Shown: positions 1 through 64,000 of the stretch, one piece after another | Layout of the letters: each line of letters starts with the position of its first letter | Position numbering within the stretch: position 1 is the first letter of the stretch | Assembly: GCA_029261715.1 (NCBI GenBank) | Contig: JAJDAT010000049.1 | Location: 296,778 to 360,777 of the forward strand | Direction: 5' to 3' | From: Nitrospinia bacterium | GTDB lineage: Bacteria > Nitrospinota > Nitrospinia > Nitrospinales > JAJDAT01 | Length of the DNA: 64,000 nucleotides | Notes under the pieces: generated by a model | What the model was told of the DNA's origin: nothing | Seen by the model: only the letters and a program-made list of their open reading frames with translations | Databases searched by the model: none | Translations under genes and position numbers: made by a program

Positions 1-74
1 GATAAAGTGGCGCTAGCGCATCCGGTAATCATAAAACTTATTGTAATAAGAAATAATAGAAGTTTTTTAACCAA
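1..74 (-). CDS. Lipoprotein, 5' portion only (runs off the window start)
   Basis: GGAGG SD (80-84, minus strand), then TTG at 74; reads MVKKLLLFLITISFMITG|CASATL, a signal peptide with a lipobox. Confidence 0.7.
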   Translation of the reverse strand, partial: MVKKLLLFLITISFMITGCASATL

Positions 75-209
75 TTTTACCTCCTAATGATTGTTTATTA
101 GTAAATAACTTGCTCTTATCCTGTGTTTTCCGAAAAAGAGCATAAAAATTTCCAGTAGCCAAGTTGGTCTAATTTATTGAGATTTATTATTTTTTGAGGC
201 AGAAAAAAA

Positions 210-1763
210 TTATTCCCACTCAATGGTGGCTGGCGGTTTTGAACTGATATCGTAAGTGACGCGATTGATTCCGCGTACTTCGTTTATTATTCGATTTGAA
301 ATTTTTCCAAGTAAGTCGTATGGGAGTTGGACCCAATCGGCTGTCATACCATCTGCGCTGTTTACCGCTCGAAATGCAATCACGTTTTCGTAAGTTCGAG
401 AATCTCCCATTACTCCAACCGTTTTAATAGGAAGAAGAACGGCAAATGATTGCCAAATTTCGTAATACAACCCAGCTTCTTTGATTTCTTCTAGAATAAT
501 TTTGTCAGCTTCACGTAAAACTTCTAATCTTTCTTCGGTAACTTCTCCGAGTATTCTGATAGCTAAGCCTGGCCCAGGAAAAGGTTGACGATTTACTATT
601 TCTTCCGGCATTCCAATTTCTCTGCCAAGAATCCGCACCTCGTCTTTAAATAACTCTCTTAGAGGTTCAACCAGTAGTAAGTTCATTTTTTCTGGTAATC
701 CGCCCACGTTATGATGAGTTTTTATTGCTGCAGAGGGGCCTTTGACCGATACCGATTCGATAACATCTGGGTATAAAGTGCCTTGAGCAAGAAAAGTAAA
801 GTTCCCGAGTTTTTTGGCTTTTTCTTCGAAAATCTCAATAAAGGTCCTGCCAATTATTTTTCTTTTTTGTTCAGGATCGGTAATCCCTTCCAAGTTTTTG
901 AGGAATCTGTCTCCAGCCTGCACAACTTCTAAATTAAGTTGAAAGTGATTTTTAAACGTCTCAGCTACTTTATCTCGTTCGCCAAGCCGTAACAGGCCAT
1001 TATCTATAAAAATACAAGCAAGATTTTTCCCTATTGCTTTATGTAAAAGCAAAGCGACAACTGAGGAATCCACGCCCCCGCTAAGGGCGCATAAAACTTT
1101 GCTATCGCCAACAGTTGATTTAATTTTATTGATAGCAAAGCTTGCAAAAGATTCTATCTTCCAATTTGCTTCAACAGCACAAATTTTAAAAAGAAAGTTT
1201 TCTAGAATTTTTTTTCCTTCAACGGTATGGGCCACTTCAGGATGAAATTGCAGCCCATAAATTTTGTTGATGGAATGTTCAACTGCGGCAATAGGTGAAT
1301 TTAAAGTAAATCCAGGAGACTTGAAACCATTTGGATTTTTACTAATTCGATCTCCATGACTCATCCATACGGTGGTTTTGTTGTGAATATTCTGGAAAAG
1401 ATGTGAAAACTCTCGAACCATTAGTTCTGCTTTGCCGAATTCTCTCTTGGGCGCTGGGTCTACTATGCCGCCAAGAGTGTGGACAATTAGCTGCATACCG
1501 TAGCAAAGACCTAAAATCGGTATTTTTAAGTCGAATAACTTTCGATCAACTTTGGGGGCTCCATCTTCAAGAACGCTACTTGGTCCGCCAGAAAGTATTA
1601 TACCTTTTGGCTGGAAGCGAACTATTTGGTCGAGGGTCATAGTGTAAGGATGTATTTCGCAATAAACCTGGCATTCCCTAATTCGTCGGGCAATATTTTG
1701 AGTGTATTGAGAACCAAAGTCGAGGACTAGAATTTTTTCGTCGCAAAGAGATTCAGGAAGCAT
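210..1763 (-). CDS. guaA: GMP synthase (glutamine-hydrolysing)
   Basis: [36 protein letters not shown] and [10 protein letters not shown] motifs. Confidence 0.99.
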
Positions 1764-1957
1764 AAAGTTTGAAAACGCTATAAATTTAAAAAATTAAATA
1801 AAATAAAAGTTAAGACAGTCTCTATCAATTAGTTATATTACTGGTTTGCTAGGTTTTATCTTTGGTTTTCAAAGACAGACTTTAGCAAATATAACTTTTT
1901 AGAGGTTCCATTAGGATAAAACAAACTTAGCTGAGGCTAGATTTTGAGTAGATTTTT

Positions 1958-3421
1958 TTACTCTAAATTATAATTTGGAGCTTCTTTGGTCACCATCACA
2001 TTATGGACGTGGCTTTCCTTTAACCCAGAAGAGGTTATTCTGATGAAGGAAGCTTTTTCTCTTAATTCTTCTATGGTTGCGCAGCCACAGTAGCCCATTC
2101 CAGCTCGTAACCCGCCTAAGAATTGGTGTACAGAAAACGCAAGTGGACCTCTATAAGGAACCCGCGCCTCCACTCCTTCGGGAACGAGTTTGCTTTTTGA
2201 AAGTCCTTTGTCCTGAAAGTATCGGTCTCCGCTACCTTCGGACATAGCCGCAATCGATCCCATCCCTCTATATTCTTTGTAGCTTCTGCCTTGGTAAAAA
2301 ATTTTTTCGCCAGGGCTTTCGTCTGTTCCGGCTAAAAGAGATCCAAGCATCACCGTATGAGCGCCTGCGGCAATGGCTTTTACGATATCTCCCGATTGTT
2401 TTATTCCACCATCGGAAATTATAGGAATTCCTTTCTTGGAAGCGACTTTTGTGCATTCCGCAACAGCGCTGATTTGAGGAACTCCCACTCCACTTACAAC
2501 TCTGGTGGTGCATATAGAGCCAGGACCTATGCCTACTTTGACGGCGTCTGCTCCAGCGTCAATCAAAGCCTGGGTTCCTTCTGCTGTCGCTACGTTTCCT
2601 CCGATAACGGGTAAATCTGGAAAATGATTTTTAATTTCTCTAATAGACGAAAGTATTTTTTCTGAGTGACCATGAGCGCTGTCAACGACCAATACATCAA
2701 GCCCTACGTTTACAAAGCTTTGTATGGCTTCTAAATATTCTTTAGCTACTCCAATTGCCGCTCCTACCAAAAGATGTCCGTCAGAATCTTTTGCCGCTTT
2801 TGGGAATTTCCCCATTTGCTCAATATCTTTAATCGTGATTAAGCCTTTTAAATTCCCTTGCTGATCGACAATAGGTAATTTTTCAATTCTATTTTCGTGA
2901 AGTTTTTTTCTAGACTCTTCTATAGGAGCGCCTTCAAGGGCAGTTACTAGGCCTTCCTTGGTCATTAATTCCGAAATAGGTCGATCGTGATTGGTTTCTA
3001 CTCTTAGGTCTCTGTTGGTTAATATGCCAACTAATTTTTCGCCTTTAGTAATAGGAATTCCCGTAATTTGATACTTTCCCATCACCTTTAAAGCTTCATT
3101 GATTGTTTGTTCTGGATTCATCGTGATTGGATCGGAAATTATCACGCTCACAGCCCTTTTGACTTTTTCTATTTGCTTCTTTTGTTGGTTAAAAGGCATA
3201 TTGCGATGAATGATACCTATTCCCCCTTCCTGAGCAAGGGCTATTGCCATAGCCGCTTCTGTCACAGTATCCATTGGGGAGCTCATCAAAGGGCAATTCA
3301 ATTTGATGTTTTGTGTCAGTTGAGTGGATATATCCACATCTGTAGGCAAAACCTCTGAATAGCCAGGCAGTAAAAGTACGTCGTCAAAGGTAAGATAAGT
3401 AGGAATTTCCTGGGCAAGCAT
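1958..3421 (-). CDS. guaB: IMP dehydrogenase with CBS pair
   Basis: [30 protein letters not shown]; ATG at 3421 preferred over TTG at 3430. Confidence 0.98.
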
Positions 3422-3614
3422 AGCAGGCAAAACGAAAGCAGAATGAATAAACGAAAAATTTTATTAAAAACGTCATTATATTATCATGTCCTTAGGGATT
3501 CCGTTTCATAAAATTTTCGTGGCTATGAAGAGCTATTTTGATAAGCTATTGTGATCAAAAGCCTTTTAACCAAAATCAAGTTCTTTAGAATTTATTTTTA
3601 TTGGTAAATATTTT

Positions 3615-5042
3615 ATGAAGCGATTAGCTTATTGCGTATTACTAAATACTTTTATCTTTTTTTGTAGTTCAGGAGTTTTTGCTACTCCGCTATTCCCTGA
3701 TCAGGAGGGATGGTCGGGAATTTATTACAAAGGTAAAAAGCTGGGATTTTCCAGCTACTCCCTTAAAAACCTGACAGATACGATTCAAGTTAAATCTAAA
3801 GTGTTTTTTCGGATTAATGTCGCTGGAGCTGACCAAACCACTTCTTTTATCCAGGAAACAATTCTAAATGACAATTTAGATCCTAAGAGTTTTTACCTTT
3901 TACAAGAAGTAATGGGTACCCGTCATCAAACGCAGGGTAAATTGGAAGAAAATCGCTTGGTTTTGACAGTTTCAACTAAGGGGTTTAAAAAAAGCAAAAC
4001 TATATCTTATAAAAAAAATAGCGCTCTTTCGTCCTCATTTTTATTAAAGATTCTTAGTAATGGATTGGAAGTTGGCAAAGGTGGGAAGCTACCCGTTTTT
4101 ATGGAGGCCTTTCGAGCTTACTCTAAAGCTCAATTTCAAACGATTGGAAAGGAAGTTTTGAATGTAAGGGGAGTTGATGAAGAAACGTTTATTTTGAAGC
4201 AAAATATTGGTGGGATGGAGGTCAAAACTTGGGTTACTCGTGAAGGCAGAGTTTTAAAAGAAATATCGGCTGATGGTTTTGAATCTTTTTTAGAAACTAA
4301 GGAAAAAGCCCAGGATATGGGTAGTCAGTCTTTTTCAGCTTCTAGTCTTATTACGTTAAGCGTAATCAAACCTCAAAAAATAATTCATTTTCCATCTTCT
4401 AAAAAGTTTTTGAAAATTAAGTTAAGCAACCTTTTGGGGCCGACTTCTATTCCTGAGGATCACCGCCAAAAAATTATAAAAACCGAAGAACTTCCAGATA
4501 AAACTTTTACATCTGTATTAACGATTAAGGTTGAGACTGAAAAACAGGCTAGCAAAGAGGTATCAGACCCCAAAGCATTAGAGGAAACGGCCGAAATTCA
4601 GCATAATCACCCAATGATCAAGGCGCTAGCGCGAGAAATTGTGCAGAAAGGTTGGAGTCCCTGGAGAGCCGCTTTGGGAATTAATGATTGGGTTTATAAA
4701 AACTTAGATAAAGTCCTAGAAGATTCTGTTTCCGCTTTAGACGCTCTTCAGAAGAGAAAAGGGGAATGTCAGTCTCATACCAATTTATTTGTTGCTTTGG
4801 CAAGAGCGACTGGAATACCGGCCCGGGTAGTTAATGGATTAGTTTACTCTAGTGAATTCAAAGGGTTTGCCTATCATGCTTGGCCAGAAGTGTATGTTGG
4901 TCAATGGCGATCGTTAGACCCTACGCTAGGGCAGGCTGCTGCTGACGCGACACACATTAAATTGGCTAAAGGAGATGACACTGGTCCTTTAAAGCTCTTA
5001 GAGTTTATGGGGAAGCTTAAAATTCAAATTCTGGAGAATTAA
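3615..5042 (+). CDS. Exported transglutaminase-like cysteine protease domain protein
   Basis: N-terminal signal peptide; GECQSH...ARATGIPAR...HAWPEVY...LDPT gives a Cys-His-Asp triad. Confidence 0.9.
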   Translation: MKRLAYCVLLNTFIFFCSSGVFATPLFPDQEGWSGIYYKGKKLGFSSYSLKNLTDTIQVKSKVFFRINVAGADQTTSFIQETILNDNLDPKSFYLLQEVMGTRHQTQGKLEENRLVLTVSTKGFKKSKTISYKKNSALSSSFLLKILSNGLEVGKGGKLPVFMEAFRAYSKAQFQTIGKEVLNVRGVDEETFILKQNIGGMEVKTWVTREGRVLKEISADGFESFLETKEKAQDMGSQSFSASSLITLSVIKPQKIIHFPSSKKFLKIKLSNLLGPTSIPEDHRQKIIKTEELPDKTFTSVLTIKVETEKQASKEVSDPKALEETAEIQHNHPMIKALAREIVQKGWSPWRAALGINDWVYKNLDKVLEDSVSALDALQKRKGECQSHTNLFVALARATGIPARVVNGLVYSSEFKGFAYHAWPEVYVGQWRSLDPTLGQAAADATHIKLAKGDDTGPLKLLEFMGKLKIQILEN

Positions 5043-5238
5043 GGTTCTTCCATGGATAGTTTTAAATCGTTATCAGTCAATTGTTTATAGGTTTTTCTAT
5101 GTCTTTTATTGACTTTTGTTTTGTGGTTTTTGCATCCTCCTCAAAAAAAACATTCGATGAAAAAAAATCTTTTTCATTGGAAGCCTTATTGGGTTTAGGG
5201 CCTCTTAAAAGTCAAGGCTTTTTTTGAGTAAAAAGTCA

Positions 5239-5267
5239 TTGACAACCCAATATATTGTGTTTATTTT
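5239..5267 (+). promoter_or_regulatory. Sigma70-type promoter of nrdJ
   Basis: TTGACA (5239-5244), 17 bp spacer, TATTTT (5262-5267). Confidence 0.75.
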
Positions 5268-5292
5268 GAGGGGTGGGCACAAAATGTTGTTG
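5245..5292 (+). promoter_or_regulatory. Tandem NrdR boxes
   Basis: ACCCAATATATTGTGT (5245-5260) and GCACAAAATGTTGTTG (5277-5292) match acaCwAtATaTwGtg; starts are 32 bp apart, upstream of a ribonucleotide reductase gene. Confidence 0.85.
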
Positions 5293-5379
5293 CCTTGATT
5301 AATTTAAGTTTTATTTAACATCAATCAATTTGATTAAATAGACTAAAATTTAAACTCATATTTCCCCCAGTCTAAATCC

Positions 5380-8300
5380 ATGAAAATCATCCGAATATTT
5401 ACTAAAAATCTCAAAGATCCATTTGAAGCTTTTAATTTTGTTGAGCGTACTTCAAAAATTACCAACACGGATGGTTCTACCGTTTCCGAAATGAAGGAGT
5501 TAATTGCTCCTGACTCTTGGTCTCAAGTTGCGGTAGATATCATGGCCCAAAAGTATTTCCGGAAAGCGGGAATTCCATATAATTTGAAAAAGAAATTAGA
5601 AGAGGGAGTGCCAGAATGGCTTTGCCCCTCAGTTCCTGACTTTACAGCGCTAAATCAATTGCCAAAAGCTAGTCAATATGGTGGGGAAACTGACGCAAGA
5701 CAGGTTTTTCGACGTTTGGCCGGTTGTTGGACTTATTGGGGATGGAAGAATAACTACTTTGAAGATGAAGAGTCCGCCCAGGTTTATTTTGATGAAATGT
5801 GTTTTCAGTTGGCGGGTCAATTAGCCGCTCCAAACTCACCTCAATGGTTTAATACGGGCTTAAATTGGGCTTACGGGATAGAAGGTCCCGCCCAAGGTCA
5901 TTACTATTATGACTCGGATATGTCTAAGGTAGTGCAATCGAAATCAGCTTATGAAAGACCTCAGCCTCATGCTTGTTTTATCTTGTCGTGTGAAGATAAT
6001 TTGGTTAATGAAGGCGGCATAATGGATTTGTGGCGTCAAGAAGCCCGTTTATTTAAGTACGGTTCAGGTAGCGGTACTAACTTTTCTAGTCTTCGCGGCG
6101 AAGGAGAACCTCTTTCAGGGGGCGGCAAGTCCTCTGGCTTGATGAGCTTTTTGAAGATTGGCGATCGAGCGGCTGGAGCTATAAAATCTGGTGGGACCAC
6201 GCGAAGAGCGGCAAAGATGGTGACTTTGGATATTGATCACCCTGATATTGAAGAGTTTATAGAGTGGAAGGTAAAAGAAGAAAGAAAAGTGGCCGCTCTT
6301 GTTGCTGGTAGTAAGATTACCCGAAAAAGATTGAAGCAGGTTATCAAAGCTTGTTGGGCTGAAGAAGACGAAGCCTTGCGTTTCGATTTGCAACAGAATC
6401 GAGATTTGCGCAGAGCTGTTAAGCAGGGATTAGATGATTGTATTCCTGAAAATTATATTTATAGGGTGATTCAGTTAGCTAAGCAGGGAGTTCGAGATAT
6501 TGAGTTTGATGAATACGATACTAATTGGAATTCAGAGGCCTATGCCACAGTTTCTGGTCAAAATTCGAATAATTCGATTCGACTCACAAATGAGTTTTTG
6601 AGGGCTGAGGAGTGTGGCGGCGATTGGAATTTATTAAACCGGGTTGATGGGAAAGTTAACAAGACTGTTTCTGCCGATAGTTTGTGGGAAAAAATAAATG
6701 AATCAGCTTGGGCTAGCGCTGACCCTGGATTGCAGTTTGATACGACGATCAATGAATGGCATACCTGTCCAGAGGGAGGTCGAATTCGAGCTTCGAATCC
6801 TTGCTCTGAGTATATGTTTCTAGATAATACAGCCTGCAATTTGGCTTCATTGAATTTGATTAAGTTTTTTGATGCAAAGAACGGCAAGTTTGCTATTCAT
6901 AACTTTAGGCATGCTTGTAGGCTTTGGACATTGACCTTGGAGATCTCGGTGGCAATGGCTCAGTTTCCAAATAAAGCTATTGCAGAAAAAAGCTTTGATT
7001 ATAGGACCTTGGGGTTAGGTTATGCGAACCTTGGTTCTTTATTGATGGTTTCTGGTATACCGTATGATTCTGAGGAAGCTAAGTCTATTACAGGGACTAT
7101 AACGGCTTTGTTAACTGGGGCTTCTTATTCGATGTCGGCGGATATGGCAAAGGAGCAAGGGGCTTTTTCTGAGTATGAATCGAATAAGTCTCATATGTTA
7201 AGGGTTATGAGAAATCATAGGAGAGCTTCGTATAATGATTCAGAGCAAGAGTATGAAGGTCTTACGGTATTCCCAAGAGGGATTAAGCCTGAGTTTTGCC
7301 AAGACTCTCTTTTAAGGGCGGCAAAAAAGGAATGGGACGACGTTATAGAAAAAGGCGAAAGATTTGGTTTCAGGAATGCTCAGGTAACCTGCATTGCTCC
7401 GACAGGGACAATTGGTTTATTGATGGATTGTGACACCACTGGGATTGAGCCTGATTACGCTTTGGTTAAATTCAAAAAGCTTGCTGGTGGAGGGTATTTT
7501 AAGATTATAAATCAGTCCGTTCCGTCAGCTCTTAATCATCTTGGTTACAGTGATGATGAAGCGGAAGAAATTGTAAAATATTGCGTAGGATCTGGGAGCT
7601 TAAATGATTCGCCTTTTATTAACCGGGAATCTTTAAAGAAAAAAGGGTTTAGCGATAAGGTTTTAGAAAAAATCGAGACGGAGCTTCCGAAGGTTTTTGA
7701 TATTTTATTTGCTTTTAATAAGTTCACGCTTGGCGAAGAGTTTTGTAAGTCTACGTTTGGTATTTCGGAAGCTCAATTGGAATCGCCCGCATTTAACTTT
7801 TTAGAATTTATTGGCTTTTCGTCTGATGAAATTTCTAAAGCCAACGACGCTATTTGCGGGACAATGACGATTGAGGACGCTCCTCATCTGAAAGAAGAGC
7901 ATTACCCTGTATTTGACTGCGCAAATAAATGTGGCAAATATGGAAAACGTTTTATACCGCATGAAGCGCATATTCGGATGATGGCCGCCGCTCAGCCTTT
8001 TATTTCTGGCGCTATTTCAAAGACTATAAATATGCCGGCTGAGTCTTCTATTGAAGACGTTAAAAAAGCGCATATCCTTTCTTGGAAGCTTATGCTTAAG
8101 GGGACCGCGATTTATCGTGACGGCTCCAAGTTAAGTCAACCTCTTAATAGCGTAACTAATCAAGATTTTAGGATGATTGAAACTGAGGAAGAAGATCGAA
8201 GCAAAAGAAAGGCTCCTGCTCTTACTGTTGCTGAAAGAATTGTCCATCAAATGGGATATCGTAAAAAGCTTCCTTACAGACGAAAAGGATATACGCAAAA

Positions 8301-8982
8301 AGCCATGATTGCCGGCCATAAGGTATATCTACGCACTGGCGATTATGAGGATGGAAGTTTAGGTGAGATTTTCATAGATATGCATAAGGAGGGAGCGGCT
8401 TTCCGGAGTCTTATGAACTGCTTTGCAATTTCAATTTCTTTAGGGCTTCAACATGGAGTTCCCTTAGAAGAGTTCGTAGACGCTTTTGTATTCACTCGTT
8501 TCGAGCCGAATGGCATTGTTTCTGGAAATAAGAATATTAGTATGTCGACATCTATCATTGATTATATTTTTAGAGATCTTGCGATTTCCTACTTAGATCG
8601 TAATGACTTGTCTCAAGTGACTCAGGAAGATTTACGTGCAGACGCTATTCAGAAAGACTCTGAATGCGTCCCCGAAAGTGACAGGCCTGTTGTTGAGCCA
8701 GTTCAAGATTCGAATGTTGCTTTAGAAAAAACAAAGGTAGTTTCTGAAGCTCCAAAAGTAGCGAAGAAAACTAATGGAAACGGAAATGGAAACGGGGCTT
8801 CGTTGCAAAAGAATACGGATGTTGCGGTAGGATTAGCTCAGCCTAAGGTTTCTGCCTTTGAAATAGCTAGAATGAAGGGATATGAAGGCGACCCCTGTAA
8901 TGAGTGCGGTCAGATGACCCTTGTGCGTAATGGAACCTGCCTAAAATGCTTGTCTTGTGGCGCCACTTCAGGTTGTTCTTAA
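5380..8982 (+). CDS. nrdJ: Class II (adenosylcobalamin-dependent) ribonucleotide reductase with C-terminal TSCPD domain and Zn ribbon
   Basis: [37 protein letters not shown]; C-terminal CNECG...CLSCG..SGCS. Confidence 0.97.
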
Positions 8983-9018
8983 CGGTTGATTAGTTGTATC
9001 AAAGCTTTTTCTAAAATA

Positions 9019-9051
9019 GCCCTAAACCTCAGTAGTTTAGGGCCGTTCTTT
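9019..9051 (+). terminator. Probable intrinsic terminator of nrdJ
   Basis: GCCCTAAAC-N7-GTTTAGGGC 9 bp stem followed by CGTTCTTT. Confidence 0.6.
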
Positions 9052-9121
9052 GCCTGCCTTTATCTGTTTCAAAAAAAATCTTGCCGTACAGTTTGTTAAG
9101 GTCAACCCACCCTACAAAACC

Positions 9122-9150
9122 TTGACACTATTGAACTAAAATAATATACT
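9122..9150 (+). promoter_or_regulatory. Near-consensus sigma70 promoter for the 9.2-13 kb operon
   Basis: TTGACA (9122-9127), 17 bp spacer, TATACT (9145-9150). Confidence 0.8.
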
Positions 9151-9231
9151 CCAAAATTCACATCCTTAGACCTGAAAGAAATTTCAATTTATTACCTAGC
9201 GTTAACCTGGGTATTTGAAGGAGCAAATCCA

Positions 9232-9852
9232 TTGAGCGAAAAAGAAAGTAATCAAGCAGAACAACCAGGAACCGAAGGCGATGAAGAATCCCTTAGAGGA
9301 GATTCGTCTAAAGAAGGTGGTTTAGCCGACCTTAGTGAGTTGGAGAAAATTAAAAAAGAGCTAGAGCTTGAAAAAGTTAAAGCTGCCCAAGAGCTTGAAG
9401 TGGGAGATGAAGATGAAGACGAAGACGCTAGAGAAGCTGATTATCTTCAAAAGTTAATTAATTTAACTATCAAGTTTGATCATCATTTAGGTATGTTTTT
9501 GATGCCTTCATATATTGACTGTGGTTTAAAATATGATCATCGCTTAGTTGAGAGTTATACAACTCAATTGGTTACCATCCAAAGTTTCTTAAGATTGTTA
9601 GAGAAAGTTGATGGGGTTACGCGCGAACAAGTTACCAAAGAGTGCGTTGTTAAATTAAGAAACGTTCTCCAGCAAGTTTCTAAAAACTTGGTAAAACCGC
9701 TTTTTAAAGAAGTAAAGCTCATGAAGAAAAAGCCTAAAATGGAAAACTTAGATACGTTTAAAGATAATTGGAACGATAGATTGCTCGATTTTCAAAAGGT
9801 TTGTGATTTTGAGTATCAGATTTTAGACGTAAAAGGCTTTCAGATAAAATAG
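9232..9852 (+). CDS. Hypothetical protein with acidic N-terminal tail and helical domain
   Basis: 206 aa ORF; AAGGAG SD before TTG; GDEDEDED tract. Confidence 0.85.
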   Translation: MSEKESNQAEQPGTEGDEESLRGDSSKEGGLADLSELEKIKKELELEKVKAAQELEVGDEDEDEDAREADYLQKLINLTIKFDHHLGMFLMPSYIDCGLKYDHRLVESYTTQLVTIQSFLRLLEKVDGVTREQVTKECVVKLRNVLQQVSKNLVKPLFKEVKLMKKKPKMENLDTFKDNWNDRLLDFQKVCDFEYQILDVKGFQIK

Positions 9853-10089
9853 CTTTTAGTTGTTTGTAGAACTTGAAACTGCTTGGAGGGTGGCCATTTC
9901 GTGAGAGATTAATTAGGTTTTTTTGCGAAAATAAACTCGCCGTGGATACAATCGCTTTTTTAAAAACGCGATTGTTTTCCAAGACCTCCAAGAGTTTTCC
10001 CCCCTGGGCGGAATTTTTAAATCGTCCTCATGGCCTTCTGTTAGAAAAAATTCCGAATTAACTTTATTAATAATTATTGCCTGGGAAAA

Positions 10090-11082
10090 ATGGAAAAAGA
10101 CAAAGCCGAAAAAGAAGAATTAGAAGTTGGGCAGAAATTGGTTGCGGTAGAGGAAACTTTACCTGAAGAAAAACCGGTCGTCGATCACTCTAAGTTGTAT
10201 GTTTGGATTGCCGATGCCGGAAATAATCGCATCCAAAAGTTTGACGGGAATGGGAAGTTCTTGATGCAGTTTGGCCGGCCTGCCGGTACGCGAGCTCCTT
10301 ATAATCCAGGTGAATTCAAAACTCCAATGGGAGTTGCGGTCGACTCATATGGGAATATCTGGGTGTCGGATACAGGTTGCCATCGGATACAAAAGTTCGA
10401 CGAAGAAGGTAATTTTCTTCTGGAGTTTGGAGTGGAAGGTTGGGGGCCAGATAAGTTCTATATGCCTGAAGGTATAGCGGTGGAAGCTTCAGGAACCATT
10501 CTTGTTGCCGATACAGCAAATCATTGCTTTAAACGTTTTGACGATGACGGAGAATTTCTTTTAGGTTTTGGTTTTTCGGGCGATTTTGACGGTTTTCTGA
10601 AATATCCTACTGGTGTGGCCCTTGATCGAGAAGGTAATATTTATGTTGCCGATAGAGACAACCAGCGCATTCAAATTTTTAATGAAGACGGCCAATACGT
10701 TTCGAAATTTGGTCAATATGGGTTTGAAGAAGGATTTGTTAATTTCCCAAATGGTATTGTGGTGCGGAAAGACGGCACAATAATCATTTCAGAAAAAAGC
10801 CAAAATCGTTGTCAGGTTTTTGATAACGACGGGAATTTTATTTTAAGCTTTGGTGAGTTAGGCAAACGAGAAGGGCAATTTAATTGTCCGATGTCTTTGT
10901 CCCAAGACCCATATGGTTTTCTCTTTGTCGTAGATACGCTAAATAATCGAATTCAAAAATTTGATAAAGAATTTAATTTTGTAGGTAAATGGGGATCTGT
11001 TGGAAAAGAATCGGGGCAACTTAGAGATCCTGCAGGAATTTGCCTTACATGGGAGCCAGATTGGGCTCCAAAAGACGAATAA
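10090..11082 (+). CDS. Cytoplasmic NHL-repeat six-bladed beta-propeller protein
   Basis: Six P.G(V/I)AVD..G..(Y/W)V.D..N.RIQKFD repeats; no signal peptide. Confidence 0.95.
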   Translation: MEKDKAEKEELEVGQKLVAVEETLPEEKPVVDHSKLYVWIADAGNNRIQKFDGNGKFLMQFGRPAGTRAPYNPGEFKTPMGVAVDSYGNIWVSDTGCHRIQKFDEEGNFLLEFGVEGWGPDKFYMPEGIAVEASGTILVADTANHCFKRFDDDGEFLLGFGFSGDFDGFLKYPTGVALDREGNIYVADRDNQRIQIFNEDGQYVSKFGQYGFEEGFVNFPNGIVVRKDGTIIISEKSQNRCQVFDNDGNFILSFGELGKREGQFNCPMSLSQDPYGFLFVVDTLNNRIQKFDKEFNFVGKWGSVGKESGQLRDPAGICLTWEPDWAPKDE

Positions 11083-11098
11083 GTTTATCTAAACTGTT

Positions 11099-11761
11099 TT
11101 GATAGAATTCGAGAATATGGAAAGACTATTTCCCAGGAGTATTTTGCAAAACTTAGAGTTTAAATGTTTTGGTCTCTATCCGCTTGTCTTAATAATAGTT
11201 TTGTCTTGGACTTTGTTGGGTTCTGTCGCCTTTGGCGATGAGGGATATTATTATGGGCATAAGGTTGAGGTTAAGCCTTCTAAGCCAAAATTGGGGCCTG
11301 ACGGTCTTCCTGTGCCTGAAAGGTTTGCTGATAATGGTGATGGGACAATTACCGACCTCAAAGGAACTCTAATGTGGAAAGCGCGAGACTCCTATCAAGA
11401 AAGAAAAAAGTGGTTGAATTGGCATGACGCGCAAAAATACATCAAAGAAATGAATGAAAAGAAGTTCGCTGGGCATTCAGATTGGCGGTTGCCCTTAAAA
11501 AAAGAACTGAAATCTCTTTATGAGGAAGATAAGGAAATTCCTTGGAAATATTACTGGACAGAAAACGTTGTCCATATTGATCCAGTTTTTGGAGATACTA
11601 GTTGTTGTTTTTGGACTAGCGAGGAATATAAAGAAAAATACGCGTACGGTTTTAATTTTATTAGAGGGCAGGCATACTTAAGCCTCAAAGGTGGTATTAT
11701 GCAATCTTTAACCGTAATACGTCCCGTAAGGGCTTTAGCAAATAAGTCGGCCTCCAAATGA
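11099..11761 (+). CDS. DUF1566 (Lcl C-terminal) domain protein with signal peptide/TM
   Basis: RFADNGDGTITD...LMW...DWRLP..EL; hydrophobic N-terminal segment; start may be ATG at 11117. Confidence 0.9.
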   Translation: MIEFENMERLFPRSILQNLEFKCFGLYPLVLIIVLSWTLLGSVAFGDEGYYYGHKVEVKPSKPKLGPDGLPVPERFADNGDGTITDLKGTLMWKARDSYQERKKWLNWHDAQKYIKEMNEKKFAGHSDWRLPLKKELKSLYEEDKEIPWKYYWTENVVHIDPVFGDTSCCFWTSEEYKEKYAYGFNFIRGQAYLSLKGGIMQSLTVIRPVRALANKSASK

Positions 11762-12564
11762 GCGATCAAAATAATTTAGAAGAGCAAGAGAAAGAAAATA
11801 AGGACCTTGTGGAAGATGAAGATCTTGAGCTTGAAGAAAATGAACTTCTAGAAGATGAGGAGCCAGATTTACAGGAAGAGCTTGATGATGAGGAAGTTGA
11901 ATTTGACGTAGAAGCTCAAATTGAGCTTTTTAGGCAACAGATTGAAGAAGAGCCTGATAATTGTATTCACCATTATAATTTAGGCGAGGCTCTAGAGGAA
12001 CTGAGGCATTACGATGAAGCTCTAGAAGAATTTCAGATAGCATTGAAATGCGATGAAGATAATTCCTTTGGAGGAGTGATTCATTTTGGGTTAGGTAATT
12101 TATATTACAATCAACTCTTGAGCGGAGCCTCTTCAAGCGTAATTAAAAGCTCTATTGGTTTGATGAATGAGCATAAGGATAAAGATTCAATAACAGAGGT
12201 TCTGGCTGAAGATTATCAAAATCCAATTAGTGAATTTGAACGGGCTTTAGAATGTTTGCCGATGCTTAAAGCGGATGATGACTTAGCGGAATATATTTCA
12301 GAAAATGCTCCCTTATCAATAGCTAATATTTATTATAAGTGGGCATCTGATTTAGTCGATAAGTCGAGACAGATTATCCATTATGGTGATGAGATAAATG
12401 ATATTAAGAGAGCTTTAAAGCACTTAAAGAAAGTTTTAGAAATTGATCCAAACAATTCTCCTGCCGCCCTCTTGGAAAAACTGGGGAAAAAAATGCTGGC
12501 AGAAGGATGGATGATCTATGATGAATACGGTTTTGAAGCAAAAAATATTCAAGGCATAGGTTAA
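11758..12564 (+). CDS. TPR-repeat protein with highly acidic N-terminus
   Basis: HYNLGEAL...ALEEFQIAL and LKKVLEIDPNN TPR motifs; ATGA overlap with the upstream gene. Confidence 0.9.
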   Translation: MSDQNNLEEQEKENKDLVEDEDLELEENELLEDEEPDLQEELDDEEVEFDVEAQIELFRQQIEEEPDNCIHHYNLGEALEELRHYDEALEEFQIALKCDEDNSFGGVIHFGLGNLYYNQLLSGASSSVIKSSIGLMNEHKDKDSITEVLAEDYQNPISEFERALECLPMLKADDDLAEYISENAPLSIANIYYKWASDLVDKSRQIIHYGDEINDIKRALKHLKKVLEIDPNNSPAALLEKLGKKMLAEGWMIYDEYGFEAKNIQGIG

Positions 12565-12598
12565 TCGTTGTTAAAGTAGAAAAGGATTAAAGAGAAAT

Positions 12599-12994
12599 AT
12601 GGCCGATATTTTAGAATTAATTAATGAGCGGTTGAGCAAAGACGGTCAGGTTTTGAATCTAAAAGCCCAATTTATTCGTGAAGTAGGAGCAAGGAAGCTG
12701 GCGGAATGTGAGGAGCTTTCGAATTTACGAGCGTTGGATTTAACTCAAAACGCAATTGGAGACGATGGAGCTAAGGCTATAGCAGAGTCACCTCATTTTT
12801 CCAAAGTTAGGACTTTGAATTTAAAATCGAATGGAATCACTGATATTGGCGCTGAGTACCTTGCGAATTCTAAAACTTTGAAAAGCTTAAAAAGCCTACA
12901 GTTAGTGGTCAATGATATTTCAGAAAAAGGCGAAAAGCTGTTGATTAATTCTAAAAGTTTAACAAGTTTGACTTCCTTGAAGTTTCGAGTTTGA
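12599..12994 (+). CDS. Small RI-like leucine-rich repeat protein
   Basis: LRALDLTQNAIGDDGAKAIA-type 28-residue repeats. Confidence 0.9.
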   Translation: MADILELINERLSKDGQVLNLKAQFIREVGARKLAECEELSNLRALDLTQNAIGDDGAKAIAESPHFSKVRTLNLKSNGITDIGAEYLANSKTLKSLKSLQLVVNDISEKGEKLLINSKSLTSLTSLKFRV

Positions 12995-13088
12995 GTAATT
13001 TTATTTTGAAAAAGCAATAGAATTAATGCCTTGTAACTTGTTGTTTTTTGAGTCCTTATGGTGTGTGCTGAAAATAGTAAAATAGCGC

Positions 13089-13117
13089 TTGACTTATTTT
13101 GCCCATTTTGATACTTT
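13089..13117 (+). promoter_or_regulatory. Sigma70 promoter with extended -10
   Basis: TTGACT (13089-13094), 17 bp spacer, TGnTACTTT ending at 13117. Confidence 0.6.
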
Positions 13118-13245
13118 CGGTCCACAATCAAAGCCCAAAGACCCGGGCATAAAAAACGAATATTAGGGTTCTTAGCCAATTTGAATATTTGTTAGGGATT
13201 ATTTGGAGTTAGTTTAACTTTTCAATTTTTTGAAAGGGGGAGACC

Positions 13246-13737
13246 ATGATGAGAAGGACGACTACCGTGGTTATCACGGCGTTAGCGTTTTTTGCGCTTA
13301 CCTCAATTGCTGCTGCTAATGTTTCAACTTTAAAAGCTGGCGAGACGAGTGTATGTGAAGACGCTTCTTGGATTATCTACAATGTAAGTGAGTCTGATAC
13401 CACCAATGTTCAGTTTGATATTGGACCTCATTCTTATGGTTGGGGTAAATGGTACAAAAGAGACTTAACGCCTGGCGGGTATCAAACCAATGCTATTGCT
13501 GTTAAGACAGATTTTAAAAACAATGGCCCTGGAGTAGTTCAAGTCAACTGCCAACGCCAACGTTTTGATCGCCATGACTGGAAAATTGATGCTGGTTCTG
13601 GTAAAACTTACCAAAGCGACTACCATATGGACCATGTTCGACCTGGTACGTATGTTGAGCCTGGTTTAGGATTGCCTGAAGGTACGGAAAGAGGAATTTT
13701 CTCTAACCAAAACCAAAAGCCAGAGCATCAAAGATAA
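13246..13737 (+). CDS. Secreted/periplasmic hypothetical protein
   Basis: Sec signal peptide ending ...IAAA; GGGGGAG SD; two Cys; own promoter and terminator. Confidence 0.9.
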   Translation: MMRRTTTVVITALAFFALTSIAAANVSTLKAGETSVCEDASWIIYNVSESDTTNVQFDIGPHSYGWGKWYKRDLTPGGYQTNAIAVKTDFKNNGPGVVQVNCQRQRFDRHDWKIDAGSGKTYQSDYHMDHVRPGTYVEPGLGLPEGTERGIFSNQNQKPEHQR

Positions 13738-13754
13738 GCCGTATTTAGTTTTAT

Positions 13755-13792
13755 AAAAGCCGGAGGGGTTTTCCCCTCCGGCTTTTTTTTTT
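13755..13792 (+). terminator. Strong intrinsic terminator
   Basis: AAAAGCCGGAGGGG-TTTT-CCCCTCCGGC followed by T10. Confidence 0.95.
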
Positions 13793-14129
13793 GGCTTTAA
13801 TAAAAGTGTAAAAAAAAATACTAAAAGGTTCTCTTAAAACTGTTATGCCTGTCGGTTAAAAAGCTTAGCTTTATTTTGACGAATAAAGATATGCTGGCAA
13901 AAGTAGAGCAATGGGTAGAGCGTTTTTAATGGAATCTGTTCAAGATTGGTTATATTGAAGAAGGCTGTTTTTTTGCAAGCTTGTGCGTTTGACAAGAGAC
14001 TAAGGTTGAAAATTTATTTGATTTTTTAGTAAGAGAAAAATAGGATTATACTAATAGAAGAAATTGGTTTTAAATATTTGAGAGTATATTATTTCCAGCG
14101 AAACAGTAGACTTTTGAATGGTTTTTGCC

Positions 14130-14158
14130 TTGAAAATTGCGTTCGCTGATGGTACTTT
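14130..14158 (+). promoter_or_regulatory. Sigma70 promoter upstream of the DUF1566 array
   Basis: TTGAAA (14130-14135), 17 bp spacer, TGnTACTTT ending at 14158. Confidence 0.55.
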
Positions 14159-14335
14159 ATCAAGATTCGATTTTAATTTTGGTTGAATCTTTCTAGGGAA
14201 GCACTCTAATTATTGGCATATGTTGTCTTGGGAAGTTTGGCTCTTTATAGTAGGAGCCGAAATACTTTTTATTTCCGGGAAAACCGTCGATAGGGGTGTT
14301 TTTTTTATTTCAAGCTGATTGGTTTGGTTTTAATT

Positions 14336-14773
14336 ATGACTCAAGTGTCAAATTTTAAAGATAATGATGATGGTACTGTGACCGATCTTGAAGAAGATCT
14401 CTGTTGGTGCAAAAAAGATTCTAGAGCAGAGCTTGAAAAATGGCTTAACTGGGATGAATCCATGGAATATGTCCGCGTATGTAACGACCAAAAATACTTG
14501 GGCTTTGGAGATTGGAGAATACCGACCAAAAGTGAACTGCGGGCTTTGCTAAAAAATAAGAAAGACTATCGGCAAATATTTTTGAATGAACCTCCTAAAG
14601 CAAATCGTAAAGTATCCGATTATAAATCGGGAGGAGAACAGAGTCTTTGGAGTTCCGAGACTAGATATGGGTCGTATGCATGGAAATCGTATTTTCCTTC
14701 TGGTAAAGAGGTATGTGTTGATCAAAGCGTAGCGACAACCGGCACTTCAGTGCGTCTAGTTCGAGATATTTAA
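14336..14773 (+). CDS. DUF1566 domain protein
   Basis: FKDNDDGTVTD..LCW..GDWRIPTKSEL; ATG at 14336 preferred over TTG at 14324. Confidence 0.9.
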   Translation: MTQVSNFKDNDDGTVTDLEEDLCWCKKDSRAELEKWLNWDESMEYVRVCNDQKYLGFGDWRIPTKSELRALLKNKKDYRQIFLNEPPKANRKVSDYKSGGEQSLWSSETRYGSYAWKSYFPSGKEVCVDQSVATTGTSVRLVRDI

Positions 14774-14843
14774 TAGCTGATTTATAATTTTTTATTTATA
14801 AAATTAATAACTGCACCAGTTTTATAATATATAGGTGGTTTTT

Positions 14844-15479
14844 ATGGGCGATGAAAATCTAACAGATCAAGGGGAAGATGAACTTGATAAAACCGACCAA
14901 ACTGTGGAAGATTCCGTAGAAGACGAAGACCATGTAGTCGACGAGTGGGAGGGAGACGAAGGTTGGGGGGAAGAGGATGAAGAAGAAGACGATCTAATAG
15001 CTCCAGACCTCCCTAGTTATGTAGATAACGGAAATGAAACTATCAGCGACGCGCGTAACAATGTTATGTGGGCTAAATCAGATTCTTTTGAAGAATTTAA
15101 GTACGGTATTAATTGGTATGAAGCTCATGATTACTGCGAAAGCTTAAATGAAAAAAAGTTTGCAGGGTTTGATGATTGGAGGTTGCCGGGATTTGATGAA
15201 GCTAAAACTTTATTTTCCTTTGATAAATCGAACTACGATAAAGATGACGCTGAAATTCATATTGATCCGCTGTTTGAGTCCAACGGTGGGCATAATACTT
15301 GGACTTATGAAGAAAAGCCGGATTATCATCAATACGCCATGAAGTTCAGTTATATTACTGGAAATGAAATGTGGGAAAACAAAGATAATGAATACTCCCA
15401 TGTAAGGGCTGTTCGAGACGAGATAAAAGACGATTGGGAACCTGAATGGAGAAAAGATTCCAAGAAGTTCGCTGGGTAG
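14844..15479 (+). CDS. DUF1566 domain protein with acidic N-terminal tail
   Basis: YVDNGNETISD..VMW..DDWRLP; AGGTGG SD before ATG at 14844. Confidence 0.9.
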   Translation: MGDENLTDQGEDELDKTDQTVEDSVEDEDHVVDEWEGDEGWGEEDEEEDDLIAPDLPSYVDNGNETISDARNNVMWAKSDSFEEFKYGINWYEAHDYCESLNEKKFAGFDDWRLPGFDEAKTLFSFDKSNYDKDDAEIHIDPLFESNGGHNTWTYEEKPDYHQYAMKFSYITGNEMWENKDNEYSHVRAVRDEIKDDWEPEWRKDSKKFAG

Positions 15480-15561
15480 TTTCATATATTGTGTGAAGCA
15501 TTAAACAATAAGTTTTTACTGATTCTTTATATTGATAAATAATTTTTTCGGAATATAGCGT

Positions 15562-15780
15562 ATGAGTAATTATATGATTTTTGGGAAAAGAGATTGTCCG
15601 CATACTCAGAAAGCGCTGGCCGATTATAAAAAAGATTTAAAATCTTTTATTTTTATCGACGTTGATAATAATCCACGTGGTTTAGAACAATTATTAGAAT
15701 ATTCTAATGGAAAGCATATTGTTCCTGTGATTGTTAACGTTGACGAAGGAAACGTAGAGATTGGCTATACTGGCGATTAA
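15562..15780 (+). CDS. Small glutaredoxin-like protein (CPHT), Uxx-star-like Cys form
   Basis: IFGKRDCPHT...VPVIV...VEIGY thioredoxin-fold signature. Confidence 0.8.
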   Translation: MSNYMIFGKRDCPHTQKALADYKKDLKSFIFIDVDNNPRGLEQLLEYSNGKHIVPVIVNVDEGNVEIGYTGD

Positions 15781-15881
15781 ATTTTTTTCAATTTTTCTAC
15801 CAATATCGGAAGTTATGAAAAAAGATCTGACATTGGGTCTAAGGTTTTTTTAGACTTTAAAAGTGGGGGGTAATTAGTTGC

Positions 15882-16385
15882 ATGAGCGATTTACCAGAAG
15901 TAAAAAAAACCGATGAACAAATTGAAAAAGTTGAAGACGAAGGTCCTAAACGTTTTATTTCAAAAGGTCCATTTGTTGTTTACGATACGGAAACGGGTAT
16001 TTCTTGGATGAAAAAAGATTCCTGGCAAGATAAAGGAAAATTTTTTAATTGGCATGAATCTAGAGATTATGCGGACGCAAAAAATATTCGGAAAATTGGT
16101 AAATTTGAGGATTGGCGATTACCTTTGCCGGATGAAGCGCAGACATTATTTGTTAAAGAAAAAGAAATTGTTGGAAAAGGAGGAGTCGCCCTTTACTTAG
16201 ATCCTGTTTTTCCAGAAGGCGCTTTTAAGACTTGTTGGGTTGCTGGTGATACTTCGACTAAAAGACCTCGTTTTGATTTTTCAGAAGGAAAGATGCTAAC
16301 AGTCGAAGAATATAGTTTTGGAAGTGTGCGGTTATGTCGAAAAGATGGTGTTGGTAAAGCGAGACGTTCTTTGCAGCGTAAGTAG
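15882..16385 (+). CDS. DUF1566 domain protein
   Basis: VYDTETGISW..DSW..EDWRLP..VRLCR. Confidence 0.9.
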   Translation: MSDLPEVKKTDEQIEKVEDEGPKRFISKGPFVVYDTETGISWMKKDSWQDKGKFFNWHESRDYADAKNIRKIGKFEDWRLPLPDEAQTLFVKEKEIVGKGGVALYLDPVFPEGAFKTCWVAGDTSTKRPRFDFSEGKMLTVEEYSFGSVRLCRKDGVGKARRSLQRK

Positions 16386-16411
16386 TAAAAACTTAAAGAT
16401 TATATTGAATT

Positions 16412-16855
16412 ATGAGTTCTGACGATTCAACTGAGCAACGATTTATTGATTGCGACGAAGACACGGTTTTTGATATTAAGACCCGGTTAATGTGGTTTAA
16501 AAAAGACACTTGGCAATTAAGTGGCAAATGGTTGAGCTGGGTTCAATGTCGAGAGTTGGCAGAAGATCAAAACAAAAAAAGAACTTTAGGTTTTTCAAAT
16601 TGGAGAATTCCAACTACTGCAGAGGCAAAAAGTATTTACGAGAAAAGCCAATCCAATAAAGATCATATGGGGCAAACCGCTTGGTTACATAAGGTGTTTA
16701 ATCCCGGTTTCGGTTTTATGTGCTGGACGAGCGATGTAAGAAATAAGATTCAAGCTGTTAGGTTTAGCTATAGGAAAGGCGGAACTATGTACGATGACGT
16801 TTATAGAACGTCTCGAGGTTCGACTCGTTTCGTAAGAAATTTAAAAGACGATTGA
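16412..16855 (+). CDS. DUF1566 domain protein
   Basis: RFID..TVFD.KT.LMW..SNWRIPT.AEA..RFVR. Confidence 0.9.
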   Translation: MSSDDSTEQRFIDCDEDTVFDIKTRLMWFKKDTWQLSGKWLSWVQCRELAEDQNKKRTLGFSNWRIPTTAEAKSIYEKSQSNKDHMGQTAWLHKVFNPGFGFMCWTSDVRNKIQAVRFSYRKGGTMYDDVYRTSRGSTRFVRNLKDD

Positions 16856-16868
16856 AAAAGAGGATAGT

Positions 16869-17777
16869 TTGGAAATAACACAGAAAAATAGATTTGTAGA
16901 TAATGGCGACGGTACTGTAACGGATGTTGACTCTGCCTTAATGTGGGCTAAAGGTGATTCCTGGTTAGAATTGGAAAGATATATTACCTGGGTAGAAGGT
17001 CAAGACTTTGTTGTGGCAAAGAATAAAGAAAAGTTTGCAGGGTATTCAGATTGGCGCGTTCCAAATGCTAAAGAAGCTAAAACACTTTATGTCTATGAAT
17101 CAATAAACACCGACAAAGATGGATGCGAAGTTCATATTGATAAATCGTTTTCTTCAGGTTGTGGATACACTACCTGGACTAGCGAGACACGGGCTGCGAA
17201 GCAGGCGATGGGTTTTGATTTTCGCGACGATTATGAGTATTGGCTAGATAAAGATCACGACTCTTCATCGAGTAATGTTCGGCTGGTACGAAGCGTCGGA
17301 GCAGAAAACTCGATGATTATTACCATTGATGACGGACAGGGCGGTGTTGAAGAAGTTAGCCGTTTTGTTGATAATCGAGATGGCACTATTAGCGATCTAC
17401 AAACAAACCTTATGTGGTCAAGACTTGACTCTTTATTAGAACTAGATAAATGGGTTAGTTGGGATGAAGCAAAAGTTTATGTTAAGGAATTGTGTAGAAA
17501 TAAATTTGCTAAATTTGACGATTGGAGAATGCCAACGAAGAAGGAAGCTTTAAGCATTTATTGCCCAGGTCATGCAACTACTGATGTTTATGGAGATACT
17601 GTCTATGTACCTCAGGTGTTTCCAGCTGGTTGTGGTGTTACTACTTGGACAAGGACGCTAAATAAAAGCGACGAACGCTTGGCTATGCGTGTATTTTACT
17701 ATAATGGCGATTTTAAATGGTATAAACGGGGACTCCGAAGTCATGGAATCAGACCTGTTCGACCTATAAAAGGATAA
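16869..17777 (+). CDS. Tandem two-domain DUF1566 protein
   Basis: Two copies of RFVDN.DGT..D...LMW...DWR.P; AGAGGA SD before TTG. Confidence 0.92.
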   Translation: MEITQKNRFVDNGDGTVTDVDSALMWAKGDSWLELERYITWVEGQDFVVAKNKEKFAGYSDWRVPNAKEAKTLYVYESINTDKDGCEVHIDKSFSSGCGYTTWTSETRAAKQAMGFDFRDDYEYWLDKDHDSSSSNVRLVRSVGAENSMIITIDDGQGGVEEVSRFVDNRDGTISDLQTNLMWSRLDSLLELDKWVSWDEAKVYVKELCRNKFAKFDDWRMPTKKEALSIYCPGHATTDVYGDTVYVPQVFPAGCGVTTWTRTLNKSDERLAMRVFYYNGDFKWYKRGLRSHGIRPVRPIKG

Positions 17778-17790
17778 ATTCTTTAGACTC

Positions 17791-18213
17791 ATGGAAAAAA
17801 GATTTTCAGATAACGGAGATGGTACGGTCACAGATCACGAAATGAAGTTGATGTGGAAACAAACTGACGGTTTTCAGGACGATGGCGAGTTTATGAACTG
17901 GTACGACTCGATTAAATATTTGAGAAATCTAAATATTGACGAGTTTGCTGGGTTTAATGATTGGAGACTACCAACTTTAGAAGAAGCTCAAGGTCTTTAT
18001 GACCCTGAAAAACGAATTCGGGATATGGATAGGTTCGAAATTTTTATTGATCCTAGTTTTTCTCCTGGAGGCTCTTATACGTTATGGACTAGCGATGAAA
18101 AGCCTTTTGAAAACGCCGTAGTTTTTTATTATAGATACGGCTACGAGGATCTTGCTCAAAAGTTTGGAGCTTATAATAAATGTAGCGTGAGAGCTATACG
18201 CTCAGTAGAATAA
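17791..18213 (+). CDS. DUF1566 domain protein
   Basis: RFSDNGDGTVTD..LMW..DWRLPTLEE..VRAIR. Confidence 0.92.
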   Translation: MEKRFSDNGDGTVTDHEMKLMWKQTDGFQDDGEFMNWYDSIKYLRNLNIDEFAGFNDWRLPTLEEAQGLYDPEKRIRDMDRFEIFIDPSFSPGGSYTLWTSDEKPFENAVVFYYRYGYEDLAQKFGAYNKCSVRAIRSVE

Positions 18214-18259
18214 TGGTGATTTTTAAAAGATCTGTTAATTTTTAAAAAGGAATTAAACC

Positions 18260-19000
18260 ATCGAATCTTATCGTATTATAAATCAGCAAGAGAGTCAGAA
18301 TTCTGTTCTCACATACAGGTTTGAAGAAGAAGATTTTGAAAATCTCTACGTTTTGGAAGACTATTATCATACTAATCCGTTTTGTGATTATCAAAACACA
18401 TTGATTTCGTTTAGAGATAGCGAAAACCCAGAAAATCGAATTTCGTTTTTACTTGGGTTTAAAAAAACGTACACACTTCCTCCTAACCAGCCTACATTGA
18501 CCAATGTGCAAACGGAAATTGTGAAACGTTTTGTTAAAGAAATACCAGATGAATTAATGGTTTTATTTAAGCAACGCTACTTCGAGGCAAAAGCTTACGG
18601 AGAGAAAAATCCAATGTCCTATTTGGAGTTTGAACCAGGTCGACTTTTTACTTATGTTGAGCTTTTTCCAAAGGCTAATAAGCCAGTAGAGTTTGCTTTA
18701 GATACGGTTAAATATTTAGTCGAAGATTCGTATGATATTGATCCAAATAATAAGAATCGAACGGTTAAGTTAGCGTTTTATAAGTTAGATTTAGAAGAGG
18801 AAAATAAGCCGCCTGTTTTTAGCTATACATATTATTTTAAAGAAGAGCTAAGGGTGGCAGAAGATAATAAAATTCCTGAAGACCAGAGCGCAGTAGTAGT
18901 TGCGTTAAATGCTAGTATTCCAAACTTAAGGAATTTACTGAAAGATCGTTATCGCGACGCTAAGAATATTGGCGAAGAATTATTGCAAAAAAGCGCCTAA
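18260..19000 (+). CDS. Hypothetical protein with internal duplication; probable non-canonical ATC start
   Basis: Frame stays open 31 codons upstream of TTG 18353 to an ATC at 18260, preceded by an AAGGAA SD and an in-frame TAA at 18254. Confidence 0.75.
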   Translation: MESYRIINQQESQNSVLTYRFEEEDFENLYVLEDYYHTNPFCDYQNTLISFRDSENPENRISFLLGFKKTYTLPPNQPTLTNVQTEIVKRFVKEIPDELMVLFKQRYFEAKAYGEKNPMSYLEFEPGRLFTYVELFPKANKPVEFALDTVKYLVEDSYDIDPNNKNRTVKLAFYKLDLEEENKPPVFSYTYYFKEELRVAEDNKIPEDQSAVVVALNASIPNLRNLLKDRYRDAKNIGEELLQKSA

Positions 19001-19069
19001 AAAAATAATTGGTTATTTTTCGATTTCAAAAAAACCGTGTGAGTTAATTCAATCTTTACGAGAACTGCT

Positions 19070-19630
19070 ATGTCGTCAAAAGTTAGAAAAGTTAAGAAAG
19101 TTCAAGCAAGGCACATTTTAGTTGCTGACAAAGAATTGGCTCTTGAACTTAAGAAACGATATGAGGATGGCGAAGATTTTGCGGAGTTAGCGCAACAGAA
19201 TAGCGAGTGTCCTTCAAAAAAACGTGGCGGTGATTTAGGTTGGTTTGGAAAGGGCGCTATGGTTCGTCCTTTTGAAGTGGCCGCTTTTTCTGCGGAAGAA
19301 GGTGCGGTTACCGATCCGGTTAAAACGGAATTTGGTTGGCATTTAATTTATGTTTATGAAGTTAAAGAGGATGCTGACCCAGATGCAGGGCCTCCAACTG
19401 GAGACGAAGATGCAGATGAAAAAACTCTACGATTAGTGGCGGAAAATTATGCCCATGAGTTTATGATGTTAGGGTATTCCAGTAAAAAAGTACTCAGTCT
19501 TTTTACTAGCCAACATTTTAAATCAGCGAATGTTGTTTATAATATTCTTGGTAAAGAAATTATTAACGAAATCATCGCAAAAGTATATGGAGTTAAGTTT
19601 GAAAAAAAGCCGGAGGATTCTAGCGAATAA
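19070..19630 (+). CDS. Parvulin-type peptidyl-prolyl isomerase fused to a C-terminal domain of unknown function
   Basis: ARHILV, S.CPS..RGGDLGWF, PVKTEFGWH; acidic linker and about 70 extra residues. Confidence 0.93.
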   Translation: MSSKVRKVKKVQARHILVADKELALELKKRYEDGEDFAELAQQNSECPSKKRGGDLGWFGKGAMVRPFEVAAFSAEEGAVTDPVKTEFGWHLIYVYEVKEDADPDAGPPTGDEDADEKTLRLVAENYAHEFMMLGYSSKKVLSLFTSQHFKSANVVYNILGKEIINEIIAKVYGVKFEKKPEDSSE

Positions 19631-19819
19631 TTTATTTTCAAACTAGTTGGTATTTATTTAATTTTTTATCTTTCCTTCCAAAATTACATCTGTTTTTCCT
19701 ACCGTCATTTTTCATTAGTCCAAAGAAATATTTTCTAAGTTCTCAAATAAATTGATAAGTTACTAGAAGTATTTTCTAAACCCAAATTTGATGGGTTTAA
19801 AATATTTTGAGTGAATATA

Positions 19820-20209
19820 CTAAGAGGAAATTAAATCGAGTTTCCTTAAGGTTGGAGAGCCAAAGGGGGGAAGGTTTAAGAGACGTCCACTTTTTAAAGC
19901 TTTTAAAGCAAAAGCCACCATTGCATCGTAATCTATCATTCTTTCTTTAAAAAAACGGACTGAATCTAAACAAACTTTTTTAGTTTTTTTTATTTTTTGA
20001 ACGGTTTGTTGGTGGAGCTTTATAAGTTGGATTTCTTTTTCTTTTAATAGATGAAAATGTCCCCCTAGCTTTTTTCTATGTTCCTCAATAAAGTTCCTAA
20101 AGTTTCTCAATGGATCGAGGTTAGAAGCTATAGAAGACTTTTCTGGAATACCTTCATCTATTCTTTTCGAATTTAGAAGTTTATCGACTTGATTTTGATC
20201 AAGTTCCAT
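19820..20209 (-). CDS. Hypothetical protein with FliM-N/CheZ-C-like N-terminal peptide
   Basis: 129 aa ORF starting MELDQNQVDKLLN; upstream sigma54 motif. Confidence 0.7.
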   Translation of the reverse strand: MELDQNQVDKLLNSKRIDEGIPEKSSIASNLDPLRNFRNFIEEHRKKLGGHFHLLKEKEIQLIKLHQQTVQKIKKTKKVCLDSVRFFKERMIDYDAMVAFALKALKSGRLLNLPPFGSPTLRKLDLISS

Positions 20210-20239
20210 TTTTTTCTCTTAAAGTAAATATTTTTTACA

Positions 20240-20277
20240 AGCGTTCAAACGGACCTAAGATGATCCGTTTGAACGTT
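20240..20277. repeat. 12 bp perfect inverted repeat (hairpin) in the 5' UTR of 19820..20209
   Basis: CGTTCAAACGGA (20242-20253), 10 nt loop, TCCGTTTGAACG (20264-20275). Confidence 0.8.
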
Positions 20278-20364
20278 AGGGTCGACGGGGGGGGATTGCC
20301 AACCCTACATGCAAAAAATCACTAAAAATATTGTTGATACTTTATTAATAGACTATTTACTAGT

Positions 20365-20382
20365 AAGCATTTTTTGTTCCAA
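20365..20382 (-). promoter_or_regulatory. Sigma54 (-24/-12) promoter candidate
   Basis: Minus strand TTGGAACAAAAAATGCTT has the GG-N10-GC spacing. Confidence 0.6.
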
Positions 20383-20474
20383 AAAACGCGATTATTTTTG
20401 CGGATTTTAAGTGCCTTTAAATCAGCTGTTTATGCGGTTAAGTATTTTGTGGTAGGAAAATGAATAGAAGTTTT

Positions 20475-20528
20475 TGAGATAAGTAAGACAAGGCGTCTCA
20501 AAGTGAAACTATTGGGGCGTTTTGAGAC
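20475..20528. promoter_or_regulatory. Candidate tandem enhancer-binding-protein sites for the sigma54 promoter
   Basis: GTCTCA-AAG-TGAAAC (20495-20509) and degenerate copies ending TAAGAC (20489) and TGAGAC (20528), about 20 bp apart. Confidence 0.4.
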
Positions 20529-20557
20529 AGTAGGGGGTAGAAGTTTTCAAAGATTAC

Positions 20558-21334
20558 TTAATTGACTTGGTCTTGGATATAGGAGATCCATTTTTCAGTG
20601 CGAGAACTTTTAGGTTTTAATTTTTTATAAAGTTTAAATTGTTTAATTGCAGCTCCATAATCAGCATTGAATGTGTGTGACACTCCTAAATTAAAATTTA
20701 AATTAGGATGATTAGGATTTAGCGCCAAACCTCTTTGATACATTGAAATGGCTTCAAGAGTTCTTTTCTTATTTTGGTAAGCCAAGCCTAGTTGATTGAA
20801 ATAGTCTTGATTATCTATTAAAGGTTTATCTTTATATGCTTCTAAAAGGATAATAACTGCATCAGGGTTTTTGTAAGGATTAAGCTTTTTAGCTTGTTTG
20901 GCTAGTTCTCCAAACTTTAAGTCTTTATCTGCAATTGTTCCTCCTACGCCTAAAGCCCAAGTTGGCGCTTGAAAGGAACTTCCTGGAGAGATTTCTTCAA
21001 ATAAACCTTTTCCAGAAAAATCCATTACGGCAAGATCGAGAGGTTCTTTATTATCAAAATCTGCAGTTACGGCGTATGCTTTTCCATTTATGGTATAAAC
21101 CCCAACCGATACTTTTTCTACCTGATATATTTTAAACCGGGTTTCTTTACCTGGGACTTTTGCTGAACGTTCTTCCAAAGTGGAGAAAATATTACGTTTT
21201 CCTTTCCAATCAGGTATTCCCCAATCATTTAAAGTTTTTGGAAATGCAGAAGTGTTTTGAGGAGTAATTAAACTAATTGAAAATGTAAAGTAAGTAATTA
21301 TTAGTATGCGGAATAAAGAACTTTTATTTTTCAT
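20558..21334 (-). CDS. Exported TPR-containing protein
   Basis: Signal peptide; C-terminal YFNQLGLAY..ALNPNHP..FNLGV TPRs. Confidence 0.9.
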   Translation of the reverse strand: MKNKSSLFRILIITYFTFSISLITPQNTSAFPKTLNDWGIPDWKGKRNIFSTLEERSAKVPGKETRFKIYQVEKVSVGVYTINGKAYAVTADFDNKEPLDLAVMDFSGKGLFEEISPGSSFQAPTWALGVGGTIADKDLKFGELAKQAKKLNPYKNPDAVIILLEAYKDKPLIDNQDYFNQLGLAYQNKKRTLEAISMYQRGLALNPNHPNLNFNLGVSHTFNADYGAAIKQFKLYKKLKPKSSRTEKWISYIQDQVN

Positions 21335-21549
21335 GCAAAAAACTCACAGGTTAGAACTTTGAATGGATAATATTATATATCTTTTAAGTGTTTGCCTACT
21401 AGGCAAATTTTTCAAAAGCGGTTGTTTTTTCATTAATAGACCGCATATTTTTATTCAAGAGATCTTTGTAAGTGGTTGAAAATATTTGTCTTTTTTGTTT
21501 TTTTTGAAAAGGTGTGGTATTTGCATTTGAAATGAATGAAGATTCGGAC

Positions 21550-21625
21550 AGGCACACCTCCTTACCCCGGATGAGTTCAGTAAACCAGGGATTGAATATC
21601 ATCCGGGAGTGCCTACCTTTTTTTT
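21550..21625 (+). ncRNA. Candidate structured small RNA: long hairpin with anti-SD bulge and poly-U end
   Basis: AGGCAC/GTGCCT, CCCGGATGA/TCATCCGGG and GTTCAGT/ATTGAAT stems; bulged ACCTCCTTA; T8 tail; GC-rich island in an AT-rich divergent intergenic region. Confidence 0.5.
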
Positions 21626-21709
21626 GCGCTATTTTGTTTCCTACATTTCTGTTATAACTCCCTACCGCGCTTTTATTGTTTTTTCATTGTTTTTTACAAT
21701 TATGGTGTT

Positions 21710-22558
21710 TTGATGGCTCGTCCTCAACCTGGTTCAATTTTTCCTCCACAAAGTGATACTGTTTCTTTGGTTTATCATGTCGAAGATCTTGGCGTAAACG
21801 CTATGAGCGTTTCAAAAATTGCGGCTATGGTTGCTGGCTTGGCTGAAGAAAAAGAGAAGTTTAGCCGTGATGCAAAGATAAATTATATGATTGGTTTTGG
21901 CGCTAGGTTTTGGAGCTTGGTTTTTCATTTGAATTTACCAAAAGCATTTGAAAGTTTTCGTCCTACCATTTTGAAACAAGTCGATCCAGCCGAAATTGGC
22001 GGTGATTTTTTTATTTTTTTAAGTTCACAAAACTCAGAATGGAATTCAAGATTACTTTCTGAAATCGAAGTAAATTTAAGCGATTTGACCGAAACGGTTG
22101 ATCATTTTGATGGAGTTTCTGTTTTTTTAACCGATTTAAATGATAATGAAAAAACTTTAATAAGCTCTGAAGACCCTGAGTTTTCGGGAGGATCTTTTAC
22201 TTTGAGATTGAGTTTTTTATGGAACGAAAATGATGAATCGGAAATCAATTTAGCGAAAAAGTTCAGGAATTTTATTGAATCTGAAAATTTTAAAAAAATA
22301 GTTGAACCATTTTCAGTCCGTTCTTTACTTTTCCAAAGTAAGAGTCGGTTATTATTAATGCTTTTAGCTAAAGCTCCTGAGCAACTTGAAAGTGTATTGC
22401 AAGAGATCCATCAAATTGAATCGAGTTTTTTCTTGTTTCTGGAATTTGGTTCTTATGCTTTTGTGCCCTCAATCGATGTCTTAACAGGATTAAGAATGGG
22501 AGGGTTGCGAATGGGGAAGCTATCTCCTACAGCCAAATTTAAGTTAAGGCCAATTTAA
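21710..22558 (+). CDS. Degenerate Dyp-type peroxidase-fold protein
   Basis: PQPG.I.P, IGFG..FW, GDFFI, EDPEFSGGSF and GSYAFVPS match the Dyp scaffold; the GxxDG catalytic segment is not visible. Confidence 0.65.
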   Translation: MMARPQPGSIFPPQSDTVSLVYHVEDLGVNAMSVSKIAAMVAGLAEEKEKFSRDAKINYMIGFGARFWSLVFHLNLPKAFESFRPTILKQVDPAEIGGDFFIFLSSQNSEWNSRLLSEIEVNLSDLTETVDHFDGVSVFLTDLNDNEKTLISSEDPEFSGGSFTLRLSFLWNENDESEINLAKKFRNFIESENFKKIVEPFSVRSLLFQSKSRLLLMLLAKAPEQLESVLQEIHQIESSFFLFLEFGSYAFVPSIDVLTGLRMGGLRMGKLSPTAKFKLRPI

Positions 22559-22568
22559 GGGGGGGAAA

Positions 22569-22823
22569 CTATAGGGATCGGATATTTGTAATCTGTATTT
22601 CATTAGGGGCTTTTTTCAAATAATGCGCAAGAGCCGAATGAATGACAGCTATATGTTCTGATGTTTCTGCGTTATCAGAAGAAGAGGCTGGTTTTGCCGG
22701 AGGAGGGACATAAGGCATCCACTTTACTAGAGCCTTAATTACGAAAATTAAGGTTGAAAGTGTAGTAAATATTACCACCAGTGAAATGCAAGAGACAAAG
22801 ACGGATGATTCTATTGGCGACAT
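22569..22823 (-). CDS. oadG: Na+-transporting decarboxylase gamma subunit (OadG family)
   Basis: Single TM, Pro/Ala linker, HIAVI..AL; adjacent to oadB. Confidence 0.8.
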   Translation of the reverse strand: MSPIESSVFVSCISLVVIFTTLSTLIFVIKALVKWMPYVPPPAKPASSSDNAETSEHIAVIHSALAHYLKKAPNEIQITNIRSL

Positions 22824-22827
22824 TTCT

Positions 22828-24021
22828 CTAAGGGATTAAAGGGTTTGCGAGTGAGACTGCCTGCAATGCCGCATGTGAAACTGGATCTGGGCTTCCAAAT
22901 AGGGATAAAAATACACCTGCTGCGACCGCGCTACCAATAACTCCGGCTACATTAGGACCCATTGCATGCATTAATAAAAAGTTGTTGTGGTCTTCTTCTG
23001 CGCCAACTTTTTGAGAGACTCTTGCAGCCATTGGAACAGCCGAAACTCCAGCAGATCCAATTAAAGGGTTTACTTTTCCACCCGTAAACTTACACATGAT
23101 CTTACCAAACAAAACTCCGCCAGCGGTAGCTACGCAAAAAGCTAATAAGCCTAAAACTATAATTTTAACGGTCTCAAGTTTTAGAAAAGATTCAGCTGTC
23201 ATTGACCCGCCGACTGAAAGAGCAAGTAAAATAGTAACTATATTGATCAAATGAGTTTCTGAAGTTTCGTGAAGTCTTCCTGTTACTCCAGATTCTCTAA
23301 ATAAATTCCCTAACATGAGCATTCCCAATAATGGTGCTACTCCAGGCAACATTAATGTACATAAAATGGTGGATGCGATAGGAAAAATTATTTTAACATT
23401 TTGTGAAATTGGCTTAAGCTGTTCCATCCGAATTTTTCTTTCTTCGGGAGTTGTCAACCATCTCATAATAGGAGGTTGAATTAATGGAACCAACGACATA
23501 TATGAATAAGCGGCTACGGCTATAGGACCTAGTAAATGTGGAGCTAGTTTACTAGCAAGAAAAATTGAAGTAGGGCCGTCAGCGCCACCAATGATACCTA
23601 TTGCGCTTGCTTCTTGTAAGTTAAAACCAAGTAGGACCGCTCCAATCAAAGTCGAGTAAACTCCAATCTGAGCTGCCGCACCTAAGAGCAAGGTGCTGGG
23701 ATTGGCTAGCAAAGGTCCAAAGTCGGTTAATGCCCCAACTCCTAAGAAAATTAGAGGAGGCAGAACTTCATGTTTAACGCCGTAATAAAATATATTTAGA
23801 AGGCCGCCTTCAACATCAGAAGCCATGTTACTTAAGGGGAGATTAGCTAAAAGACAGCCAAACCCAATTGGAAGTAGTAGAAGGGGTTCAAATTTTTTCC
23901 ATATGGCAAGGTATAGCAATAGGCAAGCAACCGCGATCATAAGAAAATGACCCGGCGTCATTGCTACAAAACCCGTCATACCGACGATTTTTGAAAAAGA
24001 TTGTGCTAAGTAACTTTCCAT
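22828..24021 (-). CDS. oadB: Na+-transporting decarboxylase beta subunit
   Basis: [45 protein letters not shown]. Confidence 0.97.
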
Positions 24022-24032
24022 TTACTCGATAC

Positions 24033-25841
24033 CTATCCGATAGTTACCAGTGGATCTCCAGCGCTCACGTTATTACCTTCTTGGACGTGAATAGTTTGGA
24101 CGGTACCAGTAAAGTTTGATTTGATTTCTGTTTCCATTTTCATGGCTTCGATCATTAAAACAGTATCGCCCTCCGAAACCGACGACCCAACTTGAACTTT
24201 AATCGAAAGAACAGTTCCCGGTAATTTAGCGTCAACGATATTTCCAGAACCAGTTGGAGCCGCAGGAGCTGAGGCTTGTGCAGGTTGTGGAGCTGCCGCA
24301 GGAGCCGCAGGTTGAGGAGCTGTTGTTGCGGGCGCAGAGCCTGCAGGAACAACCTCAACGGAGTAAGCTTTACCATTCACATTGATAGTATAGTTTGCTG
24401 GACCTGTAGCCACAGGGGCAGCAGGAGCAGCTGAAGCTGTCCCTGGTCCATTTGTCTTAGGTTTAGCCGCATCAGTTCTAGCTTTTTCTGTAACTGTTGG
24501 GTCGTTGCGCGTCTCAAAAAACTTTAAGGCTACCTTAGGGAACATTGCATAGGTAAGTAAGTCCTCTTCTTCCGTTACTTTACCCTCGCATTCTTTTTTA
24601 ACTGAATCCCACTCTGGCTCCAACAAATCTGCGGGCCTACAATCAATGATTTTTTCGTTTGCAGATACTTGTTCAAAAAGTTCTTGATTTAATTCGCCAG
24701 GTAGCTTTCCGTATTTTCCTAATAGACATTCCCTGGTTTCTTTTGTAACAATTTTATATCGCTCACCAGTAAGTACATTAAGTGTCGCTTGTGATCCAAC
24801 AATCTGGCTCGTCGGAGTTACCAAGGGAGGATATCCTAAATCTTTTCTGACTCTTGGAACTTCTTTCAAAACTTCTTCGATTTTATCCGTAGCGTTTTGT
24901 TCTTTTAGTTGATTTTCCATATTGGAAATCATGCCGCCAGGAATTTGCGAATCTAAGATTTTAATATCAACGCCTTTAAAATCACTTTCAAACTGTGCAT
25001 AGTGTTTTCTGACATCTTTAAAATAATCAGAAATCTCATGAAGAAGGTTTAAATCTAAACCTGTATCTCGTTCGGTTCCTTTAAGAGATGCGACAACACA
25101 TTCCGTAGCAAATTGTGAAGTGCCCATTGCCATTGCGGAAATTGCAGTATCGACCATGTCAACACCCTCGTCGATAGCGCACTGTAAATTCATCCCTACC
25201 AATCCAGTAGTCGCATGGGTATGCAAATGAATTGGAAGTTTAACAGTACTTTTAATTTCTCTAATTAGCGAACGGGTAACTTGAGGAGTTAAAAGCCCGG
25301 CCATATCTTTGATACAAATAATATCCGAGCCCATGTCTTCAAGTTGCTTAGCCATTTTAACGTAAAGGTCAACACTATGGACTGGGCTGACTGTATAGCT
25401 AATTGTTCCTTCAACAGTTTCGCCGCATTTTTTAACGGTCTCCATGGCTTTTCTAATATTACGGAAATCATTGAGAGCATCAAAAATTCTAAAAACGTTG
25501 ATACCCACATCAACCGATTTTTTTACGAACCGCTCCACTACATCGTCCGCATAATGTCGGTAGCCTAATAGGTTTTGCCCCCGTAATAACATTTGGAAAG
25601 GAGTTTTTGGCATGCGTTTTTTGAGTTCTCTCGCCCGATCCCATGGACTTTCATTCAAAAAACGGACACAACTATCAAAAGTAGCTCCACCCCAATTCTC
25701 AAGTGAAAAGTAACCCACTTGATCAAGTTTTGCCGCTATTGGGAGCATATCTTCTGTGCGCATGCGAGTAGCTAACAGTGATTGATGAGCGTCTCGAAGT
25801 ATAGTATCTGTAATTTTAAGCGGCTTAGCCTCTTTTTCCAT
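24033..25841 (-). CDS. oadA: Oxaloacetate decarboxylase alpha subunit (carboxyltransferase plus biotin carrier)
   Basis: LRDAHQSL, IKDMAG, HLHTH, Ala/Pro linker, EAMKM biotinylation site. Confidence 0.95.
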   Translation of the reverse strand: MEKEAKPLKITDTILRDAHQSLLATRMRTEDMLPIAAKLDQVGYFSLENWGGATFDSCVRFLNESPWDRARELKKRMPKTPFQMLLRGQNLLGYRHYADDVVERFVKKSVDVGINVFRIFDALNDFRNIRKAMETVKKCGETVEGTISYTVSPVHSVDLYVKMAKQLEDMGSDIICIKDMAGLLTPQVTRSLIREIKSTVKLPIHLHTHATTGLVGMNLQCAIDEGVDMVDTAISAMAMGTSQFATECVVASLKGTERDTGLDLNLLHEISDYFKDVRKHYAQFESDFKGVDIKILDSQIPGGMISNMENQLKEQNATDKIEEVLKEVPRVRKDLGYPPLVTPTSQIVGSQATLNVLTGERYKIVTKETRECLLGKYGKLPGELNQELFEQVSANEKIIDCRPADLLEPEWDSVKKECEGKVTEEEDLLTYAMFPKVALKFFETRNDPTVTEKARTDAAKPKTNGPGTASAAPAAPVATGPANYTINVNGKAYSVEVVPAGSAPATTAPQPAAPAAAPQPAQASAPAAPTGSGNIVDAKLPGTVLSIKVQVGSSVSEGDTVLMIEAMKMETEIKSNFTGTVQTIHVQEGNNVSAGDPLVTIG

Positions 25842-26009
25842 CGCTTAAATCCTTTAACAAAATCGTTAGGTATTTTATAAAACGAAATTAACTTTAGTAA
25901 AGTTCTTTTAAAATAATTTTAAGCCAACCTAAAACTCAAAGCACTGTTTAATGCATGGGTCAGGCAGGGATTTGTGGATATTAGAGTATAAAAAAATGAA
26001 AATCAAATA

Positions 26010-27482
26010 TTATTTACGCCATGTAAAAGGCATAAATAAAGCCAGAACCCCATAAATTTCTAGTCTCCCAATAAACATACAAAAAATAATGGCCCACTTA
26101 CCTAGATTTGGAATGTCGGCATAGTTTCCCATAGCCCCAACCTGCCCCAATCCTGGCCCTATATTAAATAAGGAAGCCACGGTTGCAGAGATGGATGTTG
26201 TTGGGTCGCAGCCCAACATAGATAGGAAAATTGAAACCATAAAAAAGATTCCCATATAGAGTCCGGCTAGCCCAACTACATTTAATAATTGATTATTATC
26301 CACAGTTTTGGAGCCAACTTTGACGTGAAAAACTCCTCTTGGTTGGACAATCTTTTGTAGCTCTCTAATGATGACTTTGAAAATTACTAGGATCCTTATT
26401 GATTTTAACGAACCACTAGTAGAACCTACACATCCTCCAATCATCATCAAACCCAGCAAAAAAATTCTTAAGAAATTAGGCCAGGCGTTAAAATCGTCGG
26501 TAGCAAATCCAGTTGTAGTATTAATGGAAACTGTTTGAAATGAAGCTCTCCTTAAAGCAGAGCCAAAACCATCTTGCGGGCTTGTTTCCCAAAGTCCAAT
26601 AGTGACAAAAATAACTCCAAAAATGATCAACCCTACATAAAAGCGTAATTCAGGATTTTTTAGAGCAGAATTAAAACTTCCATGCATTACATCATATTGA
26701 ATCGCAAAGTTGATCCCGCCTAAAAACATAAAAAACATGACGACGCATTCAACATATAAACTATTAAATGCGGAAACGCTTGCGTTGTAAGGAGAAAACC
26801 CTCCTGTCGCCACTGTAGAAAAAGTGTGACAAACTGCGTCAAACCACCCAATTCCCCCAAGTCTTAAGCATAAGATTTCGATTGCCGTCAAAGCTAAATA
26901 AACTTTCCATAGAATTTTTGCTGTTTCGGCTAACCGTGGTTGCACTCTTTCAACGGCCGCCCCTCCAGGAACTTCTGCTTTGAATAAGTGAAAACTTCCT
27001 ATTCCCAGGGCTGGAAAAACGGCAAGAGAAAGCATAATGATTCCCATGCCTCCTAGCCATTGAGTAAGGTTACGCCAAAATAAAACTCCTTTGGGTAGAG
27101 GGTCTATATCTCTTAATATTGTGGCTCCAGTAGTCGTAAAGCCACTCATGCTCTCAAAAAATGCGTCGATGAATTGTGGGCAAACGCCGGTCAAATAGTA
27201 AGGGATCGCCCCAATTAAGGAAATGCATACCCAGGAGAACGAGACGATAGCAAAGCCTTCTCGGTCTCTTAAATTGTCTATGCCAGAGGGGAGCAATTTC
27301 CACATGGAGATTCCAAGCGAAAAAGTCAGGATAAATGTCCACAAAAAAGCTTGCACTGAGGACATATTTCCATTGATAGCGTTTTCGCCAAAGCTTATGG
27401 AAACTGCTAAGGGGATTAGAAAAATCCCCGACAGCAAGATCAGTAAAATTCCTACAACGTTAAATACGGCTTTTAGGTTCAT
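26010..27482 (-). CDS. trkH: Trk potassium uptake membrane protein
   Basis: FFESMSGFTTTGA, QWLGGMG, TTTGF, FNIGPG pore loops. Confidence 0.97.
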   Translation of the reverse strand: MNLKAVFNVVGILLILLSGIFLIPLAVSISFGENAINGNMSSVQAFLWTFILTFSLGISMWKLLPSGIDNLRDREGFAIVSFSWVCISLIGAIPYYLTGVCPQFIDAFFESMSGFTTTGATILRDIDPLPKGVLFWRNLTQWLGGMGIIMLSLAVFPALGIGSFHLFKAEVPGGAAVERVQPRLAETAKILWKVYLALTAIEILCLRLGGIGWFDAVCHTFSTVATGGFSPYNASVSAFNSLYVECVVMFFMFLGGINFAIQYDVMHGSFNSALKNPELRFYVGLIIFGVIFVTIGLWETSPQDGFGSALRRASFQTVSINTTTGFATDDFNAWPNFLRIFLLGLMMIGGCVGSTSGSLKSIRILVIFKVIIRELQKIVQPRGVFHVKVGSKTVDNNQLLNVVGLAGLYMGIFFMVSIFLSMLGCDPTTSISATVASLFNIGPGLGQVGAMGNYADIPNLGKWAIIFCMFIGRLEIYGVLALFMPFTWRK

Positions 27483-27487
27483 TAGTC

Positions 27488-28846
27488 CTAAAAAAACCTT
27501 CTTTTTCCAAAGAGTTTTTCTATTTTATCAATCGATTTTGGAAGAGCTACTACGATAACTGAGTCGCCCGATTGAATAGAACATTCTTGATCGGGAACGA
27601 TCATTTCTCCATTACGTAGAATGGCTCCAATTATTGCATCTTCAGGAAATTTTATTTTCTCAATTTTTTTATCGATTATGGAAGATTTAGGATTTGCTAC
27701 AATTTCTAAAACCTCCGCCTCGTTTTCAATGAGTTTGTAAACGGAACGAACTTGTCCTTTTCTTAGATGCTTTAGGATAGCTCCAACGGTTATTAGTCGA
27801 GGATTGATAGCAATGTCCATTCCGATGGAATCTAAAATAGGGACATAATCGGGATCATTGGTAATCACCAATACTCGTTTGGCTCCCTGCTTTTTAGCTA
27901 ATAGCGCGGATAAAATATTATGTTCGTCGTCATCAGTAAGGGCCATAAAAAAATCGGCGTCTTGAACATTTATCTCATTGAATAAATCCGGATCTGTTCC
28001 ACTCCCATGAAGAACCACTGTTTTAGAAAGTTCATCAACCGCTAAGTCAGCTTTTTCAAGTGAAGGTTCGATTATTGAGATGTCGTTAAAGTCTTTTTCC
28101 AATTTTTGGGCAAGATTGATAGATACCGAATTAGCCCCAACGATTACAATCTTATGTGTTGCTTCTATTTTTTTATTCAACATAGGAAGAATAAGAGGCA
28201 TGAACTCTTTTTGCACAAGCATATAAATCTTATCGCCGACATGAATCTCATCTGATTCTTTGGGGATGATTAGGTTGCCGTCCCGCACAATGGCGACAAT
28301 CAAGAAGGAATTAAATTCATTGACCGCTTTTAACGCTTCAATTTTTTTATTAGCTAGAGGGGCGTCCTCGTGGATTTCGAATCCCCTTAATAAAATTTCG
28401 CCGTCAGCGAATTCAGCAACATTGACAGCGCCGGGGGTCGCTAATATTTTTTGAATAAAATCGACAATAATTTGACCGGGAGTTATGGCTTGGTCGATGA
28501 ATAACTGCTCAGAAGGGAAGACGGAGTTTTCTGAAGTAAACTCCATTGTTTGAAAGCGGGCAAATCGTTTTTTAACAGAAAATTTGTCGGCCAGCATACA
28601 GACGAAAAGATTGATTTCGTCTTTATTGGTGACGGCAATCACCATTTCCGCTTGTTTTATTCCAGCACGCAAAAGAACGCTAGGAAAACAAGCGTTTCCT
28701 TGTACGCTTAGAACATCAAGCTTTTCGCCAATCTGCTTTATTTTTTTATGATCAGCGTCGACTATAGAAATGTCGTGACCTTCCTGAGATAGTTCTTCAG
28801 CAAGGTTAAAACCGACTACCCCCGCTCCAACTATGACAATATTCAT
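27488..28846 (-). CDS. trkA: Trk potassium uptake NAD-binding subunit
   Basis: IVGAGVVG Rossmann motif; tandem RCK domains; 452 aa. Confidence 0.97.
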   Translation of the reverse strand: MNIVIVGAGVVGFNLAEELSQEGHDISIVDADHKKIKQIGEKLDVLSVQGNACFPSVLLRAGIKQAEMVIAVTNKDEINLFVCMLADKFSVKKRFARFQTMEFTSENSVFPSEQLFIDQAITPGQIIVDFIQKILATPGAVNVAEFADGEILLRGFEIHEDAPLANKKIEALKAVNEFNSFLIVAIVRDGNLIIPKESDEIHVGDKIYMLVQKEFMPLILPMLNKKIEATHKIVIVGANSVSINLAQKLEKDFNDISIIEPSLEKADLAVDELSKTVVLHGSGTDPDLFNEINVQDADFFMALTDDDEHNILSALLAKKQGAKRVLVITNDPDYVPILDSIGMDIAINPRLITVGAILKHLRKGQVRSVYKLIENEAEVLEIVANPKSSIIDKKIEKIKFPEDAIIGAILRNGEMIVPDQECSIQSGDSVIVVALPKSIDKIEKLFGKRRFF

Positions 28847-29005
28847 AACCTTTGCCTGAAATCAAAACCTAGGTCAATAAGTTGAAACGGGTACATTGAA
28901 TGTGGCTTGGAGGCCATTATTATTAAATGGGAGTTTCGAAAATCTGTGCGGTTGCAATTTCAGGCGGTTTATTTAAAAAAATGACCACCTTAACGTTGAA
29001 AAGTC

Positions 29006-29857
29006 TTATCGGTTTGGATTCAAAAACTCTAAAAACTCCGAATTTTCAGAGAGCATAATCGTGGTATCTGTATTAAGTGAGTTTTTATAAGCTTGCATGG
29101 ATCGAATGAATTCATAAAACTTAGGATCTTGTGAAAAAGCTTCTGCATAAATTTTGGCGGCATTACCATCGCCTTCGCCCTTAAGAGTTTTTTCCTGTTT
29201 GTAGGCTTTGGAGATAAGAATAACCTTTTCCTTGTCCGTCTGTGCCCGGATTTTTGTAGCTTCTTCATTTCCTTCAGATCGGTATTCTTTAGCGATTCTT
29301 TCTCTTTCGGTTCTCATCCGGTCAAAAATTGAGTTCGCAATTTCAGGAGGTAAATCGGCTCTCTTAGTTCTAACGTCTACAACTTCTATCCCATATTCGC
29401 TTGCTTTTTCACTAGCTTTTTGAGTAACAACAGCCATAATCTCTTCGCGTGTTTTTAAGATAATGTCAATTAAGTCGTGTGTGCCCATTTCTACGCGTAA
29501 TTCAGAATAGATAATATCGTCTAAACGTGACCGAGCGCCTCTTTGATCTCGGACAGTTTGGAGAAATTTTAAAGGATCACTAACTCTCCACATGGAATAA
29601 CTATCAATCAACAAGTTCTTTTTATCTCTAGTTATTAACTCGGCTGGAGCTGAGTCGTTAGACAATAAGATGCTTGGGAAGTATTTTACTTGTTGGATAA
29701 ACGGGATTTTAAAGTGTAAACCTGGCTCCGTTATCGTTTTAACAGGACGTCCCATTTGGAGCAATATAGCGGTTTTTGTCATATGGACAGAAAAAACCGA
29801 ATAATAAATTATTAGAATCAATGCTCCTAAGCCGGTCAATATTCCTTTTTGTGCCAT
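29006..29857 (-). CDS. hflC: FtsH protease modulator HflC
   Basis: PGLHFKIPF, DVRTKRADLP, RMRTERERIA, DPKFYEFIRS. Confidence 0.97.
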   Translation of the reverse strand: MAQKGILTGLGALILIIYYSVFSVHMTKTAILLQMGRPVKTITEPGLHFKIPFIQQVKYFPSILLSNDSAPAELITRDKKNLLIDSYSMWRVSDPLKFLQTVRDQRGARSRLDDIIYSELRVEMGTHDLIDIILKTREEIMAVVTQKASEKASEYGIEVVDVRTKRADLPPEIANSIFDRMRTERERIAKEYRSEGNEEATKIRAQTDKEKVILISKAYKQEKTLKGEGDGNAAKIYAEAFSQDPKFYEFIRSMQAYKNSLNTDTTIMLSENSEFLEFLNPNR

Positions 29858-29904
29858 ATTTTTAATCCAATTTTTTTAATAAAGTGATCATAAACTTTGT
29901 CTAT

Positions 29905-30957
29905 TTATTTTCCTTGCAAGGCGGGAGGCATTTGCCCAAGAGGTAAAATAGGCAAAACATTCCCTGTACTTGAGCCGACCACAAATTTTTTCATATTAGG
30001 AAGGATTTCTTCCATAGTTTCCAAATAAATCCTTTTCCGTGTAATATCTGGAGCTTTTTTATATTCTTCATATAACGCTAGAAAACCTTGAGTGTCACCT
30101 TGTGCTCTCTGGATTTTTTCCTCTTTGTAACCTTCCGCTTGTCGAACGATCTGCGCAGACTTACCACGAGTTTCAGGAATTACTGCTTTTCGATAACCCT
30201 GAGCCTGGTTGATCATGCGTTCTTTATCTTCTCTAGCGCTTACAACATCTTTAAAAGACGCGGCTACCTGAGTTGGAGGATGGACATCTTGTAACTGTGT
30301 CGTAACTATTTGAATGCCCGCTTTGTATTTATCTAATAAACTTTGTATTTGATCTTTCGCAAGAACTTGAATCTCACTTTTCCCCGTGGTTAGGGCTTCG
30401 TCAATATTCTTACTACCAACAATGCCGCGAATAGCTGTTTCGGCAACGTTGCGAATCAGTTTTTGGCGAGTTTCAATATTAAAAAGGTATTCAACGGCAT
30501 TGCGAATTTGGTATTGGACTACTAAATCAATATCGACAATGTTTTGATCGCCAGTTAACATCAAAGATTCAGCTGGGACGTCCCTAACTTTTTGAGGGGG
30601 ACCAGAGCTAAGAATTCGAAAACCAACTTCGATTCTTCTTACTTTTAAGACTTTAGGCGTATTAACGTGCTCAAAGGGGGATGGTAATTTAAAGTGTAAG
30701 CCTGGACCCGTTGAGCGAACATATTTCCCAAAACGAGTGACAACTCCTTCTTCGTCTGGTTGAACGGTATAGAAGACTCCTGGAACAAGCCAAATTGCTA
30801 ATAAAACCAACCCAGCCCCAAGAAACGTAGAGGGTTTTAGGTTCGGAATTTTAATCTGTGGAATTTCCATTTGTGGACCGCCCGAAGGGTTTTTTTTCGG
30901 GCCGCCTCCAGAACCTCCCGAAGGTCCTTTTGGATCGTGTAAATCATCCCAAGGCAT
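29905..30957 (-). CDS. hflK: FtsH protease modulator HflK
   Basis: MPW start, MLTGDQNIV, QDVHPP.QV, RIYLETME. Confidence 0.97.
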   Translation of the reverse strand: MPWDDLHDPKGPSGGSGGGPKKNPSGGPQMEIPQIKIPNLKPSTFLGAGLVLLAIWLVPGVFYTVQPDEEGVVTRFGKYVRSTGPGLHFKLPSPFEHVNTPKVLKVRRIEVGFRILSSGPPQKVRDVPAESLMLTGDQNIVDIDLVVQYQIRNAVEYLFNIETRQKLIRNVAETAIRGIVGSKNIDEALTTGKSEIQVLAKDQIQSLLDKYKAGIQIVTTQLQDVHPPTQVAASFKDVVSAREDKERMINQAQGYRKAVIPETRGKSAQIVRQAEGYKEEKIQRAQGDTQGFLALYEEYKKAPDITRKRIYLETMEEILPNMKKFVVGSSTGNVLPILPLGQMPPALQGK

Positions 30958-31041
30958 AGTGCATTATCCTTAATTGTAGTGAGCTTGGTACGCTAACAAA
31001 CCGGTAAAATATTGTCAAACTATATCTACGGGCGGTAATTT

Positions 31042-31905
31042 TCAATTGATATTTTTTTGTGAGTTAAGAATGGACTCCATTGTTCTTTCGGCTTCTTGAT
31101 AGTCTAAACCTCTAAATTGAAAGCCCATGAAATAGGAGTGATCGATCAATGTTTCTTCTTCGTCCATACCCGCCTGGTCAACATCGTATAAATACTCATA
31201 AATGGGATTTTCAACGGAAGTATAGAACAGTTCCAAATCTTTATCAGTTATCGGTTGACTCAATATTGTTTTAATCGAGTCCTCTTCAATGGAAAAACTA
31301 TCTTTGACTGTATTCAAAGCGTCTTGTTTAGATGAACCTTGCTCTATTTCGCCTGCAAGAGCGCTTTCAATTGTTCGGTTTCTCCTAGAGAACAAATAAT
31401 GTGTATATTGAGGCGGGCGACCTATCATAAAATCGAGGTTGAAGAAATGGAGTGAAATCCAATCGTCAAAGTCGACCTCAACATCTTTTGAGACATTATA
31501 ACTTTCAGCTTTTTCCGGAGAGTCTTTTAATAATTGATTGTATATTTTGCAAAACCGGTCAATGCAATCGTAAACAATTGCTTGATAGTATGCATTCATT
31601 CTGTACCAGTTATTTGTTGAGTTGTGACCATTAATTAGTTTACGCAACATCAACAAAATTTTATCTGAGTCGGCATATACAGAAGATAAAGGGAAAGCTG
31701 ATGTCAGGTAAGCTTTGATTTCTTCTTCGTTCCCACTGTCTAGAGCCCTTTGAAGATGTATTTTACCGTGATCTAAAGAATGGTAAACCAACATTTCATG
31801 GTTTAGCTTTCTCTGATACTCCATATATTCTTCTAGCTTAGGATCGTTGGACTCTTCTGGATGAGTATGGTCTGTCTTTGTTATATCTTTAGCGAAAGCG
31901 AGCAT
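31042..31905 (-). CDS. Hypothetical protein
   Basis: Long ORF; ATG at 31905 preferred over TTG at 31962; no family recognised. Confidence 0.8.
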   Translation of the reverse strand: MLAFAKDITKTDHTHPEESNDPKLEEYMEYQRKLNHEMLVYHSLDHGKIHLQRALDSGNEEEIKAYLTSAFPLSSVYADSDKILLMLRKLINGHNSTNNWYRMNAYYQAIVYDCIDRFCKIYNQLLKDSPEKAESYNVSKDVEVDFDDWISLHFFNLDFMIGRPPQYTHYLFSRRNRTIESALAGEIEQGSSKQDALNTVKDSFSIEEDSIKTILSQPITDKDLELFYTSVENPIYEYLYDVDQAGMDEEETLIDHSYFMGFQFRGLDYQEAERTMESILNSQKNIN

Positions 31906-32248
31906 AATTAAATTGTAATGATTGAAAACCCATATTCTCTCTCGAATGGATTTTGATTTCAAGCGTTTTTAAAATTGTCTTTAAACTTTAAAAGTTTAAA
32001 GCTTACTTAAATTAAAAAAATAACTCTAATTACTGGTAATTGGAAAGGCTCCCTGAAAATAGGGAATAGTTTTTTAAAAGTTAAATTTTTTCAATATTAA
32101 CCAAGTTTTTGTTAGTTATTTGAAAAAAATCAAAATACTCGGGCTTAATTTAAGCTAAAGAAGCAAAATGCAAGAACTGAGTTTCGAGGAAAAACATAAC
32201 GCAGGGGAAAGCTTTCTTAACTCACAAGATTAGCTTGCGCCAATTTAA

Positions 32249-32770
32249 TTATTTTTTTGATGGAGGGGATGTTGGTTCAGGTTTTATGAGCGGTCGAATG
32301 GATTGAGAGTAAAAACTTAAAATAGACGCAGTTTGTTTTCTATAATTTGAAATAGCTATTTTAGTTTGAGGGTCTATATTTTCTAATTGATTGAGGTCTT
32401 TTTCGGCTTTAAGGAAAGATTTCTTTAAGCTCTCAAATTGAGTTTTCGTATTAACAATTTCGCGATTTTTTTGGTGGTTAGTAATTAGTTGTTCTAATTC
32501 TTTGCCTTGTTGCTGGAGAGAATTGAATAGAGCGACTTCAATATTTCCAATATCTTGATTCAATTTACTTTGAAAACTCGAAAAGCTTTTTTCTAAACTT
32601 TCTAGCTGAACTTTTTGTAGAGTAGAGTTGGTATAAATGCCACCAACGAGTAAAAGTAAAATACCTGCATATAGAAGAATTTTTAACGATACGTATTCTT
32701 TTTTTCTTTCTTGAATTTCCTGGTCTAGTTTTTCGATTGATTTTTGAACTTCGGAAAAGTCGCTTTTCAT
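32249..32770 (-). CDS. Hypothetical single-pass membrane coiled-coil protein
   Basis: One TM (ILLYAGILLLLVGGIY) flanked by heptad-rich segments. Confidence 0.8.
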   Translation of the reverse strand: MKSDFSEVQKSIEKLDQEIQERKKEYVSLKILLYAGILLLLVGGIYTNSTLQKVQLESLEKSFSSFQSKLNQDIGNIEVALFNSLQQQGKELEQLITNHQKNREIVNTKTQFESLKKSFLKAEKDLNQLENIDPQTKIAISNYRKQTASILSFYSQSIRPLIKPEPTSPPSKK

Positions 32771-32856
32771 ATTCTATAAAAAAATTAAGAAGGTTACGTA
32801 AGGTCTATTTTTTTAGTCTTGGCTTATAAAAAAGTGAAATCAAACTTCTAATCTAA

Positions 32857-33630
32857 TTATGTCATTGAGTTTAAATAAAGCCATATTATTTGGTCGCCAG
32901 AAAAAATTGCGATGAGAGTGGCTCCCGCTAAAAAAGGTCCGAATGGAACTTTACTTTTTCGTCCTTTTTTCCCCAGAAGAATTAGGGGTAAACCATAAAT
33001 GGTGCCTAATAAGGAGCCAGAAAAAATAATTAATAAAGTATTTTTCCAAGCTAAAAGAGCTCCTACGGCTGCCATATATTTTATATCACCGCCTCCCATG
33101 CCTTTTCCACCGCTAAAAACCGCTATTAAATAGAAAAGACCTCCTCCTATGATAAAGCCAATGAGAGAGGGTAATAATCCATTCATGTATGAACCTGCGG
33201 CAAAGCCAAATAGTATCCCTGGAAGCGTGATGACATCTGGAATTATCTGATGTTTCCAATCAATGATTGTTATTACTACGAGAGTGGGAACAACTATTGA
33301 GAAAATCATGGTTTCCCAACTTAACCCAAATTTTAAGTAAACCCCCGCTAAAAGGATTCCAGTTATTAACTCTACTATCGGATAAATAATCGAAATTCTA
33401 GAGCTGCAATTTCTGCATTTACCAAGAAGAGTCAAATAGCCTAGCAGAGGGACATTGTCTCTCCAGGCAATTGGATTTTGGCAAGCAACGCAATAAGATG
33501 AAGGGAAAACGATAGATTCTTCGCGTGGCAAACGATAAATGCAAACATTACAGAAACTGCCTACCGCCAATCCAAATATAAAAAAATAAGTCGTTAATAG
33601 CCAAGTAGGAAGGGAATTAATAAATTCCAT
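32857..33630 (-). CDS. pilD: Type IV prepilin peptidase / N-methyltransferase
   Basis: GSFCNVCIYRLP, two CxxC, IDW..IIPD, GMGGGD, VPFGPFL. Confidence 0.96.
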   Translation of the reverse strand: MEFINSLPTWLLTTYFFIFGLAVGSFCNVCIYRLPREESIVFPSSYCVACQNPIAWRDNVPLLGYLTLLGKCRNCSSRISIIYPIVELITGILLAGVYLKFGLSWETMIFSIVVPTLVVITIIDWKHQIIPDVITLPGILFGFAAGSYMNGLLPSLIGFIIGGGLFYLIAVFSGGKGMGGGDIKYMAAVGALLAWKNTLLIIFSGSLLGTIYGLPLILLGKKGRKSKVPFGPFLAGATLIAIFSGDQIIWLYLNSMT

Positions 33631-33767
33631 TTTACGTAGCGAAAACTTTTTTTAGATTGATAGTTCTAGGCTTATTATTGATAAGGGTCATAAAAAATAT
33701 CAAAAACTATGTTTTGAATATAAAGGTTAATTCAATTAAAAAATATAATAGATGAAACTATTGAGAT

Positions 33768-34259
33768 CTAAAATTTAGAATGTTGAATTCTATTCGGCAA
33801 ACTTTTTATGACAGTTAAAACAACGCTGTCGCAATATCCTTTTCGCTTCAGTTTGTGAATTAATTTTTTCTTAAACTTTTCTGGCTCTTGCGAACTCATT
33901 TGAGATAAAAATTTTTCGGCAAATAGTTTGGCTAAATTTAATTCTTCGTTTTCTTTAAACAAGGCTATTAGCGCTTGAGAAGCATTTTCAGATGATATTC
34001 CTCTTCTGATTAATTCGTTTTCAATTCTTAATTTACCTTCTTTTTTAAAGTTTTTACGATATTCAGCGTAGCTTAAGGCTAACTTTTTGTCATTTAAGTA
34101 GTCTAAGTTTTCTAAATATTCTAAGGTGTTTACTATCGCTGTTTTGTCGAAACATTTTTGTGTTAGATAGATTTCTATTTCTTTTACAGAGCGAGGTTTC
34201 CTCGCAAGATATTTTAAAGCTAGCTTTTTGCTTTTATTTAAATCTGAATCATTGTTCAT
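33768..34259 (-). CDS. recX: Regulatory protein RecX
   Basis: AL.YL..PRS..E, YLND, G..RI..EL..RG, L.RKGY; downstream of recA. Confidence 0.93.
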   Translation of the reverse strand: MNNDSDLNKSKKLALKYLARKPRSVKEIEIYLTQKCFDKTAIVNTLEYLENLDYLNDKKLALSYAEYRKNFKKEGKLRIENELIRRGISSENASQALIALFKENEELNLAKLFAEKFLSQMSSQEPEKFKKKLIHKLKRKGYCDSVVLTVIKSLPNRIQHSKF

Positions 34260-34319
34260 TGATACCAGATGTTTAAATAGATTTTTAAAACCAAAAGTCT
34301 AAATAAAGTAAGGAATAGT

Positions 34320-35411
34320 TTAACTGTCCTTTTTACCTTTTTTCTTTGTTTCAGGAGCTTCCGATGGTTCCAATGGTTCCGGATGTTCCACTTCGGATAC
34401 AGTACCATCATGGGATGGAATTGCTAATTTTTGACGAATAGCGATTTCTACTTCTTTGAGGACATCTTTGTTTTCTCTAAGGAAACTTTTAGCATTTTCC
34501 CTACCTTGGCCAATTCGTGTTTCTTTATATGAATACCAGGTACCGCTTTTTTTGATCAAATCGTGAGCTACTCCAAGGTCTAAGATGTCTCCCTCTTTTG
34601 AAATGCCTTTTCCATATAGGATATCAAATTCACAATCTCTAAAAGGAGGAGCTACTTTATTTTTGACAACTTTAACTCGAGTGCGGTTTCCTATAACACT
34701 ATCCCCATCTTTTAAAGCCGCAATACGACGAATGTCTAACCGAACAGAACAATAAAACTTTAGAGCGTTTCCACCAGTTGTGGTTTCAGGGTTGCCAAAC
34801 ATGACGCCTATTTTCATTCTTATTTGGTTAATAAAAATAAGTGAGCAGCGCGATTTACTAACAACTCCGGTTAATTTTCTCATTGCCTGAGACATTAATC
34901 TAGCTTGTAGGCCCATATGGGAGTCTCCCATATCGCCGTCTAATTCAGCTTTTGGAACTAAGGCGGCAACAGAATCTACTACCACTACATCTACAGCTCC
35001 GCTTCTCACTAAGACTTCGGCTATTTCAAGAGTTTGTTCTCCTGTATCAGGTTGAGATAGCAACAGATCATCCAGATTGACTCCCAAGTTTTGCGCATAA
35101 TGTGGATCTAATGCATGTTCGGCGTCGATAAAAGCTGCTACTCCTCCTGCTTTTTGGGCTTCGGCGATAACGTGAAGCGTAAGGCTGGTTTTTCCGGAGG
35201 ATTCTGGACCAAAAATTTCGGTGATTCTTCCTCGTGGAACTCCGCCAACACCTAGCGCTGAGTCTAAAGAAATAGACCCTGTAGAAATAACTTTAATTCC
35301 TCTTTGAGCTTCGGCTTGGCCTAATTTCATTATAGAGCCTTTACCAAATTGTTTTTCAATTTGCATAAACGCCATTTCCAAAGCTTTATTTTTGTTGTCG
35401 TCCGACGCCAC
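34320..35411 (-). CDS. recA: Recombinase RecA
   Basis: [34 protein letters not shown]. Confidence 0.99.
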
Positions 35412-35451
35412 CTTTAACCTCCTATTTACGAGCTAAAATGCAAAATTAAGT

Positions 35452-36021
35452 TTAGTTTTTTAATGAACTACTAAAAAGTTTAGTGTATTCCGCGCCTTTG
35501 GGAGCTAATGAACTTTTAAAAAGTTTAATCTCCGAAATTTTAATTAAATGGTCTAGAGGAACGCTAAATTTTTCGATTTCTTTTTTCAATAGATTTTTAT
35601 TACTGGGAGATCTAAGTCTTGCTAATGTGAGGTGAGGAGAAAATGGTTTCATATCTCTAGGAAAACCCACATTAGATAATTCCAATTCTAATCGCTTTTT
35701 AAGTTTTTTTAAAATTTCTTCCTTATTGTCCAAACCTATCGAAAGAATTTGAGGTCGATTCCAACTTGGAAAAATACCTAAATTGGAAAGTCTTAAGTTA
35801 AAAGAAGAGAATGCCAATGCTGTCTTGTTTATAGGATCAAATACTTTTGAAACTTGATTTGTTTCCACGTCACCTAGAAACTTCAAGGTTAAATGAATAT
35901 TCTCCGGCTTAACCCAAGAGGCGTTTAAACTAAGTTGTTTAAATTGATCTTGCAGCTCTCTTAACTCTCTGGTCAATTTTTGATTGAAGCTAACAGCGAT
36001 AAAAACCCGAATGGTTTCCAC
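35452..36021 (-). CDS. thpR: RNA 2',3'-cyclic phosphodiesterase (LigT family)
   Basis: Two HxT motifs (HLTLKFLG, PHLTLAR); upstream of recA. Confidence 0.95.
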   Translation of the reverse strand: METIRVFIAVSFNQKLTRELRELQDQFKQLSLNASWVKPENIHLTLKFLGDVETNQVSKVFDPINKTALAFSSFNLRLSNLGIFPSWNRPQILSIGLDNKEEILKKLKKRLELELSNVGFPRDMKPFSPHLTLARLRSPSNKNLLKKEIEKFSVPLDHLIKISEIKLFKSSLAPKGAEYTKLFSSSLKN

Positions 36022-36405
36022 TTGAAAAACTAAAAAGGAACGTCGAAGTTCTTAAAATTAAGGAAGTTTTTAAAAATTTTCGTTTTTTTGAATTGGCTAC
36101 TATCTTTTTCATTATTCGTTAAGAATAAAGTTTGGAACTTGAGAATCCTAAAAGTTCTCATCCAAGTTATAGCTTTCGAAATGCTAAATGGCAAGGGAAT
36201 TATGGACCTATTTTCTACCTTATTTGAATTAGAAAAAAAAGGGTTTTAAACATTAACATGAGAATTCAAAATTAATGGTATTTCAAGGTGTTATCTGCTA
36301 TTTTCATAAAATAGAGAAATATGAATTCAAAAAAACAAAGCCATTTCCCTGTAAAAAACCTATTGCTGTTTTTTTATAAGTGTTTGTTGTCAATAAATTT
36401 GAGGA

Positions 36406-37431
36406 TTGATGTCTAGTTTAAAAGTTTTAATCGTAGAAGACAGTTTAATGGTTCAGGAAGTTTTAAAGGAAATACTTTCTTCCGATCCAGAAATTGAAGT
36501 GGTTGGAGTCGCTGGAAATGGTCAAGAAGGAATCCAAAAAGTCGAAAAATACAAGCCAGATATTATTACGCTTGATATCAATATGCCAATAATGAATGGT
36601 TTGGATGCCATTGAGGAAATAATGGGAAGTCAGCCGCTTCCAATTTTAGTCGTTTCTAGCTCGGAAGACGCCAAAACGGCTTTTGACGCTTGTTCTAGGG
36701 GAGCGTTAGAGGTATTTCCTAAGAGTAAACTCGATGCCGCTAGGGCAGACGTTTTAATTCACAAAGTTAAATTATTATCCAAAATAAAAGTTATTCGTCG
36801 ATTTAAGAAGAGAAACAGCAGAGTTGCAATTCCAGATTTCAATACGGCGCCAGCAACTGAATCGAAGTTTGAAAAAGTAGTGGCTATAGCTTGTTCCACC
36901 GGAGGACCAAAGGCTCTTTCGGTTATTTTATCTGAGTTAAGTCCTCAATACCCTTTCCCAATAGCAATTGCGCAACACATGGAAAATGGTTTTGGAGAGG
37001 GTTTTGCGGCTTGGTTAAACGACATCTCAACTAATCCTGTTTGTGAGGCTAAAGAAGGAGATTATTTGGCTTCTGGGAAAGTATATGTTTGTCCCCCTGA
37101 ATCTAATATGCAAGTTGCAACAGATGGGAGAATAAGTTTTCTTGGTGTCAATGAAATGAATTCTTTCAGGCCGTCTTGCGATATTTTATTAGCCTCTTTA
37201 GCGTATTCATTTCGAGAGAAAAGTGTTGGATTGATATTGTCAGGAATGGCAGATGATGGAGTAGCTGGAATTGAAAAGATTAAAACTAGCGGCGGGACAA
37301 CCATTGCTCAGGATGAAGAAAGTAGCGTTGTTTTTGGTATGAATTCGCGGGCAATCAATGCGGGAGTTATCGAAAGAGTTTTGCCATTAAACGAAATCGC
37401 AATGTATCTCAATCAAATAGCAAAGAGATAG
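36406..37431 (+). CDS. cheB: Chemotaxis response regulator protein-glutamate methylesterase
   Basis: REC domain plus IACSTGGP, IAQHM, SGMADDG. Confidence 0.97.
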   Translation: MMSSLKVLIVEDSLMVQEVLKEILSSDPEIEVVGVAGNGQEGIQKVEKYKPDIITLDINMPIMNGLDAIEEIMGSQPLPILVVSSSEDAKTAFDACSRGALEVFPKSKLDAARADVLIHKVKLLSKIKVIRRFKKRNSRVAIPDFNTAPATESKFEKVVAIACSTGGPKALSVILSELSPQYPFPIAIAQHMENGFGEGFAAWLNDISTNPVCEAKEGDYLASGKVYVCPPESNMQVATDGRISFLGVNEMNSFRPSCDILLASLAYSFREKSVGLILSGMADDGVAGIEKIKTSGGTTIAQDEESSVVFGMNSRAINAGVIERVLPLNEIAMYLNQIAKR

Positions 37432-37434
37432 TTA

Positions 37435-38925
37435 ATGACTATTGAAACGATTAATCAGGGAATAGATGTTTTGCCTTTTAGGCAACTTTTGATTGATCGA
37501 ATATCTACGGGGTACAAAGAAGATACGTTGAATCAATTGCCTGCGGCAATAGTTCAGCGGATGGAATTGAATCAAATAATTAAACCGGCTGAATATTTTT
37601 TTCTTTTACAGAAAGACAACGCTGAATTTACAAAGTTAGTAAACTTGTTAACTGTAAATGAAACCTATTTTATGAGAGAACAGGGGCACTTTAATGTTCT
37701 AGTTAACCGTTTATTCCCGGAATTTATCAAAAATAGAAAAGGTAACGAAAAGTTTAAAATATTGAGTGCAGGATGCTCTTCTGGGGAAGAGTTGTATTCC
37801 GCTTTGATTTCCTTAACTTTAAAGTTTGGCAAAGAAATATTAAAAACGATACATGCCGAGGGAGTTGATATTGACTCTGAAATATTAGAAAAAGCTAAAA
37901 AAGGAATTTATTATCAAAATTCTTTTAGGAATGTTGATACTTACTTTATCGACGCTTTTTTCTCAGAATATGAAGAGCAATATAAAATTAACGAAAATTT
38001 TTTAGATTCTGTTTTTTTTAGTCAAGTGAACCTTGCGGACTCAAGTTTCTCATTTGATTCAAAGTGGAACGTGATTTTCTACCGCAATGTTTCGATCTAT
38101 TTCGTTCCAGAAATTAGAAAAGAAATATTTAATAATTTGGTAAATGCGTTGAAAGAACCAGGATATTTATTTACAGGGATTGTTGAAACAAGTCATCACA
38201 ACTTTGGTATTTTGCCGTTAGAAGAAATAGACGATCATTATTTATTTAATAAGAAAAGTGAATTTTTTAATAAAAATAGTATACGGCCTGATAAATTTAA
38301 GAAAGCTAAGCGAGATTTACCCTACAAAAAGAAGACTCAAAAATTATTTTCTGGTTCTCAGCAAGAAAAACTTAAGAAAGATAATTCAACAAGGAAAATA
38401 ACAAAGGAAGATTCCTATGAGGAAGCTTTTCAAAAAGCTTTGGGATTAGCTAAAAGAGGACAAAGACAAAAAGCTTTAGAGAGTATTGAAAGTATTTTTA
38501 CTAAATGGACTCCTAACGCCAACGATTATTTGTTACGCGCTAATATTTTAGTTAGTTTAGAGAAGTTGGATCAAGCTTTAACTGATTGTTTGACTGCATT
38601 GGAAATTGAAGAATGGAATCGCCAGGCATATTTGCTTTTGGGTATTATTTCTCGTTTGAAAAAAAATATTCCGGAAGCGGTTAAGCGCTTTAAAGGAGCT
38701 ATTTATATTGAATCGACCTGTTGGTTATCTCATTTTTATCTTGCCGAGATATTTATAGAAAATGAGAACTTTAGGGACGCAAAAAGAGAATATGGAATAT
38801 CGCGAAAGCTGTTATTAGAATCGGGTAGCTCTGAATGTGGTTTGATGATATTTCCTCTTTCATTTAATCAGGAGCAGCTAGTCCATCATTGTGAACGCAA
38901 ATTAGGCGAACTGGAAAAGCGCTAA
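37435..38925 (+). CDS. cheR: CheR methyltransferase with C-terminal TPRs (WspC-like)
   Basis: NETYFMRE, SAGCSSGEE, IFYRNV.IYF, then TPRs. Confidence 0.95.
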   Translation: MTIETINQGIDVLPFRQLLIDRISTGYKEDTLNQLPAAIVQRMELNQIIKPAEYFFLLQKDNAEFTKLVNLLTVNETYFMREQGHFNVLVNRLFPEFIKNRKGNEKFKILSAGCSSGEELYSALISLTLKFGKEILKTIHAEGVDIDSEILEKAKKGIYYQNSFRNVDTYFIDAFFSEYEEQYKINENFLDSVFFSQVNLADSSFSFDSKWNVIFYRNVSIYFVPEIRKEIFNNLVNALKEPGYLFTGIVETSHHNFGILPLEEIDDHYLFNKKSEFFNKNSIRPDKFKKAKRDLPYKKKTQKLFSGSQQEKLKKDNSTRKITKEDSYEEAFQKALGLAKRGQRQKALESIESIFTKWTPNANDYLLRANILVSLEKLDQALTDCLTALEIEEWNRQAYLLLGIISRLKKNIPEAVKRFKGAIYIESTCWLSHFYLAEIFIENENFRDAKREYGISRKLLLESGSSECGLMIFPLSFNQEQLVHHCERKLGELEKR

Positions 38926-38935
38926 AACTTTACCT

Positions 38936-41296
38936 ATGGCTTTTGATAAGAAAAAATTCATTCATAAATTTGTTGATGAAGCCAACGATCATATAGACAG
39001 GCTGAACGAAGGTTTAGTGAGTTTGGAATCTAATCCTGGGGATGAAGAAACCGTAAGCGAAATCTTTCGATCTGCGCATACTATTAAGGGTTCTTCTAGA
39101 ATTTTAGGATTAATTTCTATAAGTGTAGTAGCGCATAAACTAGAAGACGCTCTTTCGGCTTTAAGAGATGGAAAGATTTCTCAAAGCAAAGTTTTATTTA
39201 ATTTGCTTTTTAAAGCTGCTGATTTGATCTCGGAGTTTGTTCAAAGAGTTCAAGAAGGCGAGGAAGTTGAAGATGATACCACTGAAATTTGTGAACGTTT
39301 AGAAAAGGCCGCTTTAGGCGAACTAGAAGATGAGGCTGTTACCGAACCGCCTCCAGAAAAAATAGTTGAAAAAGCTGAAGAAAAAGAAAGTTCCTTTAAC
39401 AAAATAGAAAAGGAAGAATCTCTTGAAGAAGAAACTCCTGTTGTTAAAACAACCACTGAGCAAGTTTCTTTAAAAAAAGAATCTTCCCCCCCATCAGATG
39501 TATCTGTTCCTAAAGACGTTTCAGTCTCTCCGTCTTCTCCTAAACCCCAAGCGCAAAAACCACTAAAGAAACCTCGAGTTTCTGAGACAGTTCGAGTCAA
39601 AACGGAAAAGTTAGATGAAACAGTTAATTTAATGGGTGAAATTGTTTCCAATCATATCCGTTTAAAGCAAAACTGGGTTGATATAAACGAAATAGGAAAA
39701 GTTTCTAAGAAATACTTAGAAACCTTTTCAGGTTTTACGTATGAAGACGGGAAGCTAAGTTCAGAGGATAGTCGTGATCTTTTTGAACAATTTCAGGGCA
39801 TTTATGGGAAGTTAAGGCAACTTTCAGTTTGGACCAAAGATGTTTTAAATTTTCAGACTTTATTGACAGATCAGTTGCGTGAAAAAGTTTTGAAAATGAG
39901 AATGTTACCTTTGTCCACTGTCTTAGACGCTTTTCCAAGAATGGTCCGCGACATATCTTCTACATGCAATAAAGAGGTTAATTTTTTAGTCGAAGGCGGA
40001 GAAACTGAGCTAGATAAAAAAATTATAGAAAAAATTGGAGACCCATTATTACATATGATCCGCAACAGCGTCGATCATGGTATTGAAGCTCCTGCCGATA
40101 GAATACGGGATGGTAAGCCTGAAGCTGGAACCATTAGATTAAAGGCTTCCTATGAAGGCGGTAATGTTTTGCTTGAATTGCGCGACGATGGTCGTGGAAT
40201 TCCTTTGAGAAAGATCAAGGAAAAAGCCTTGGCAAAAAAAATGTTTGGTGAAGAAATGCTGAACAATATGACCGAAAATGAAATCGTTAATTTGATTTTT
40301 AGACCCGGGTTTAGCACTAGCGCTGCAATTACGGATGTTTCGGGACGGGGAGTAGGAATGGATGTCGTTCGAGAAAACATCGTTATGAACTTAAAGGGAT
40401 CTATTCAGGTTGAAACGGTAGAAGGGAAAGGAACTTGTTTTTTTATAAGGTTGCCGTTGACCCTTGCCGTAATGCGCGTTTTACTGATTTCTGTTTCAAA
40501 TCACAAGTTTGCTCTTCCTTTAGACTCGGTTAAAGAAATAGTTAAAGCAAGTAAAGAGCAAATAATTAAGGTCGTAGATAAAAGAGCGATTTCTTTGAGG
40601 GACGAAATCATTCCTATTGTAAATTTGGACTTTGCTCTAGACTTGCCTGTAAAAAGTAATGGACAGTCAGAAGAAGTTAATATTGTGCTTGTAGAGATGG
40701 GAAACGAATGCTTAGGACTAGTGGTTGATACAATTTTAAGCGAAGAAGATATGGAAATTAAATCTCTACCCAACCACATGAAAAATAATGAAATAGTTTC
40801 AGGAGTTACTTTGTCGGGTAAAAACGAAGTTGTGCTAGCTCTACACGTGCCTAAATTGTTTTTTATTGCTAAGGACGAAAATCCCGATAAATTGACTCCA
40901 GAATCCGAAGTCAATTTTATTGAAGAACAAAAACATAATATATTAGTTGTTGACGATTCCGAAAGCGCTCGCGAAGTGCAAAAGAGTATTTTAGAGTCTT
41001 TTGGCTATAAGGTTGCGCTTGCTGTGGATGGTGTAGATGGGTATAAGGTAGCGCAGGAGAAACAATTCGATTTAGTGATATCCGATATTGAAATGCCGAG
41101 GATGAATGGATTTGAATTTATCAAGAAACTAAAGATGGAAGATTCCTATCGACACACGCCAGTTATTGTCGTTAGTTCACGGAATGAAGAATTATATAAA
41201 AGGAAGGGAATGCAGGCTGGCGCTGATGCATTTATTGTAAAAAGCGGATTTGATCAATCTAAATTGTTGAAAATGGTGCAAAACTTAATACATTAA
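38936..41296 (+). CDS. cheA: Hybrid CheA histidine kinase with C-terminal receiver (WspE-like)
   Basis: HPt FRSAHTIKG, RNSVDHGIE, DDGRG, SGRGVGMD, CheW domain, REC domain. Confidence 0.97.
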   Translation: MAFDKKKFIHKFVDEANDHIDRLNEGLVSLESNPGDEETVSEIFRSAHTIKGSSRILGLISISVVAHKLEDALSALRDGKISQSKVLFNLLFKAADLISEFVQRVQEGEEVEDDTTEICERLEKAALGELEDEAVTEPPPEKIVEKAEEKESSFNKIEKEESLEEETPVVKTTTEQVSLKKESSPPSDVSVPKDVSVSPSSPKPQAQKPLKKPRVSETVRVKTEKLDETVNLMGEIVSNHIRLKQNWVDINEIGKVSKKYLETFSGFTYEDGKLSSEDSRDLFEQFQGIYGKLRQLSVWTKDVLNFQTLLTDQLREKVLKMRMLPLSTVLDAFPRMVRDISSTCNKEVNFLVEGGETELDKKIIEKIGDPLLHMIRNSVDHGIEAPADRIRDGKPEAGTIRLKASYEGGNVLLELRDDGRGIPLRKIKEKALAKKMFGEEMLNNMTENEIVNLIFRPGFSTSAAITDVSGRGVGMDVVRENIVMNLKGSIQVETVEGKGTCFFIRLPLTLAVMRVLLISVSNHKFALPLDSVKEIVKASKEQIIKVVDKRAISLRDEIIPIVNLDFALDLPVKSNGQSEEVNIVLVEMGNECLGLVVDTILSEEDMEIKSLPNHMKNNEIVSGVTLSGKNEVVLALHVPKLFFIAKDENPDKLTPESEVNFIEEQKHNILVVDDSESAREVQKSILESFGYKVALAVDGVDGYKVAQEKQFDLVISDIEMPRMNGFEFIKKLKMEDSYRHTPVIVVSSRNEELYKRKGMQAGADAFIVKSGFDQSKLLKMVQNLIH

Positions 41297-41382
41297 TTTT
41301 TATATATACCTGAGCTAGAATTATACGTGAACGTTTTAATCTTAGTTACAATTAGGGAAATGAATTAGAAAGCGGAAAAAGA

Positions 41383-43632
41383 ATGGATCCTAATAATATA
41401 TTAATTGTAGACGACGACAGTTTTGTCCGTGAAATATTGGTCGATATCTTAGAATCTGAAGATTTCAAAACTGAAACTGCGGAAAACGGTTTAGACGCTC
41501 TTAACAAATATAAGGAAGATGGTTCTAAATTTGATTTAGTTGTTTCTGATATCAATATGCCAATTATGGGTGGAGTTGATTTGATTAAGTCGCTTCGTAA
41601 CGATGTTCAATCTGAAACTCCAGTCGTTGTTTTATCAGGAAATAACGAAGTTGCTATTGCCATAGACGCGATCAACAGTGGCGCAAGCGAATATATTTTG
41701 AAGGATGAGAATTTACAAGAGACAATCATTTTAGCTATTAACAAGGCTTTAGAAAAAAAACGAATTATAGATGAAAATCGTGATCTAGTTAAGAACATCA
41801 CCGAAAAAAATAAAGAAATGGGAGGTATCATTCACCGTATGACAGAGTTAGGAACAGCTCTTTCTGCGGAGAAAAATTTTCAGAACTTAATGGAAATTAT
41901 CATTTCTAACGCTCGTGAATTAACGTATGCGGATGCAGGTACCTTGTATTTAATCGAAAATGGAAAACTATCCTTCAAAATAGTTCAGAACGATACTTTA
42001 AAAATTCATTTAGGTGGAAAATCTAGCGAAGAAATTAAGTTTCCCCCAGTAGAAATAAAAGAATCTAACGTTTCAGGTTATTCGGCCTTAAAGAAAGAGG
42101 TTGTTAATATTCCAGATGTTTATTCCTCGGAATTGTTTGATTTTACCGGACCCAAAAAATTCGATCAGACTTCTAACTATAGATCTAAATCAATGTTGGT
42201 AGTTCCTATGGTAAATCGAATGAATGAGGTTGTTGGCGTTCTTCAATTGCTGAATTCTAAAGATTCTGAAACAGGTGAAGTGGTCACATTTTCAGCAAAT
42301 TCTGAAGAGTACATCAAAGCCTTAGGGTCTCAAGCTGCAGTAGCTGTAAATAATTTGTTACTTGAAGCGAAAGCGGAAAAACTATTTGAAGAGATTTTAG
42401 ATATAAAAAATTACAATGAAAGCATCCTTGAAAGTCTTACTAATGGCGTTATTACATTGGATGCTAATAATTTGATTATTAAATGTAATGCCGCTGTTTT
42501 AAGGATTTTAGAGGCCCAAGAAGATCAAATTATTAATCAATCTGCGCAGAAATTTTTTGCACAAAATAATCGCTGGGTATTGGATAACTTAAAAAGGGTT
42601 ATTCAAATGGGATCCCCGGCCATAGTTATGGATACCGAGTTGGTTTTTGATGATGATCGCGTTGTTCCTTTAAACCTTACGGCAGTTCCCTTGAAAAATG
42701 CGAAGTCTGAATTAATTGGGTCCATGTTAGTTCTAGAGGATATTACTTCTGAAAAGCGGATGAAAGGGACCCTTGCGAGATATATGGATAAGGATGTGGC
42801 TGAGCAATTGATGGAAGGCGGAGATGATATGCTGGGCGGCCAAAGTCAGGAAGCTTCAGTTTTGTTTTCTGATATTCGGAGCTTTACAACCCTTACCGAA
42901 AAATTAGGTCCGGCGGGGACTGTTGCAATGTTAAATGAATATTTTACCGAAATGGTTGAGTATATTTTTAAATATAAAGGAATTCTTGATAAATATATAG
43001 GAGACGCAATTCTAGCTGTTTTTGGAGTTCCTTTTACGAACGAGCAAGATCCCGAAAATGCCGTAAATGCTGCAATTGGGATGGTTAAATCTCTTAAAGA
43101 GTTTAATGCAAAGAGAATTTTAGTGAATAAAGACCCTATCGATATTGGAATTGGAGTTAATACGGATACTGTTTTGGCTGGAAATATTGGATCTGAAAAA
43201 AGGATGGATTATACCGTTATTGGCGATGGGGTTAATTTAGCTGCGAGACTAGAAGGGGCCACCAAGGCTTATGGAGCAAAGATTTTGATTAGCGAATCCA
43301 CGAAAAATAAGTTAACTCAAGACCATATATACCGCGAAGTTGACAAATTAGTTGTAAAAGGAAAAACTCAACCCGTTAGTGTTTTTGAGGTTTTAGATTT
43401 TCATGACGAATCAACTTTTCCGAAAATGCAGGAATGTATAGAAATATTTAACGAGGGGTATCAATCTTATCTTAGGCGCAATTGGGACGAAGGCATTATG
43501 TTTTTTGAAGAAGTGTTGGCGATCAATCCAAATGATAAACCAGCATCATTATATGTTGAACGATTGCAGCTTTATAAAGAGAATCCACCTGCCGATGGCT
43601 GGGACGGTTCTTTTGTAATGACCACTAAATAA
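41383..43632 (+). CDS. REC-GAF-PAS-class III adenylate cyclase with C-terminal TPR
   Basis: REC (VDDD..SD.NMP), GAF (SKSMLVVPM..GVLQLLN), PAS, LFSDIRSFT, DKYIGDA, DYTVIGDGVNLAARLE. Confidence 0.95.
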   Translation: MDPNNILIVDDDSFVREILVDILESEDFKTETAENGLDALNKYKEDGSKFDLVVSDINMPIMGGVDLIKSLRNDVQSETPVVVLSGNNEVAIAIDAINSGASEYILKDENLQETIILAINKALEKKRIIDENRDLVKNITEKNKEMGGIIHRMTELGTALSAEKNFQNLMEIIISNARELTYADAGTLYLIENGKLSFKIVQNDTLKIHLGGKSSEEIKFPPVEIKESNVSGYSALKKEVVNIPDVYSSELFDFTGPKKFDQTSNYRSKSMLVVPMVNRMNEVVGVLQLLNSKDSETGEVVTFSANSEEYIKALGSQAAVAVNNLLLEAKAEKLFEEILDIKNYNESILESLTNGVITLDANNLIIKCNAAVLRILEAQEDQIINQSAQKFFAQNNRWVLDNLKRVIQMGSPAIVMDTELVFDDDRVVPLNLTAVPLKNAKSELIGSMLVLEDITSEKRMKGTLARYMDKDVAEQLMEGGDDMLGGQSQEASVLFSDIRSFTTLTEKLGPAGTVAMLNEYFTEMVEYIFKYKGILDKYIGDAILAVFGVPFTNEQDPENAVNAAIGMVKSLKEFNAKRILVNKDPIDIGIGVNTDTVLAGNIGSEKRMDYTVIGDGVNLAARLEGATKAYGAKILISESTKNKLTQDHIYREVDKLVVKGKTQPVSVFEVLDFHDESTFPKMQECIEIFNEGYQSYLRRNWDEGIMFFEEVLAINPNDKPASLYVERLQLYKENPPADGWDGSFVMTTK

Positions 43633-43695
43633 TAATTTTGCGACAAAAGACATTTTTGATTATTCATTTTAGTTTGAAGAGTATGGGGGATTGCT

Positions 43696-44256
43696 GTGGG
43701 CGAAGAAATTGAAAAAAGAAAAAGCGATCGAATACTTGAAGCGATAAAAAAACGTTTGGATGAAAAGCAAACTATCCAAGTTGAAGAGAAAAAGGTTGAA
43801 CTTGTCGTATTTACATTGAACGACGCCTTTTATGCATTTTATGGGAAAGACGTTAAAGAAATTCTTTCAGTATTAACTATTTACTTTGTTCCAGGGACTC
43901 CAAAATATATTTTAGGAATTGTTAATGTCCGTGGGGATATTCAATCTGTGTTGAATATCAGGACATTTTTAAATATACCGGAACAAGGATTAACTGAGGG
44001 AAAAGGACGGATTGTGATTGCTGAGAAAAATGGCGTACGATCTGGAGTTCTAGTCGATTCTGTTGTAGATGTTGTCGAAGTGCCAGAGGAGTCTATTAAA
44101 CAAGCGATTTCAACTTTGAATGAAGAGATTCGATATTTTGTTGTTGGAGAGACAACGTATAAAAACAATAATGTCGTTTTGTTAGATATAGGAAAGGTTT
44201 TTGAAAAAATATCTGAAGGTAAAATCGAACCATCAGCTGAAATCCCAAATAAATGA
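43696..44256 (+). CDS. cheW: CheW scaffold protein
   Basis: VPGTP..LGIVNVRG.I, GVLVDSVVDV. Confidence 0.93.
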   Translation: MGEEIEKRKSDRILEAIKKRLDEKQTIQVEEKKVELVVFTLNDAFYAFYGKDVKEILSVLTIYFVPGTPKYILGIVNVRGDIQSVLNIRTFLNIPEQGLTEGKGRIVIAEKNGVRSGVLVDSVVDVVEVPEESIKQAISTLNEEIRYFVVGETTYKNNNVVLLDIGKVFEKISEGKIEPSAEIPNK

Positions 44257-44744
44257 GTGGAGTTGAAACTAAATCAAATAGAGAGTCTGATCAAGTTTCC
44301 GATGATGAAATTCGCCTATTGATTTTTAAAATTATGGGTGTCTGTTTTGGCGCAGATATGGAACAAATCGAAGAGATGGTCGATTTTTCTCAAGCTCAAC
44401 AAGAAGATTGGGATATTAGAAACTTTACAGAGGCTATTTCCTTTAGAGATATTGAGGTTGAATATAAAAAACCAAAAGTGATTTTAATAAAAGATAGCGA
44501 CCAAGACGTTGGTATTGTTATTGATCAACCGGAAAACATTGTAAATATTAATATTAAATCGATAAGATTGCTGCCGCCTCTTCTTGAAAACCATAAAACG
44601 GTAGACGCTATATGGGCTGCAGTGTTTTTGGGTGAAGAATTAGCTTTGTTAGTTGATTTTTATCGGCTTCAAAACTCTTTACCCAAAATAGAGAATCAGA
44701 AATTGTTGGAAAATTCTGAAGATGCTGAAGTTGAATCAAATTAA
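44253..44744 (+). CDS. Divergent CheW-like protein
   Basis: LLIF.I..CFGAD...IEE, GIVID.P.NI, LLVD; position in the che operon. Confidence 0.75.
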   Translation: MSGVETKSNRESDQVSDDEIRLLIFKIMGVCFGADMEQIEEMVDFSQAQQEDWDIRNFTEAISFRDIEVEYKKPKVILIKDSDQDVGIVIDQPENIVNINIKSIRLLPPLLENHKTVDAIWAAVFLGEELALLVDFYRLQNSLPKIENQKLLENSEDAEVESN

Positions 44745-44777
44745 ATTTGTAATTGCATAATAATTAAGAGGTGGATT

Positions 44778-44915
44778 TTGACGACAACGCGCAAACTTTT
44801 CAAAGCCTGCAGTATTGCGGTCAAAAACTTTTATCGTAGTTGTTTCTATTCTGATTCGCAGGCAGTAAACCGTCGTTTGATTAATAACGAATTGGTCCGG
44901 GAGGACGTTAAATGA
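44778..44915 (+). CDS. Candidate 45-aa small protein coupled to the chemoreceptor gene
   Basis: GAGG SD at 44768-44771, TTG at 44778, open for 45 codons; TGA overlaps the MCP ATG (ATGA). Confidence 0.45.
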   Translation: MTTTRKLFKACSIAVKNFYRSCFYSDSQAVNRRLINNELVREDVK

Positions 44916-47347
44916 AGAACTGGTCTTTAAACAAAAAAGCAATATTCGTATTTAGTTTGATGATCGTAGTTATGGGGATTTGCGCTTACGTCATTTTTGA
45001 CTCTTTAAGTTCAGCTCAAAAAGACGCGGATATAACTAACGCTCTAGGAAGACAAAGAATGTTAAGTCAAGCTATGGGTAAGGCTGCCTTAGGAAATGCT
45101 ATGGCTAAAAGCCGTAAGCAAAATATTGTTCAACGCGTCATGTCTTTGGATCGTTATATTACTCAAATGAGAGGGACATATACAAAGGAAGTAATAGGAC
45201 CAGCCAAAGAAAAAGATCTCACAATTAGTATGGACCCTGAATCCGAAGGACATCCTGCAATTCCATTCCCAGCTACTTTGACTCGAATGGTCAACGCTAA
45301 ATTTGGAGCAGGAAGAGATTTTACTATCGATATAATTTCTCCAGATCCAGTAAACCCTAATAAGGGGTTAATGACGGATATGGATAAAGAAGCTTATGAC
45401 TTTTTGACAAAAAAATCGAAGCGCGTTTATACAAAGACTTTGGAATCAGATAATAAGTTATATATCAGATTATATACTGCGGATAAAGCTACCGTTCAGG
45501 CTTGTGTCGATTGTCATGTGGCTTTGAAAGGCGGTAAAAAGTTTACTATCGGCGATGTATTTGGTATCCGAAAGTACAACTTGTTGTTTTCAGCCGACAT
45601 TGCAAGAGGTAAGGGTGAATTAAATGCAAGTTTGGTAGAGTTTGATCGCGCTAAAGAAATTTTTAAAAAAACCTTGCGCGCTATGCGAAAGGGAGGGGAA
45701 TACCCTACGGATATGGGGCTTAAAGCGACGGCTTTTATAAATTCCATAAATAATGAATCAATTCAAGATAACCTGGAGGAAGTAGATAGAGTTTTTTCCA
45801 AATTCTTGGCGGCAGTGGATAAACTTCTTACCTCAGAAGTCGATTCTCCAAAGTATAGAGATGCGCAACAAGAAATCTTGGTTTTATCTAATGAGTTACG
45901 AGATAAAAGCAACAAAATTGTAGAATTGTATAACCGTCTCGCGAATGAAAATCAAAAACGCATAAAGAGCACGGTTATAGTTTTTATCATCCTGACATTA
46001 ACGGCTTTAATTTGCATAGCTTATTTCTTTTCGACTTCTGTCGTAAAACCGGTTCGCAAAATTTCTGGAGTTATGGGTGAGATAGCTAAGGGAAATTTCT
46101 TGCAAGAAAATTTGCCGGTTAATTCTGAAGACGAAATTGGAATTTTGTCCAATACATATAATACTATGTTAGGCACTATGAAGGAGATAGTGAATCAAGC
46201 AAAAGATATAGCTGCAGGCGATTTATCGAAGACTTATGAGTTGAAGGGAGAGCTTTCTATAGCCTTTGGGAAAATGACTCATGAACTTAGAGATAAACAA
46301 AAAGCGGATATTGAGTTTAAAGAAATGGCTACAGAGCGACAAGATCAGGCTGAAGATTTGAAAGATAAGGTTGACGCTATTTTGGAATGCGTGAGCGCTG
46401 CGGCTAAAGGCGATTTGAGTAAGCATATTGACGTAAAGGGAGAGTCTGCTATTGGACAAATGGGAGAAGGTCTGGAAATGTTCTTTGATAATTTGTCGGT
46501 GAACATGAAAGGAATAGCTAATATGGCTAACGATTTAGCTTTATCCGCTAAAGAAATTTCTAGTTCTGTACAAGACCAGGCTTCAGTCTCGGCTGAGCAA
46601 TCTGCTTCAGTAACTGAAATTTCTTCTACGGTTGAAGAGCTTTCCGCTTCGTCAAATCAAGTAGCGGAAAATGCCGATTCTGTAGCTCGGATTTCGACTG
46701 ATTCGTTACATGATTCAGAACGTGGTATGAAAGCTATTGGGTCATTGAAGCTTAAAATGGATGAGATTTCTGATGATAATCAAGTTGGAATGAAAGAAAT
46801 TGTCGAATTAGGTAGAAAATCAAATGAAATTGGCAAGGTTATGGAGATTATTAACAATATTGCGGATCAAACTAAGTTAATTGCGTTCAATGCCGCTATT
46901 GAGGCCTCCAGCGCAGGCGAAGCAGGAAAACGTTTTGGGGTTGTAGCGGTTGAAATTCGCCAATTAGCCGATAATGTAATGGATTCGACGGGTGAAATTC
47001 AAAGTAAGATTGACGAAATTCAACAGGCAATTAATCGTTTGGTGATAAATTCAGAACAAGGATCAAGTCGAATTAAAGAAGGAAATATGTTGGCGGGACA
47101 AACGATTGAAGAATTGGAGAGGTTGGTTGACAGAGCTAAGAGCGCTGCAGATGCGGCATCTCAGATTTCCCTTTCAACAAAGCAGCAAAAAACTGGAACA
47201 GACCAAGTATTGTTGGCTTTAAAAGAAATTGTTAACGGAACGCGACAATCGTCTGCCGCAATTAAGCAAACCTCAAACGTGACGCATAAATTGTCTGAAA
47301 TGTCAGAAAAACTTAATGAATTAGTTAGTAGGTTTAAACTGAATTAA
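44912..47347 (+). CDS. Methyl-accepting chemotaxis protein with PilJ/NarX-like sensor and inserted c-type haem (Tll0287/DUF3365-like) domain
   Basis: TM1, NALGRQRMLSQ, CVDCH, TM2, HAMPs, IADQTKLIAFNAAIEA signalling tip; GGAGG SD. Confidence 0.93.
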   Translation: MKNWSLNKKAIFVFSLMIVVMGICAYVIFDSLSSAQKDADITNALGRQRMLSQAMGKAALGNAMAKSRKQNIVQRVMSLDRYITQMRGTYTKEVIGPAKEKDLTISMDPESEGHPAIPFPATLTRMVNAKFGAGRDFTIDIISPDPVNPNKGLMTDMDKEAYDFLTKKSKRVYTKTLESDNKLYIRLYTADKATVQACVDCHVALKGGKKFTIGDVFGIRKYNLLFSADIARGKGELNASLVEFDRAKEIFKKTLRAMRKGGEYPTDMGLKATAFINSINNESIQDNLEEVDRVFSKFLAAVDKLLTSEVDSPKYRDAQQEILVLSNELRDKSNKIVELYNRLANENQKRIKSTVIVFIILTLTALICIAYFFSTSVVKPVRKISGVMGEIAKGNFLQENLPVNSEDEIGILSNTYNTMLGTMKEIVNQAKDIAAGDLSKTYELKGELSIAFGKMTHELRDKQKADIEFKEMATERQDQAEDLKDKVDAILECVSAAAKGDLSKHIDVKGESAIGQMGEGLEMFFDNLSVNMKGIANMANDLALSAKEISSSVQDQASVSAEQSASVTEISSTVEELSASSNQVAENADSVARISTDSLHDSERGMKAIGSLKLKMDEISDDNQVGMKEIVELGRKSNEIGKVMEIINNIADQTKLIAFNAAIEASSAGEAGKRFGVVAVEIRQLADNVMDSTGEIQSKIDEIQQAINRLVINSEQGSSRIKEGNMLAGQTIEELERLVDRAKSAADAASQISLSTKQQKTGTDQVLLALKEIVNGTRQSSAAIKQTSNVTHKLSEMSEKLNELVSRFKLN

Positions 47348-47623
47348 GCTAAATTTTTTAAAGGATAATTTGAGCTTTTTTTCTAATATCGTTAAAAAAA
47401 AGTGATTTATAAATAACTGAATATTTTTTCGTATTGTTTTGATGGAATGACGCAGGTTTTTTAGTTTTTGATTACCTGGAGTGATGTTGTTTTGTTTTAA
47501 AATTTGACGTTTAATTATGGCCTTAAAGGTTTTTGCAGTTATTTCTCCCGCAATTAGTCTCTTTTTTAAGCCCTGAACTCCTTTTGGGTTTAATCTTGTA
47601 TTTAATGTTATTAATTTAGCCAT
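47321..47623 (-). CDS. Basic hypothetical protein, sigma54-type promoter upstream
   Basis: GGAAGGA SD before ATG at 47623; sigma54 motif 60 bp upstream. Confidence 0.55.
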   Translation of the reverse strand: MAKLITLNTRLNPKGVQGLKKRLIAGEITAKTFKAIIKRQILKQNNITPGNQKLKNLRHSIKTIRKNIQLFINHFFLTILEKKLKLSFKKFSLIQFKPTN

Positions 47624-47682
47624 AATATTTCCTTCCAGCAGATATAACGTTTTGCGTCAATATTCCGATGAATATTATTAGG

Positions 47683-47698
47683 TGCAAACTTAATGCCA
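47683..47698 (-). promoter_or_regulatory. Sigma54 (-24/-12) promoter
   Basis: Minus strand TGGCATTAAGTTTGCA, near the consensus TGGCAC-N5-TTGCA. Confidence 0.75.
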
Positions 47699-47771
47699 TT
47701 TTTTATTTAATTAATTGTTCTAACGAGCGTTTGTTTAAGGGCAATAAGTAAGCGGCATATTTTTATTTGGA

Positions 47772-48623
47772 GTGGAGGCAGCACAAATTAGCCAATATTT
47801 AAAAAATACAAAAAGATATTTATACTTGTTAATAGGAGTGGCATTTTGGGCTTTATTAGCGGGTTGTGATCAGAGCGAAGATGAAATTGTCGTGGCTTCT
47901 GCGGAGTTAAAATTAGATACAGCGGCCGGTTTATTTTACGATCACATGGTTTTGGAGATAAGTTTTGATCCGAGTTTAAAAAAAGACTCTTCGAAAAAAA
48001 GCAAAGACTCTAAAGATGATGATAAAAGTTTTTTGATAAAACGTACTGAAGATATAAAAATACTCCCTGAATCTGAAATAAATCTTGGTTATTTAAATCT
48101 TGATCGTTTTGAAGATTCTTTGGCTTATAGGAATAAAGCGGCCTTAGACGCTAGGCCAAGTATTGGTATTACGGAACGACTGCGCGTAGCTGATAAAAAG
48201 CTCATTTTTGGTGGAAAAGGGTTTGATACTCGGGATTTCGAGAAATTAAACAATGGTAAGTTAAGTGGTGACTTTTCAACTCATATAAACTCTCAAAGCG
48301 AAAAAATACCAAGCCCTCCTTCTATAACAGCGCTAAACATGAATCAGAAGCTGCGCCCGGAAGAAAAAAATTTAATTTTTCATAGTCCTTCTACCACTTT
48401 GAATAAAGTGGAGGTCGACTTGCCTTTAAGCGCTAAAGAAAATCAGAGGAAGGTTGAAAATACTAAAAATAGTTCACGGATGACAAAAAAAATTCCGGAA
48501 ACTTTAGTCCATTTAAAAAAGAACCCTGAAGAGCTGATTCAATTAAGACCCAAAAGAAATGCTTTAGACTTGCTTAGAGAAAATCCAAATATAATAAAAG
48601 ACCGTTACAACCAAGCCCCGTAG
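47772..48623 (+). CDS. Hypothetical lipoprotein
   Basis: Lipobox LLAG|C after a hydrophobic segment. Confidence 0.8.
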   Translation: MEAAQISQYLKNTKRYLYLLIGVAFWALLAGCDQSEDEIVVASAELKLDTAAGLFYDHMVLEISFDPSLKKDSSKKSKDSKDDDKSFLIKRTEDIKILPESEINLGYLNLDRFEDSLAYRNKAALDARPSIGITERLRVADKKLIFGGKGFDTRDFEKLNNGKLSGDFSTHINSQSEKIPSPPSITALNMNQKLRPEEKNLIFHSPSTTLNKVEVDLPLSAKENQRKVENTKNSSRMTKKIPETLVHLKKNPEELIQLRPKRNALDLLRENPNIIKDRYNQAP

Positions 48624-48629
48624 AAGTTT

Positions 48630-48821
48630 TTATTTGTCCTCAGATGTTTCGGCTAAGGGATTAGTATTTTGAATCTCTTGGTCAATTGTTGTGTTGCTTT
48701 TTGAGGCTCTCTCCGGGTCATGGTACCAATAGAAAAAAACCCAGAAACTAATCATGAAGGCCAATATAAGAATTTTTCGGGTCTTACTAATTTCAGGTTT
48801 TTTATAGGGTTGCTCTTCCAT
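48630..48821 (-). CDS. Small single-pass membrane protein
   Basis: 63 aa with one TM; directly downstream of the FGE-domain gene. Confidence 0.7.
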   Translation of the reverse strand: MEEQPYKKPEISKTRKILILAFMISFWVFFYWYHDPERASKSNTTIDQEIQNTNPLAETSEDK

Positions 48822-48852
48822 TTTTTATTTTTTAAATTAAAAAAAGAGTTTT

Positions 48853-49923
48853 TTATTTAGAGTTAATTGGGTGAGAAACGTTTTTTTGGTAATCTTTTGC
48901 GCAACGAAATCCAAAACTATTATTGCGAACTTCAGGAGTAAAAAAGCTGCGGTTAAATGTGGGAGCGCTTAATCCGCATCCATAAGATAAACAGTCGAAC
49001 CATGATCCTCCTTTTAAAACACGGTTTCTTTTGCCATATTCTTGTCGGGGAATTGTATTTCCCTCATGAGGCAAGTAAAAGCTATCCACCCATTCCCAGA
49101 CATTCCCAGACATATCAAATAGTCCATATGGACTTTTACCATTAGGATAAGAGCCTATTGGTTTAGTCCCTATGGAGCCATTATAGGGATTATTTGACCT
49201 ATCTAAAGTCCAACTATTACCCCAGGGATAGATTAGTCCATTTTCCCCTCTAGCGGCTTTTTCCCATTCTTTTTCGGTTGGTAAACGTTTGCCATTCCAT
49301 TTACAGTAATTTGTTGCATCAAACCAGTTTACATAGATTACAGGATGATTTTCTTTTCCTTTTGGGATTTGTCCATTTGCCCAGTGATAAGGTGCTTCAG
49401 ATTTAGTAGCGTCGACATATTTTTTATAGTCTTGATTGGTTGTTTCGAACAAATCGATATAAAACGCTTCTGTTTCCGAAATAAATTCAGGCGATTCGTC
49501 GTCCCAACGGTCGTTAGAACCCATAATGAATTCGCCTTTTGCAATGAAAGCCATGTTGTGGGAAGCAAGTTGTTTTGTTTTTAAGCTCTTGGTTTGAGGG
49601 ACTTGTTTGAGAGTTCTTTTATTATCTTTTTGAAGGCTATTTGCCGCAATTTCAAGCTTTTTGGGGGCTCTATTTTTTAAATTTGATTTAAATGGCGATA
49701 TCGAAATAGGATTTTTTTTACCTAAGTGACATTGTTTACATGCAGCTGATTTAAATTTATCTTTTTTTGTTTTTATAAGGTTCTCTGGCTGATGACAACT
49801 TGTTTGACAAGTTTGCTCAAAGTTTTTAAAGTGAGAAAAATTTTCAAAACCGAAAACAGTCGGCACAGTTTCAAAAATGTAAAATCCTTGGACAATAAGA
49901 AAAATAAAAAAAGTTAAGCGCAT
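48853..49923 (-). CDS. Exported FGE-sulfatase (SUMF1) domain protein with N-terminal c-type haem motifs
   Basis: GEFIMGS, HPVIYVNW, RLPTEKEWEKAARG, DMSGNVWEW, GFRCAK; CQTSCH and CKQCH near the N-terminus. Confidence 0.93.
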   Translation of the reverse strand: MRLTFFIFLIVQGFYIFETVPTVFGFENFSHFKNFEQTCQTSCHQPENLIKTKKDKFKSAACKQCHLGKKNPISISPFKSNLKNRAPKKLEIAANSLQKDNKRTLKQVPQTKSLKTKQLASHNMAFIAKGEFIMGSNDRWDDESPEFISETEAFYIDLFETTNQDYKKYVDATKSEAPYHWANGQIPKGKENHPVIYVNWFDATNYCKWNGKRLPTEKEWEKAARGENGLIYPWGNSWTLDRSNNPYNGSIGTKPIGSYPNGKSPYGLFDMSGNVWEWVDSFYLPHEGNTIPRQEYGKRNRVLKGGSWFDCLSYGCGLSAPTFNRSFFTPEVRNNSFGFRCAKDYQKNVSHPINSK

Positions 49924-49994
49924 TTGATTTAATATTCAGGGCGGATTATTAATTTTCAATAGTGGGGTAATTCCTTATATATGAATGATATAAA

Positions 49995-50834
49995 ATGGGA
50001 TTAAGCGAGTCAAAACAAAAATTTTTTCAAATGAAGCAAGATGAATGGCGCTTTATGGGCGGTGATTTGGCTGAAGGAGCTTATAATATGGCCGAAGATA
50101 TGGCTTGTTTGCAATCGTGCGAAGAAGGTTTTTCTCCTCCTACGGTTAAACTTTATGGATGGAAGAAGCCTACTTTAACTATTGGCTATTCACAGCAGCC
50201 AAGTAAATTAATAAATTTAGAAAAAGCGCGCCAATTGGATATTCCAATTATTCGTAGGCCTACAGGAGGAAGAGTTCTTTTACATTGCGAAGAATTAACA
50301 TATAGCTTGATTGCTCCGAATGATCATCCCCTTTTAGGTGGAGACTTAAAGAAGTCTATGTGCGTTATTTCTGATATGTTAATAGGTTGTCTTGTGAAAT
50401 TAGGATGTTCTAAAGACGACATTCAATTTGCTCTTCCATCTAAGTCTAGAAGCCAAAGTGGGCCAGCTTGTTTTTCTTTAGCAAATCATTATGAATTGAC
50501 TTGTCGAGGGAAAAAAATAATTGGGAGCGCACAGAGGCGGATGAAGCGAGCGTTTTTACAACATGGTTCTCTTATTTTAGAATTTAATAGGCCTCTTTTA
50601 AATTCGCTCCTATTTTTTAAAAGTTCTCGATTGGCGCAAGAAAATTTAATAAAATTAACAGAGTCTTCAATTTCTATTGACGAATATTTTGGCAAGCAAA
50701 TTTCGTTTAAACAAACTGTCAAGGTTTTTAAAGAAGAGTTTGCTAATTTTTTACAAAGTAGATTAACGCTGGGAATATTGAATGATAGAGAAACGGAATA
50801 TAGGGAGCAATGGTTAAAAAATTGTGAACTATGA
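49995..50834 (+). CDS. Lipoate-protein ligase / octanoyltransferase (LplA/LipM family)
   Basis: NMA.D, LY.W..PTL.IGY.Q, RRPTGG..LH, GKKIIGSAQ, LQHGS. Confidence 0.93.
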   Translation: MGLSESKQKFFQMKQDEWRFMGGDLAEGAYNMAEDMACLQSCEEGFSPPTVKLYGWKKPTLTIGYSQQPSKLINLEKARQLDIPIIRRPTGGRVLLHCEELTYSLIAPNDHPLLGGDLKKSMCVISDMLIGCLVKLGCSKDDIQFALPSKSRSQSGPACFSLANHYELTCRGKKIIGSAQRRMKRAFLQHGSLILEFNRPLLNSLLFFKSSRLAQENLIKLTESSISIDEYFGKQISFKQTVKVFKEEFANFLQSRLTLGILNDRETEYREQWLKNCEL

Positions 50835-50962
50835 ACCTATGCTATTTTTACGGAAGTTTTTTTTTGCATAACGTTATGATACAATTACCGTTTTTGGAAT
50901 TATCTCCCTTTATATAAGACCCTAAAAGAGGGTAATTTTTTCCATATTCATATTGTAAAAGA

Positions 50963-51823
50963 ATGATTAAGTTTAAATTTTGGGGAGTTAGAGGTAGCGT
51001 TCCCACTGGGAGCCCGGATACCGCAAAGTTTGGTGGTAACACCACTTGTTTAGAAGTTCGTTGTGAAAACGAATTGCTAGTATTTGATAGCGGTACTGGT
51101 ATACGATATTTGGGTAATGAATTGATGAAGAGTCTACCTGTCAAAGGTAAGATTTTTTATTCCCATGTTCATTGGGATCATATTCAAGGGTTACCGTTTT
51201 TTACGCCGCTTTACGTTCCTGGTAATGAGTTTCAAATTTATGGCGGCTCTTCTATGCCTGTTACCATTGAAGAGACTCTAAAAAAACAAATGACAGCTCC
51301 TTGTTTTCCAGTACCTATGGATATAATGGGAGCGAATATCGGTTTTTTTGATGTTGCGCCTGGGGATATTGTAAAAGGCGATAACTACCAAGTTACTTTA
51401 GCTAGTCAGAATCATCCTAATAACTCTTTTGCATATAGGGTAGATTGCAATAATCAATCCATAGTATTTGCTACTGATACGGAGCATTACGAAGATAAGC
51501 TGGATGAAGATCTTGTTGAGTTGTCCCAAGGCGCCGATTATTTAATTTATGATAGTCAATATACTTATGATGAATATCATGGCTTTAACGGTCAAATGTC
51601 TCGAAAAAGCTGGGGGCACAGCACAGCTGAAGAAGGCTTGAAAATAGTTAAAGCGGCTGGCGTTAAAAACTTTGTTCTTTTTCATCATGACCCGACCCAC
51701 AACGATGAATTTATTTGCAAACTTGAACGAGAAGCTAAGGAGGTTTTCCCAAACTCCATCGCTGCTTATGAAGGATTGGAAATTGAAGTGGGTAAACCCA
51801 TCCCTGATTCTTTATTTACTTAA
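50963..51823 (+). CDS. MBL-fold metallo-hydrolase (phosphodiesterase-like)
   Basis: FWGVRGS, GGNTTC, SHVHWDH, HP, TDTE, WGHS, FHHDP. Confidence 0.92.
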   Translation: MIKFKFWGVRGSVPTGSPDTAKFGGNTTCLEVRCENELLVFDSGTGIRYLGNELMKSLPVKGKIFYSHVHWDHIQGLPFFTPLYVPGNEFQIYGGSSMPVTIEETLKKQMTAPCFPVPMDIMGANIGFFDVAPGDIVKGDNYQVTLASQNHPNNSFAYRVDCNNQSIVFATDTEHYEDKLDEDLVELSQGADYLIYDSQYTYDEYHGFNGQMSRKSWGHSTAEEGLKIVKAAGVKNFVLFHHDPTHNDEFICKLEREAKEVFPNSIAAYEGLEIEVGKPIPDSLFT

Positions 51824-53039
51824 TCTTTATCTTGTTCTTTTTTTAATTCTTTTTTTAGAGAGCTGTTCTTCTACACAAAAGATACTTGGCCCAAATCCCA
51901 ATTCCCAGCATTACGTAGACCTCACAAAAAAATACTTTCCTGATTTACCCACAAATATTCAAAAAGCGCTTTTTTTCTTTGCGAACCTTGACAAAAGAAT
52001 TGATTGGTTGGCTTTAAGCAAGTCAAGAAACGGAAGCCCTCGTCTTCATTTTTTTTTAAATAAGGGAGAGTTTAAACGAATTAATCGGACAGGCTTTGAC
52101 AAACCGTTAAAAGTTAATGATTTCGATATTTCTCCCGGAGATTTGAATAGAGATCGAACCGACGATTTACTTTTGATGGGGAATACAGGAAAAGGTAATC
52201 GTGCCCTGATATTTTTTAATAATAAAAAAGGGTATTTCTATCGTCCTCCAAAAAAAATGATTCCGAAAATTAATCCTGCTATGGATCGAGGAATGCTCGT
52301 TGATCTGGATTATGATGGGGATTTAGATATGTTGTTTACCCGGAAGAGTAGCGCAGGAGCCAAAACTTCTAATTCTGTACAATTTATTGTTAATAACGGA
52401 AAAAGAGGCTTTATTGACAGAACTTCTCTTCTTTTCCCCAAGATAACCAATAGTATTTCTGGGCTTTCTATAGCGGATTATGATGGCGACCAAGTTTTCG
52501 ATATCTTTTTCTTGAATCCTAATGGGAAAAATACCTTATGGATAAATAACGGTTCCGGCAAGTTTAAGGACGTTTCGTCATATTCTCTTCCAGGTATTCC
52601 AGGTAAACATGTTTTTGCTGATTGGGCGGATTTCGATCAAGATGGCGATAATGATTTATTAGTTGCCACAACAAGTCCAACAAAACGTTTTTCTAGATTT
52701 GAGGGCGAATATAATTTTTTTCTAGAAAACGATGGTAGAGGCCACTTTACAAAACGTTCATTAAAGCTTTTGCCCAGATACCCATCAACCCGTGTTTATT
52801 TATTGGATGCGGACAATAATGATATTCCAGATATTATTATTATAAGTAAAAAAGGCGTTCATCTGTTGATTGGTCATGGCGGTTGGAAATTTTCCGACGA
52901 AACTGCGAGGCGGTTACCGGAGAATGCGACTTTTGATGAAATGACCTTTGGAGACGTAGATGGAGATGGTAATTTAGATATTTTTGGCGTTGATAGGAAA
53001 AAGGGAGTAGGGAAATTATGGGTCAGCCGTTTTGAATAA
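51768..53039 (+). CDS. FG-GAP/VCBS repeat lipoprotein
   Basis: DLDYDGDLD, DYDGDQ, DFDQDGDND, DVDGDGNLD Ca-binding repeats; lipobox-like FLES|C; start uncertain. Confidence 0.88.
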   Translation: MKDWKLKWVNPSLILYLLNLYLVLFLILFLESCSSTQKILGPNPNSQHYVDLTKKYFPDLPTNIQKALFFFANLDKRIDWLALSKSRNGSPRLHFFLNKGEFKRINRTGFDKPLKVNDFDISPGDLNRDRTDDLLLMGNTGKGNRALIFFNNKKGYFYRPPKKMIPKINPAMDRGMLVDLDYDGDLDMLFTRKSSAGAKTSNSVQFIVNNGKRGFIDRTSLLFPKITNSISGLSIADYDGDQVFDIFFLNPNGKNTLWINNGSGKFKDVSSYSLPGIPGKHVFADWADFDQDGDNDLLVATTSPTKRFSRFEGEYNFFLENDGRGHFTKRSLKLLPRYPSTRVYLLDADNNDIPDIIIISKKGVHLLIGHGGWKFSDETARRLPENATFDEMTFGDVDGDGNLDIFGVDRKKGVGKLWVSRFE

Positions 53040-53066
53040 GTAGACCTTTTAAACTATCGATTTCTT

Positions 53067-53615
53067 TTAATTAGGTAAGGTTTTACGCAAGACGTTCAAA
53101 GAGTTTAAAAGAGTTACAGTGTGGTTGTCATAATCTAATTCACCCGCTACCCAATCCTTAAAGTCGTGATAAAGAGTGGATCCTGCGTCTCTTATTTGAC
53201 TTTTTTTAATATCGATCACGTCTAATACAGAACTAGCAAGTATCCCTCCACGGATATCTTCTTTTTCCAAAATCATGATTCGATTGTTAAGGTTTTTTTC
53301 TTCAGCAGGTAGTCCTAAGAAATCTCCAATTTCCAAAACCGATTCAATTTCTCCCCGGATGTTGACTAACCCTAATATATGCTTAGGCGCAGTGGGAACT
53401 GGATTGATTTTTTTGATAGGAATGATTTCTGAGACGTCCAATCCTTTTAGCGCAAAATAAGCTCCGCGGATTTCGAATATTACTAAAATTATTAATGGTT
53501 CCTTTACGACACCAGTAGCGCCTTTCTTTTCGCGAATTTTTTTGATTCGTTTAACAATTCGCGAGGACTTTTCTTTTGGGTTTTGATCGGATGTCATTTC
53601 TGTTTCTTTTGCCAA
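53067..53615 (-). CDS. cheW: CheW protein outside the che operon
   Basis: PVPTAP..LGLVNIRGEI; paralogous to 43696..44256. Confidence 0.9.
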   Translation of the reverse strand: MAKETEMTSDQNPKEKSSRIVKRIKKIREKKGATGVVKEPLIILVIFEIRGAYFALKGLDVSEIIPIKKINPVPTAPKHILGLVNIRGEIESVLEIGDFLGLPAEEKNLNNRIMILEKEDIRGGILASSVLDVIDIKKSQIRDAGSTLYHDFKDWVAGELDYDNHTVTLLNSLNVLRKTLPN

Positions 53616-53627
53616 AATAAATGGCGC

Positions 53628-55079
53628 TCAATTTTCAATAAGTAAATTCCAAGTATAATCTGGAGTTGCGGATAACAAATCCATAGAAAGATTTAATATA
53701 TCGCCTTTACGGAAACACGGTTTTGATTCTAAATAAGATTCCTTTGGAATTCCATCCTTATCGTAAAAAGTAAGACGGATGCCGGGTCTTCCTTTTATAA
53801 ACCACCCTGATCCTGATTCCATCTTACACATTAATCGAACATTCAAACATTTATTAGTACCGCATTCTGTTTCTTTAACCTTTAATACTTTTACTGCTTT
53901 ATTTTCAGGAAGCTGCAAACTATATTTTATAGGATCTTGTAGTTTTTTTCTAATTTCAATCCGGGTGAGCTGATTTATACGATCGGTTTTTTTTCGACTT
54001 TGTTTGACTGATTCAATTTCTTCTTGAAGTTCGCGTTTCAATAAAGCTAATTCCTGAAGTAGTTTTTCTTGTTTTTTTAATTCTTCTTTTCGTTTTTCTT
54101 CAAGGTTTTGTTTCTTTCCTCTGAGTTGTTTTGATAGTTTAGTTACGCGATCAGAAATAGATATTGGGAAAACAAAATCTCCCTGATCAAGAACTGCGTC
54201 TCGTAATTTCCCGTATTGTGGAACTTGACTTCCTTTAGAGTAATTAGCAACGACATTTTCTAAAAATTGACCCAATTCGGAGCCGGTAATATATCCATCT
54301 CGGTTCAAGTCTCCATCTCCATCAAAAGCGTGGACGAATTGTCGTCGAAAAATACTTTCGTCAGGAACTGATTGATTGGCGCGACCAGCGGAAATAAATT
54401 GCCGAACAGGTTTTCCTGTTTTTTCTTTAATAATTTGAGGGACGCTACGGCTAGTGGCGAAAATAGAACCGGCAAAGCAACTATCAAAAATGAATAAAGC
54501 ATGTTTGGACTGAATGGCGCGTGCGTATACTTCAATGTTTTGCATGCTCATAGCATGACGTAAAAATCCTCGTTTATCTATATTTGGATTTGGAGCGCCT
54601 CTTGGGACAATGAATCCCATTTCTGTTCCTCCATATTGAGGAACTAACGTGTGACCGTGGCCGGCAAAATAAAACAATAATCTGTTTTTCTCCGCAAGAC
54701 CATATCGGTCTATAAAGCTTTCAAATGCTTGATTAAGCTCTTCGCGTTTTGGATCCATAATAACTTCAACCGAAAATCCTAATGTCTCAAGAACTTCTTT
54801 TACTGATTTTATGTCTGAAATGACTCCAGATAAAGAAGGCCACAAGCCTTCATAGTCGCTTATTCCAATTAACAATGCATGACTTTCATTGTATAGACCA
54901 ACGGTGTTTCCTTCTGAGTCAATGATTGGGACAGGAATAATACCGCGATTTACCGGGCTATTTTGGTTATTGAAGTGTGATGATTTAGATACGGTGGGTT
55001 TGTTTTGTTCCAAACTTGGTCCAGCACACCCTAAAAAGTAGATTAAAAAAGCGGCGGTAATTTGGAGATGCAATTTCAT
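53628..55079 (-). CDS. Caspase-family (peptidase C14) lipoprotein with coiled coil
   Basis: ALLIGISDY, YFAGHG (catalytic His), DSCFAG (catalytic Cys); ATG at 55079 gives MKLHLQITAAFLIYFLG|C lipoprotein signal. Confidence 0.9.
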   Translation of the reverse strand: MKLHLQITAAFLIYFLGCAGPSLEQNKPTVSKSSHFNNQNSPVNRGIIPVPIIDSEGNTVGLYNESHALLIGISDYEGLWPSLSGVISDIKSVKEVLETLGFSVEVIMDPKREELNQAFESFIDRYGLAEKNRLLFYFAGHGHTLVPQYGGTEMGFIVPRGAPNPNIDKRGFLRHAMSMQNIEVYARAIQSKHALFIFDSCFAGSIFATSRSVPQIIKEKTGKPVRQFISAGRANQSVPDESIFRRQFVHAFDGDGDLNRDGYITGSELGQFLENVVANYSKGSQVPQYGKLRDAVLDQGDFVFPISISDRVTKLSKQLRGKKQNLEEKRKEELKKQEKLLQELALLKRELQEEIESVKQSRKKTDRINQLTRIEIRKKLQDPIKYSLQLPENKAVKVLKVKETECGTNKCLNVRLMCKMESGSGWFIKGRPGIRLTFYDKDGIPKESYLESKPCFRKGDILNLSMDLLSATPDYTWNLLIEN

Positions 55080-55164
55080 GAGTCGACGGAATAAAGTTTT
55101 TTTACATGATATATCGAATTTATTTAAAATCCCAAGAGGTTTATATATTGGAGTTTTATAAAAA

Positions 55165-56253
55165 TTAATGAAATCCAAAGATGGGTTCAGTAAGGTTCCG
55201 TAGATTAGGCGTATTTACTAGATATTCCGCTCCTATTGCGCTGATCTTATTTTCTTCTAAGGTTAATATTTTTAATTGGGTTGAGTTTGAGGATTTTGCA
55301 ACAGCGCGGGCGCCTTCGTCCCCAATGAAGTTGTAGTTTAAGTCAAGAGTTTCTAGGTTTTTTAAAGTCGAAGATTTAGCTAGCGCTTTAGCTCCTTCAT
55401 CTCCAATTTTATTGTTCGATAGCTTTAAAGATTTTAATTGAGAAACGGCTGGAGAATTTGCGATTTGGATTATAGAGGCATCGGTAAGATCGTTGTGAGC
55501 TAAATTCAATTCAATTAAATTTGAAACAAAGGGAGTTTCTAGAAGGGCCTCAATACCTATATCGCCAATGTAATGATTTTCAAGATTGTTTAATACCCCT
55601 TTTTTTTGCATTTCTGAAAATTTAATTTTATGTTCGAACTTTAAAAGCGCTTTTTTGCCACGCAGCCCAATTGGATTGTATGAAAGATATAGTTCCATCA
55701 AATTATTTAATTTTTCAGAAGAAGTTAAGTTGATTGCTCCGTCATCGCCAATATTGTTGTAGCTTAGATTTATTTCTTTTAGTAAAGGCAAAGTATCCGA
55801 ATTAGCAAGAAACGTAACTCCTTTAGCGCTTATATTATTCCGATATAAACTTAACGACTTTAATTTTGAGAAAATTGGCGATTTGGCGATCGCATTGACG
55901 CCGATATCGGAAATATTATTTTTGCCTAATTCAAGCGTTTGCAATCCAACCAAATATTTTGATTTGGCTAGTTCAATGATGCCTTCATCGCCAATGCCAG
56001 TTTCATATAAAACCAAAGTTTCGACGTTTTTAAGTAAGGGGGATTGGGCCAAAAACTTTGCGCCTTCTACACCAATTACTTTTGATTTGATTCTTAATGC
56101 GTGCTTATTCCTTCTAACTTTTTTCTTTACGTATTTTTCTAGTTTTTCAACAGTTATTGGTTCTGAAGCGCCTAATGAAAAAAAACAGCATATTAAAAGC
56201 CAAATCCAGGGTTTTGTTTGAAATGAAGTGTTTTTGGTTTTTTGCGGAATCAT
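55165..56253 (-). CDS. Exported RI-like leucine-rich repeat protein
   Basis: Signal peptide; L..L.L..N.IGD.GA.ALA repeats. Confidence 0.93.
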   Translation of the reverse strand: MIPQKTKNTSFQTKPWIWLLICCFFSLGASEPITVEKLEKYVKKKVRRNKHALRIKSKVIGVEGAKFLAQSPLLKNVETLVLYETGIGDEGIIELAKSKYLVGLQTLELGKNNISDIGVNAIAKSPIFSKLKSLSLYRNNISAKGVTFLANSDTLPLLKEINLSYNNIGDDGAINLTSSEKLNNLMELYLSYNPIGLRGKKALLKFEHKIKFSEMQKKGVLNNLENHYIGDIGIEALLETPFVSNLIELNLAHNDLTDASIIQIANSPAVSQLKSLKLSNNKIGDEGAKALAKSSTLKNLETLDLNYNFIGDEGARAVAKSSNSTQLKILTLEENKISAIGAEYLVNTPNLRNLTEPIFGFH

Positions 56254-57264
56254 TTAGTTTTCTTGTAGTCCTTCTAATTCACGGCCTGTTGAAACTTCTC
56301 CTCGATCAAAAGGAAAAATAGTATTAGTTAGATTTTTTAAATGGGGTGATTCTTTGATGGCTTGAACCCCTTTGTCGCTTATTTCGTTACCCCAGACGTT
56401 TAGAATTGTTAGAGATCTTAGGTGAACTGATTGAGATAAATCTTTAGCTCCTTGGAAATTAAATTGGTTCCACTGTAGATCTAATTTTTTTAATGTAGAA
56501 AGGTTTTTTGTGCCAGCTAAATATTTTATTCCTTCATTGCCTAATTGATTTCTTTTCAGATTTAGCTCGCTTAAACTATTTATGTTAGCGGAAGTTTTCC
56601 AGCGTTTCATTCCTCTTGAACCAATTTGATTTTTCGAAACGTCTAGTATTTTTAAACTTGGTAAGTTAGAAGATTCTGCAATTGCGGCAAACCCTTCGTC
56701 CCCAATATGATTATCTCCTAGTAGTAATACTCTTAAAGCTTTGAAACCTGCTTTTGCAATTGCCTTAGCTCCATTTGGCCCAATTTGGTTTCCAGAAAGA
56801 TCTAGATGTTCTAATTGAGCTAGGTTTTTTGACTTAGCGATTCCATCAACGATACCTTTATCTCCAACCTGATTACCCCATAAGTTTAGATAAGTTAAGC
56901 TTGTTACGTTTTTGGAGAAAGCTAGAGCTATTATTCCATCTGATTCAATATTGTTTTGGAATAGGTCTAAAAATTTAAGTTTAGTGAGGTAAGGAGAAGC
57001 AGCCAAGGCCTTTGCTCCGATATTGGTAATATCATGAGTTTGTAGCCTAAGGAATTGGACGTTACGTATCAGCTTTGATTGAGATAAAAATTTTATTCCA
57101 GAATCTTTTATGATTCCGCTTCCTCCCATATCTAATGACGTCCTGTTTTTTGATAATCCATTAAAGATAAATTGGTTAATATCAAATGAATAGACTAGAG
57201 CGGGGGAGCCGATAAGATAAAGAAAAAGAAACCACCAAGTTTTTTTCTGCACAATTTTTCGCAT
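56254..57264 (-). CDS. Exported RI-like leucine-rich repeat protein
   Basis: Signal peptide; LxxLxLxxNxIG repeats. Confidence 0.93.
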   Translation of the reverse strand: MRKIVQKKTWWFLFLYLIGSPALVYSFDINQFIFNGLSKNRTSLDMGGSGIIKDSGIKFLSQSKLIRNVQFLRLQTHDITNIGAKALAASPYLTKLKFLDLFQNNIESDGIIALAFSKNVTSLTYLNLWGNQVGDKGIVDGIAKSKNLAQLEHLDLSGNQIGPNGAKAIAKAGFKALRVLLLGDNHIGDEGFAAIAESSNLPSLKILDVSKNQIGSRGMKRWKTSANINSLSELNLKRNQLGNEGIKYLAGTKNLSTLKKLDLQWNQFNFQGAKDLSQSVHLRSLTILNVWGNEISDKGVQAIKESPHLKNLTNTIFPFDRGEVSTGRELEGLQEN

Positions 57265-57282
57265 CTTTTTGATCTTTGAATT

Positions 57283-59436
57283 TTAAGGAAAATTATGGAC
57301 TATGAGGTTAACTTCCAAACCATCTTGCAAATAGCCAAAATTGTTGATACCCGCAATTGTTGTCACAATACCTTGGGAATCTATTTTTCTGATCCGATTA
57401 TTGCCACGGTCAGTGACGTATAAATTGCCAAATGAGTCAAATGCAATGTCGAGAGGGTTTTGAAACTGAGCATTAACCGCAGGACCTCCGTCTCCAGAAA
57501 AACCGTTTTCACCCGTTCCTGCAACTGGAATAATTTGACCTGTTTTATCAATTTTCCTAATGCGATGCGTTTGTTGTTCGCAAATATATAATTCATTGTC
57601 GGGCGATAATGCTAAAGCACCTGGAGAACGAATACCTGCAGAAAGAGCGGGGCCATTATCTCCATGATCTACAAAATCGCCGTTTCCTGCAATGATTTCA
57701 ACTTTATTATTAGAACTTATTTTGTATATTTTACCAACGCCTGAGTCTGAAACGAACAGGTTACCTTTTGAATCAACTGCCAGTCCGTTAGGGTGAATAT
57801 CTCCAGGTAGTTCATCCCATGCTTTTTCCGCTACTTTTGAGATGATTCCATTCGCGTCAATTTTACGAACAAATCGATTAGATCTGTCGGCTATATATAG
57901 TTTGCCTGAAGGTCCAACAGCAATTGCTCTAATGGCTATAAATGAAGCGTCTAGCGCTTGACCTCCATCTCCATTGGTTCCAGCCAATGCATTTCCAGCA
58001 AAGGGTTTTATTTGTCCTTCGGAATTAATATGAACAATGCTCCAACCATTTCCATTCCTTCCAACTGCGTATATATCCCCTTTGTTTCCTTTTGCCACAA
58101 AGTTTGGTCTTAATAAAGGCGTTTCAAGAGCCAGTCCCGGAGTTCCACTTTGGCTAGCTTTTCCCGTCCCAGCAAAGGCGTAAATGTTTTTGTTAATATC
58201 TATTTTACGCAATCGGTTTTGCATTTGATCCGCGAAAATAATTGCTCCGCTATCATTAATTGCAATTCCTGATGGACCTTCTAGTGTTGCTCCTAATGCT
58301 GGGCCACCGTCCCCTTTCATTAAAGATTTTCCATTTCCTGCAATGGTTTTTACTCTGCCGGAAAGAAAGTCAACTTTTCTGATTCGGAAATGAGATCTGT
58401 CTACCACGAGCAAACTTTTTTGGTCTGGCGTAACAGTCAAAGAAAACGGTAAATGTAGATTGGATTGTGATGCGACGCCTTGGTCTCCATTGTAATGTGT
58501 TAGACCGGTTCCCATGAATGTGGTAATAATTCCGTCGGGATCCACTTTTCTGACACGGTTATTATTTCGGTCGGCAATATATATATTCCCTTTATTATCT
58601 GTGGTAACGTCGGTGGGGAAGGCCAGATCCCCTTGTTTAGCAGGTCCATAGTCGCCTCGAATTGCAAAAAGCCCGGTGCCAGCAACAGTATAGATGGTTC
58701 CATCTGGATCAATTTTTCGGATGCGATTGTTTCCTCGGTCTGCGACAAATAAATTCCCTTGATTATCGAAGGCAAGGCCAAAAGGAAATTTTAAAAAAGC
58801 TTCATCAGCAGGGCCAAAATCTCCTCCATAGCTAGCGACCCCCATTCCTGCATAGGTAGTTATAATTCCTTTAGTATTTACTTTTCTAATGCGATTATTA
58901 GATCTGTCCGAGATATAAATCTGTCCAAGTTTATCGATTGCTACATCAGAAGGGAAATGAAGGCTACTTTCAGTCGCGTTTATATTATCGCCTGTATAAT
59001 TTGGAACGCCATTTCCCGCAATTGTTGTGATGATCCCATTTGAGTCAATTTTTCGTATTCGATGGTTGTTGCGATCGGCCACATACAGATTTCCCGCGGA
59101 ATCGAAAGCCAGGCCAGCTGGAAAATTTAAAGAGGCATTTTTAGCTGGTCCTCCATCTCCTGAAAACGTGGCATGTCCATTTCCTGCAATAGTGGAGATA
59201 ATTCCGTTTTGGTCAATTTTACGAATTCTATTTTGGGATCGATGGGAAATATAAATATTTCCGTTGGGATCTGCTGTAATCCCGTCAACTAACGTAAAAA
59301 TCACAGAGGTTGCTTTTTGCCCATCGCCTAAGTTCTTGTGTGAGAATTGGTTTTCCGAAGAAGCTTTTAATGGAGCTCCAAAGGCAAGTACCCCGATTAC
59401 TATGATTAATTTTCTGAAATAAGTTAACTTTTGCAT
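57283..59436 (-). CDS. Exported teneurin-type NHL-repeat protein (about 12 blades)
   Basis: Repeats of TIAG.G..SGDGGPA..A.L.FP..A.D..GN.Y.ADR.N.RIRKID; signal peptide. Confidence 0.95.
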   Translation of the reverse strand: MQKLTYFRKLIIVIGVLAFGAPLKASSENQFSHKNLGDGQKATSVIFTLVDGITADPNGNIYISHRSQNRIRKIDQNGIISTIAGNGHATFSGDGGPAKNASLNFPAGLAFDSAGNLYVADRNNHRIRKIDSNGIITTIAGNGVPNYTGDNINATESSLHFPSDVAIDKLGQIYISDRSNNRIRKVNTKGIITTYAGMGVASYGGDFGPADEAFLKFPFGLAFDNQGNLFVADRGNNRIRKIDPDGTIYTVAGTGLFAIRGDYGPAKQGDLAFPTDVTTDNKGNIYIADRNNNRVRKVDPDGIITTFMGTGLTHYNGDQGVASQSNLHLPFSLTVTPDQKSLLVVDRSHFRIRKVDFLSGRVKTIAGNGKSLMKGDGGPALGATLEGPSGIAINDSGAIIFADQMQNRLRKIDINKNIYAFAGTGKASQSGTPGLALETPLLRPNFVAKGNKGDIYAVGRNGNGWSIVHINSEGQIKPFAGNALAGTNGDGGQALDASFIAIRAIAVGPSGKLYIADRSNRFVRKIDANGIISKVAEKAWDELPGDIHPNGLAVDSKGNLFVSDSGVGKIYKISSNNKVEIIAGNGDFVDHGDNGPALSAGIRSPGALALSPDNELYICEQQTHRIRKIDKTGQIIPVAGTGENGFSGDGGPAVNAQFQNPLDIAFDSFGNLYVTDRGNNRIRKIDSQGIVTTIAGINNFGYLQDGLEVNLIVHNFP

Positions 59437-59615
59437 GATCTCGTTGTTGAAAGTTGTAAACCTTATATTTTATTGCTAATTGAAAAAAACTCTACAAGAA
59501 TTTTTTAGATTTTTTAATAACTTAAAATAGGAAAAAGGCTCAAGGAACTATTTTGAGGCATATGGATAAATATAAATGGGTTTTTGTTTATGATGCTGAG
59601 TTCTCATCTGTTTTT

Positions 59616-61904
59616 TCAGTTTTTTGGAGATGAGATGTTTAGATTGTATTCTTCTAAGGCTTGACGGTTTTGCTTTACTGAAAGATTGGGCAAGATAGGT
59701 TTTCTTTTTAGTGAACCATATTGAAACCGAAATTGATTGAAAGTAACTTCTTTTTCCTTATATTCGTCTGTTTCTTTCTCTGCATTTTTTAAATAATGCC
59801 GTAGATGGATTGCGGACATATAAGGCGAGTTTTCTACCTTTAAATAATAATTGGATAACATTCTATGAATATAAGGGTTATTGGGATCAATTAATAGTCC
59901 TGAATAAAGAATGTTAATAGCTCTTTTAGATTGATTTAACTTTCCTAAAGCAACGCCTAGCTCTAAATAAAGAGAAGCGTCTTTTGTATTCAATTTATTT
60001 AATTTTGAATAGCTATCAACAGCTTTTTCCCAACGATGGTTTAAAAAATGATTTCTTGCGATATTTTTTTCTGCGACGAATTGATTTTGTTTTTCTTTAA
60101 TTAAGTTCACCAATCGATTTAATTCCATTTTTAAAGCAGCTATTTTATTTTCATTTGATTCGAATTTAAGCCAGCGTAGAATTATGGGTATTTTAATTGC
60201 CTGGTCTTTGTTGGTTTGGTCATAAAGCTTCGTCAATAATGCATAAATTTTTGGATCTCCTATTTCCAAAAGAGAGCCGATAATTAAGGTGCGTAGTTCT
60301 TTAGATTGGCTTCCTGTTCTTTGATAAATTAAAGATAAAATTTTAAATGGAAGAGAGTGAAAAGGATTTATTTCGAATGCGAGATTTGCGTTTTTTGCCG
60401 CTTCAATGAGTTGATTATTTTTTAAAAGAGTTTCTGAGTAAATAACGTAAACCGTGGATAAAAGAGGCGATCCTTTTTTATGCTGTAGGTCAGTACTAAT
60501 TTCTTTGTTCCAGAGTTTTGATCCAATCTCTTCTGCTTTGTTCAGGTTAAAGGTTCTAGCATTTTTGAGGTAGGCGAAGCCCATATGGAAATAATCGGCG
60601 ATTCGGATTTTCCCTTCTGAGGTGGGGTGTGTCTTCATTACTAGAGCTAATATTAAAACGGATAATAAAGCGAGGGCGCTTTGTGACCACTGTTTACGCT
60701 TAAACTTTTTCCAAATCCAATATACCGCCTGAGCTGAAAATATTGCCAGAAATGGGATAACTGGTAATCGAAATCTTGCAGCCGAATAAAATGGTAAAAA
60801 CATTAATAAGTGCGTAAAAAAATACGCATGTAATATTGTCCATTTTTTACTTTCTTTTTTTAATAGAATAATTCCTAAGATTCCAAATGACCCAAAAAAA
60901 GCAAAGGGAATTGAAACCCATCGCAGAATAGGTGAGATATCTTGAAAAAGGTAAAAGTTTAAAGTTGTCGGAGCTTCATAATTATTAAATAGAAAGAACA
61001 ACTTTCTTAAGTAAAGCTCTAAAAAGCTTTTAGGATTTTCCCACGCGGCCTGAGTTAAAAATTTTATTACTGACGATGTTGTTAAAGGATGGTTTTTGAG
61101 AAAAGAATCAAAACTAGGAGAGTGCAGATAACCGCGCCCAGGGTAGTCGGGTAAATTTGACATGAGCAAAGTTTCAGGTCCTCCTTGATCATAAAAAACT
61201 ACGCGATCATGTACCAAATAACCTCTATAAAGCAGTGGTATTGAACACAAGATAAAGACGGCGGTAAATAAACTGATTAAAGCTTTTTTATTTTCAACGT
61301 GATTTGATATAGCTTTCCAAATAAAAAAAAAGCCAACAGGAACTAGCAATAAATTGTTGGATCTACATTGCATAACTAAAGACAGTAGCGCTGCGCTTGA
61401 GGCTATTCTGGCAATAGTAGGTTTATAAGAAGCCCACAGAATTCCATAACAGGAGGCGACTGTTAAAAAAGTTGTTAGAGAAGCTCGATATAACGATCCT
61501 TCATAAAGCCAATTAGGGCCGTAAAAAGTGAAAAAGAGAGCGGCAAGGAGTCCAACGATGGGCCTAAAAAAATATTTTGATATTTGAAATATTAAAAGCG
61601 CCGATCCGGTTCCTAGCAAAAATTGAATTGACCAAACGGCCTTATAGGTTTCTCCGAAGAGCCAATAAATTGTTCCAATGAAATATTTGTAGAGGGGAGA
61701 AAAAACGTCAGATTGGTTTGGATCTTTGGCTAGAATATTTCCATGAGCAAACTCTTTTCCGCCTTTATCAAAAATATCTTGATCCCAAGCTGGTGGGATG
61801 AAGTCAAAAAATGGATTGTTCTGAAATTGGAAATAATAAGCGATTCGAACGGTTAGAGATAATACAATAATAATTATTGGGAAGAATCGCGAAGGAATCG
61901 ACAT
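59616..61904 (-). CDS. GT-C fold (ArnT/PMT, family 39-like) glycosyltransferase with C-terminal TPRs
   Basis: Multiple TMs, DQ..FD, SPLY.YF, YEG, ARFRLP; TPR tail. Confidence 0.85.
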   Translation of the reverse strand: MSIPSRFFPIIIIVLSLTVRIAYYFQFQNNPFFDFIPPAWDQDIFDKGGKEFAHGNILAKDPNQSDVFSPLYKYFIGTIYWLFGETYKAVWSIQFLLGTGSALLIFQISKYFFRPIVGLLAALFFTFYGPNWLYEGSLYRASLTTFLTVASCYGILWASYKPTIARIASSAALLSLVMQCRSNNLLLVPVGFFFIWKAISNHVENKKALISLFTAVFILCSIPLLYRGYLVHDRVVFYDQGGPETLLMSNLPDYPGRGYLHSPSFDSFLKNHPLTTSSVIKFLTQAAWENPKSFLELYLRKLFFLFNNYEAPTTLNFYLFQDISPILRWVSIPFAFFGSFGILGIILLKKESKKWTILHAYFFTHLLMFLPFYSAARFRLPVIPFLAIFSAQAVYWIWKKFKRKQWSQSALALLSVLILALVMKTHPTSEGKIRIADYFHMGFAYLKNARTFNLNKAEEIGSKLWNKEISTDLQHKKGSPLLSTVYVIYSETLLKNNQLIEAAKNANLAFEINPFHSLPFKILSLIYQRTGSQSKELRTLIIGSLLEIGDPKIYALLTKLYDQTNKDQAIKIPIILRWLKFESNENKIAALKMELNRLVNLIKEKQNQFVAEKNIARNHFLNHRWEKAVDSYSKLNKLNTKDASLYLELGVALGKLNQSKRAINILYSGLLIDPNNPYIHRMLSNYYLKVENSPYMSAIHLRHYLKNAEKETDEYKEKEVTFNQFRFQYGSLKRKPILPNLSVKQNRQALEEYNLNISSPKN

Positions 61905-61951
61905 TTCGTAGAAAGCGTGAAGTTACGCTTATGAAAAGAAAAAGAGTCTGA

Positions 61952-63202
61952 TTATGGTTTGGAGGTAACTTGGGAATTGGAAAAAGCGTTTTTATATTTT
62001 TGGCCAATGGATTTCCAATCGTAATCTTGAATAATTTCAAATGATTTTTTACCCATTGTGTGCAAATAGTTTTTAGAATAAACGGTTTTGAACGCTTCGG
62101 TTAGAGCTGCCACATCTTTAGGTTGGACAATGATCCCATTTAAATTGTCGCTGACCATATCAGAAATACCTCCAACATTGCTTGCGATAATGGGTTTACC
62201 GGCAGCCATGGCTTCCATAACAACTACAGGAGCTCCTTCAGTTTCGCCAAGACTATCAATGATTGAGGGAACTACTAGAAGATCTGAGTTTTGTAAATAA
62301 TTTCGAACTTCGGCTTTTGATTTCATTCCAACAAAGCGAATTTTATCAGCAACATTAAGTTGATTAGTTTCTTCTTCGCATTGTGATCTCATAAAACCGT
62401 CCCCAACGATTATTAATCGGGCGTCAGGTTCTGTTTTGGACCAGTCGGCGAATGCGCGTATTAAATATGGCAATCCCTTTTTTTCGGTGATCTTTCCGAC
62501 AAATAACGTATTTTTTTTTGTAGTATCAATATCTAGATCTTCTGGGGCAACCTTTTCTGATGAATCAAAAAAGTCAATTGGCACTCCCATAGGCAATATT
62601 TCGGATCGAATTTTTTTATTTGGAGCTAGAGATTCTAAAATTTCCTGATTTTTTTTACTTACGGGTAAAAAGATATCAGTGTTATCGACAATAAATCGGG
62701 TCAAGAGTTTTCCAAACGGAATTCTTGCTAATAAAAAGACATCGGCTGCGTGGATTGTAATGGCGTGAAAATAGCCGTATCTCTTTTTGAAAAATGCTGA
62801 GATTAGACCTTGAGGAACTAACCAATGAGAGTTAACGATTGATGATTTAGTTTTTCTTAAGGTGCGAACAAAAGCGATCGTTCCAGACAGCATTAAAAAT
62901 GGAACTTGTATTTTAGCCAATAAACTTTGTCGAATATTAGCCAGCATTCCTTTGCCGTTTGCTAATATTTGTTTAGACTTAGGCCAAAAAAAGGGAAATC
63001 TAAAAACGGAAATCGATTCCATCGTTTCATGAGTGGCAGCATCGGGATCATGAGGCGCTAGGACATTAGTTGTATAAAACTTACTCATTTCCTGAGCTAG
63101 GCAATATACAAAGTCAGCTGGAGTTTTATCCCCGAGCCATCTAGGAAAAGTTGAGGTAAAAATCAAAAGGTTTTTTTTATTACTTTTATCGCTATTTGGC
63201 AT
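61952..63202 (-). CDS. Glycosyltransferase family 4
   Basis: TSTFPRW, HWLVPQG, FVG.ITEKKG, EGAPVVVMEAMAAG. Confidence 0.95.
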   Translation of the reverse strand: MPNSDKSNKKNLLIFTSTFPRWLGDKTPADFVYCLAQEMSKFYTTNVLAPHDPDAATHETMESISVFRFPFFWPKSKQILANGKGMLANIRQSLLAKIQVPFLMLSGTIAFVRTLRKTKSSIVNSHWLVPQGLISAFFKKRYGYFHAITIHAADVFLLARIPFGKLLTRFIVDNTDIFLPVSKKNQEILESLAPNKKIRSEILPMGVPIDFFDSSEKVAPEDLDIDTTKKNTLFVGKITEKKGLPYLIRAFADWSKTEPDARLIIVGDGFMRSQCEEETNQLNVADKIRFVGMKSKAEVRNYLQNSDLLVVPSIIDSLGETEGAPVVVMEAMAAGKPIIASNVGGISDMVSDNLNGIIVQPKDVAALTEAFKTVYSKNYLHTMGKKSFEIIQDYDWKSIGQKYKNAFSNSQVTSKP

Positions 63203-63256
63203 CTAATTTTGAATTTTAGGAAATATAAAAAAGGGGAAACAAGGCGAGAATATTAG

Positions 63257-64000
63257 TCAATCGTCCTTTTTTAATTCGATTTTTTTTATTCTGAGTTGGA
63301 TATCTTCTAATAATTGGCGGTTAATAGATATCAATTCAGCCGCAATTCCCACCATGAATACTTGAAAGCCTACAATTAGCAAAATTGCAGAAAGTATTAG
63401 TGATTGTATGTGGCCGGCTGTTTGTCCAATTAAAAAATAAAATAAATATCTACATCCAATTAAAAATCCACCCGCAAAAGAGATACCGCCTACAATTGTA
63501 AAAACCCGTAAAGGTTTGTACATAGAGTAAATTTTTAAAATAGTGACTACGGATCTCATTAGATAGGTCCGTATATTAGGAAATAAGCGAGATTCTCTCA
63601 GTTTTGGATTTGTTTTTACAGGAGCATGTGTAATAGCTAGGTTTTTTCTACCCGCGCTGATAATGGTTTCTAAAGTATAGGTAAAGTCTGAAACGACATT
63701 TATTTGCATCGCAGCTTCTCTAGAATATGCGCGAAACCCACTAGTAACGTCTGGGACATTTGTGCCTGATACTCGCCGGACAACCCAACTTCCAAATTTT
63801 TGAAGAAAAATTTTCGTAGGAGAAAAATGCTTTATAGTTTCTACTTGTCGGTCGCCTATTACAATGTCAGCCCGCTTTTCCAGAATAGGTTTAATTAGAT
63901 TGGGAATATCTGCTCCATTGTATTGATTGTCGGCATCGGTATTTACAATAATATCTGCTCCTCGTCGGAGACACTCGTCAATCCCATATTTGAATGCTTT
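63257..64000 (-). CDS. Glycosyltransferase family 2 (DPM synthase-like), 5' end outside the window
   Basis: Frame open to the window end: ADIIVNTDADNQY, PDVTSGFRAYSR, two C-terminal TMs. Confidence 0.92.
   Translation of the reverse strand, partial: KAFKYGIDECLRRGADIIVNTDADNQYNGADIPNLIKPILEKRADIVIGDRQVETIKHFSPTKIFLQKFGSWVVRRVSGTNVPDVTSGFRAYSREAAMQINVVSDFTYTLETIISAGRKNLAITHAPVKTNPKLRESRLFPNIRTYLMRSVVTILKIYSMYKPLRVFTIVGGISFAGGFLIGCRYLFYFLIGQTAGHIQSLILSAILLIVGFQVFMVGIAAELISINRQLLEDIQLRIKKIELKKDD

Follow-up and report, generated by a model that had tools for sequence, protein, structure and literature searches.

The window analysed here is a 64-kb stretch of a genome from the order Nitrospinales, and downstream of position 9122 it carries a cluster of 15 genes that is organised in two transcription units. 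In a Pfam search, PF07603 (Lcl_C/DUF1566) scores above the gathering threshold (34.9 bits) in seven open reading frames with eight domains, called D1 to D8 below, all on the + strand, as the original prediction had it. The NHL, TPR, LRR, glutaredoxin and parvulin partners it named are likewise recovered by Pfam (NHL at 10090, TPR at 11758, LRR_6 at 12599, Glutaredoxin at 15562 and Rotamase/PpiC at 19070), and two conserved genes that it left unnamed lie at 9232-9852 and 13246-13737. The open reading frames are maximal ones, each beginning at the earliest start codon that follows a stop. This retains the genes previously placed at 14336 and 14844 but not their starts, as these positions are the next ATG codons of longer frames that begin at 14324 (TTG) and 14835 (GTG).

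Unit 1 (9122-13796) is preceded by a promoter-like site at 9122..9150 on the + strand (TTGACA-17-TATACT, 11 of 12 consensus positions, a consensus match only), upstream of which a terminator-like hairpin follows the RNR gene (9019-9043). The first gene (9232..9852) encodes an acidic protein of 206 residues (pI 4.9) with no Pfam or NCBIfam match, and its orthologues occupy the same position in 20 loci at 60-93% identity. It is followed by an NHL-repeat beta-propeller protein without a signal peptide (10090..11082, E=3.8e-39), the N-terminal tail of which is acidic, the N-termini of 20 orthologues also being acidic and not hydrophobic. D1 (11099..11761, 76.3 bits), a DUF1566 protein that starts with a hydrophobic signal or anchor, overlaps by 4 nt with the gene of a TPR protein (11758..12564) that has a very acidic N-terminal region, with a net charge of about -47. 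The unit continues with a small LRR_6 (RNI-like) protein of 131 residues without a signal peptide (12599..12994, E=7.1e-15; 66-98% identity across 21 loci) and closes with a predicted secreted protein of 163 residues (13246..13737), which has no Pfam match and whose signal peptide is kept in 20 orthologues. All of these genes lie on the + strand, as does the strong intrinsic-terminator-like hairpin and T-run at the end of the unit (13755..13796, 14 pairs, 9 of them G-C), which is conserved in the genus alignment.

The genes of unit 2 (14324-19630), also on the + strand, are preceded by a conserved promoter of the extended -10 type at 14130..14158 (+), read from alignments as TTGAAA, 17 nt and TGn-TACTTT. 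The promoter scan missed it, as its -10 hexamer matches only three of six positions; in the alignments the motif is also present upstream of D2 in other families. Between promoter and D2 a structured 5' leader of about 170 nt is predicted (14165..14323, +), with a long imperfect hairpin at about 14197-14298 and then U8 at 14299-14306, some 20 nt ahead of D2. Its fold has a z-score of -3.89, with none of 200 shuffles as stable, and its mean column identity is 83% in five genus-level sequences, while the remaining spacer is not conserved. Using nhmmer, weak matches are observed at the equivalent place in eight other loci; Rfam gives no match at E<=1, and covariation in the leader alignment is too sparse to serve as proof of structure.

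Behind this leader follow the near-neutral D2 (14324..14773, 69.2 bits), D3 with a poly-acidic N-terminal tail of about 65 residues (14835..15479, 71.3 bits), a glutaredoxin-like protein of 72 residues (15562..15780, Pfam Glutaredoxin 25.2 bits), the near-neutral D4 (15882..16385, 43.0 bits), D5 with a strongly basic domain (16412..16855, 55.3 bits), the two-domain D6D7 with D6 acidic and D7 basic (16869..17777, 129.3 bits over two stretches) and D8 with an acidic domain (17791..18213, 63.8 bits). Next come a protein of 215 residues from the wide, uncharacterised SEC-C-motif family (18353..19000) and, as the last gene, a PpiC-like peptidyl-prolyl isomerase of the parvulin type (19070..19630, Rotamase E=4.8e-23) with a C-terminal extension of about 85 residues. 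A terminator-like site is located downstream at 19777-19799. Gene spacings in the cluster include values of -4, 13, 13, 16 and 26 nt. Elsewhere in the same window, a row of CheW, caspase-like, LRR_6, LRR_6 and NHL genes is found at 53067-59436.

D1 differs from the other DUF1566 proteins in its N-terminus. In the other six open reading frames just 10-67 polar or acidic residues stand ahead of the domain, and the best 12-residue Kyte-Doolittle window reaches at most 1.07, against 2.83 in 11099, the calls being made with a hydrophobicity heuristic and not with SignalP. The claim that only 11099 has a signal peptide thus holds, its signal-peptide-like N-terminus recurring in 18 of 18 orthologues, and since the frames are maximal there is no room for the hidden signal peptides that had been named as a possible refutation. 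From their N-termini, the products of both 11099 and 13246 are predicted to be exported, and the idea of a cytoplasmic repertoire is corrected to that of two transcription units with two exported products. In the window's genome 17 of 25 DUF1566 open reading frames are leaderless; three genomes of sister orders have none among 16, each of the 16 carrying a hydrophobic N-terminal stretch. The leaderless copies therefore look like an innovation of the Nitrospinales. That the domain is usually exported, as was originally stated, is too strong, as DUF1566 is fused in other lineages to TIR, protein kinase, caspase-like C14, UvrD-like helicase and ankyrin domains, and four of 11 fusions checked, from other phyla, have no membrane-like segment (TIR, P0175 and P0237; kinase, P0216; ankyrin, P0178).

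In a tree with counterparts from three other loci, each of D1 to D8 forms its own clade (UFboot 97-100), and the mean share of identical columns within these groups is 71-73%, the C-terminal face included. The copies are indeed diversified; going by the tree, each paralogue is an ancient orthogroup of its own and the whole a fixed, non-redundant set, not a recent or variable diversification. A ninth paralogue, D0, is located outside the cluster elsewhere in the window's genome. The motif D..G..[H/Y/F][I/L]DP.F, said to occur in most copies, is narrower than that: in the alignment its [H/Y/F][I/L]DP.F part is present in four of eight domains (HIDP, HIDP, YLDP and FIDP), one other domain has HIDK and three are without it. 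Net charge was compared over 9-25 orthologues per orthogroup and is conserved, and the domain means are -11 for D3 (about -11 in 19 of 19 orthologues), -7 for D8 (n=23), -4 for D6, +4 for D7 and +9 for D5 (n=25).

Of 26 related loci, 18 carry the full syntenic set of 15 genes, as was expected; seven of the others are cut by contig ends and one is split. Gene content is kept in all 18 unsplit loci of sufficient length, across families at 45-80% identity, and so is gene order, except that the positions of D5 and D6D7 differ between the window's genus and other families. The PpiC-like gene has the same position in 18 of 18 complete loci (the 12 extracted orthologues are 75-97% identical to the protein of the window), and of 101 Nitrospinales genomes 93 have the 18353 gene exactly once, but none of 18 genomes from sister orders has it. 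The split locus belongs to a complete-chromosome metagenome-assembled genome (the record of locus L022), in which only D4 to PpiC stay together and about 540 kb separate them from D1-TPR-LRR; a query with the window's glutaredoxin-like protein detected no such gene in this record. Unless this assembly is faulty, the 15 genes need not be contiguous. It is highly probable, in my judgement, that the DUF1566 cluster is real, ancient, leaderless and shared by the whole order. A literature search, including terms looked up in Nitrospina genome papers, found no paper on such a layout, which as far as searched is new to print, as had been supposed.

A sequence profile built from 22 DUF1566 proteins of Nitrospinota retrieves one solved structure only, the C-terminal domain of Legionella pneumophila Lcl (8q4e, E=6.5e-5), which belongs to the same Pfam family, PF07603, and is also the best structural match of the AlphaFold2 model of D6D7 (Z 5.8, rmsd 4.1, 99 residues aligned), followed by other C-type-lectin/FGE-like folds. 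The models are weak (D6D7 pLDDT 66, the C-terminal third of both domains below 50), and no interface or pocket can therefore be read from them. According to its published description, the Lcl domain has a C-type-lectin-like fold without disulfides and is a trimer, the formation of which DUF1566 may promote in the authors' view (PMC11162425). However, Lcl is a surface protein secreted by the type II system; it has a collagen-like stalk and binds host glycosaminoglycans via a basic face, whereas six of the seven cluster genes lack signal peptide and stalk, the domains range in net charge from -11 to +9, and their operon, conserved across the order, belongs to a free-living chemolithoautotroph. 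The variable proteins of diversity-generating retroelements (TvpA 2y3c, TaqVP 5vf4 and Mtd 1yu0) share the fold class (Z 4.0-4.7), DUF1566 is listed as a target domain in surveys of these elements, and the cluster paralogues diverge most C-terminally, where those proteins have their variable region. In contrast to them, the C-terminal parts are strongly conserved inside each cluster orthogroup, and there is no such retroelement at the locus, the single reverse transcriptase match of the genome being on another contig; the diversity is thus hard-wired and ancient, not generated. In Leptospira, DUF1566 surface proteins also form a multi-copy family within one genome, and the Lsa25 model NF047850 gives weak partial matches here (E=2e-6 to 3e-4, 20-31 bits against a cut-off of 260). 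Unlike the leaderless copies, the Leptospira proteins come from a pathogen, and the literature presents them as exported lipoproteins or adhesins. The uncharacterised TIR-, kinase- and ankyrin-DUF1566 fusions of Desulfobacterales, KSB1 and others apparently use the domain inside cells, as is proposed here, but each of them is one large protein that also contains an effector or signalling domain, whereas the cluster encodes stand-alone proteins of 140-300 residues in an operon without an effector.

From these patterns I infer a cytoplasmic location, oligomers, a ligand, roles for the partner genes and attenuation. The reading that I tentatively prefer, as possible rather than probable, is that the cluster DUF1566 proteins are hetero-oligomeric intracellular binding modules. 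The locus itself is an order-wide housekeeping locus in two units, with D1 exported; D2-D5, D6-D7, D8 and the relocated D0 would be cytoplasmic. The short spacings and the fusion of D6 and D7 in one gene suggest that the cytoplasmic copies are produced together, presumably in fixed proportions; with the conserved opposite charges, they also led me to propose that these copies assemble into hetero-oligomers, comparable to the trimer of the related Lcl domain; complementary acidic and basic subunits could aid this assembly.

Alternatively, the cluster may be an old tandem duplication in which each leaderless DUF1566 protein acts alone on a ligand or partner of its own, like the copies scattered elsewhere in the genome, without a joint system with the partner genes. 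I consider this rather unlikely, although 11 of the 17 leaderless genes are scattered outside the cluster next to unrelated housekeeping genes, so that independent functions fit as well as a complex does; D0 has left the cluster in the window's genome, and the L022 locus is split. Furthermore, the Nitrospinales genomes examined, the window's included, encode many NHL and LRR_6 proteins, which makes their presence in the cluster less specific than it seems. However, tandem duplication does not account well for a gene content kept in every unsplit locus of sufficient length with order mostly intact, for very short intergenic spacings with one overlapping pair, or for one common conserved promoter and leader in front of unit 2. 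Also, the blocks that survive the split in the L022 record are mixed in family and do not consist of paralogues only.

An intracellular sensor array, in which each DUF1566 protein recognises a different molecule and signals onward with NHL, TPR and LRR proteins as co-sensors or adaptors, would fit the fusions to TIR, kinase and caspase-like domains elsewhere, some of them without a membrane-like segment, and the CheW-to-NHL gene row in the window. I regard it as improbable, as Pfam and NCBIfam detect no effector or signalling domain in the cluster, the PADLOC families match none of its DUF1566 or partner proteins except for one weak match to the NHL protein, no diversity-generating retroelement is nearby, and the strict single-copy conservation over the whole order is unlike that of variable conflict systems.

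There is similarly little likelihood that the leaderless proteins are exported without a Sec signal peptide to a surface role like that of DUF1566 adhesins, with the SEC-C-family protein and the parvulin as helpers. The SEC-C motif of SecA binds SecB and ribosomes, and orthologues of the 18353 protein outside the window's genus carry this zinc motif at their C-terminus; within the genus the motif is lost from an otherwise retained cluster, and the window's genome (97% complete) yielded no SecB. The characterised or named members encountered, Lcl (PMC11162425) and the Lsa25 adhesin model, are described as surface or secreted proteins, unit 1 has its two exported products and all sister-order copies have hydrophobic N-termini, but no secretion-system gene lies inside or adjoining the cluster, and poly-acidic tails as well as neighbouring NHL, LRR and TPR proteins that also lack signals argue against export.

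Very improbable is a small-molecule binding or cut-down FGE-like fold with a catalytic or substrate-holding role in a thiol-linked pathway and the glutaredoxin-like protein as redox partner: PvdO, ToxD, EgtB, SenA and OvoA do follow Lcl among the matches of the D6D7 model, the redoxin belongs to the Uxx-star family of glutaredoxin-like (seleno)proteins (NCBIfam NF041114, 74.6 bits, cut-off 72) with an invariant DCP[HYN]T, and a Cys before the invariant Trp is conserved in D6, but their Z of 3.3-4.5 lies in the range the tool calls common, an FGE domain is about twice as large as the DUF1566 domain, conservation of this Cys does not extend to D7 or D8, Pfam finds no metal-binding or DinB partner domain in the cluster, and the redoxin has neither a C-terminal Sec or Cys nor a second Cys (stop TAA after ...GYTGD).

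In the hetero-oligomer proposal, the modules could assemble further with the acidic, NHL, TPR and LRR proteins as scaffolds, and the parvulin, the monothiol glutaredoxin-like and the SEC-C-family proteins may serve as assembly or handling factors, while premature termination in the conserved structured leader would gate the output of unit 2. The Nitrospinales are marine nitrite-oxidising bacteria, and it is in these organisms that the cluster is strongly conserved.

The conserved unit extends from 9232 to 19630. All 15 genes of this interval were found in 18 of 26 related loci, drawn from genomes and MAGs of the Nitrospinales and Nitrospina and compared by a reciprocal-best-hit map, with amino-acid identities of 41-98%; the window's contig (C49) is itself part of a 5.3-Mb genome of 97% completeness. 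Contig ends interrupt seven further loci, and in the last one (L022, from a record labelled a complete chromosome) just six distal genes lie together. In that record the first DUF1566 gene with its TPR and LRR neighbours is located about 540 kb from the distal block, and the glutaredoxin-like gene was not found with the window's protein as query; the split is either real or an artefact of the assembly. The synteny in relatives on which the original prediction depended is thus borne out by the full gene set in 18 of 26 loci, with seven cut by contig ends and one split. Gene order in the complete loci is that of the window, except for the presence of an extra leaderless DUF1566 gene (D0) between the gene at 13246 and D2 in other families, and for the order D4-D6D7-D5-D8 there versus D4-D5-D6D7-D8 in the window's genus. 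A class II ribonucleotide reductase is found upstream only within the window's genus and other flanks are found elsewhere, therefore the unit is delimited by 9232 and 19630. The cluster is real, ancient, order-wide and under selection. The window's upstream reductase (5380-8982) is B12-dependent and 1200 aa long; its C-terminal part comprises a TSCPD domain and a tail rich in Cys.

Seven open reading frames on the + strand match PF07603 (Lcl_C/DUF1566) with 43.0-129.3 bits against a gathering score of 34.9 bits, confirming seven genes and eight domains on one strand, here numbered by position: D1 (11099-11761), D2 (14324-14773), D3 (14835-15479), D4 (15882-16385), D5 (16412-16855), the fused two-domain gene D6D7 (16869-17777) and D8 (17791-18213). 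Reading frames were taken as maximal, starting at the first start codon after a stop, and export signals were called by a hydropathy heuristic rather than by SignalP. The six frames from 14324 to 17791 carry 10-67 polar or acidic residues ahead of the domain, and their best 12-residue hydropathy does not exceed 1.07, versus 2.83 in 11099. As had been predicted, only 11099 has a signal peptide, the hydrophobic N-terminal stretch being absent from 6/7 maximal frames. Signal peptides hidden by misannotation, which would have spoken against the prediction, were not seen by this heuristic and, frameshifts excepted, are ruled out because the frames were already maximal. Six of the seven DUF1566 genes in the cluster encode proteins without export signals.

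This absence of export signals is not restricted to the cluster. A profile search of the window's genome gave 27 PF07603 matches, and among its 25 DUF1566 reading frames the N-terminus is hydrophobic in 8 but not in the other 17, namely the 6 of the cluster and 11 scattered ones. All 41 Nitrospinales genomes searched contain 17-28 family matches each, versus 0-7 in five genomes of sister orders, and in three of the sister-order genomes every one of 16 DUF1566 reading frames has a hydrophobic stretch ahead of the domain (hydropathy of at least 1.7). The scattered leaderless genes adjoin unrelated housekeeping genes (DnaJ-type, groES-groEL, aroK, aroC, alr, nadC, acs and others), and no common theme was seen in their neighbourhoods. 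One of them, at 12111-12932 of contig C5 of the same genome (4112-4936 of locus L027), has a 65-residue Lys/Ala/Pro-rich N-terminal tail and lies beside a DnaJ-type gene of opposite orientation, and another, at 86131-86574 of contig C47 (4129-4551 of locus L036), follows groEL by 425 nt on the same strand as groES-groEL.

In a maximum-likelihood tree of 53 domains, comprising the 27 of the window's genome and the cluster domains of three other loci (L006, L012 and L021), each of D1-D8 joins its three counterparts in a clade of its own (UFboot 97-100), and the deep branching among these clades is left unresolved by this tree. Contig C25 of the window's genome carries a leaderless gene (488267-488815) that clusters with the D0 of other families (99/84), so that the ninth paralogue was moved rather than lost. 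A remnant of it in the gap 13787-14323 was considered and rejected, as no reading frame is present there and the orthologue sits on another contig. Mean column identity is 71-73% in the orthologue alignments of the D6D7 and D8 groups, and invariant residues extend into the C-terminal third, the part that diverges most between paralogues. Net domain charge is likewise kept in each orthogroup, at -11 for D3, -7 for D8, -4 for D6, +4 for D7 and +9 for D5, and near 0 for D0, D1, D2 and D4. The proposed diversification thus holds insofar as the paralogues differ, most of all in the C-terminal third, but not as that of a fast-evolving repertoire, since these are ancient orthogroups under purifying selection. 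Judged by its sequences, the DUF1566 set is ancient, hard-wired and under purifying selection. Diversity-generating retroelements use a lectin-type fold for binding; their variable proteins have a nearby reverse transcriptase with a template repeat and a hypervariable C-terminal region, whereas the cluster has no reverse transcriptase and conserved C-termini. The genome has a single RVT_1 match, which lies on contig C20 and not on the contig of the window; this excludes retroelement-driven diversification at the locus. The cluster was accordingly rejected as a retroelement target, with the reverse transcriptase on another contig and the C-terminal regions conserved among orthologues.

The predicted NHL (10090), TPR (11758), LRR_6 (12599), glutaredoxin (15562) and parvulin (19070) partners were each matched by Pfam, and no Pfam match was obtained for the acidic protein (9232-9852), the secreted protein (13246-13737) or the product of 18353-19000. 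NHL and LRR_6 proteins are frequent in the Nitrospinales genomes examined, and their presence in the cluster is therefore less specific than it appears. LRR_6 (RNI-like) has 33 matches in the window's genome, and the window's LRR protein, used as query, gave 53 matches in the 2.5-Mb relative that carries the split locus; 14 control genomes gave no match. Elsewhere in the window, on the - strand at 53067-59436, a CheW gene, a caspase-like C14 peptidase, two LRR_6 genes and a 717-aa NHL protein of teneurin type stand in a row, so that the repeat families of the cluster occur here beside signalling and protease domains. A chemotaxis-like cluster on the + strand (36406-47347) encodes CheB, CheR, a CheA-CheW-REC hybrid, a REC-GAF-PAS-adenylate/guanylate cyclase, CheW, a 163-aa product without known function and an MCP.

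The parvulin scores 82.4 bits against gathering scores of 21.7 and 22.5 (PF00639/PF13616). The redoxin reaches 74.6 bits with NF041114, 'UXX-star selenoprotein family 1' (cut-off 72), and 60 bits with NF041212, below its cut-off of 66. I take the name Uxx-star to refer to a Sec (TGA) or a Cys placed three residues ahead of the stop codon; the frame ends in GYTGD followed by TAA, with neither residue there, and TGA-x-x-stop was found in none of 22 orthologues, so a selenoprotein was rejected. One Cys is invariant, in DCP[HYN]T. Of 101 other Nitrospinales genomes, 93 have gene 18353 in a single copy, and most of the remaining ones are incomplete; the gene was found in none of 18 genomes from other orders of the class. 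Its N-terminal ~210 residues are homologous across the family over their full length, and the C-terminal SEC-C zinc motif (PF02810), present in other families and in 19 of the 22 aligned orthologues, is lost in the window's genus, being absent from the 18353 product and the two same-genus orthologues aligned. Searched with a profile, 1.84 billion representatives yielded 278 proteins at E<=1e-10; full-length relatives measure ~290 aa, all 14 scanned carry SEC-C, one is fused to DUF1186/HEAT and one sequence-cluster member is named from a Spirochaetia MAG. Two YCxNPxCxC repeats appear in the family consensus, and in Nitrospinales they have degenerated. These relatives (P0006-P0061, alignment A6) constitute a wide uncharacterised SEC-C family of ~290 aa whose N-terminal part has no Pfam model. 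The 18353 structure model has a pLDDT of 69.7 and no Foldseek match in the PDB at E<=0.001. Eighty metagenome loci (481 kb) with a SEC-C motif contained no DUF1566 reading frame, though only 6 held true full-length relatives of 18353. A SecB was not found in the window's genome, at its 97% completeness. A defence system was rejected, as PADLOC-DB 2.0 matches none of 14 of the 15 proteins and the NHL protein alone gives a weak partial match (E=1.5e-4).

A promoter-like site at 9122-9150 (+ strand, 11/12 consensus positions) and two terminator-like hairpins, a strong one at 13755-13786 (+ strand) and one at 19777-19799, separate unit 1 (9232-13737) from unit 2 (14324-19630), both on the + strand. 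Unit 1 mixes compartments: D1 and 13246 have signal peptides in all orthologues examined, and the NHL and LRR proteins have none. Within units, short spacings of -4, 13, 13, 16, 26 and 34 nt suggest that translation is coupled. Ahead of D2 lies a 540-nt spacer without reading frame, the last ~200 nt of which show 83% mean column identity among five genus-level sequences, far above the rest. It contains a conserved promoter for unit 2 (14130-14158, + strand, TTGAAA-17-TGnTACTTT), the motif of which is also found upstream of D2 in other families, followed by a leader of ~170 nt (14165-14323) with a predicted long hairpin and then U8. Its fold stability (z = -3.89) was matched by none of 200 shuffles, and weak nhmmer matches occur at the equivalent position in 8 further loci. 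No Rfam 15 covariance model matches 14000-14330 at E<=1, all seven sub-threshold hits falling on the terminator (13658-13873). The consensus structure comprises only 8 pairs in a mixed-family alignment and 31 pairs with few compensatory changes in a single-family alignment; the covariance model built from the latter matches three of the five genus-level leaders (L001-L003, E 0.02-0.8), and neither L004 nor the window's leader at E<=1. The structure is hence a predicted one, with too few compensatory changes for proof. A small reading frame in the leader was rejected, as a 1-nt indel between the window and L001-L003 shifts its frame and it is therefore not coding. The leader is probably of terminator type (an attenuator or riboswitch-like element) or else a small RNA gene.

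A profile of 22 Nitrospinota DUF1566 proteins retrieves the C-terminal domain of Lcl (8q4e, E=6.5e-5), the only solved relative found, and the D8 orthologue profile gave nothing meaningful among PDB sequences at E<=1. The D6D7 model is weak (pLDDT 66.3, pTM 0.44), its inter-domain packing being unreadable, and its best VIA-align match among 48,161 chains is again 8q4e_A (Z 5.8, within the 'common' range of Z under 8; rmsd 4.1 over 99 residues, 23% identity), followed at modest scores by the retroelement variable proteins TvpA, TaqVP and Mtd, and then by Bd2740, FGE-like enzymes and C-type lectins; Foldseek gave nothing at E<=0.001 with this model. The same window encodes on the - strand an FGE-sulfatase family protein (48853-49923, PF03781, E=4.6e-51) of the lectin/FGE-like fold class. 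Lcl forms a trimer, and its authors suggest for DUF1566 a possible role in promoting trimers or recognising carbohydrates (PMC11162425). Lcl-type surface adhesins are exported, whereas in the cluster six of seven frames have no hydrophobic N-terminal stretch, D1 alone having one. Such adhesins bind sulphated glycosaminoglycans by a basic upper face; net domain charge in the cluster ranges from -11 (D3) to +9 (D5).

These observations could be explained if the leaderless DUF1566 copies act in the cytoplasm as binding modules that are made together and join into hetero-oligomers. I hold this reading tentatively; the signs for it are the coupling of the genes, the fusion of D6 with D7, the conservation of complementary charges and the precedent of the Lcl trimer. 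Helper roles would fall to the parvulin, the redoxin-like protein and the SEC-C-family protein, and the leader would switch the synthesis of unit 2. A complex prediction for D6D7 with D8 (alignments A1 and A2; score 0.00, mark 0.32) speaks neither for nor against binding. Alternatively, the paralogues may be independent and stand together through history alone, an explanation that I consider unlikely, though one to be reckoned with. Longer DUF1566 relatives are fused to TIR, protein kinase, caspase-like, helicase, ankyrin and EF-hand domains, and a membrane-like segment is absent in 4 of 11 fusions checked; intracellular use of DUF1566 therefore occurs elsewhere, in uncharacterised proteins. 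That the cluster encodes an intracellular sensor array seems improbable to me, and equally so that its leaderless products are exported nonetheless. A role in small-molecule or thiol chemistry, for all that a redoxin-like gene lies among the DUF1566 genes, is the least probable of these explanations.

Returning to the hetero-oligomer, a bolder version is more doubtful than that reading itself: that the Nitrospinales have turned an extracellular adhesin fold intracellular, 7-8 lectin-fold subunits of fixed charge forming with acidic, NHL, TPR and LRR scaffolds a lineage-specific cytoplasmic structure or adaptor complex, with a new class of terminator-type leader RNA as its switch. If true, such an assembly would amount to a bacterial cell-biological machine of a new kind and be no variant of a surface adhesin.

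The statement that no described system with such a layout is known stands, in that no publication on the cluster was found in the literature on DUF1566 or in the text of two Nitrospina genome papers. Among 29 of the 34 papers naming DUF1566, none, judged by its title and the beginning of its abstract, deals with a cytoplasmic cluster, and nothing relevant joins Nitrospina with DUF1566. Of the two genome papers, PMC3578206 has no NHL, lectin, leucine-rich, paralog, tetratricopeptide or parvulin, and PMC8026999 no lectin, 'unknown function' or hypothetical. The domain family is known; new is its leaderless, multi-paralogue, operon-encoded use, together with the division into two units, the promoter and leader conserved ahead of the second, the relocation of the ninth paralogue, the one split locus, the order-specific origin of the leaderless copies, the conserved charge code and the wider SEC-C family. 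DUF1566 is commonly viewed as purely a surface or adhesin domain, a view that the cluster corrects, and the locus offers a natural collection of small, presumably soluble, hard-wired variants of the predicted binding fold that diversity-generating retroelements use. The leader is a candidate new regulatory RNA, the trigger of which would indicate function. Nitrospinales are the ocean's main nitrite oxidisers, and much of their conserved gene content is without known function. The leaderless genes of predicted lectin fold, about 17 per genome as counted in that of the window, set them apart from the sister orders. With the locus retained in nearly all Nitrospinales genomes examined, and with few, signal-bearing copies in the sister orders, a lineage-defining cell biology is indicated.

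What the first reader, a model, noticed from the sequence alone, without database searches (positions are those of the whole stretch)
36406..47347. Self-contained Wsp-like chemosensory pathway with a cAMP output and a haem / nitrogen-oxyanion-type receptor
Seen: cheB, cheR-TPR, cheA-REC, REC-GAF-PAS-cyclase, cheW, cheW-like and an MCP in one run, with no stand-alone cheY. Established: this layout defines alternative-cellular-function (Wsp-type) systems, whose characterised output is the diguanylate cyclase WspR. Here that slot holds a class III cyclase with the ATP-specifying Lys (DKYIGD). Inference: an adapting sensory array that converts periplasmic nitrite/nitrate or redox status into cAMP rather than motility. 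This is the strongest candidate for an undescribed system in the window.
Basis: partly seen in the sequence, partly recalled or inferred. Interest (0 to 1): 0.88.

Follow-up and report, generated by a model that had tools for sequence, protein, structure and literature searches.

The report
Chemosensory pathway with cAMP-cyclase output
A seven-gene chemotaxis-like signalling cluster in a Nitrospinota bacterium seems to feed a haem- and nitrate-type membrane sensor into a cAMP-making enzyme instead of the flagellar motor, a wiring listed in genome surveys but never studied.

Summary
Window 36406-47347 (+) holds seven tightly spaced genes: CheB, CheR-TPR, CheA-REC, REC-GAF-PAS-class III cyclase, CheW, a weak CheW and an MCP. 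There is no single-domain CheY.

- **Cyclase:** it has every catalytic residue and the Lys/Thr pair of ATP-using class IIIb enzymes. Its best solved relative is P. aeruginosa CyaB.
- **Linkage:** all 10 Nitrospinota relatives with a REC-bearing orthologue (4 genera, 3 families) keep it directly after CheA-REC, even where the gene order is rotated. The linked CheAs form one clade.
- **Sister clusters:** these carry REC-GAF-HD-GYP or REC-GAF-Ser/Thr kinase in place of the cyclase.
- **Receptor:** a 40H MCP whose periplasmic sensor is a PilJ/McpN-type helical bundle. It carries a near-complete nitrate "N-box" and an inserted c-haem Cache (Tll0287/sCache_heme) domain.

Best reading: an adapting ACF/Wsp-like pathway that turns periplasmic N-oxide or redox status into cAMP. 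REC-mononucleotidyl-cyclase regulators in cheR-TPR clusters were catalogued in 2012 (PMC3447774), but my searches found no characterised example. I rate it a new variant of a known kind. All function is inferred.

The parts
36406..37431 (+). CheB methylesterase with an N-terminal receiver domain (341 aa). Putative phospho-acceptor D57; active-site Ser164 in the motif ACSTGG.
   Evidence: Pfam CheB_methylest 6.8e-56 and Response_reg 1e-20. NCBIfam CheB subfamily NF001965, 328 bits against a cut-off of 293. Motifs read.
37435..38925 (+). CheR methyltransferase (SAM-binding domain, residues 75-252) with a C-terminal TPR-like extension (about residues 330-460).
   Evidence: Pfam CheR 5e-41. The TPR_2, TPR_1 and TPR_11 hits at residues 365-404 are below their gathering scores. 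NCBIfam gives a MamA-like TPR stretch at 306-433, 6.8e-08.
38936..41296 (+). Hybrid CheA-REC kinase (786 aa). Hpt domain with H48, a low-complexity linker in place of a P2 domain, dimerisation domain, HATPase, CheW-like P5 domain, and a C-terminal receiver (D673, D674, D717, S747, K769).
   Evidence: Pfam results; sequence; residue positions.
41383..43632 (+). Output protein (749 aa), in order: REC (1-113) with D10, D11, D56, S85, K107; a long helix (111-162); GAF (164-324); a helix (305-339); PAS (346-459); two short helices (456-478); a class III cyclase domain (488-670) with D497, K537, D541, T611, N618, R622; and a C-terminal three-helix TPR-like tail (682-733).
   Evidence: Pfam. The listed residues are invariant in 22 orthologues. 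The cyclase domain aligns to P. aeruginosa CyaB 3r5g at 2e-34. AF2 model with mean pLDDT 80.7.
43696..44256 (+). CheW coupling protein (186 aa).
   Evidence: Pfam CheW 6.2e-24.
44253..44744 (+). Divergent CheW-like protein (163 aa). Its start overlaps the end of the preceding cheW by 4 nt.
   Evidence: Pfam CheW 5e-08, 33.1 bits against a cut-off of 23.5, covering only the second half of the profile. No NCBIfam hit. Conserved in relatives at 28-87% identity.
44912..47347 (+). Methyl-accepting receptor (811 aa): TM1 at 10-30, periplasmic sensor at 31-352, TM2 at 353-375, HAMP at 373-421, a further linker, and a 40H-length signalling hairpin at about 530-811. The hairpin tip is E670. Methylation-like sites lie at 572 and 755.
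   Evidence: Pfam, hydropathy and tip position, length comparison with 40H-type and E. coli-type MCP models, methylation motif scan.
45002..45967 (+). Periplasmic sensor: a PilJ/McpN-type helical bundle with an N-box-like motif (T42-NALGRQRMLSQ-53, including R49), and an inserted c-haem Cache (Tll0287/sCache_heme) domain at about residues 68-230 with C198-x-x-C201-H202.
   Evidence: AF2 model with pLDDT 88.8. The Foldseek top hit is 5b82 (Tll0287), probability 1.00. VIA-align gives McpN-LBD 6gcv Z 15.4, PilJ 7zjr Z 14.9 and 5b82 Z 12.4. Invariant columns. The N-box definition comes from PMC6381276. Motif census of 120 homologues.

Best explanation
This is an operon-like cluster for a non-motility (ACF/Wsp-like) chemosensory pathway whose effector is a receiver-gated adenylate cyclase.

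Proposed mechanism:
1. The 40H transmembrane receptor reads the periplasm with a composite sensor. One part is a PilJ/McpN-type helical bundle carrying the nitrate-type N-box. The other is an inserted c-type-haem Cache domain of the family whose signalling members bind NO.
2. The receptor, with CheW and the CheW-like protein, controls autophosphorylation of the hybrid kinase CheA-REC at H48.
3. The phosphoryl group goes to D56 of the REC-GAF-PAS-cyclase encoded immediately downstream. It also goes to CheB and to CheA's own receiver, which acts as a sink or relay.
4. Phosphorylation is passed along the long REC-GAF and GAF-PAS helices and changes the activity of the homodimeric class IIIb cyclase. 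Periplasmic N-oxide or redox status is thereby converted into cytoplasmic cAMP.
5. cAMP is read by the genome's many cNMP-binding proteins.
6. CheR-TPR and CheB methylate and demethylate the receptor, which makes the cAMP response adaptive.

Shown here: gene content, intact catalytic and phospho-acceptor residues, conserved CheA-cyclase adjacency, and the sensor fold and motifs. Inferred: every phosphotransfer step, the sign of regulation, the product, and the ligand.
For: **Layout.** There are seven co-directional genes with gaps of 167 bp or less and no CheY. Elsewhere the genome has a separate CheY-CheX-CheA-CheW-CheB cluster and FliM, so motility has its own pathway.

**Effector.** The REC quintet D10/D11/D56/S85/K107 and the cyclase residues D497, K537, D541, T611, N618 and R622 are present. 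D10, D11, D56, K107 and the six cyclase residues are invariant in 22 orthologues. The best solved match is the adenylate cyclase CyaB (3r5g, 2e-34), which shares the same Lys and Thr. The guanylate cyclase Cya2 (2w01) differs at both positions in the printed alignment.

**Linkage.** A REC-bearing orthologue occurs in 11 of 120 Nitrospinota genomes, counting the window's own. In 9 of 9 fetched loci, and in G013 by its coordinates, it lies directly after CheA-REC with CheB, CheR and the same MCP in the cluster. This holds in the three loci whose order is rotated to W-MCP-B-R-A-cyclase. The 10 cyclase-linked CheAs form one clade, SH-aLRT 98 on the quick tree. Che genes lie next to the REC-less GAF-PAS-cyclase relatives in 0 of 79 genome loci (the 80th locus, L001, is the same-genus orthologue). 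The same is true of 0 of 87 further loci, one of which has a lone MCP about 5 kb away.

**Class features.** CheR-TPR, CheA-REC without P2, a multidomain response regulator and a 40H receptor are all present. The receptor is 28 aa (4 heptads) longer than the E. coli-type MCP models and close in length to the model (CtpM) that I take from recall to be 40H-type. PMC3447774 ties CheR-TPR and multidomain regulators to ACF pathways.

**Sensor.** See the parts list. NO binding by a signalling sCache_heme protein is reported in bioRxiv 10.64898/2026.02.01.703092, section 13.

**Readers of cAMP.** The genome has 43 cNMP_binding matches and 7 cyclase domains.
Against: - No experiment, expression data or phosphotransfer evidence exists for this cluster.
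- The CheA class was not assigned with MiST models or with reference ACF CheAs. According to PMC10782961, CheA-REC also occurs in the F3, F5 and Tfp classes.
- The strict published N-box pattern is not matched (10 of 12 positions), and the Pfam PilJ hit is below its gathering score (23.8 against 26.6 bits).
- Helical-bundle Z-scores are inflated by the fold type, as the tool's own note warns.
- The GAF and PAS domains could gate the cyclase independently of REC.
- The orthologue in G014 carries an internal TAG.
- The distribution within the phylum is patchy: 11 of 120 genomes.
- The promoter and terminator scan was no better than shuffled sequence, so a single transcript is not shown.
Confidence: 0.65

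Rival explanations
1. The cluster still steers motility (flagella or type IV pili) by cross-talk, for example through the single-domain CheY encoded elsewhere. On this view the cyclase is only a side branch that tunes expression.
For: The genome is flagellated (FliM). It has 22 MCPsignal matches and a CheY on contig C33. A prepilin peptidase gene lies 3 kb upstream, at window 32857-33630. The receptor scaffold is PilJ-like.
Against: There is no CheY, CheZ, CheX or CheV in this cluster in any of the 9 fetched relatives. The C33 cluster has its own CheA, CheW, CheB, CheY and CheX. Sister CheA clades all carry REC-GAF-enzyme effectors rather than CheY.
Confidence: 0.15
2. The cyclase is a neighbour and not the kinase's target. 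On this view its receiver is served by another histidine kinase, or the protein is driven mainly by its GAF and PAS ligands. The pathway's real output would then be CheA's own receiver or an unlinked regulator.
For: REC-GAF-PAS-cyclases also occur away from any CheA in L006, L021 and L024 (Pseudodesulfovibrio, Terriglobia, Rhodospirillales). The GAF-PAS-cyclase core is widespread with other N-termini. The hybrid CheA has a receiver of its own.
Against: The adjacency holds in 10 of 10 relatives across three families and survives a gene-order rotation. The paralogous and sister CheAs are each followed by a REC-GAF-X protein, the pattern expected of cognate kinase-regulator pairs.
Confidence: 0.12
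3. The cyclase domain makes a nucleotide other than cAMP (cGMP or another cNMP), or it is catalytically dead and acts as a scaffold.
For: Class III domains include guanylate cyclases and promiscuous enzymes. The second-best PDB hit, Cya2 (2w01), is one I recall as a guanylate cyclase. Pfam's cNMP_binding family does not distinguish cAMP from cGMP.
Against: K537 and T611 match the ATP-using CyaB, while Cya2 differs at both positions in the alignment printed. Both metal-binding Asp residues and the Asn/Arg transition-state pair are invariant in 22 orthologues.
Confidence: 0.06

Closest known systems
Wsp system of Pseudomonas (WspA-F plus WspR), the model ACF chemosensory pathway. The component list is recalled; the ACF features come from PMC3447774.
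   Same: It has the same parts list: one transmembrane MCP, two CheW-type proteins, CheR-TPR, hybrid CheA-REC, CheB, a receiver-fused nucleotide cyclase as the only effector, and no CheY.
   Different: The effector here is REC-GAF-PAS-class III adenylate cyclase (cAMP) and not REC-GGDEF (c-di-GMP). The gene order differs. The receptor has a haem/N-box periplasmic sensor. Whether this CheA groups with WspE was not tested.
Pil-Chp system and CyaB of P. aeruginosa (the link between them is recalled; CyaB structure 3r5g)
   Same: It is a chemosensory pathway that raises cAMP through a class IIIb cyclase, and CyaB is the best solved match to this cyclase domain (2e-34). The receptor scaffold is PilJ-like.
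   Different: As I recall it, in Pil-Chp the cyclase is an unlinked membrane protein without a receiver and is controlled indirectly through PilG. Here the cyclase carries its own receiver and sits directly after CheA, which implies direct phosphotransfer.
REC-mononucleotidyl-cyclase regulators in cheR-TPR clusters, catalogued by Munoz-Martinez et al. 2012 (PMC3447774; abstract and section 9 read)
   Same: They are the same kind of arrangement: a cheR-TPR chemosensory cluster with a receiver fused to a cd07302 cyclase domain.
   Different: The paper mentions them only as a category in a figure and a supplementary table. I could not open Table S2, so the organisms and architectures are unknown to me. 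It gives no sensor, synteny or mechanism analysis.
McpN nitrate chemoreceptor of P. aeruginosa (6gcv; PMC6381276) and the NarX/NarQ sensors
   Same: They share the helical-bundle PilJ fold (Z 15.4, 126 residues aligned, 19% identity). The N-box core G-x-Q-R-M-L-S-Q is present, including the equivalent of the nitrate-binding R61 (here R49).
   Different: The strict N-box pattern fails at 2 of 12 positions. A 160-residue c-haem Cache domain is inserted after helix 1. McpN feeds flagellar chemotaxis.
sCache_heme (DUF3365/Tll0287) sensors, for example the P. azotoformans Cache_heme-HAMP NO receptor (bioRxiv 10.64898/2026.02.01.703092 and 10.64898/2026.05.25.727664)
   Same: All have the CxxCH c-haem Cache fold in the periplasm, fused to a HAMP-containing signalling protein. 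MCP fusions are listed in the first preprint's figure 2 legend.
   Different: Here the Cache_heme domain is embedded in an N-box PilJ bundle. A term search of that preprint's main text found no mention of this combination (0 hits for PilJ, nitrate, 4HB or four-helix). Downstream signalling here runs through a Che array and not through a Ser/Thr kinase.

Membership tests
ACF-class (Wsp-type) chemosensory pathway | Multidomain response regulator in the cluster in place of a single-domain CheY | tested here: met
   REC-GAF-PAS-cyclase is the only non-CheB, non-CheA receiver protein. There is no room for a CheY ORF. The criterion is taken from PMC3447774.
ACF-class (Wsp-type) chemosensory pathway | CheR fused to TPR repeats | tested here: met
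   The CheR domain is followed by a C-terminal TPR-like region. The individual Pfam TPR hits are below their gathering scores, and the NCBIfam MamA-like TPR stretch scores 6.8e-08.
ACF-class (Wsp-type) chemosensory pathway | CheA groups with reference ACF CheAs (MiST class model or phylogeny) | not tested
   No reference ACF CheA sequences or MiST models were available. CheA-REC without P2 is compatible with ACF but also occurs in F3, F5 and Tfp (PMC10782961). Wuichet and Zhulin 2010 is not held in the library.
ACF-class (Wsp-type) chemosensory pathway | Receptor of the 40-heptad class | tested here: met
   Residues 483-809 align to positions 236-557 of the CtpM model (327 against 322 aa). Residues 487-810 align to positions 222-517 of the E. 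coli-type models (324 against 296 aa, a difference of 4 heptads). The C-terminal arm from tip E670 is 141 aa. That CtpM is 40H and that ACF pairs with 40H receptors are both recalled.
Wsp system proper | Effector is a REC-GGDEF diguanylate cyclase (WspR) | tested here: not met
   The effector carries Guanylate_cyc (PF00211) and has no GGDEF domain. It therefore works like Wsp but is not a Wsp system.
Class III (subclass b) adenylate cyclase | Two metal-binding Asp, substrate-specifying Lys plus Thr, and the transition-state Asn and Arg | tested here: met
   D497, D541, K537, T611, N618 and R622 are invariant in 22 orthologues and aligned to CyaB 3r5g. The assignment of roles to these residues is recalled from work on mammalian and bacterial class III enzymes.
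Class III (subclass b) adenylate cyclase | cAMP synthesis | not testable with these tools
   This needs an enzyme assay.
Response-regulator receiver domain (phosphorylatable) | The acidic pair, phospho-acceptor Asp, Ser/Thr and Lys | tested here: met
   D10, D11, D56, S85 and K107 are present. D10, D11, D56 and K107 are invariant in alignment A1.
sCache_heme / Tll0287-like (PF11845) sensor domain | CxxCH haem-c motif within a Cache/PAS-like fold | tested here: met
   PF11845 scores 35.3 bits against a cut-off of 24.1. C198, C201 and H202 are invariant in 30 sequences, and CxxCH is present in 120 of 120 homologues. Foldseek gives 5b82 at probability 1.00, E 1.8e-3. VIA-align gives Z 12.4 over 143 residues.
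sCache_heme / Tll0287-like (PF11845) sensor domain | Covalent haem and NO or redox response | not testable with these tools
   This needs spectroscopy on the purified periplasmic domain.
N-box (nitrate-binding) PilJ domain, as in McpN/NarX/NarQ | Match to the published pattern [IVL]-[ND]-x-A-G-x-Q-R-M-L-[ST]-Q | tested here: not met
   T42-N-A-L-G-R-Q-R-M-L-S-Q53 matches 10 of 12 positions (T in place of I/V/L, L in place of A). 24 of 120 homologues match strictly and 112 of 120 match the core G-x-Q-R-M-L-[ST]-Q. It is therefore filed as N-box-like and not as a proven member.
N-box (nitrate-binding) PilJ domain, as in McpN/NarX/NarQ | Nitrate-contacting residues (McpN G58, R61, M62) and the PilJ helical-bundle fold | tested here: met
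   G46 and R49 are invariant and M50 nearly invariant in alignment A2. McpN-LBD 6gcv gives Z 15.4 and PilJ 7zjr gives Z 14.9. The Pfam PilJ hit is below its cut-off (23.8 against 26.6 bits). Helical bundles inflate Z-scores, so the fold evidence is moderate.

The most novel reading that the evidence does not exclude
One adapting receptor array reads two nitrogen-oxide cues at once: nitrate or nitrite at the N-box dimer interface, and NO or redox state at the inserted c-haem. It drives two second-messenger enzymes through two paralogous hybrid kinases. The window's CheA-REC activates the REC-GAF-PAS adenylate cyclase. The receptor-less CheA-REC + REC-GAF-HD-GYP pair on contig C20 docks to the same array and controls cyclic-dinucleotide hydrolysis. 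More broadly, Nitrospinota would carry a family of Che modules with an exchangeable REC-GAF-X output cassette (X = adenylate cyclase, HD-GYP, Ser/Thr kinase). That would be the first direct CheA-to-cAMP relay.
Probability: 0.2. Interest if true: 0.85.

Novelty: new variant of a known kind. Interest (0 to 1): 0.62.

Why it matters
Chemosensory pathways with non-motility outputs are common in genomes, but only a handful have been studied (Wsp, Che3 of Myxococcus, Che3 of Rhodospirillum centenum). As far as I recall, the only well-known link from a Che-type array to cAMP is the indirect Pil-Chp/CyaB route.

A cluster in which the cyclase carries its own receiver directly after CheA would give a simple, reconstitutable system. 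It could be used to ask how an adapting receptor array shapes a diffusible second messenger as opposed to a motor.

The receptor also matters. It joins the nitrate-type N-box bundle to the newly defined c-haem Cache domain at a fixed spacing in at least 112 of 120 homologues. That suggests a widespread periplasmic sensor class for nitrogen oxides, found in MCPs and histidine kinases, which the papers I could search do not describe.

The sister clusters with HD-GYP and Ser/Thr-kinase outputs show natural output swapping on one REC-GAF chassis. This is useful both for the evolution of signalling and for engineering.

Tried and rejected
- Wuichet and Zhulin 2010, the source of the ACF class, is not held. 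ACF criteria therefore come second-hand from PMC3447774 and PMC10782961.
- Table S2 of PMC3447774, which would name the organisms with REC-cyclase regulators, is a supplement and was not opened.

**Searches for Che-linked REC-cyclases outside Nitrospinota**
- The genome-contig scan with alignment A1 and the metagenome scan with P0081 were both swamped by REC-less GAF-PAS-cyclases, because the patterns chosen lay in the cyclase domain.
- Che genes flanked the cyclase in 0 of 79 loci (the 80th locus, L001, is the same-genus orthologue). They did so in 0 of 87 further loci, where one had a lone MCP.
- A search of 209 genomes in the order of G120 (Desulfobacterales by the locus titles) found 7 matches at E <= 1e-150, all lacking REC.
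- Whether other phyla have this wiring therefore stays open. These blanks are not evidence of absence.

**Other steps that gave nothing usable**
- No RNA holder was listed for the stretch. All four runs that hold it are DNA runs from one study and may be the source sample.
- The promoter and terminator scan gave 39 and 10 sites, against 38.2 and 8.0 expected from shuffles, so it is uninformative.
- The careful CheA tree did not finish in 288 s. The quick tree (SH-aLRT only) is what I cite.
- Complex prediction was not run. An Hpt-receiver pair would pass by likeness to solved pairs, and the controls do not test specificity among receivers.
- The 148-aa ORF between CheA and the GAF-GGDEF gene in L203 has no Pfam hit, so a REC-GGDEF output there is not shown.
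- A profile search of the PDB with A2 was dominated by the MCP signalling domain, because A2 holds full-length proteins. It gave McpN and PilJ only at E 0.013. The single-sequence search gave PilJ at E 0.008.
- In one search the cyclase orthologue of G014 has one internal TAG, and I did not follow this up.

**Rejected idea**
- I considered that the organism is a nitrite oxidiser. The narG model found nothing in a genome that is 96.9% complete, and the three molybdopterin enzymes sit in ORFs of 752-876 aa. The model may miss periplasmic NXR, so this is 'not found with this query'.

Full report
**1. What is there**

Window 36406-47347 holds seven + strand ORFs separated by 3, 10, 86, 63, -4 and 167 bp.

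Pfam identifies them as follows:
- CheB (receiver plus methylesterase).
- CheR with a C-terminal TPR-like region.
- A hybrid CheA: Hpt, dimerisation domain, HATPase, CheW-like domain and a C-terminal receiver, with no P2 domain.
- A 749-aa REC-GAF-PAS-Guanylate_cyc protein.
- CheW.
- A divergent CheW-like protein.
- An 811-aa MCP.

NCBIfam agrees for CheB, CheR, CheA, CheW and the MCP.

Upstream, on the other strand, lie ligT, recA, recX and a prepilin peptidase. Downstream there is a 424-bp gap, then a gene with no family hit and a lipoprotein-like signal. There is no single-domain receiver gene and no space for one.

**2. The organism**

The window is contig C49:296778-360777 of a 5.33-Mb assembly in 52 contigs, 96.9% complete.
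- The nearest public locus (93% identity) is titled an uncultured Nitrospinota bacterium.
- The best named protein relative is from Candidatus Nitronauta litoralis (59% identity).
- The window has about 36% G+C.
- A narG/nxrA-type model found nothing. The three molybdopterin enzymes sit in ORFs of 752-876 aa. An NrfA-type nitrite reductase is present.

I therefore do not call the organism a nitrite oxidiser, although nitrogen oxides are clearly part of its metabolism.

**3. The effector**

In an alignment of 22 REC-bearing orthologues, these residues are invariant:
- Receiver: D10, D11, D56, K107.
- Cyclase: D497, K537, D541, T611, N618, R622.

S85 completes the receiver quintet.

The cyclase domain's best solved relative is the P. 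aeruginosa adenylate cyclase CyaB (3r5g, 2e-34). The printed alignment shows the same FSDIR, DK(Y/F)(I/V)GD and MDYT(V/I)IG motifs. The next hit, Cya2 (2w01), has other residues at the Lys and Thr positions. Lys plus Thr is the class IIIb ATP signature; this role assignment is recalled.

The AlphaFold model (pLDDT 80.7) shows:
- a receiver domain;
- a 50-residue helix running into the GAF domain;
- a 35-residue helix running into the PAS domain;
- two short helices before the catalytic domain;
- a three-helix TPR-like tail.

This is the usual architecture for passing a signal along helices to a dimeric cyclase.

**4. Is the cyclase really part of the pathway?**

- **Distribution.** A REC-bearing orthologue was found in 11 of 120 Nitrospinota genomes, the window's own included. 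It is in all five genomes of the window's genus and in three other genera of two other families. Seven further genomes have only REC-less relatives.
- **Synteny.** I fetched nine of the ten relatives' loci. In 9 of 9 the order CheB-CheR-CheA-cyclase is kept and the orthologous MCP is in the cluster. In three of them (genera g3 and g5) the CheW/MCP block has moved to the front while CheA-cyclase stays together. The tenth genome (G013) has CheA and the cyclase adjacent by coordinates.
- **Phylogeny.** In a quick maximum-likelihood tree of 21 CheAs, the ten cyclase-linked ones form a clade (SH-aLRT 98). The clade is distinct from the genome's other CheAs.
- **REC-less relatives.** The widespread REC-less GAF-PAS-cyclases are not next to Che genes, in 0 of 79 and 0 of 87 loci examined. 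Three REC-bearing cyclases from other phyla (L006, L021, L024) are not next to a CheA either.

So the receiver fusion together with CheA linkage is, in what I could see, a feature of one Nitrospinota clade.

**5. Output swapping**

The same genome has, on contig C20, a second hybrid CheA (44% identical). It is followed at once by a REC-GAF-HD-GYP protein whose REC-GAF half is 53% identical to the cyclase's. No receptor, CheW, CheB or CheR lies within 10 kb. The HD domain's best solved relatives are HD-GYP phosphodiesterases (5z7c, 4mcw). The three complete genomes of the genus also carry this pair.

Other Nitrospinota have CheAs 45-54% identical in similar clusters:
- In G006 the cluster runs CheR-CheA-CheW-CheW-REC-GAF-Ser/Thr kinase.
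- In G099 a GAF-GGDEF gene lies 1 kb beyond CheA. Its link to the pathway is unclear.
- In G105 and G098 the contig ends at CheA.

This fits the 'ACF superfamily with many outputs' picture of PMC3447774. It also shows a reusable REC-GAF chassis.

**6. Class of pathway**

The genome has four CheAs:
- a CheY-CheX-CheA-CheW-CheB cluster on C33, which is flagellar-type, with FliM on C25;
- an MCP(PilJ)-CheR-TPR-CheW-CheA-REC-CheB cluster on C5;
- the present cluster;
- the C20 pair.

The present cluster has the features the literature ties to ACF pathways: CheR-TPR and a multidomain regulator (PMC3447774, abstract and section 9). It also has a CheA with a receiver and no P2 domain (PMC10782961).

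The receptor is 40H by length:
- Its cytoplasmic part aligns almost gap-free to the model (CtpM) that I take from recall to be 40H-type.
- It is 28 residues, four heptads, longer than the E. coli-type models.
- The C-terminal arm from the hairpin tip is 141 residues.
- Two methylation-like sites lie about 13 heptads from the tip on either arm.

I could not run MiST class models or place the CheA among labelled references, so 'ACF' is a well-supported inference and not a tested membership. It is not a Wsp system in the strict sense, because the GGDEF effector is absent.

**7. The receptor's sensor**

Residues 31-352 are periplasmic, lying between two hydrophobic segments. Pfam finds Tll0287-like above its cut-off and PilJ just below.

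With 29 homologues the domain folds confidently (pLDDT 88.8). The model has a 69-residue first helix, an alpha/beta domain, and three further long helices.
- Foldseek's only strong hit is the c-haem protein Tll0287 (5b82, probability 1.00).
- VIA-align ranks the nitrate receptor McpN's ligand-binding domain first (6gcv: Z 15.4, rmsd 2.1, 126 of 126 residues, 19% identity).
- PilJ comes next (7zjr: Z 14.9, 23% identity).
- Tll0287 covers model residues 38-200 (Z 12.4).
- Other four-helix bundles score Z 13-14.5 at only 6-8% identity. The fold call is therefore moderate, and it is the sequence motif that singles out McpN and PilJ.

Martin-Mora et al. (PMC6381276, passages read) define the nitrate 'N-box' as [IVL]-[ND]-x-A-G-x-Q-R-M-L-[ST]-Q, with contacts G58, A59, R61 and M62. 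The window receptor reads T-N-A-L-G-R-Q-R-M-L-S-Q (residues 42-53). That matches 10 of 12 positions, and the Gly, the key Arg (R49) and the Met are all kept. These residues, and C198, C201 and H202, are invariant or nearly so in 30 sequences.

Among the 120 best homologues of the sensor (MCPs, some with haemerythrin tails, and hybrid histidine kinases, from Nitrospinota and Gammaproteobacteria):
- 120 have CxxCH;
- 112 have the core N-box;
- 24 match the strict pattern;
- the spacing between the two motifs is fixed at 151-156 residues.

The 2026 preprint that defines the sCache_heme family reports slow NO release from a signalling member (abstract and sections 7, 9 and 13 read). A term search of its main text found no mention of PilJ, nitrate or four-helix bundles. 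No paper in the library holds PilJ, N-box, haem, chemoreceptor and nitrate together. The composite sensor therefore looks undescribed in the library I could search.

**8. Mechanism proposed**

Periplasmic nitrate or nitrite (at the N-box) and/or NO or redox state (at the haem) set the receptor's signalling state. The receptor-CheW-CheA array then sets CheA-P. The phosphoryl group passes to D56 of the cyclase, to CheB, and to CheA's own receiver. The cyclase's output of cAMP changes. CheR-TPR and CheB reset the receptor.

The genome's 43 cNMP-binding matches and seven cyclase domains show heavy use of cyclic mononucleotides.

Not determined: the sign of each step, the ligand, the role of the GAF and PAS domains, and whether the C20 kinase shares the array.

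**9. Prior art and novelty**

Five literature searches found no characterised chemosensory pathway with a receiver-fused adenylate cyclase. The one relevant record is the 2012 survey, which lists 'mononucleotidyl cyclase' among output domains in cheR-TPR clusters. Its supplementary table was not available to me.

I therefore rate the finding a new variant of a known kind. It is a real, conserved and mechanistically legible system that has been catalogued but not studied, and its receptor type appears undescribed in the papers I could search.

**10. Limits**

- Everything functional is inferred from sequence, predicted structure and synteny.
- The relatives are kin, so 10 of 10 is not ten independent events. 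The gene-order rotation and the three families give perhaps two or three independent observations.
- The tree is a quick search with SH-aLRT support only.
- No expression data were found.

Noticed in passing
own genome G000:C20:37853-42165 (locus L112 9854-14166): An orphan pair made of a CheA-REC (774 aa, 44% identical to the window CheA) directly followed by a REC-GAF-HD-GYP protein (654 aa). Its REC-GAF half is 53% identical to the cyclase's. No MCP, CheW, CheB or CheR lies within 10 kb. The pair is conserved in three other genomes of the genus and may share the window's receptor array.
   Followed up: partly
window 53067-57264 (- strand): A run of two leucine-rich-repeat proteins (56254-57264 and 55165-56253), a caspase-family Peptidase_C14 protein (53628-55178) and a stand-alone CheW (53067-53615). 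This is an odd pairing of a chemotaxis coupling protein with a caspase/LRR set.
   Followed up: no
L205 5720-7762 (G006) and L203 638-2047 (G099): Related Nitrospinota Che clusters carry other effectors. G006 has REC-GAF-Ser/Thr protein kinase after CheA-CheW-CheW. G099 has a GAF-GGDEF gene 1 kb beyond CheA, with an unassigned 148-aa ORF in between.
   Followed up: partly
L106, L107, L108, L109 (genera g7 and g3): The orthologous CheA is 909-921 aa long, with a second N-terminal Hpt domain ahead of the usual one. In g7 a second paralogous MCP with the same sensor follows the first.
   Followed up: no
window 47772-48623 (+): A 283-aa ORF with no Pfam or NCBIfam hit and a lipobox-like LLAGC near its N-terminus. 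It is conserved after the MCP only within the genus, at 66-72% identity.
   Followed up: no
own genome, whole: The genome has a very large cyclic-nucleotide repertoire: 7 class III cyclase domains and 43 cNMP_binding matches. It also has 22 MCP signalling domains and 4 CheAs.
   Followed up: partly
G014:C14:30444-32690 (locus L105): The cyclase orthologue in one genome of the same genus has an internal TAG stop. This could be a pseudogene, a sequencing error or recoding; it was not examined.
   Followed up: no
own genome G000:C1:215217-216344: An NrfA-type cytochrome c552 nitrite reductase match (E 1.7e-146) has one TAA inside the match. No narG/nxrA-type match was found in the genome.
   Followed up: no
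own genome G000:C5:323000-331500 (locus L113): A third CheR-TPR/CheA-REC cluster has a PilJ-domain MCP, a double-CheW protein and CheB, but no adjacent effector.
   Followed up: no

Follow-up and report, generated by a model that had tools for sequence, protein, structure and literature searches.

The receptor gene at 44912..47347 (+) of the window, the 64,000-nucleotide stretch of DNA analysed here, encodes an 811-aa methyl-accepting protein with a composite periplasmic sensor. This sensor is a four-helix bundle of the PilJ/McpN/NarX type with a c-haem Cache domain located between helix 1 and helix 2. The assignment is well supported by Pfam, by profile searches of the PDB, by an AlphaFold model and by relatives that lack the insert, all of which bear out the split-bundle reading of an earlier note on this DNA.

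The open reading frame and its translation gave Pfam matches to MCPsignal, HAMP, Tll0287-like and PilJ; all features described below lie on the + strand. TM1 (residues ~9-29, 44936..44998) was recognised from Kyte-Doolittle 19-residue windows above 1.6 and falls within a long helix of the AF2 model, H6-100. TM2 (residues ~353-373, 45968..46030) was assigned by hydropathy, and AF2 helix H313-392 passes through it. The extracytoplasmic region lies between the two (residues ~30-352 by Kyte-Doolittle). It begins with bundle helix 1, the N-terminal piece of the PilJ-type bundle (residues ~31-74, 45002..45133), and continues with the nested Tll0287/DUF3365 (sCache_heme) domain, which extends over residues ~75-235 according to the alignment and 68-230 according to the structure match (45134..45616). 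Bundle helices 2-4 follow (residues 236-352, 45617..45967), with H242-260, a beta-hairpin, H282-307 and H313-352 in the AF2 secondary structure; the hairpin, between helices 2 and 3, bears an invariant G261-G262-x-Y-P265. On the other side of the membrane are the first HAMP domain (residues 373-421, 46028..46174; PF00672, E 5e-18, with three stretches in the protein) and the MCP signalling domain (residues 598-773, 46703..47230; PF00015, E 1.5e-31). Helix 1 contains an N-box-like motif, T42-N-A-L-G46-R47-Q-R49-M-L-S-Q53 (45035..45070), that fits the published pattern at 10 of 12 positions; this stretch, TNALGRQRMLSQ, carries the nitrate-site motif G46-x-x-R49. The c-type haem attachment motif C198-V-D-C201-H202 (45503..45517) is on a short helix, H196-205. 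The motifs that the earlier note had pointed out, D38-Q53 (DADITNALGRQRMLSQ, nt 45023-45070), F119-P-A-T-x-x-R125, P146-V-N-P-N150 and CVDCH, were all found in the ORF as it described them.

Both components were recognised by Pfam. PF11845 (Tll0287-like; cut-off, 24.1 bits) matched residues 67-206 with an E of 2e-8 and 35.3 bits in the whole protein, and with an E of 1.4e-9 and 38.9 bits when the sensor was searched alone. PF13675 (PilJ; cut-off, 26.6 bits) exceeded its cut-off for the sensor alone (residues 32-83, 28.2 bits, E 2.1e-6), where the match spans only profile positions 3-58 of 114, and stayed under it for the whole protein, at 23.8 bits. Conservation was assessed with 55 sensor-only relatives and the census with 231 stored composites; two loci, L034 and L036, were omitted from the sensor alignment because of a stop codon within the sensor region. 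Among the 55 relatives, PF11845 was matched in 55 and PF13675 in 46 (E<=0.01). When the family profile was compared with the PDB, the PilJ LBD (7zjr) was matched in both halves of the bundle (E 6.9e-5; C-terminal match, positions 272-343 versus 216-287), and McpN (6gcv) was matched over the N-box helix (positions 39-80, E 1.2e-3), while the NarQ match was marginal (E 2). A Cache-only profile matched Tll0287 (5b82, E 0.0021). A single-sequence search of the PDB by phmmer with the periplasmic region did not find Tll0287; its sole match was the PilJ LBD, in bundle helices 2-4 (E 0.009).

The earlier note had proposed AlphaFold as a check on the insertion. The AF2 model, a monomer without haem (pLDDT 89, pTM 0.74), showed a PilJ-type bundle with a Tll0287-like insert. 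The Cache strands are predicted at E104-E227, with the CxxCH helix before the last strands as in the Cache_heme fold, and bundle helix 1 passes without interruption into the first Cache helix. The Cache domain occupies the distal loop that joins bundle helix 1 to helix 2; as a consequence, helix 1 extends from TM1 past the N-box into the Cache helix with no break. McpN-LBD (6gcv) ranked first in VIA-align among 48,161 chains (Z 15.7, rmsd 2.1, 126/126 residues, 19% identity, model 35..346), with NarQ at Z 13.1 and NarX at Z 11.0; Z values of 13-16 are common among helical bundles and not specific, LytS-N, PcaY and designed bundles equalling McpN. For the insert, Tll0287 (5b82) gave Z 12.7 (rmsd 3.6, 143 aligned, model 68..230). 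This structure was also the best Foldseek match (prob 1.00, TMt 0.61, E 5e-3), and no match of the model had E<=0.001. As a PilJ-type bundle, the sensor thus combines the profile match, a predicted antiparallel four-helix bundle and G-x-x-R with an incomplete N-box pattern and one ~161-residue insertion that breaks contiguity between helices 1 and 2. As an sCache_heme domain, it has a profile score above cut-off, CxxCH, a predicted Cache fold, an extracytoplasmic site and maturation genes in the genome.

The nesting was also apparent from 14 insert-free relatives, in which the bundle is the sole periplasmic domain. With both MAFFT and hhalign, these relatives aligned to residues 1-~72 and ~233-375, leaving a single gap of ~161 residues. 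The hhalign comparison of the 55 composites with the 14 insert-free sequences gave a probability of 100% and an E of 8.3e-67 over 216 columns with 44% identity (gap, ~72-232). The PilJ Pfam model, which ends near positions 54-58 in composites, spans positions 2-104 of 114 in insert-free P0228. Another insert-free relative, P0193, was predicted to form a contiguous bundle with the same hairpin, matching McpN with Z 15.6 over 126/126 residues. The insert-free forms are not the product of assembly error, since P0193 and P0221 are each represented by two members, which come from separate assemblies, and the 14 junctions are all different. The full-length PilJ score under the cut-off could be taken to mean that there is no PilJ homology at all and that the resemblance is a chance or annotation artefact, just the long N-terminal helix of every Cache domain. 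We find this scarcely credible, because the C-terminal helices match the PilJ LBD too, the hhalign score against insert-free PilJ-type sensors is very strong and the Pfam model extends to 104 of its 114 positions in an insert-free relative. A chance N-box-like motif beside an ordinary Cache helix was ruled out as well, by the PDB profile matches, the PilJ Pfam coverage in the insert-free relative and hhalign.

The composite module forms a large and widespread family of 157 clusters at 50% identity (E<=1e-30) that occurs mostly in Nitrospinota and is present in at least five phyla or classes, with MCP, histidine-kinase or GGDEF-EAL outputs; the source genome has four copies. The earlier note had described the receptor as formed by domain insertion. 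The nesting is real, but within this clade the tree (77 rows, mixture model) and an AU test suggest that the composite is older and that the haem domain was lost repeatedly, the insert-free form not being ancestral. The AU test gave a p of 0.0005 for a 41-row subset under LG+G4 that comprised 14/14 insert-free sequences, 20/36 close composites, 6/26 distant composites and 1 outgroup. As these apparent losses left the rest of the receptor in place, the haem domain seems dispensable for a working receptor. The repeated loss with the rest of the receptor retained would suit a sensor of oxyanions only, whose haem domain, itself silent in signalling, would serve to stabilise or tune the bundle or to pass electrons. 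That reading is very unlikely in our view: the signalling-linked sCache_heme protein has sensor-like NO kinetics (PMC12889525), the composite persists across the phyla or classes mentioned above, and most of the positions that are invariant in the module lie in the Cache region. These are S106, P109, P120, A121, R125, N148, D158, Y188, D191, CxxCH, G218 and R220.

To our knowledge, the N-box bundle is the only nitrate chemoreceptor module defined structurally. Its published pattern is [IVL]-[ND]-x-A-G-x-Q-R-M-L-[ST]-Q (PMC6381276), from which the window protein departs at positions 1 and 4, with T42 for [IVL] and L45 for A. The strict pattern was found in 10/55 close relatives and positions 2-12 of it in 57/231 stored composites, and the canonical INLAGRQRML[ST]Q occurs in a composite clade that is more distantly related. 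G46 and R49 are kept in 55/55 sensor-only relatives; G-x-x-R is kept in 214/231 stored composites, with G46 or R49 lost in the other 17. The family profile aligns the G46/R49 region with the AGAQRMLSQ stretch of McpN. At the position of R47, which is that of the McpN contact residue A59 (PMC6381276), R occurs in 53/55 relatives and K in 2/55. The nitrate ligands are R61 of McpN (PMC6381276) and R50 of NarQ (PMC8199190), in agreement with the earlier note's background that the Arg of the P-box/N-box binds nitrate. McpN binds nitrate only, and neither nitrate nor nitrite is bound by the PilJ LBD of P. aeruginosa PilJ or by the NIT-domain LBD of PA4520 (PMC6381276); a related fold is therefore no guarantee of the ligand.

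These data also have a bearing on whether the bundle senses at all. The sensor might have a single input, the Cache haem sensing NO or redox while the bundle is a conserved dimerising and signal-carrying stalk with an N-box-like motif for packing. The window protein misses the strict N-box, the structural matches of helix bundles are generic, nitrate is not bound by the P. aeruginosa PilJ LBD in spite of its having this fold (PMC6381276), and the 17 composites without G or R still have the haem motif, all of which favour such a stalk. The conservation of G46 and R49, in 55/55 and 214/231 sequences, is nevertheless stronger than expected of a mere stalk. Moreover, the N-box, F251/L255 and GG positions are invariant in composites and insert-free relatives alike, so that relatives with a bundle only keep the invariant GRQRML, F/L and GG. 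Because the periplasmic part of these relatives consists of the bundle alone, with the same invariants, the bundle must sense something there. We consider a single haem input somewhat unlikely.

Compared with known bundles, the receptor is closest in structure to McpN (PA2788 of P. aeruginosa, 6gcv), which is likewise an MCP whose two TM helices flank a periplasmic four-helix bundle and which also has a helix-1 N-box; in McpN, the Gly and Arg of this box hold nitrate on the dimer axis. It differs from McpN in the ~161-residue haem Cache domain after helix 1, in T and L at N-box positions 1 and 4, in the Arg that takes the place of A59, in the extra GGxYP beta-hairpin between helices 2 and 3, and in its Wsp-like pathway with a cyclase output, whereas McpN functions in flagellar chemotaxis. 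The NarX and NarQ kinases (P-box; 3ezh, 5iji) share the bundle fold and a G-x-x-R near TM1, and some members of the composite family are histidine kinases; however, the window protein has the GRQRMLSQ motif of PilJ/McpN instead of GSLRMQSY, a nested haem and another output, and the sequence similarity is marginal. The PilJ (PA0411) LBD (7zjr, 8wdf), the best PDB sequence match and one that covers both bundle halves, is also a two-tier periplasmic sensor. Its second tier is another helical module (stacked PilJ modules) and not a haem Cache domain, its N-box is not conserved and it does not bind nitrate (PMC6381276).

As for the haem domain, C198, C201 and H202 are invariant in 55/55 relatives, and CxxCH was also found in 67/67. 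The genome has three matches to PF01578 (Cytochrom_C_asm; CcmF/CcmC-type), in open frames of 670, 240 and 273 aa. DUF3365 is a c-haem sensor domain (PMC12889525), consistent with the background that the earlier note had given for Tll0287/DUF3365, and a signalling-linked sCache_heme protein releases NO slowly and forms no stable complex with O2 (PMC12889525). The insert resembles Tll0287 (5b82), the P. azotoformans Cache_heme-HAMP NO receptor and Geobacter GSU0582/GSU0935 in its PF11845 match, its CxxCH on a short helix in a Cache fold, its periplasmic position and its fusion to signalling outputs. In contrast to the described sCache_heme members, which either link TM1 to TM2 by themselves or occur as stand-alone domains, it is nested in another sensor domain and has no link of its own to TM2. 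The Cys/His ligation of Tll0287 is ruled out here, as the periplasmic part has no Cys besides those of CxxCH. Candidate distal ligands are M86, M107 and H114; in alignments of relatives M86 is invariant and M107 near-invariant, D replaces M86 in 44/231 composites, and the alignment with stand-alone family members is loose around these candidates.

The ligands of the two tiers could differ from those suggested by the motifs. With M86 or M107 as a ligand, the haem could be six-coordinate (His/Met), as is typical of redox proteins, and stand-alone sCache_heme acts as a redox protein. The haem might then be an electron-transfer-linked redox sensor and not an NO sensor, and the bundle might have a ligand other than nitrate or nitrite, for instance a different small anion or a partner protein in the periplasm. 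R47, at the McpN A59 position, adds charge at the pocket, and other bundles with this fold have proteins (LytS-XylFII, 5xsd; TorS-TorT, 3o1h) or organic acids as ligands. On the other hand, the published pattern allows any residue at the x position of the N-box (PMC6381276), the distant composite clade has a canonical N-box, and one relative, L085, adjoins a NIT-domain MCP. Overall, we regard this alternative as unlikely.

Judging from the gene order and Pfam domains, the gene supplies the receptor for a Wsp-like Che operon with a REC-GAF-PAS-cyclase output. A Che-type cluster upstream of the receptor (36406..44744; 36406-47347 with the receptor) encodes CheB (36406-37431), CheR-TPR (37435-38925), CheA-CheW-REC (38936-41296), a REC-GAF-PAS-class III cyclase (41383-43632), CheW (43696-44256) and a CheW-like protein (44253-44744). 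The Che gene order is the same beside relatives L010 (86% identical) and L011 (54%) and partly so beside L013; the Pfam survey of neighbouring genes covered 18 of 25 loci, L009, L055, L039, L060, L022, L064 and L080 being omitted. We take as the counterpart the Pseudomonas Wsp system (WspA-F, WspR), with its MCP, two CheW-type proteins, CheR-TPR, CheB, hybrid CheA-CheW-REC and REC-fused output. An MCP, two CheW, CheR, CheB, a hybrid CheA-REC and a REC-fused output enzyme are all present here. The output, however, is not of the WspR type: instead of REC-GGDEF, 41383-43632 encodes REC-GAF-PAS-Guanylate_cyc, a class III nucleotidyl cyclase without GGDEF, and the receptor has an N-box/haem sensor, unlike that of Wsp.

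From these observations we infer a dual input, nitrate/nitrite plus NO/redox. The reading we prefer, to which we give a little under an even chance, is a two-tier receptor of a Wsp-like pathway that combines an oxyanion-binding bundle with an NO/redox haem and is read out via the cyclase. The membrane-proximal tier is the PilJ-type antiparallel bundle and the membrane-distal tier the c-haem Cache domain. In the receptor dimer, the two copies of helix 1 would enclose a pocket on the axis, resembling those of McpN and NarQ, and a small nitrogen oxyanion (nitrate and/or nitrite) may be bound there via R49. The haem, presumably joined covalently by the Ccm system, would bind NO or report the periplasmic redox state. 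Both events would shift the same helix-1/helix-2 pair, and for this reason we propose that the bundle merges them into a single signal, a piston movement or a rotation, which passes through TM2 and HAMP. The receptor would set CheA activity and then, by phosphotransfer, that of the REC-GAF-PAS-cyclase, the read-out being a cyclic nucleotide and not swimming.

A bolder version of this two-tier reading, which we offer as a conjecture that is probably wrong in one part or another, makes the module a coincidence or ratio detector for nitrogen oxides. An NO/redox haem Cache domain would be wired to the distal end of a nitrate/nitrite N-box bundle, with the inputs gating each other via the shared helix 1, and a Wsp-like pathway would set cyclic-nucleotide levels in Nitrospinota. 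The haem domain would be a cassette, cleanly excised at least 4-5 times to leave a working single-input bundle. If so, this would be the first pair of nested extracytoplasmic sensor domains in which neither has given up sensing.

Both building blocks are known already; their nesting is the new part. We found no description in the literature of a haem Cache domain nested in a PilJ-type bundle, and neither PilJ nor a helix bundle of such a kind is mentioned in either version of the first sCache_heme preprint or in the second preprint. Recognition of the haem Cache domain itself as an NO-type sensor came only with preprints of 2026. Nitrospinota are the main marine nitrite-oxidiser phylum. A search of the source genome for narH (TIGR01660) gave 0 matches and nitrite oxidoreductase was not found, which leaves the ecological rationale unproven; there are 5 EB_dh matches and 3 molybdopterin enzymes of 752-876 aa, none adjoining each other. 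If the bundle is merely a stalk, what remains of the finding is a new domain arrangement within the sCache_heme family. The conserved nested family suggests that bacteria unite, within a single periplasmic device, a site for an oxyanion and a haem site for gas or redox. If this is true, the matched receptors with and without the nested domain would be a natural experiment for sensor engineering, and the device would provide a direct handle on the perception of nitrite, nitrate and NO in the hard-to-grow Nitrospinota. Marine Nitrospinota may thus read nitrogen oxides with a nested receptor.

The receptor gene lies at 44912..47347 on the forward strand, and its ORF translation gives a methyl-accepting protein of 811 residues. 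All the motifs quoted in the earlier note were found in place: DADITNALGRQRMLSQ (D38-Q53, 45023-45070, forward strand), FPAT..R (FPATLTR, residues 119-125), PVNPN (residues 146-150) and CVDCH (residues 198-202, 45503-45517, forward strand). Hydropathy placed TM1 at about residues 9-29 and TM2 at about residues 353-373; therefore, residues ~30-352 are predicted to be periplasmic. In the full-length protein, Pfam detected Tll0287-like PF11845 at residues 67-206 (35.3 bits versus a cut-off of 24.1), HAMP at residues 373-421, MCPsignal at residues 598-773 (E 1.5e-31) and PilJ PF13675 at residues 32-82, the last at 23.8 bits, slightly below the cut-off of 26.6. When the 375-residue sensor was searched by itself, PilJ reached 28.2 bits (E 2.1e-6) and Tll0287-like 38.9 bits.

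An AlphaFold model of the sensor was built from a 67-row alignment (pLDDT 89.0, pTM 0.74). A single predicted helix (residues 6-100) comprises TM1, the N-box helix and the first Cache helix. It is followed by a beta-rich core (residues 104-227) with the CxxCH on a helix at 196-205, a helix at 242-260, a hairpin at 262-276 bearing the invariant GGxYP, a helix at 282-307, and a helix at 313-392 that continues into TM2. The assignment of the haem domain to the Tll0287 family is secure. Tll0287 (5b82) was the top PDB match of the model (Foldseek: E 5e-3, prob 1.00, target TM 0.61), it aligned with model residues 68..230 in VIA-align (Z 12.7, rmsd 3.6, 143 aligned), and it was matched by the Cache-only family profile (E 0.0021). 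CcmF/CcmC-type genes are present in the genome. In the same genome, L002 and L004 are haem Cache genes that stand alone, L004 at ~2.4 kb from the composite MCP L008, and a 370-residue open frame at ~89.7-90.7 kb of contig C5 (L001/L003) has two tandem Tll0287-like haem domains, both carrying CxxCH.

For the helix bundle, the profile of 55 sensor-only relatives matched the Pseudomonas aeruginosa PilJ LBD (7zjr, E 6.9e-5) in separate stretches, helix 1 (31-69) and the C-terminal helices (272-343). It matched McpN (6gcv) on the N-box helix (E 1.2e-3) and NarQ at E 2 only. McpN-LBD was also the best of 48,161 PDB representatives against the model (VIA-align: Z 15.7, rmsd 2.1, 126/126 residues, 19% identity). 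The match covered model range 35..346, so helices on either side of the insert take part. LytS-N, PcaY and designed bundles tied with McpN-LBD. Such Z values are easily reached by helical bundles, so that on its own the similarity of fold is weak evidence. The model agreed with the insertion for which the earlier note had proposed it as a check: bundle helices flank the Cache core, and the McpN-LBD match spans both sides.

Decisive evidence for a bundle split by the haem domain came from comparison with relatives without the insert. A HMMER search of the family profile against 1.84 billion cluster representatives gave 4427 matches at E<=1e-3, of which 846 reached E<=1e-10 and 157 reached E<=1e-30. 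Among the best 150 matches, 14 were full-length receptors without a haem domain but with a layout otherwise as in the composite family (P0193, P0194, P0196, P0216, P0220, P0221, P0223, P0228, P0229, P0230, P0252, P0254, P0258 and P0259). With MAFFT, these 14 receptors aligned to window residues 1-~74 and 236-375. When the 55 composites were compared with them by hhalign (probability 100%, E 8.3e-67, 216 columns, 44% identity), the sole gap was at about 72-232. The Pfam PilJ model spans positions 2-104 of 114 in the insert-free P0228, whereas it ends near 54-58 in the composites. For the insert-free P0193, the prediction (14-row alignment, pLDDT 89.5) was an uninterrupted bundle that has this hairpin too; its model matched McpN over 126/126 residues (Z 15.6), ranked second after LytS-N (Z 16.1). 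The earlier note's reading of a PilJ/NarX-type bundle split by a c-type haem domain is thus supported by Pfam, the PDB profile matches, the AlphaFold model and the insert-free alignment.

To order these forms, a tree was made from the 235 columns common to all of them (IQ-TREE quick, mixture model). Its 77 rows were 36 close composites, 26 distant composites, the 14 insert-free receptors and, as the outgroup, one PilJ kinase from the same genome. The distant composites formed one clade (97). The insert-free rows were dispersed among the close composites, the starred branches forcing at least four changes, and their monophyly was rejected by an AU test on a 41-row subset (p 0.00047, 111.6 log-likelihood units). 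Given this scatter, loss of the haem domain seems to have occurred several times and at the same junction. It is not obvious that the insert-free forms are artefacts, and two of them were each found in two separate assemblies. Since the two major clades are both of the composite type, this quick tree, which has a single distant outgroup and rests on short helical columns, is most simply read as showing that the nesting is old and that the haem domain was later lost cleanly, more than once. Of the earlier proposal that the sensor was formed by domain insertion, the nesting held in the alignments and the model, but the tree and the AU test make the insert-free forms look like later losses.

The N-box is defined in the McpN paper as [IVL]-[ND]-x-A-G-x-Q-R-M-L-[ST]-Q, where R61 hydrogen-bonds nitrate at the dimer axis and G58, A59 and M62 are contacts (PMC6381276); a review of NarX and NarQ describes a G-x-x-R site that works alike (PMC8199190). 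The window protein has T-N-A-L-G-R-Q-R-M-L-S-Q, which agrees at 10/12 positions and retains both G46 and R49; Arg47 occupies the position of McpN A59. Invariant residues in the 55 relatives were G46, R49, M55, M86, R87, S106, P109, P118, P120, A121, R125, N148, D158, A161, Y188, D191, C198, C201, H202, G218, R220, G233, F251, T254, A257, G261, G262 and P265. The strict N-box was found in only 10 of the 55. Among 231 stored composites, G-x-x-R was present in 214 and had lost G or R in 17, R87 was present in 228, and position 86 was M in 171 and D in 44. The insert-free relatives also keep the GRQRML, F/L and GG positions of the composites, which argues for a bundle with a conserved job of its own.

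The whole 375-residue module was found in 188 proteins by a word-indexed search. A species-genome scan gave 141 relatives, and the 79 loci kept were from Nitrospinota (52), Gammaproteobacteria (15), Alphaproteobacteria (5), Magnetococcia (4), Acidobacteriota (1), SAR324 (1) and Nitrospirota (1). The nearest relatives are in Nitrospinales/Nitrospinota MAGs (86-90% identity), which places the window in a Nitrospinota genome. Of 18 loci scanned with Pfam, 15 have the module joined to an MCP (in one case also with hemerythrin), two to a hybrid GAF histidine kinase and one to a kinase with hemerythrin. Among the more distant composites, which form a clade of their own, the N-box is canonical (INLAGRQRML[ST]Q), and one of them is a GGDEF-EAL protein. 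The 5.33 Mb genome of the window encodes four composite sensors, two MCPs (the window receptor and L008) and two kinases (L005 and L007). It also encodes haem Cache proteins, both stand-alone and in tandem, and several PilJ-domain proteins of the ordinary kind. In a Magnetovibrio MAG, an MCP with a NIT domain (predicted to sense nitrate/nitrite; L085:7355-9184, reverse strand) adjoins a histidine kinase that combines the composite sensor with a hemerythrin tail. Two sensor regions (L034:4001-5125 and L036:1211-2335) each have one in-frame stop codon, a pseudogene or a sequencing error, and L036 also reads GRQT at the G-x-x-R motif, with the Arg substituted.

The receptor belongs to a Che-type cluster (Pfam; 36406-47347, forward strand), with CheB, CheR-TPR, CheA-CheW-REC, a REC-GAF-PAS-class III cyclase, CheW and a CheW-like gene 5' of it on the same strand. 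The layout is that of Wsp, except that a class III cyclase replaces the diguanylate cyclase (GGDEF). The arrangement is shared with the 86%- and 54%-identical relatives (L010 and L011) and partly with a 52% relative; these orthologous receptors of other Nitrospinota (L010 and L011) keep the Wsp-like operon with its REC-GAF-PAS-class III nucleotidyl cyclase output. Other genes of the window were also recorded. An FGE-sulfatase (SUMF1-like) protein with two CxxCH in its N-terminal part is encoded at 48853-49923 (reverse strand), and FGE-sulfatase genes also adjoin composite sensors in 4/18 other scanned loci (L010, L011, L030 and L067). At 53067-59436 (reverse strand), a CheW-domain gene is directly followed by genes for one caspase-domain (Peptidase_C14) protein, two LRR proteins and one large NHL-repeat protein, an odd neighbourhood for CheW. 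At 11099-17777 (forward strand), an NHL-repeat gene precedes an array of four Lcl_C-domain genes, among which lie a TPR gene and ORFs without a Pfam family. In the genome assembly (96.9% complete), no match to a narH-type gene was found, and none of the three molybdopterin oxidoreductases (752-876 aa) adjoins any of five EB_dh (NxrC-like) genes; therefore, a nitrite oxidoreductase is not evident in this assembly.

Full-text literature searches found no paper combining N-box, PilJ and heme, nothing relevant on PilJ with Cache and domain insertion, and sparse mention of the terms DUF3365 and Cache_heme. Titles and abstracts on Nitrospina, methyl-accepting and nitrite contained no such sensor, and the main texts of sCache_heme preprints made no mention of PilJ or a comparable helix bundle. 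Both Pfam matches (PilJ and Tll0287-like) are already annotated in databases on many composites, so the novelty lies in recognizing the nesting and the matched insert-free relatives and not in a new fold.

What was observed directly or is well supported is the two-tier architecture with its nested domain, the conservation of the motifs for the nitrate site and for haem attachment, and the setting of the receptor in its pathway. R49 from two chains would form a putative on-axis oxyanion pocket, and the haem may sense NO or redox, by analogy with a P. azotoformans receptor (PMC12889525). The two inputs may be integrated by helices 1 and 2, which both tiers have in common. Because the Cache domain itself does not reach TM2, any haem signal must travel via the bundle.
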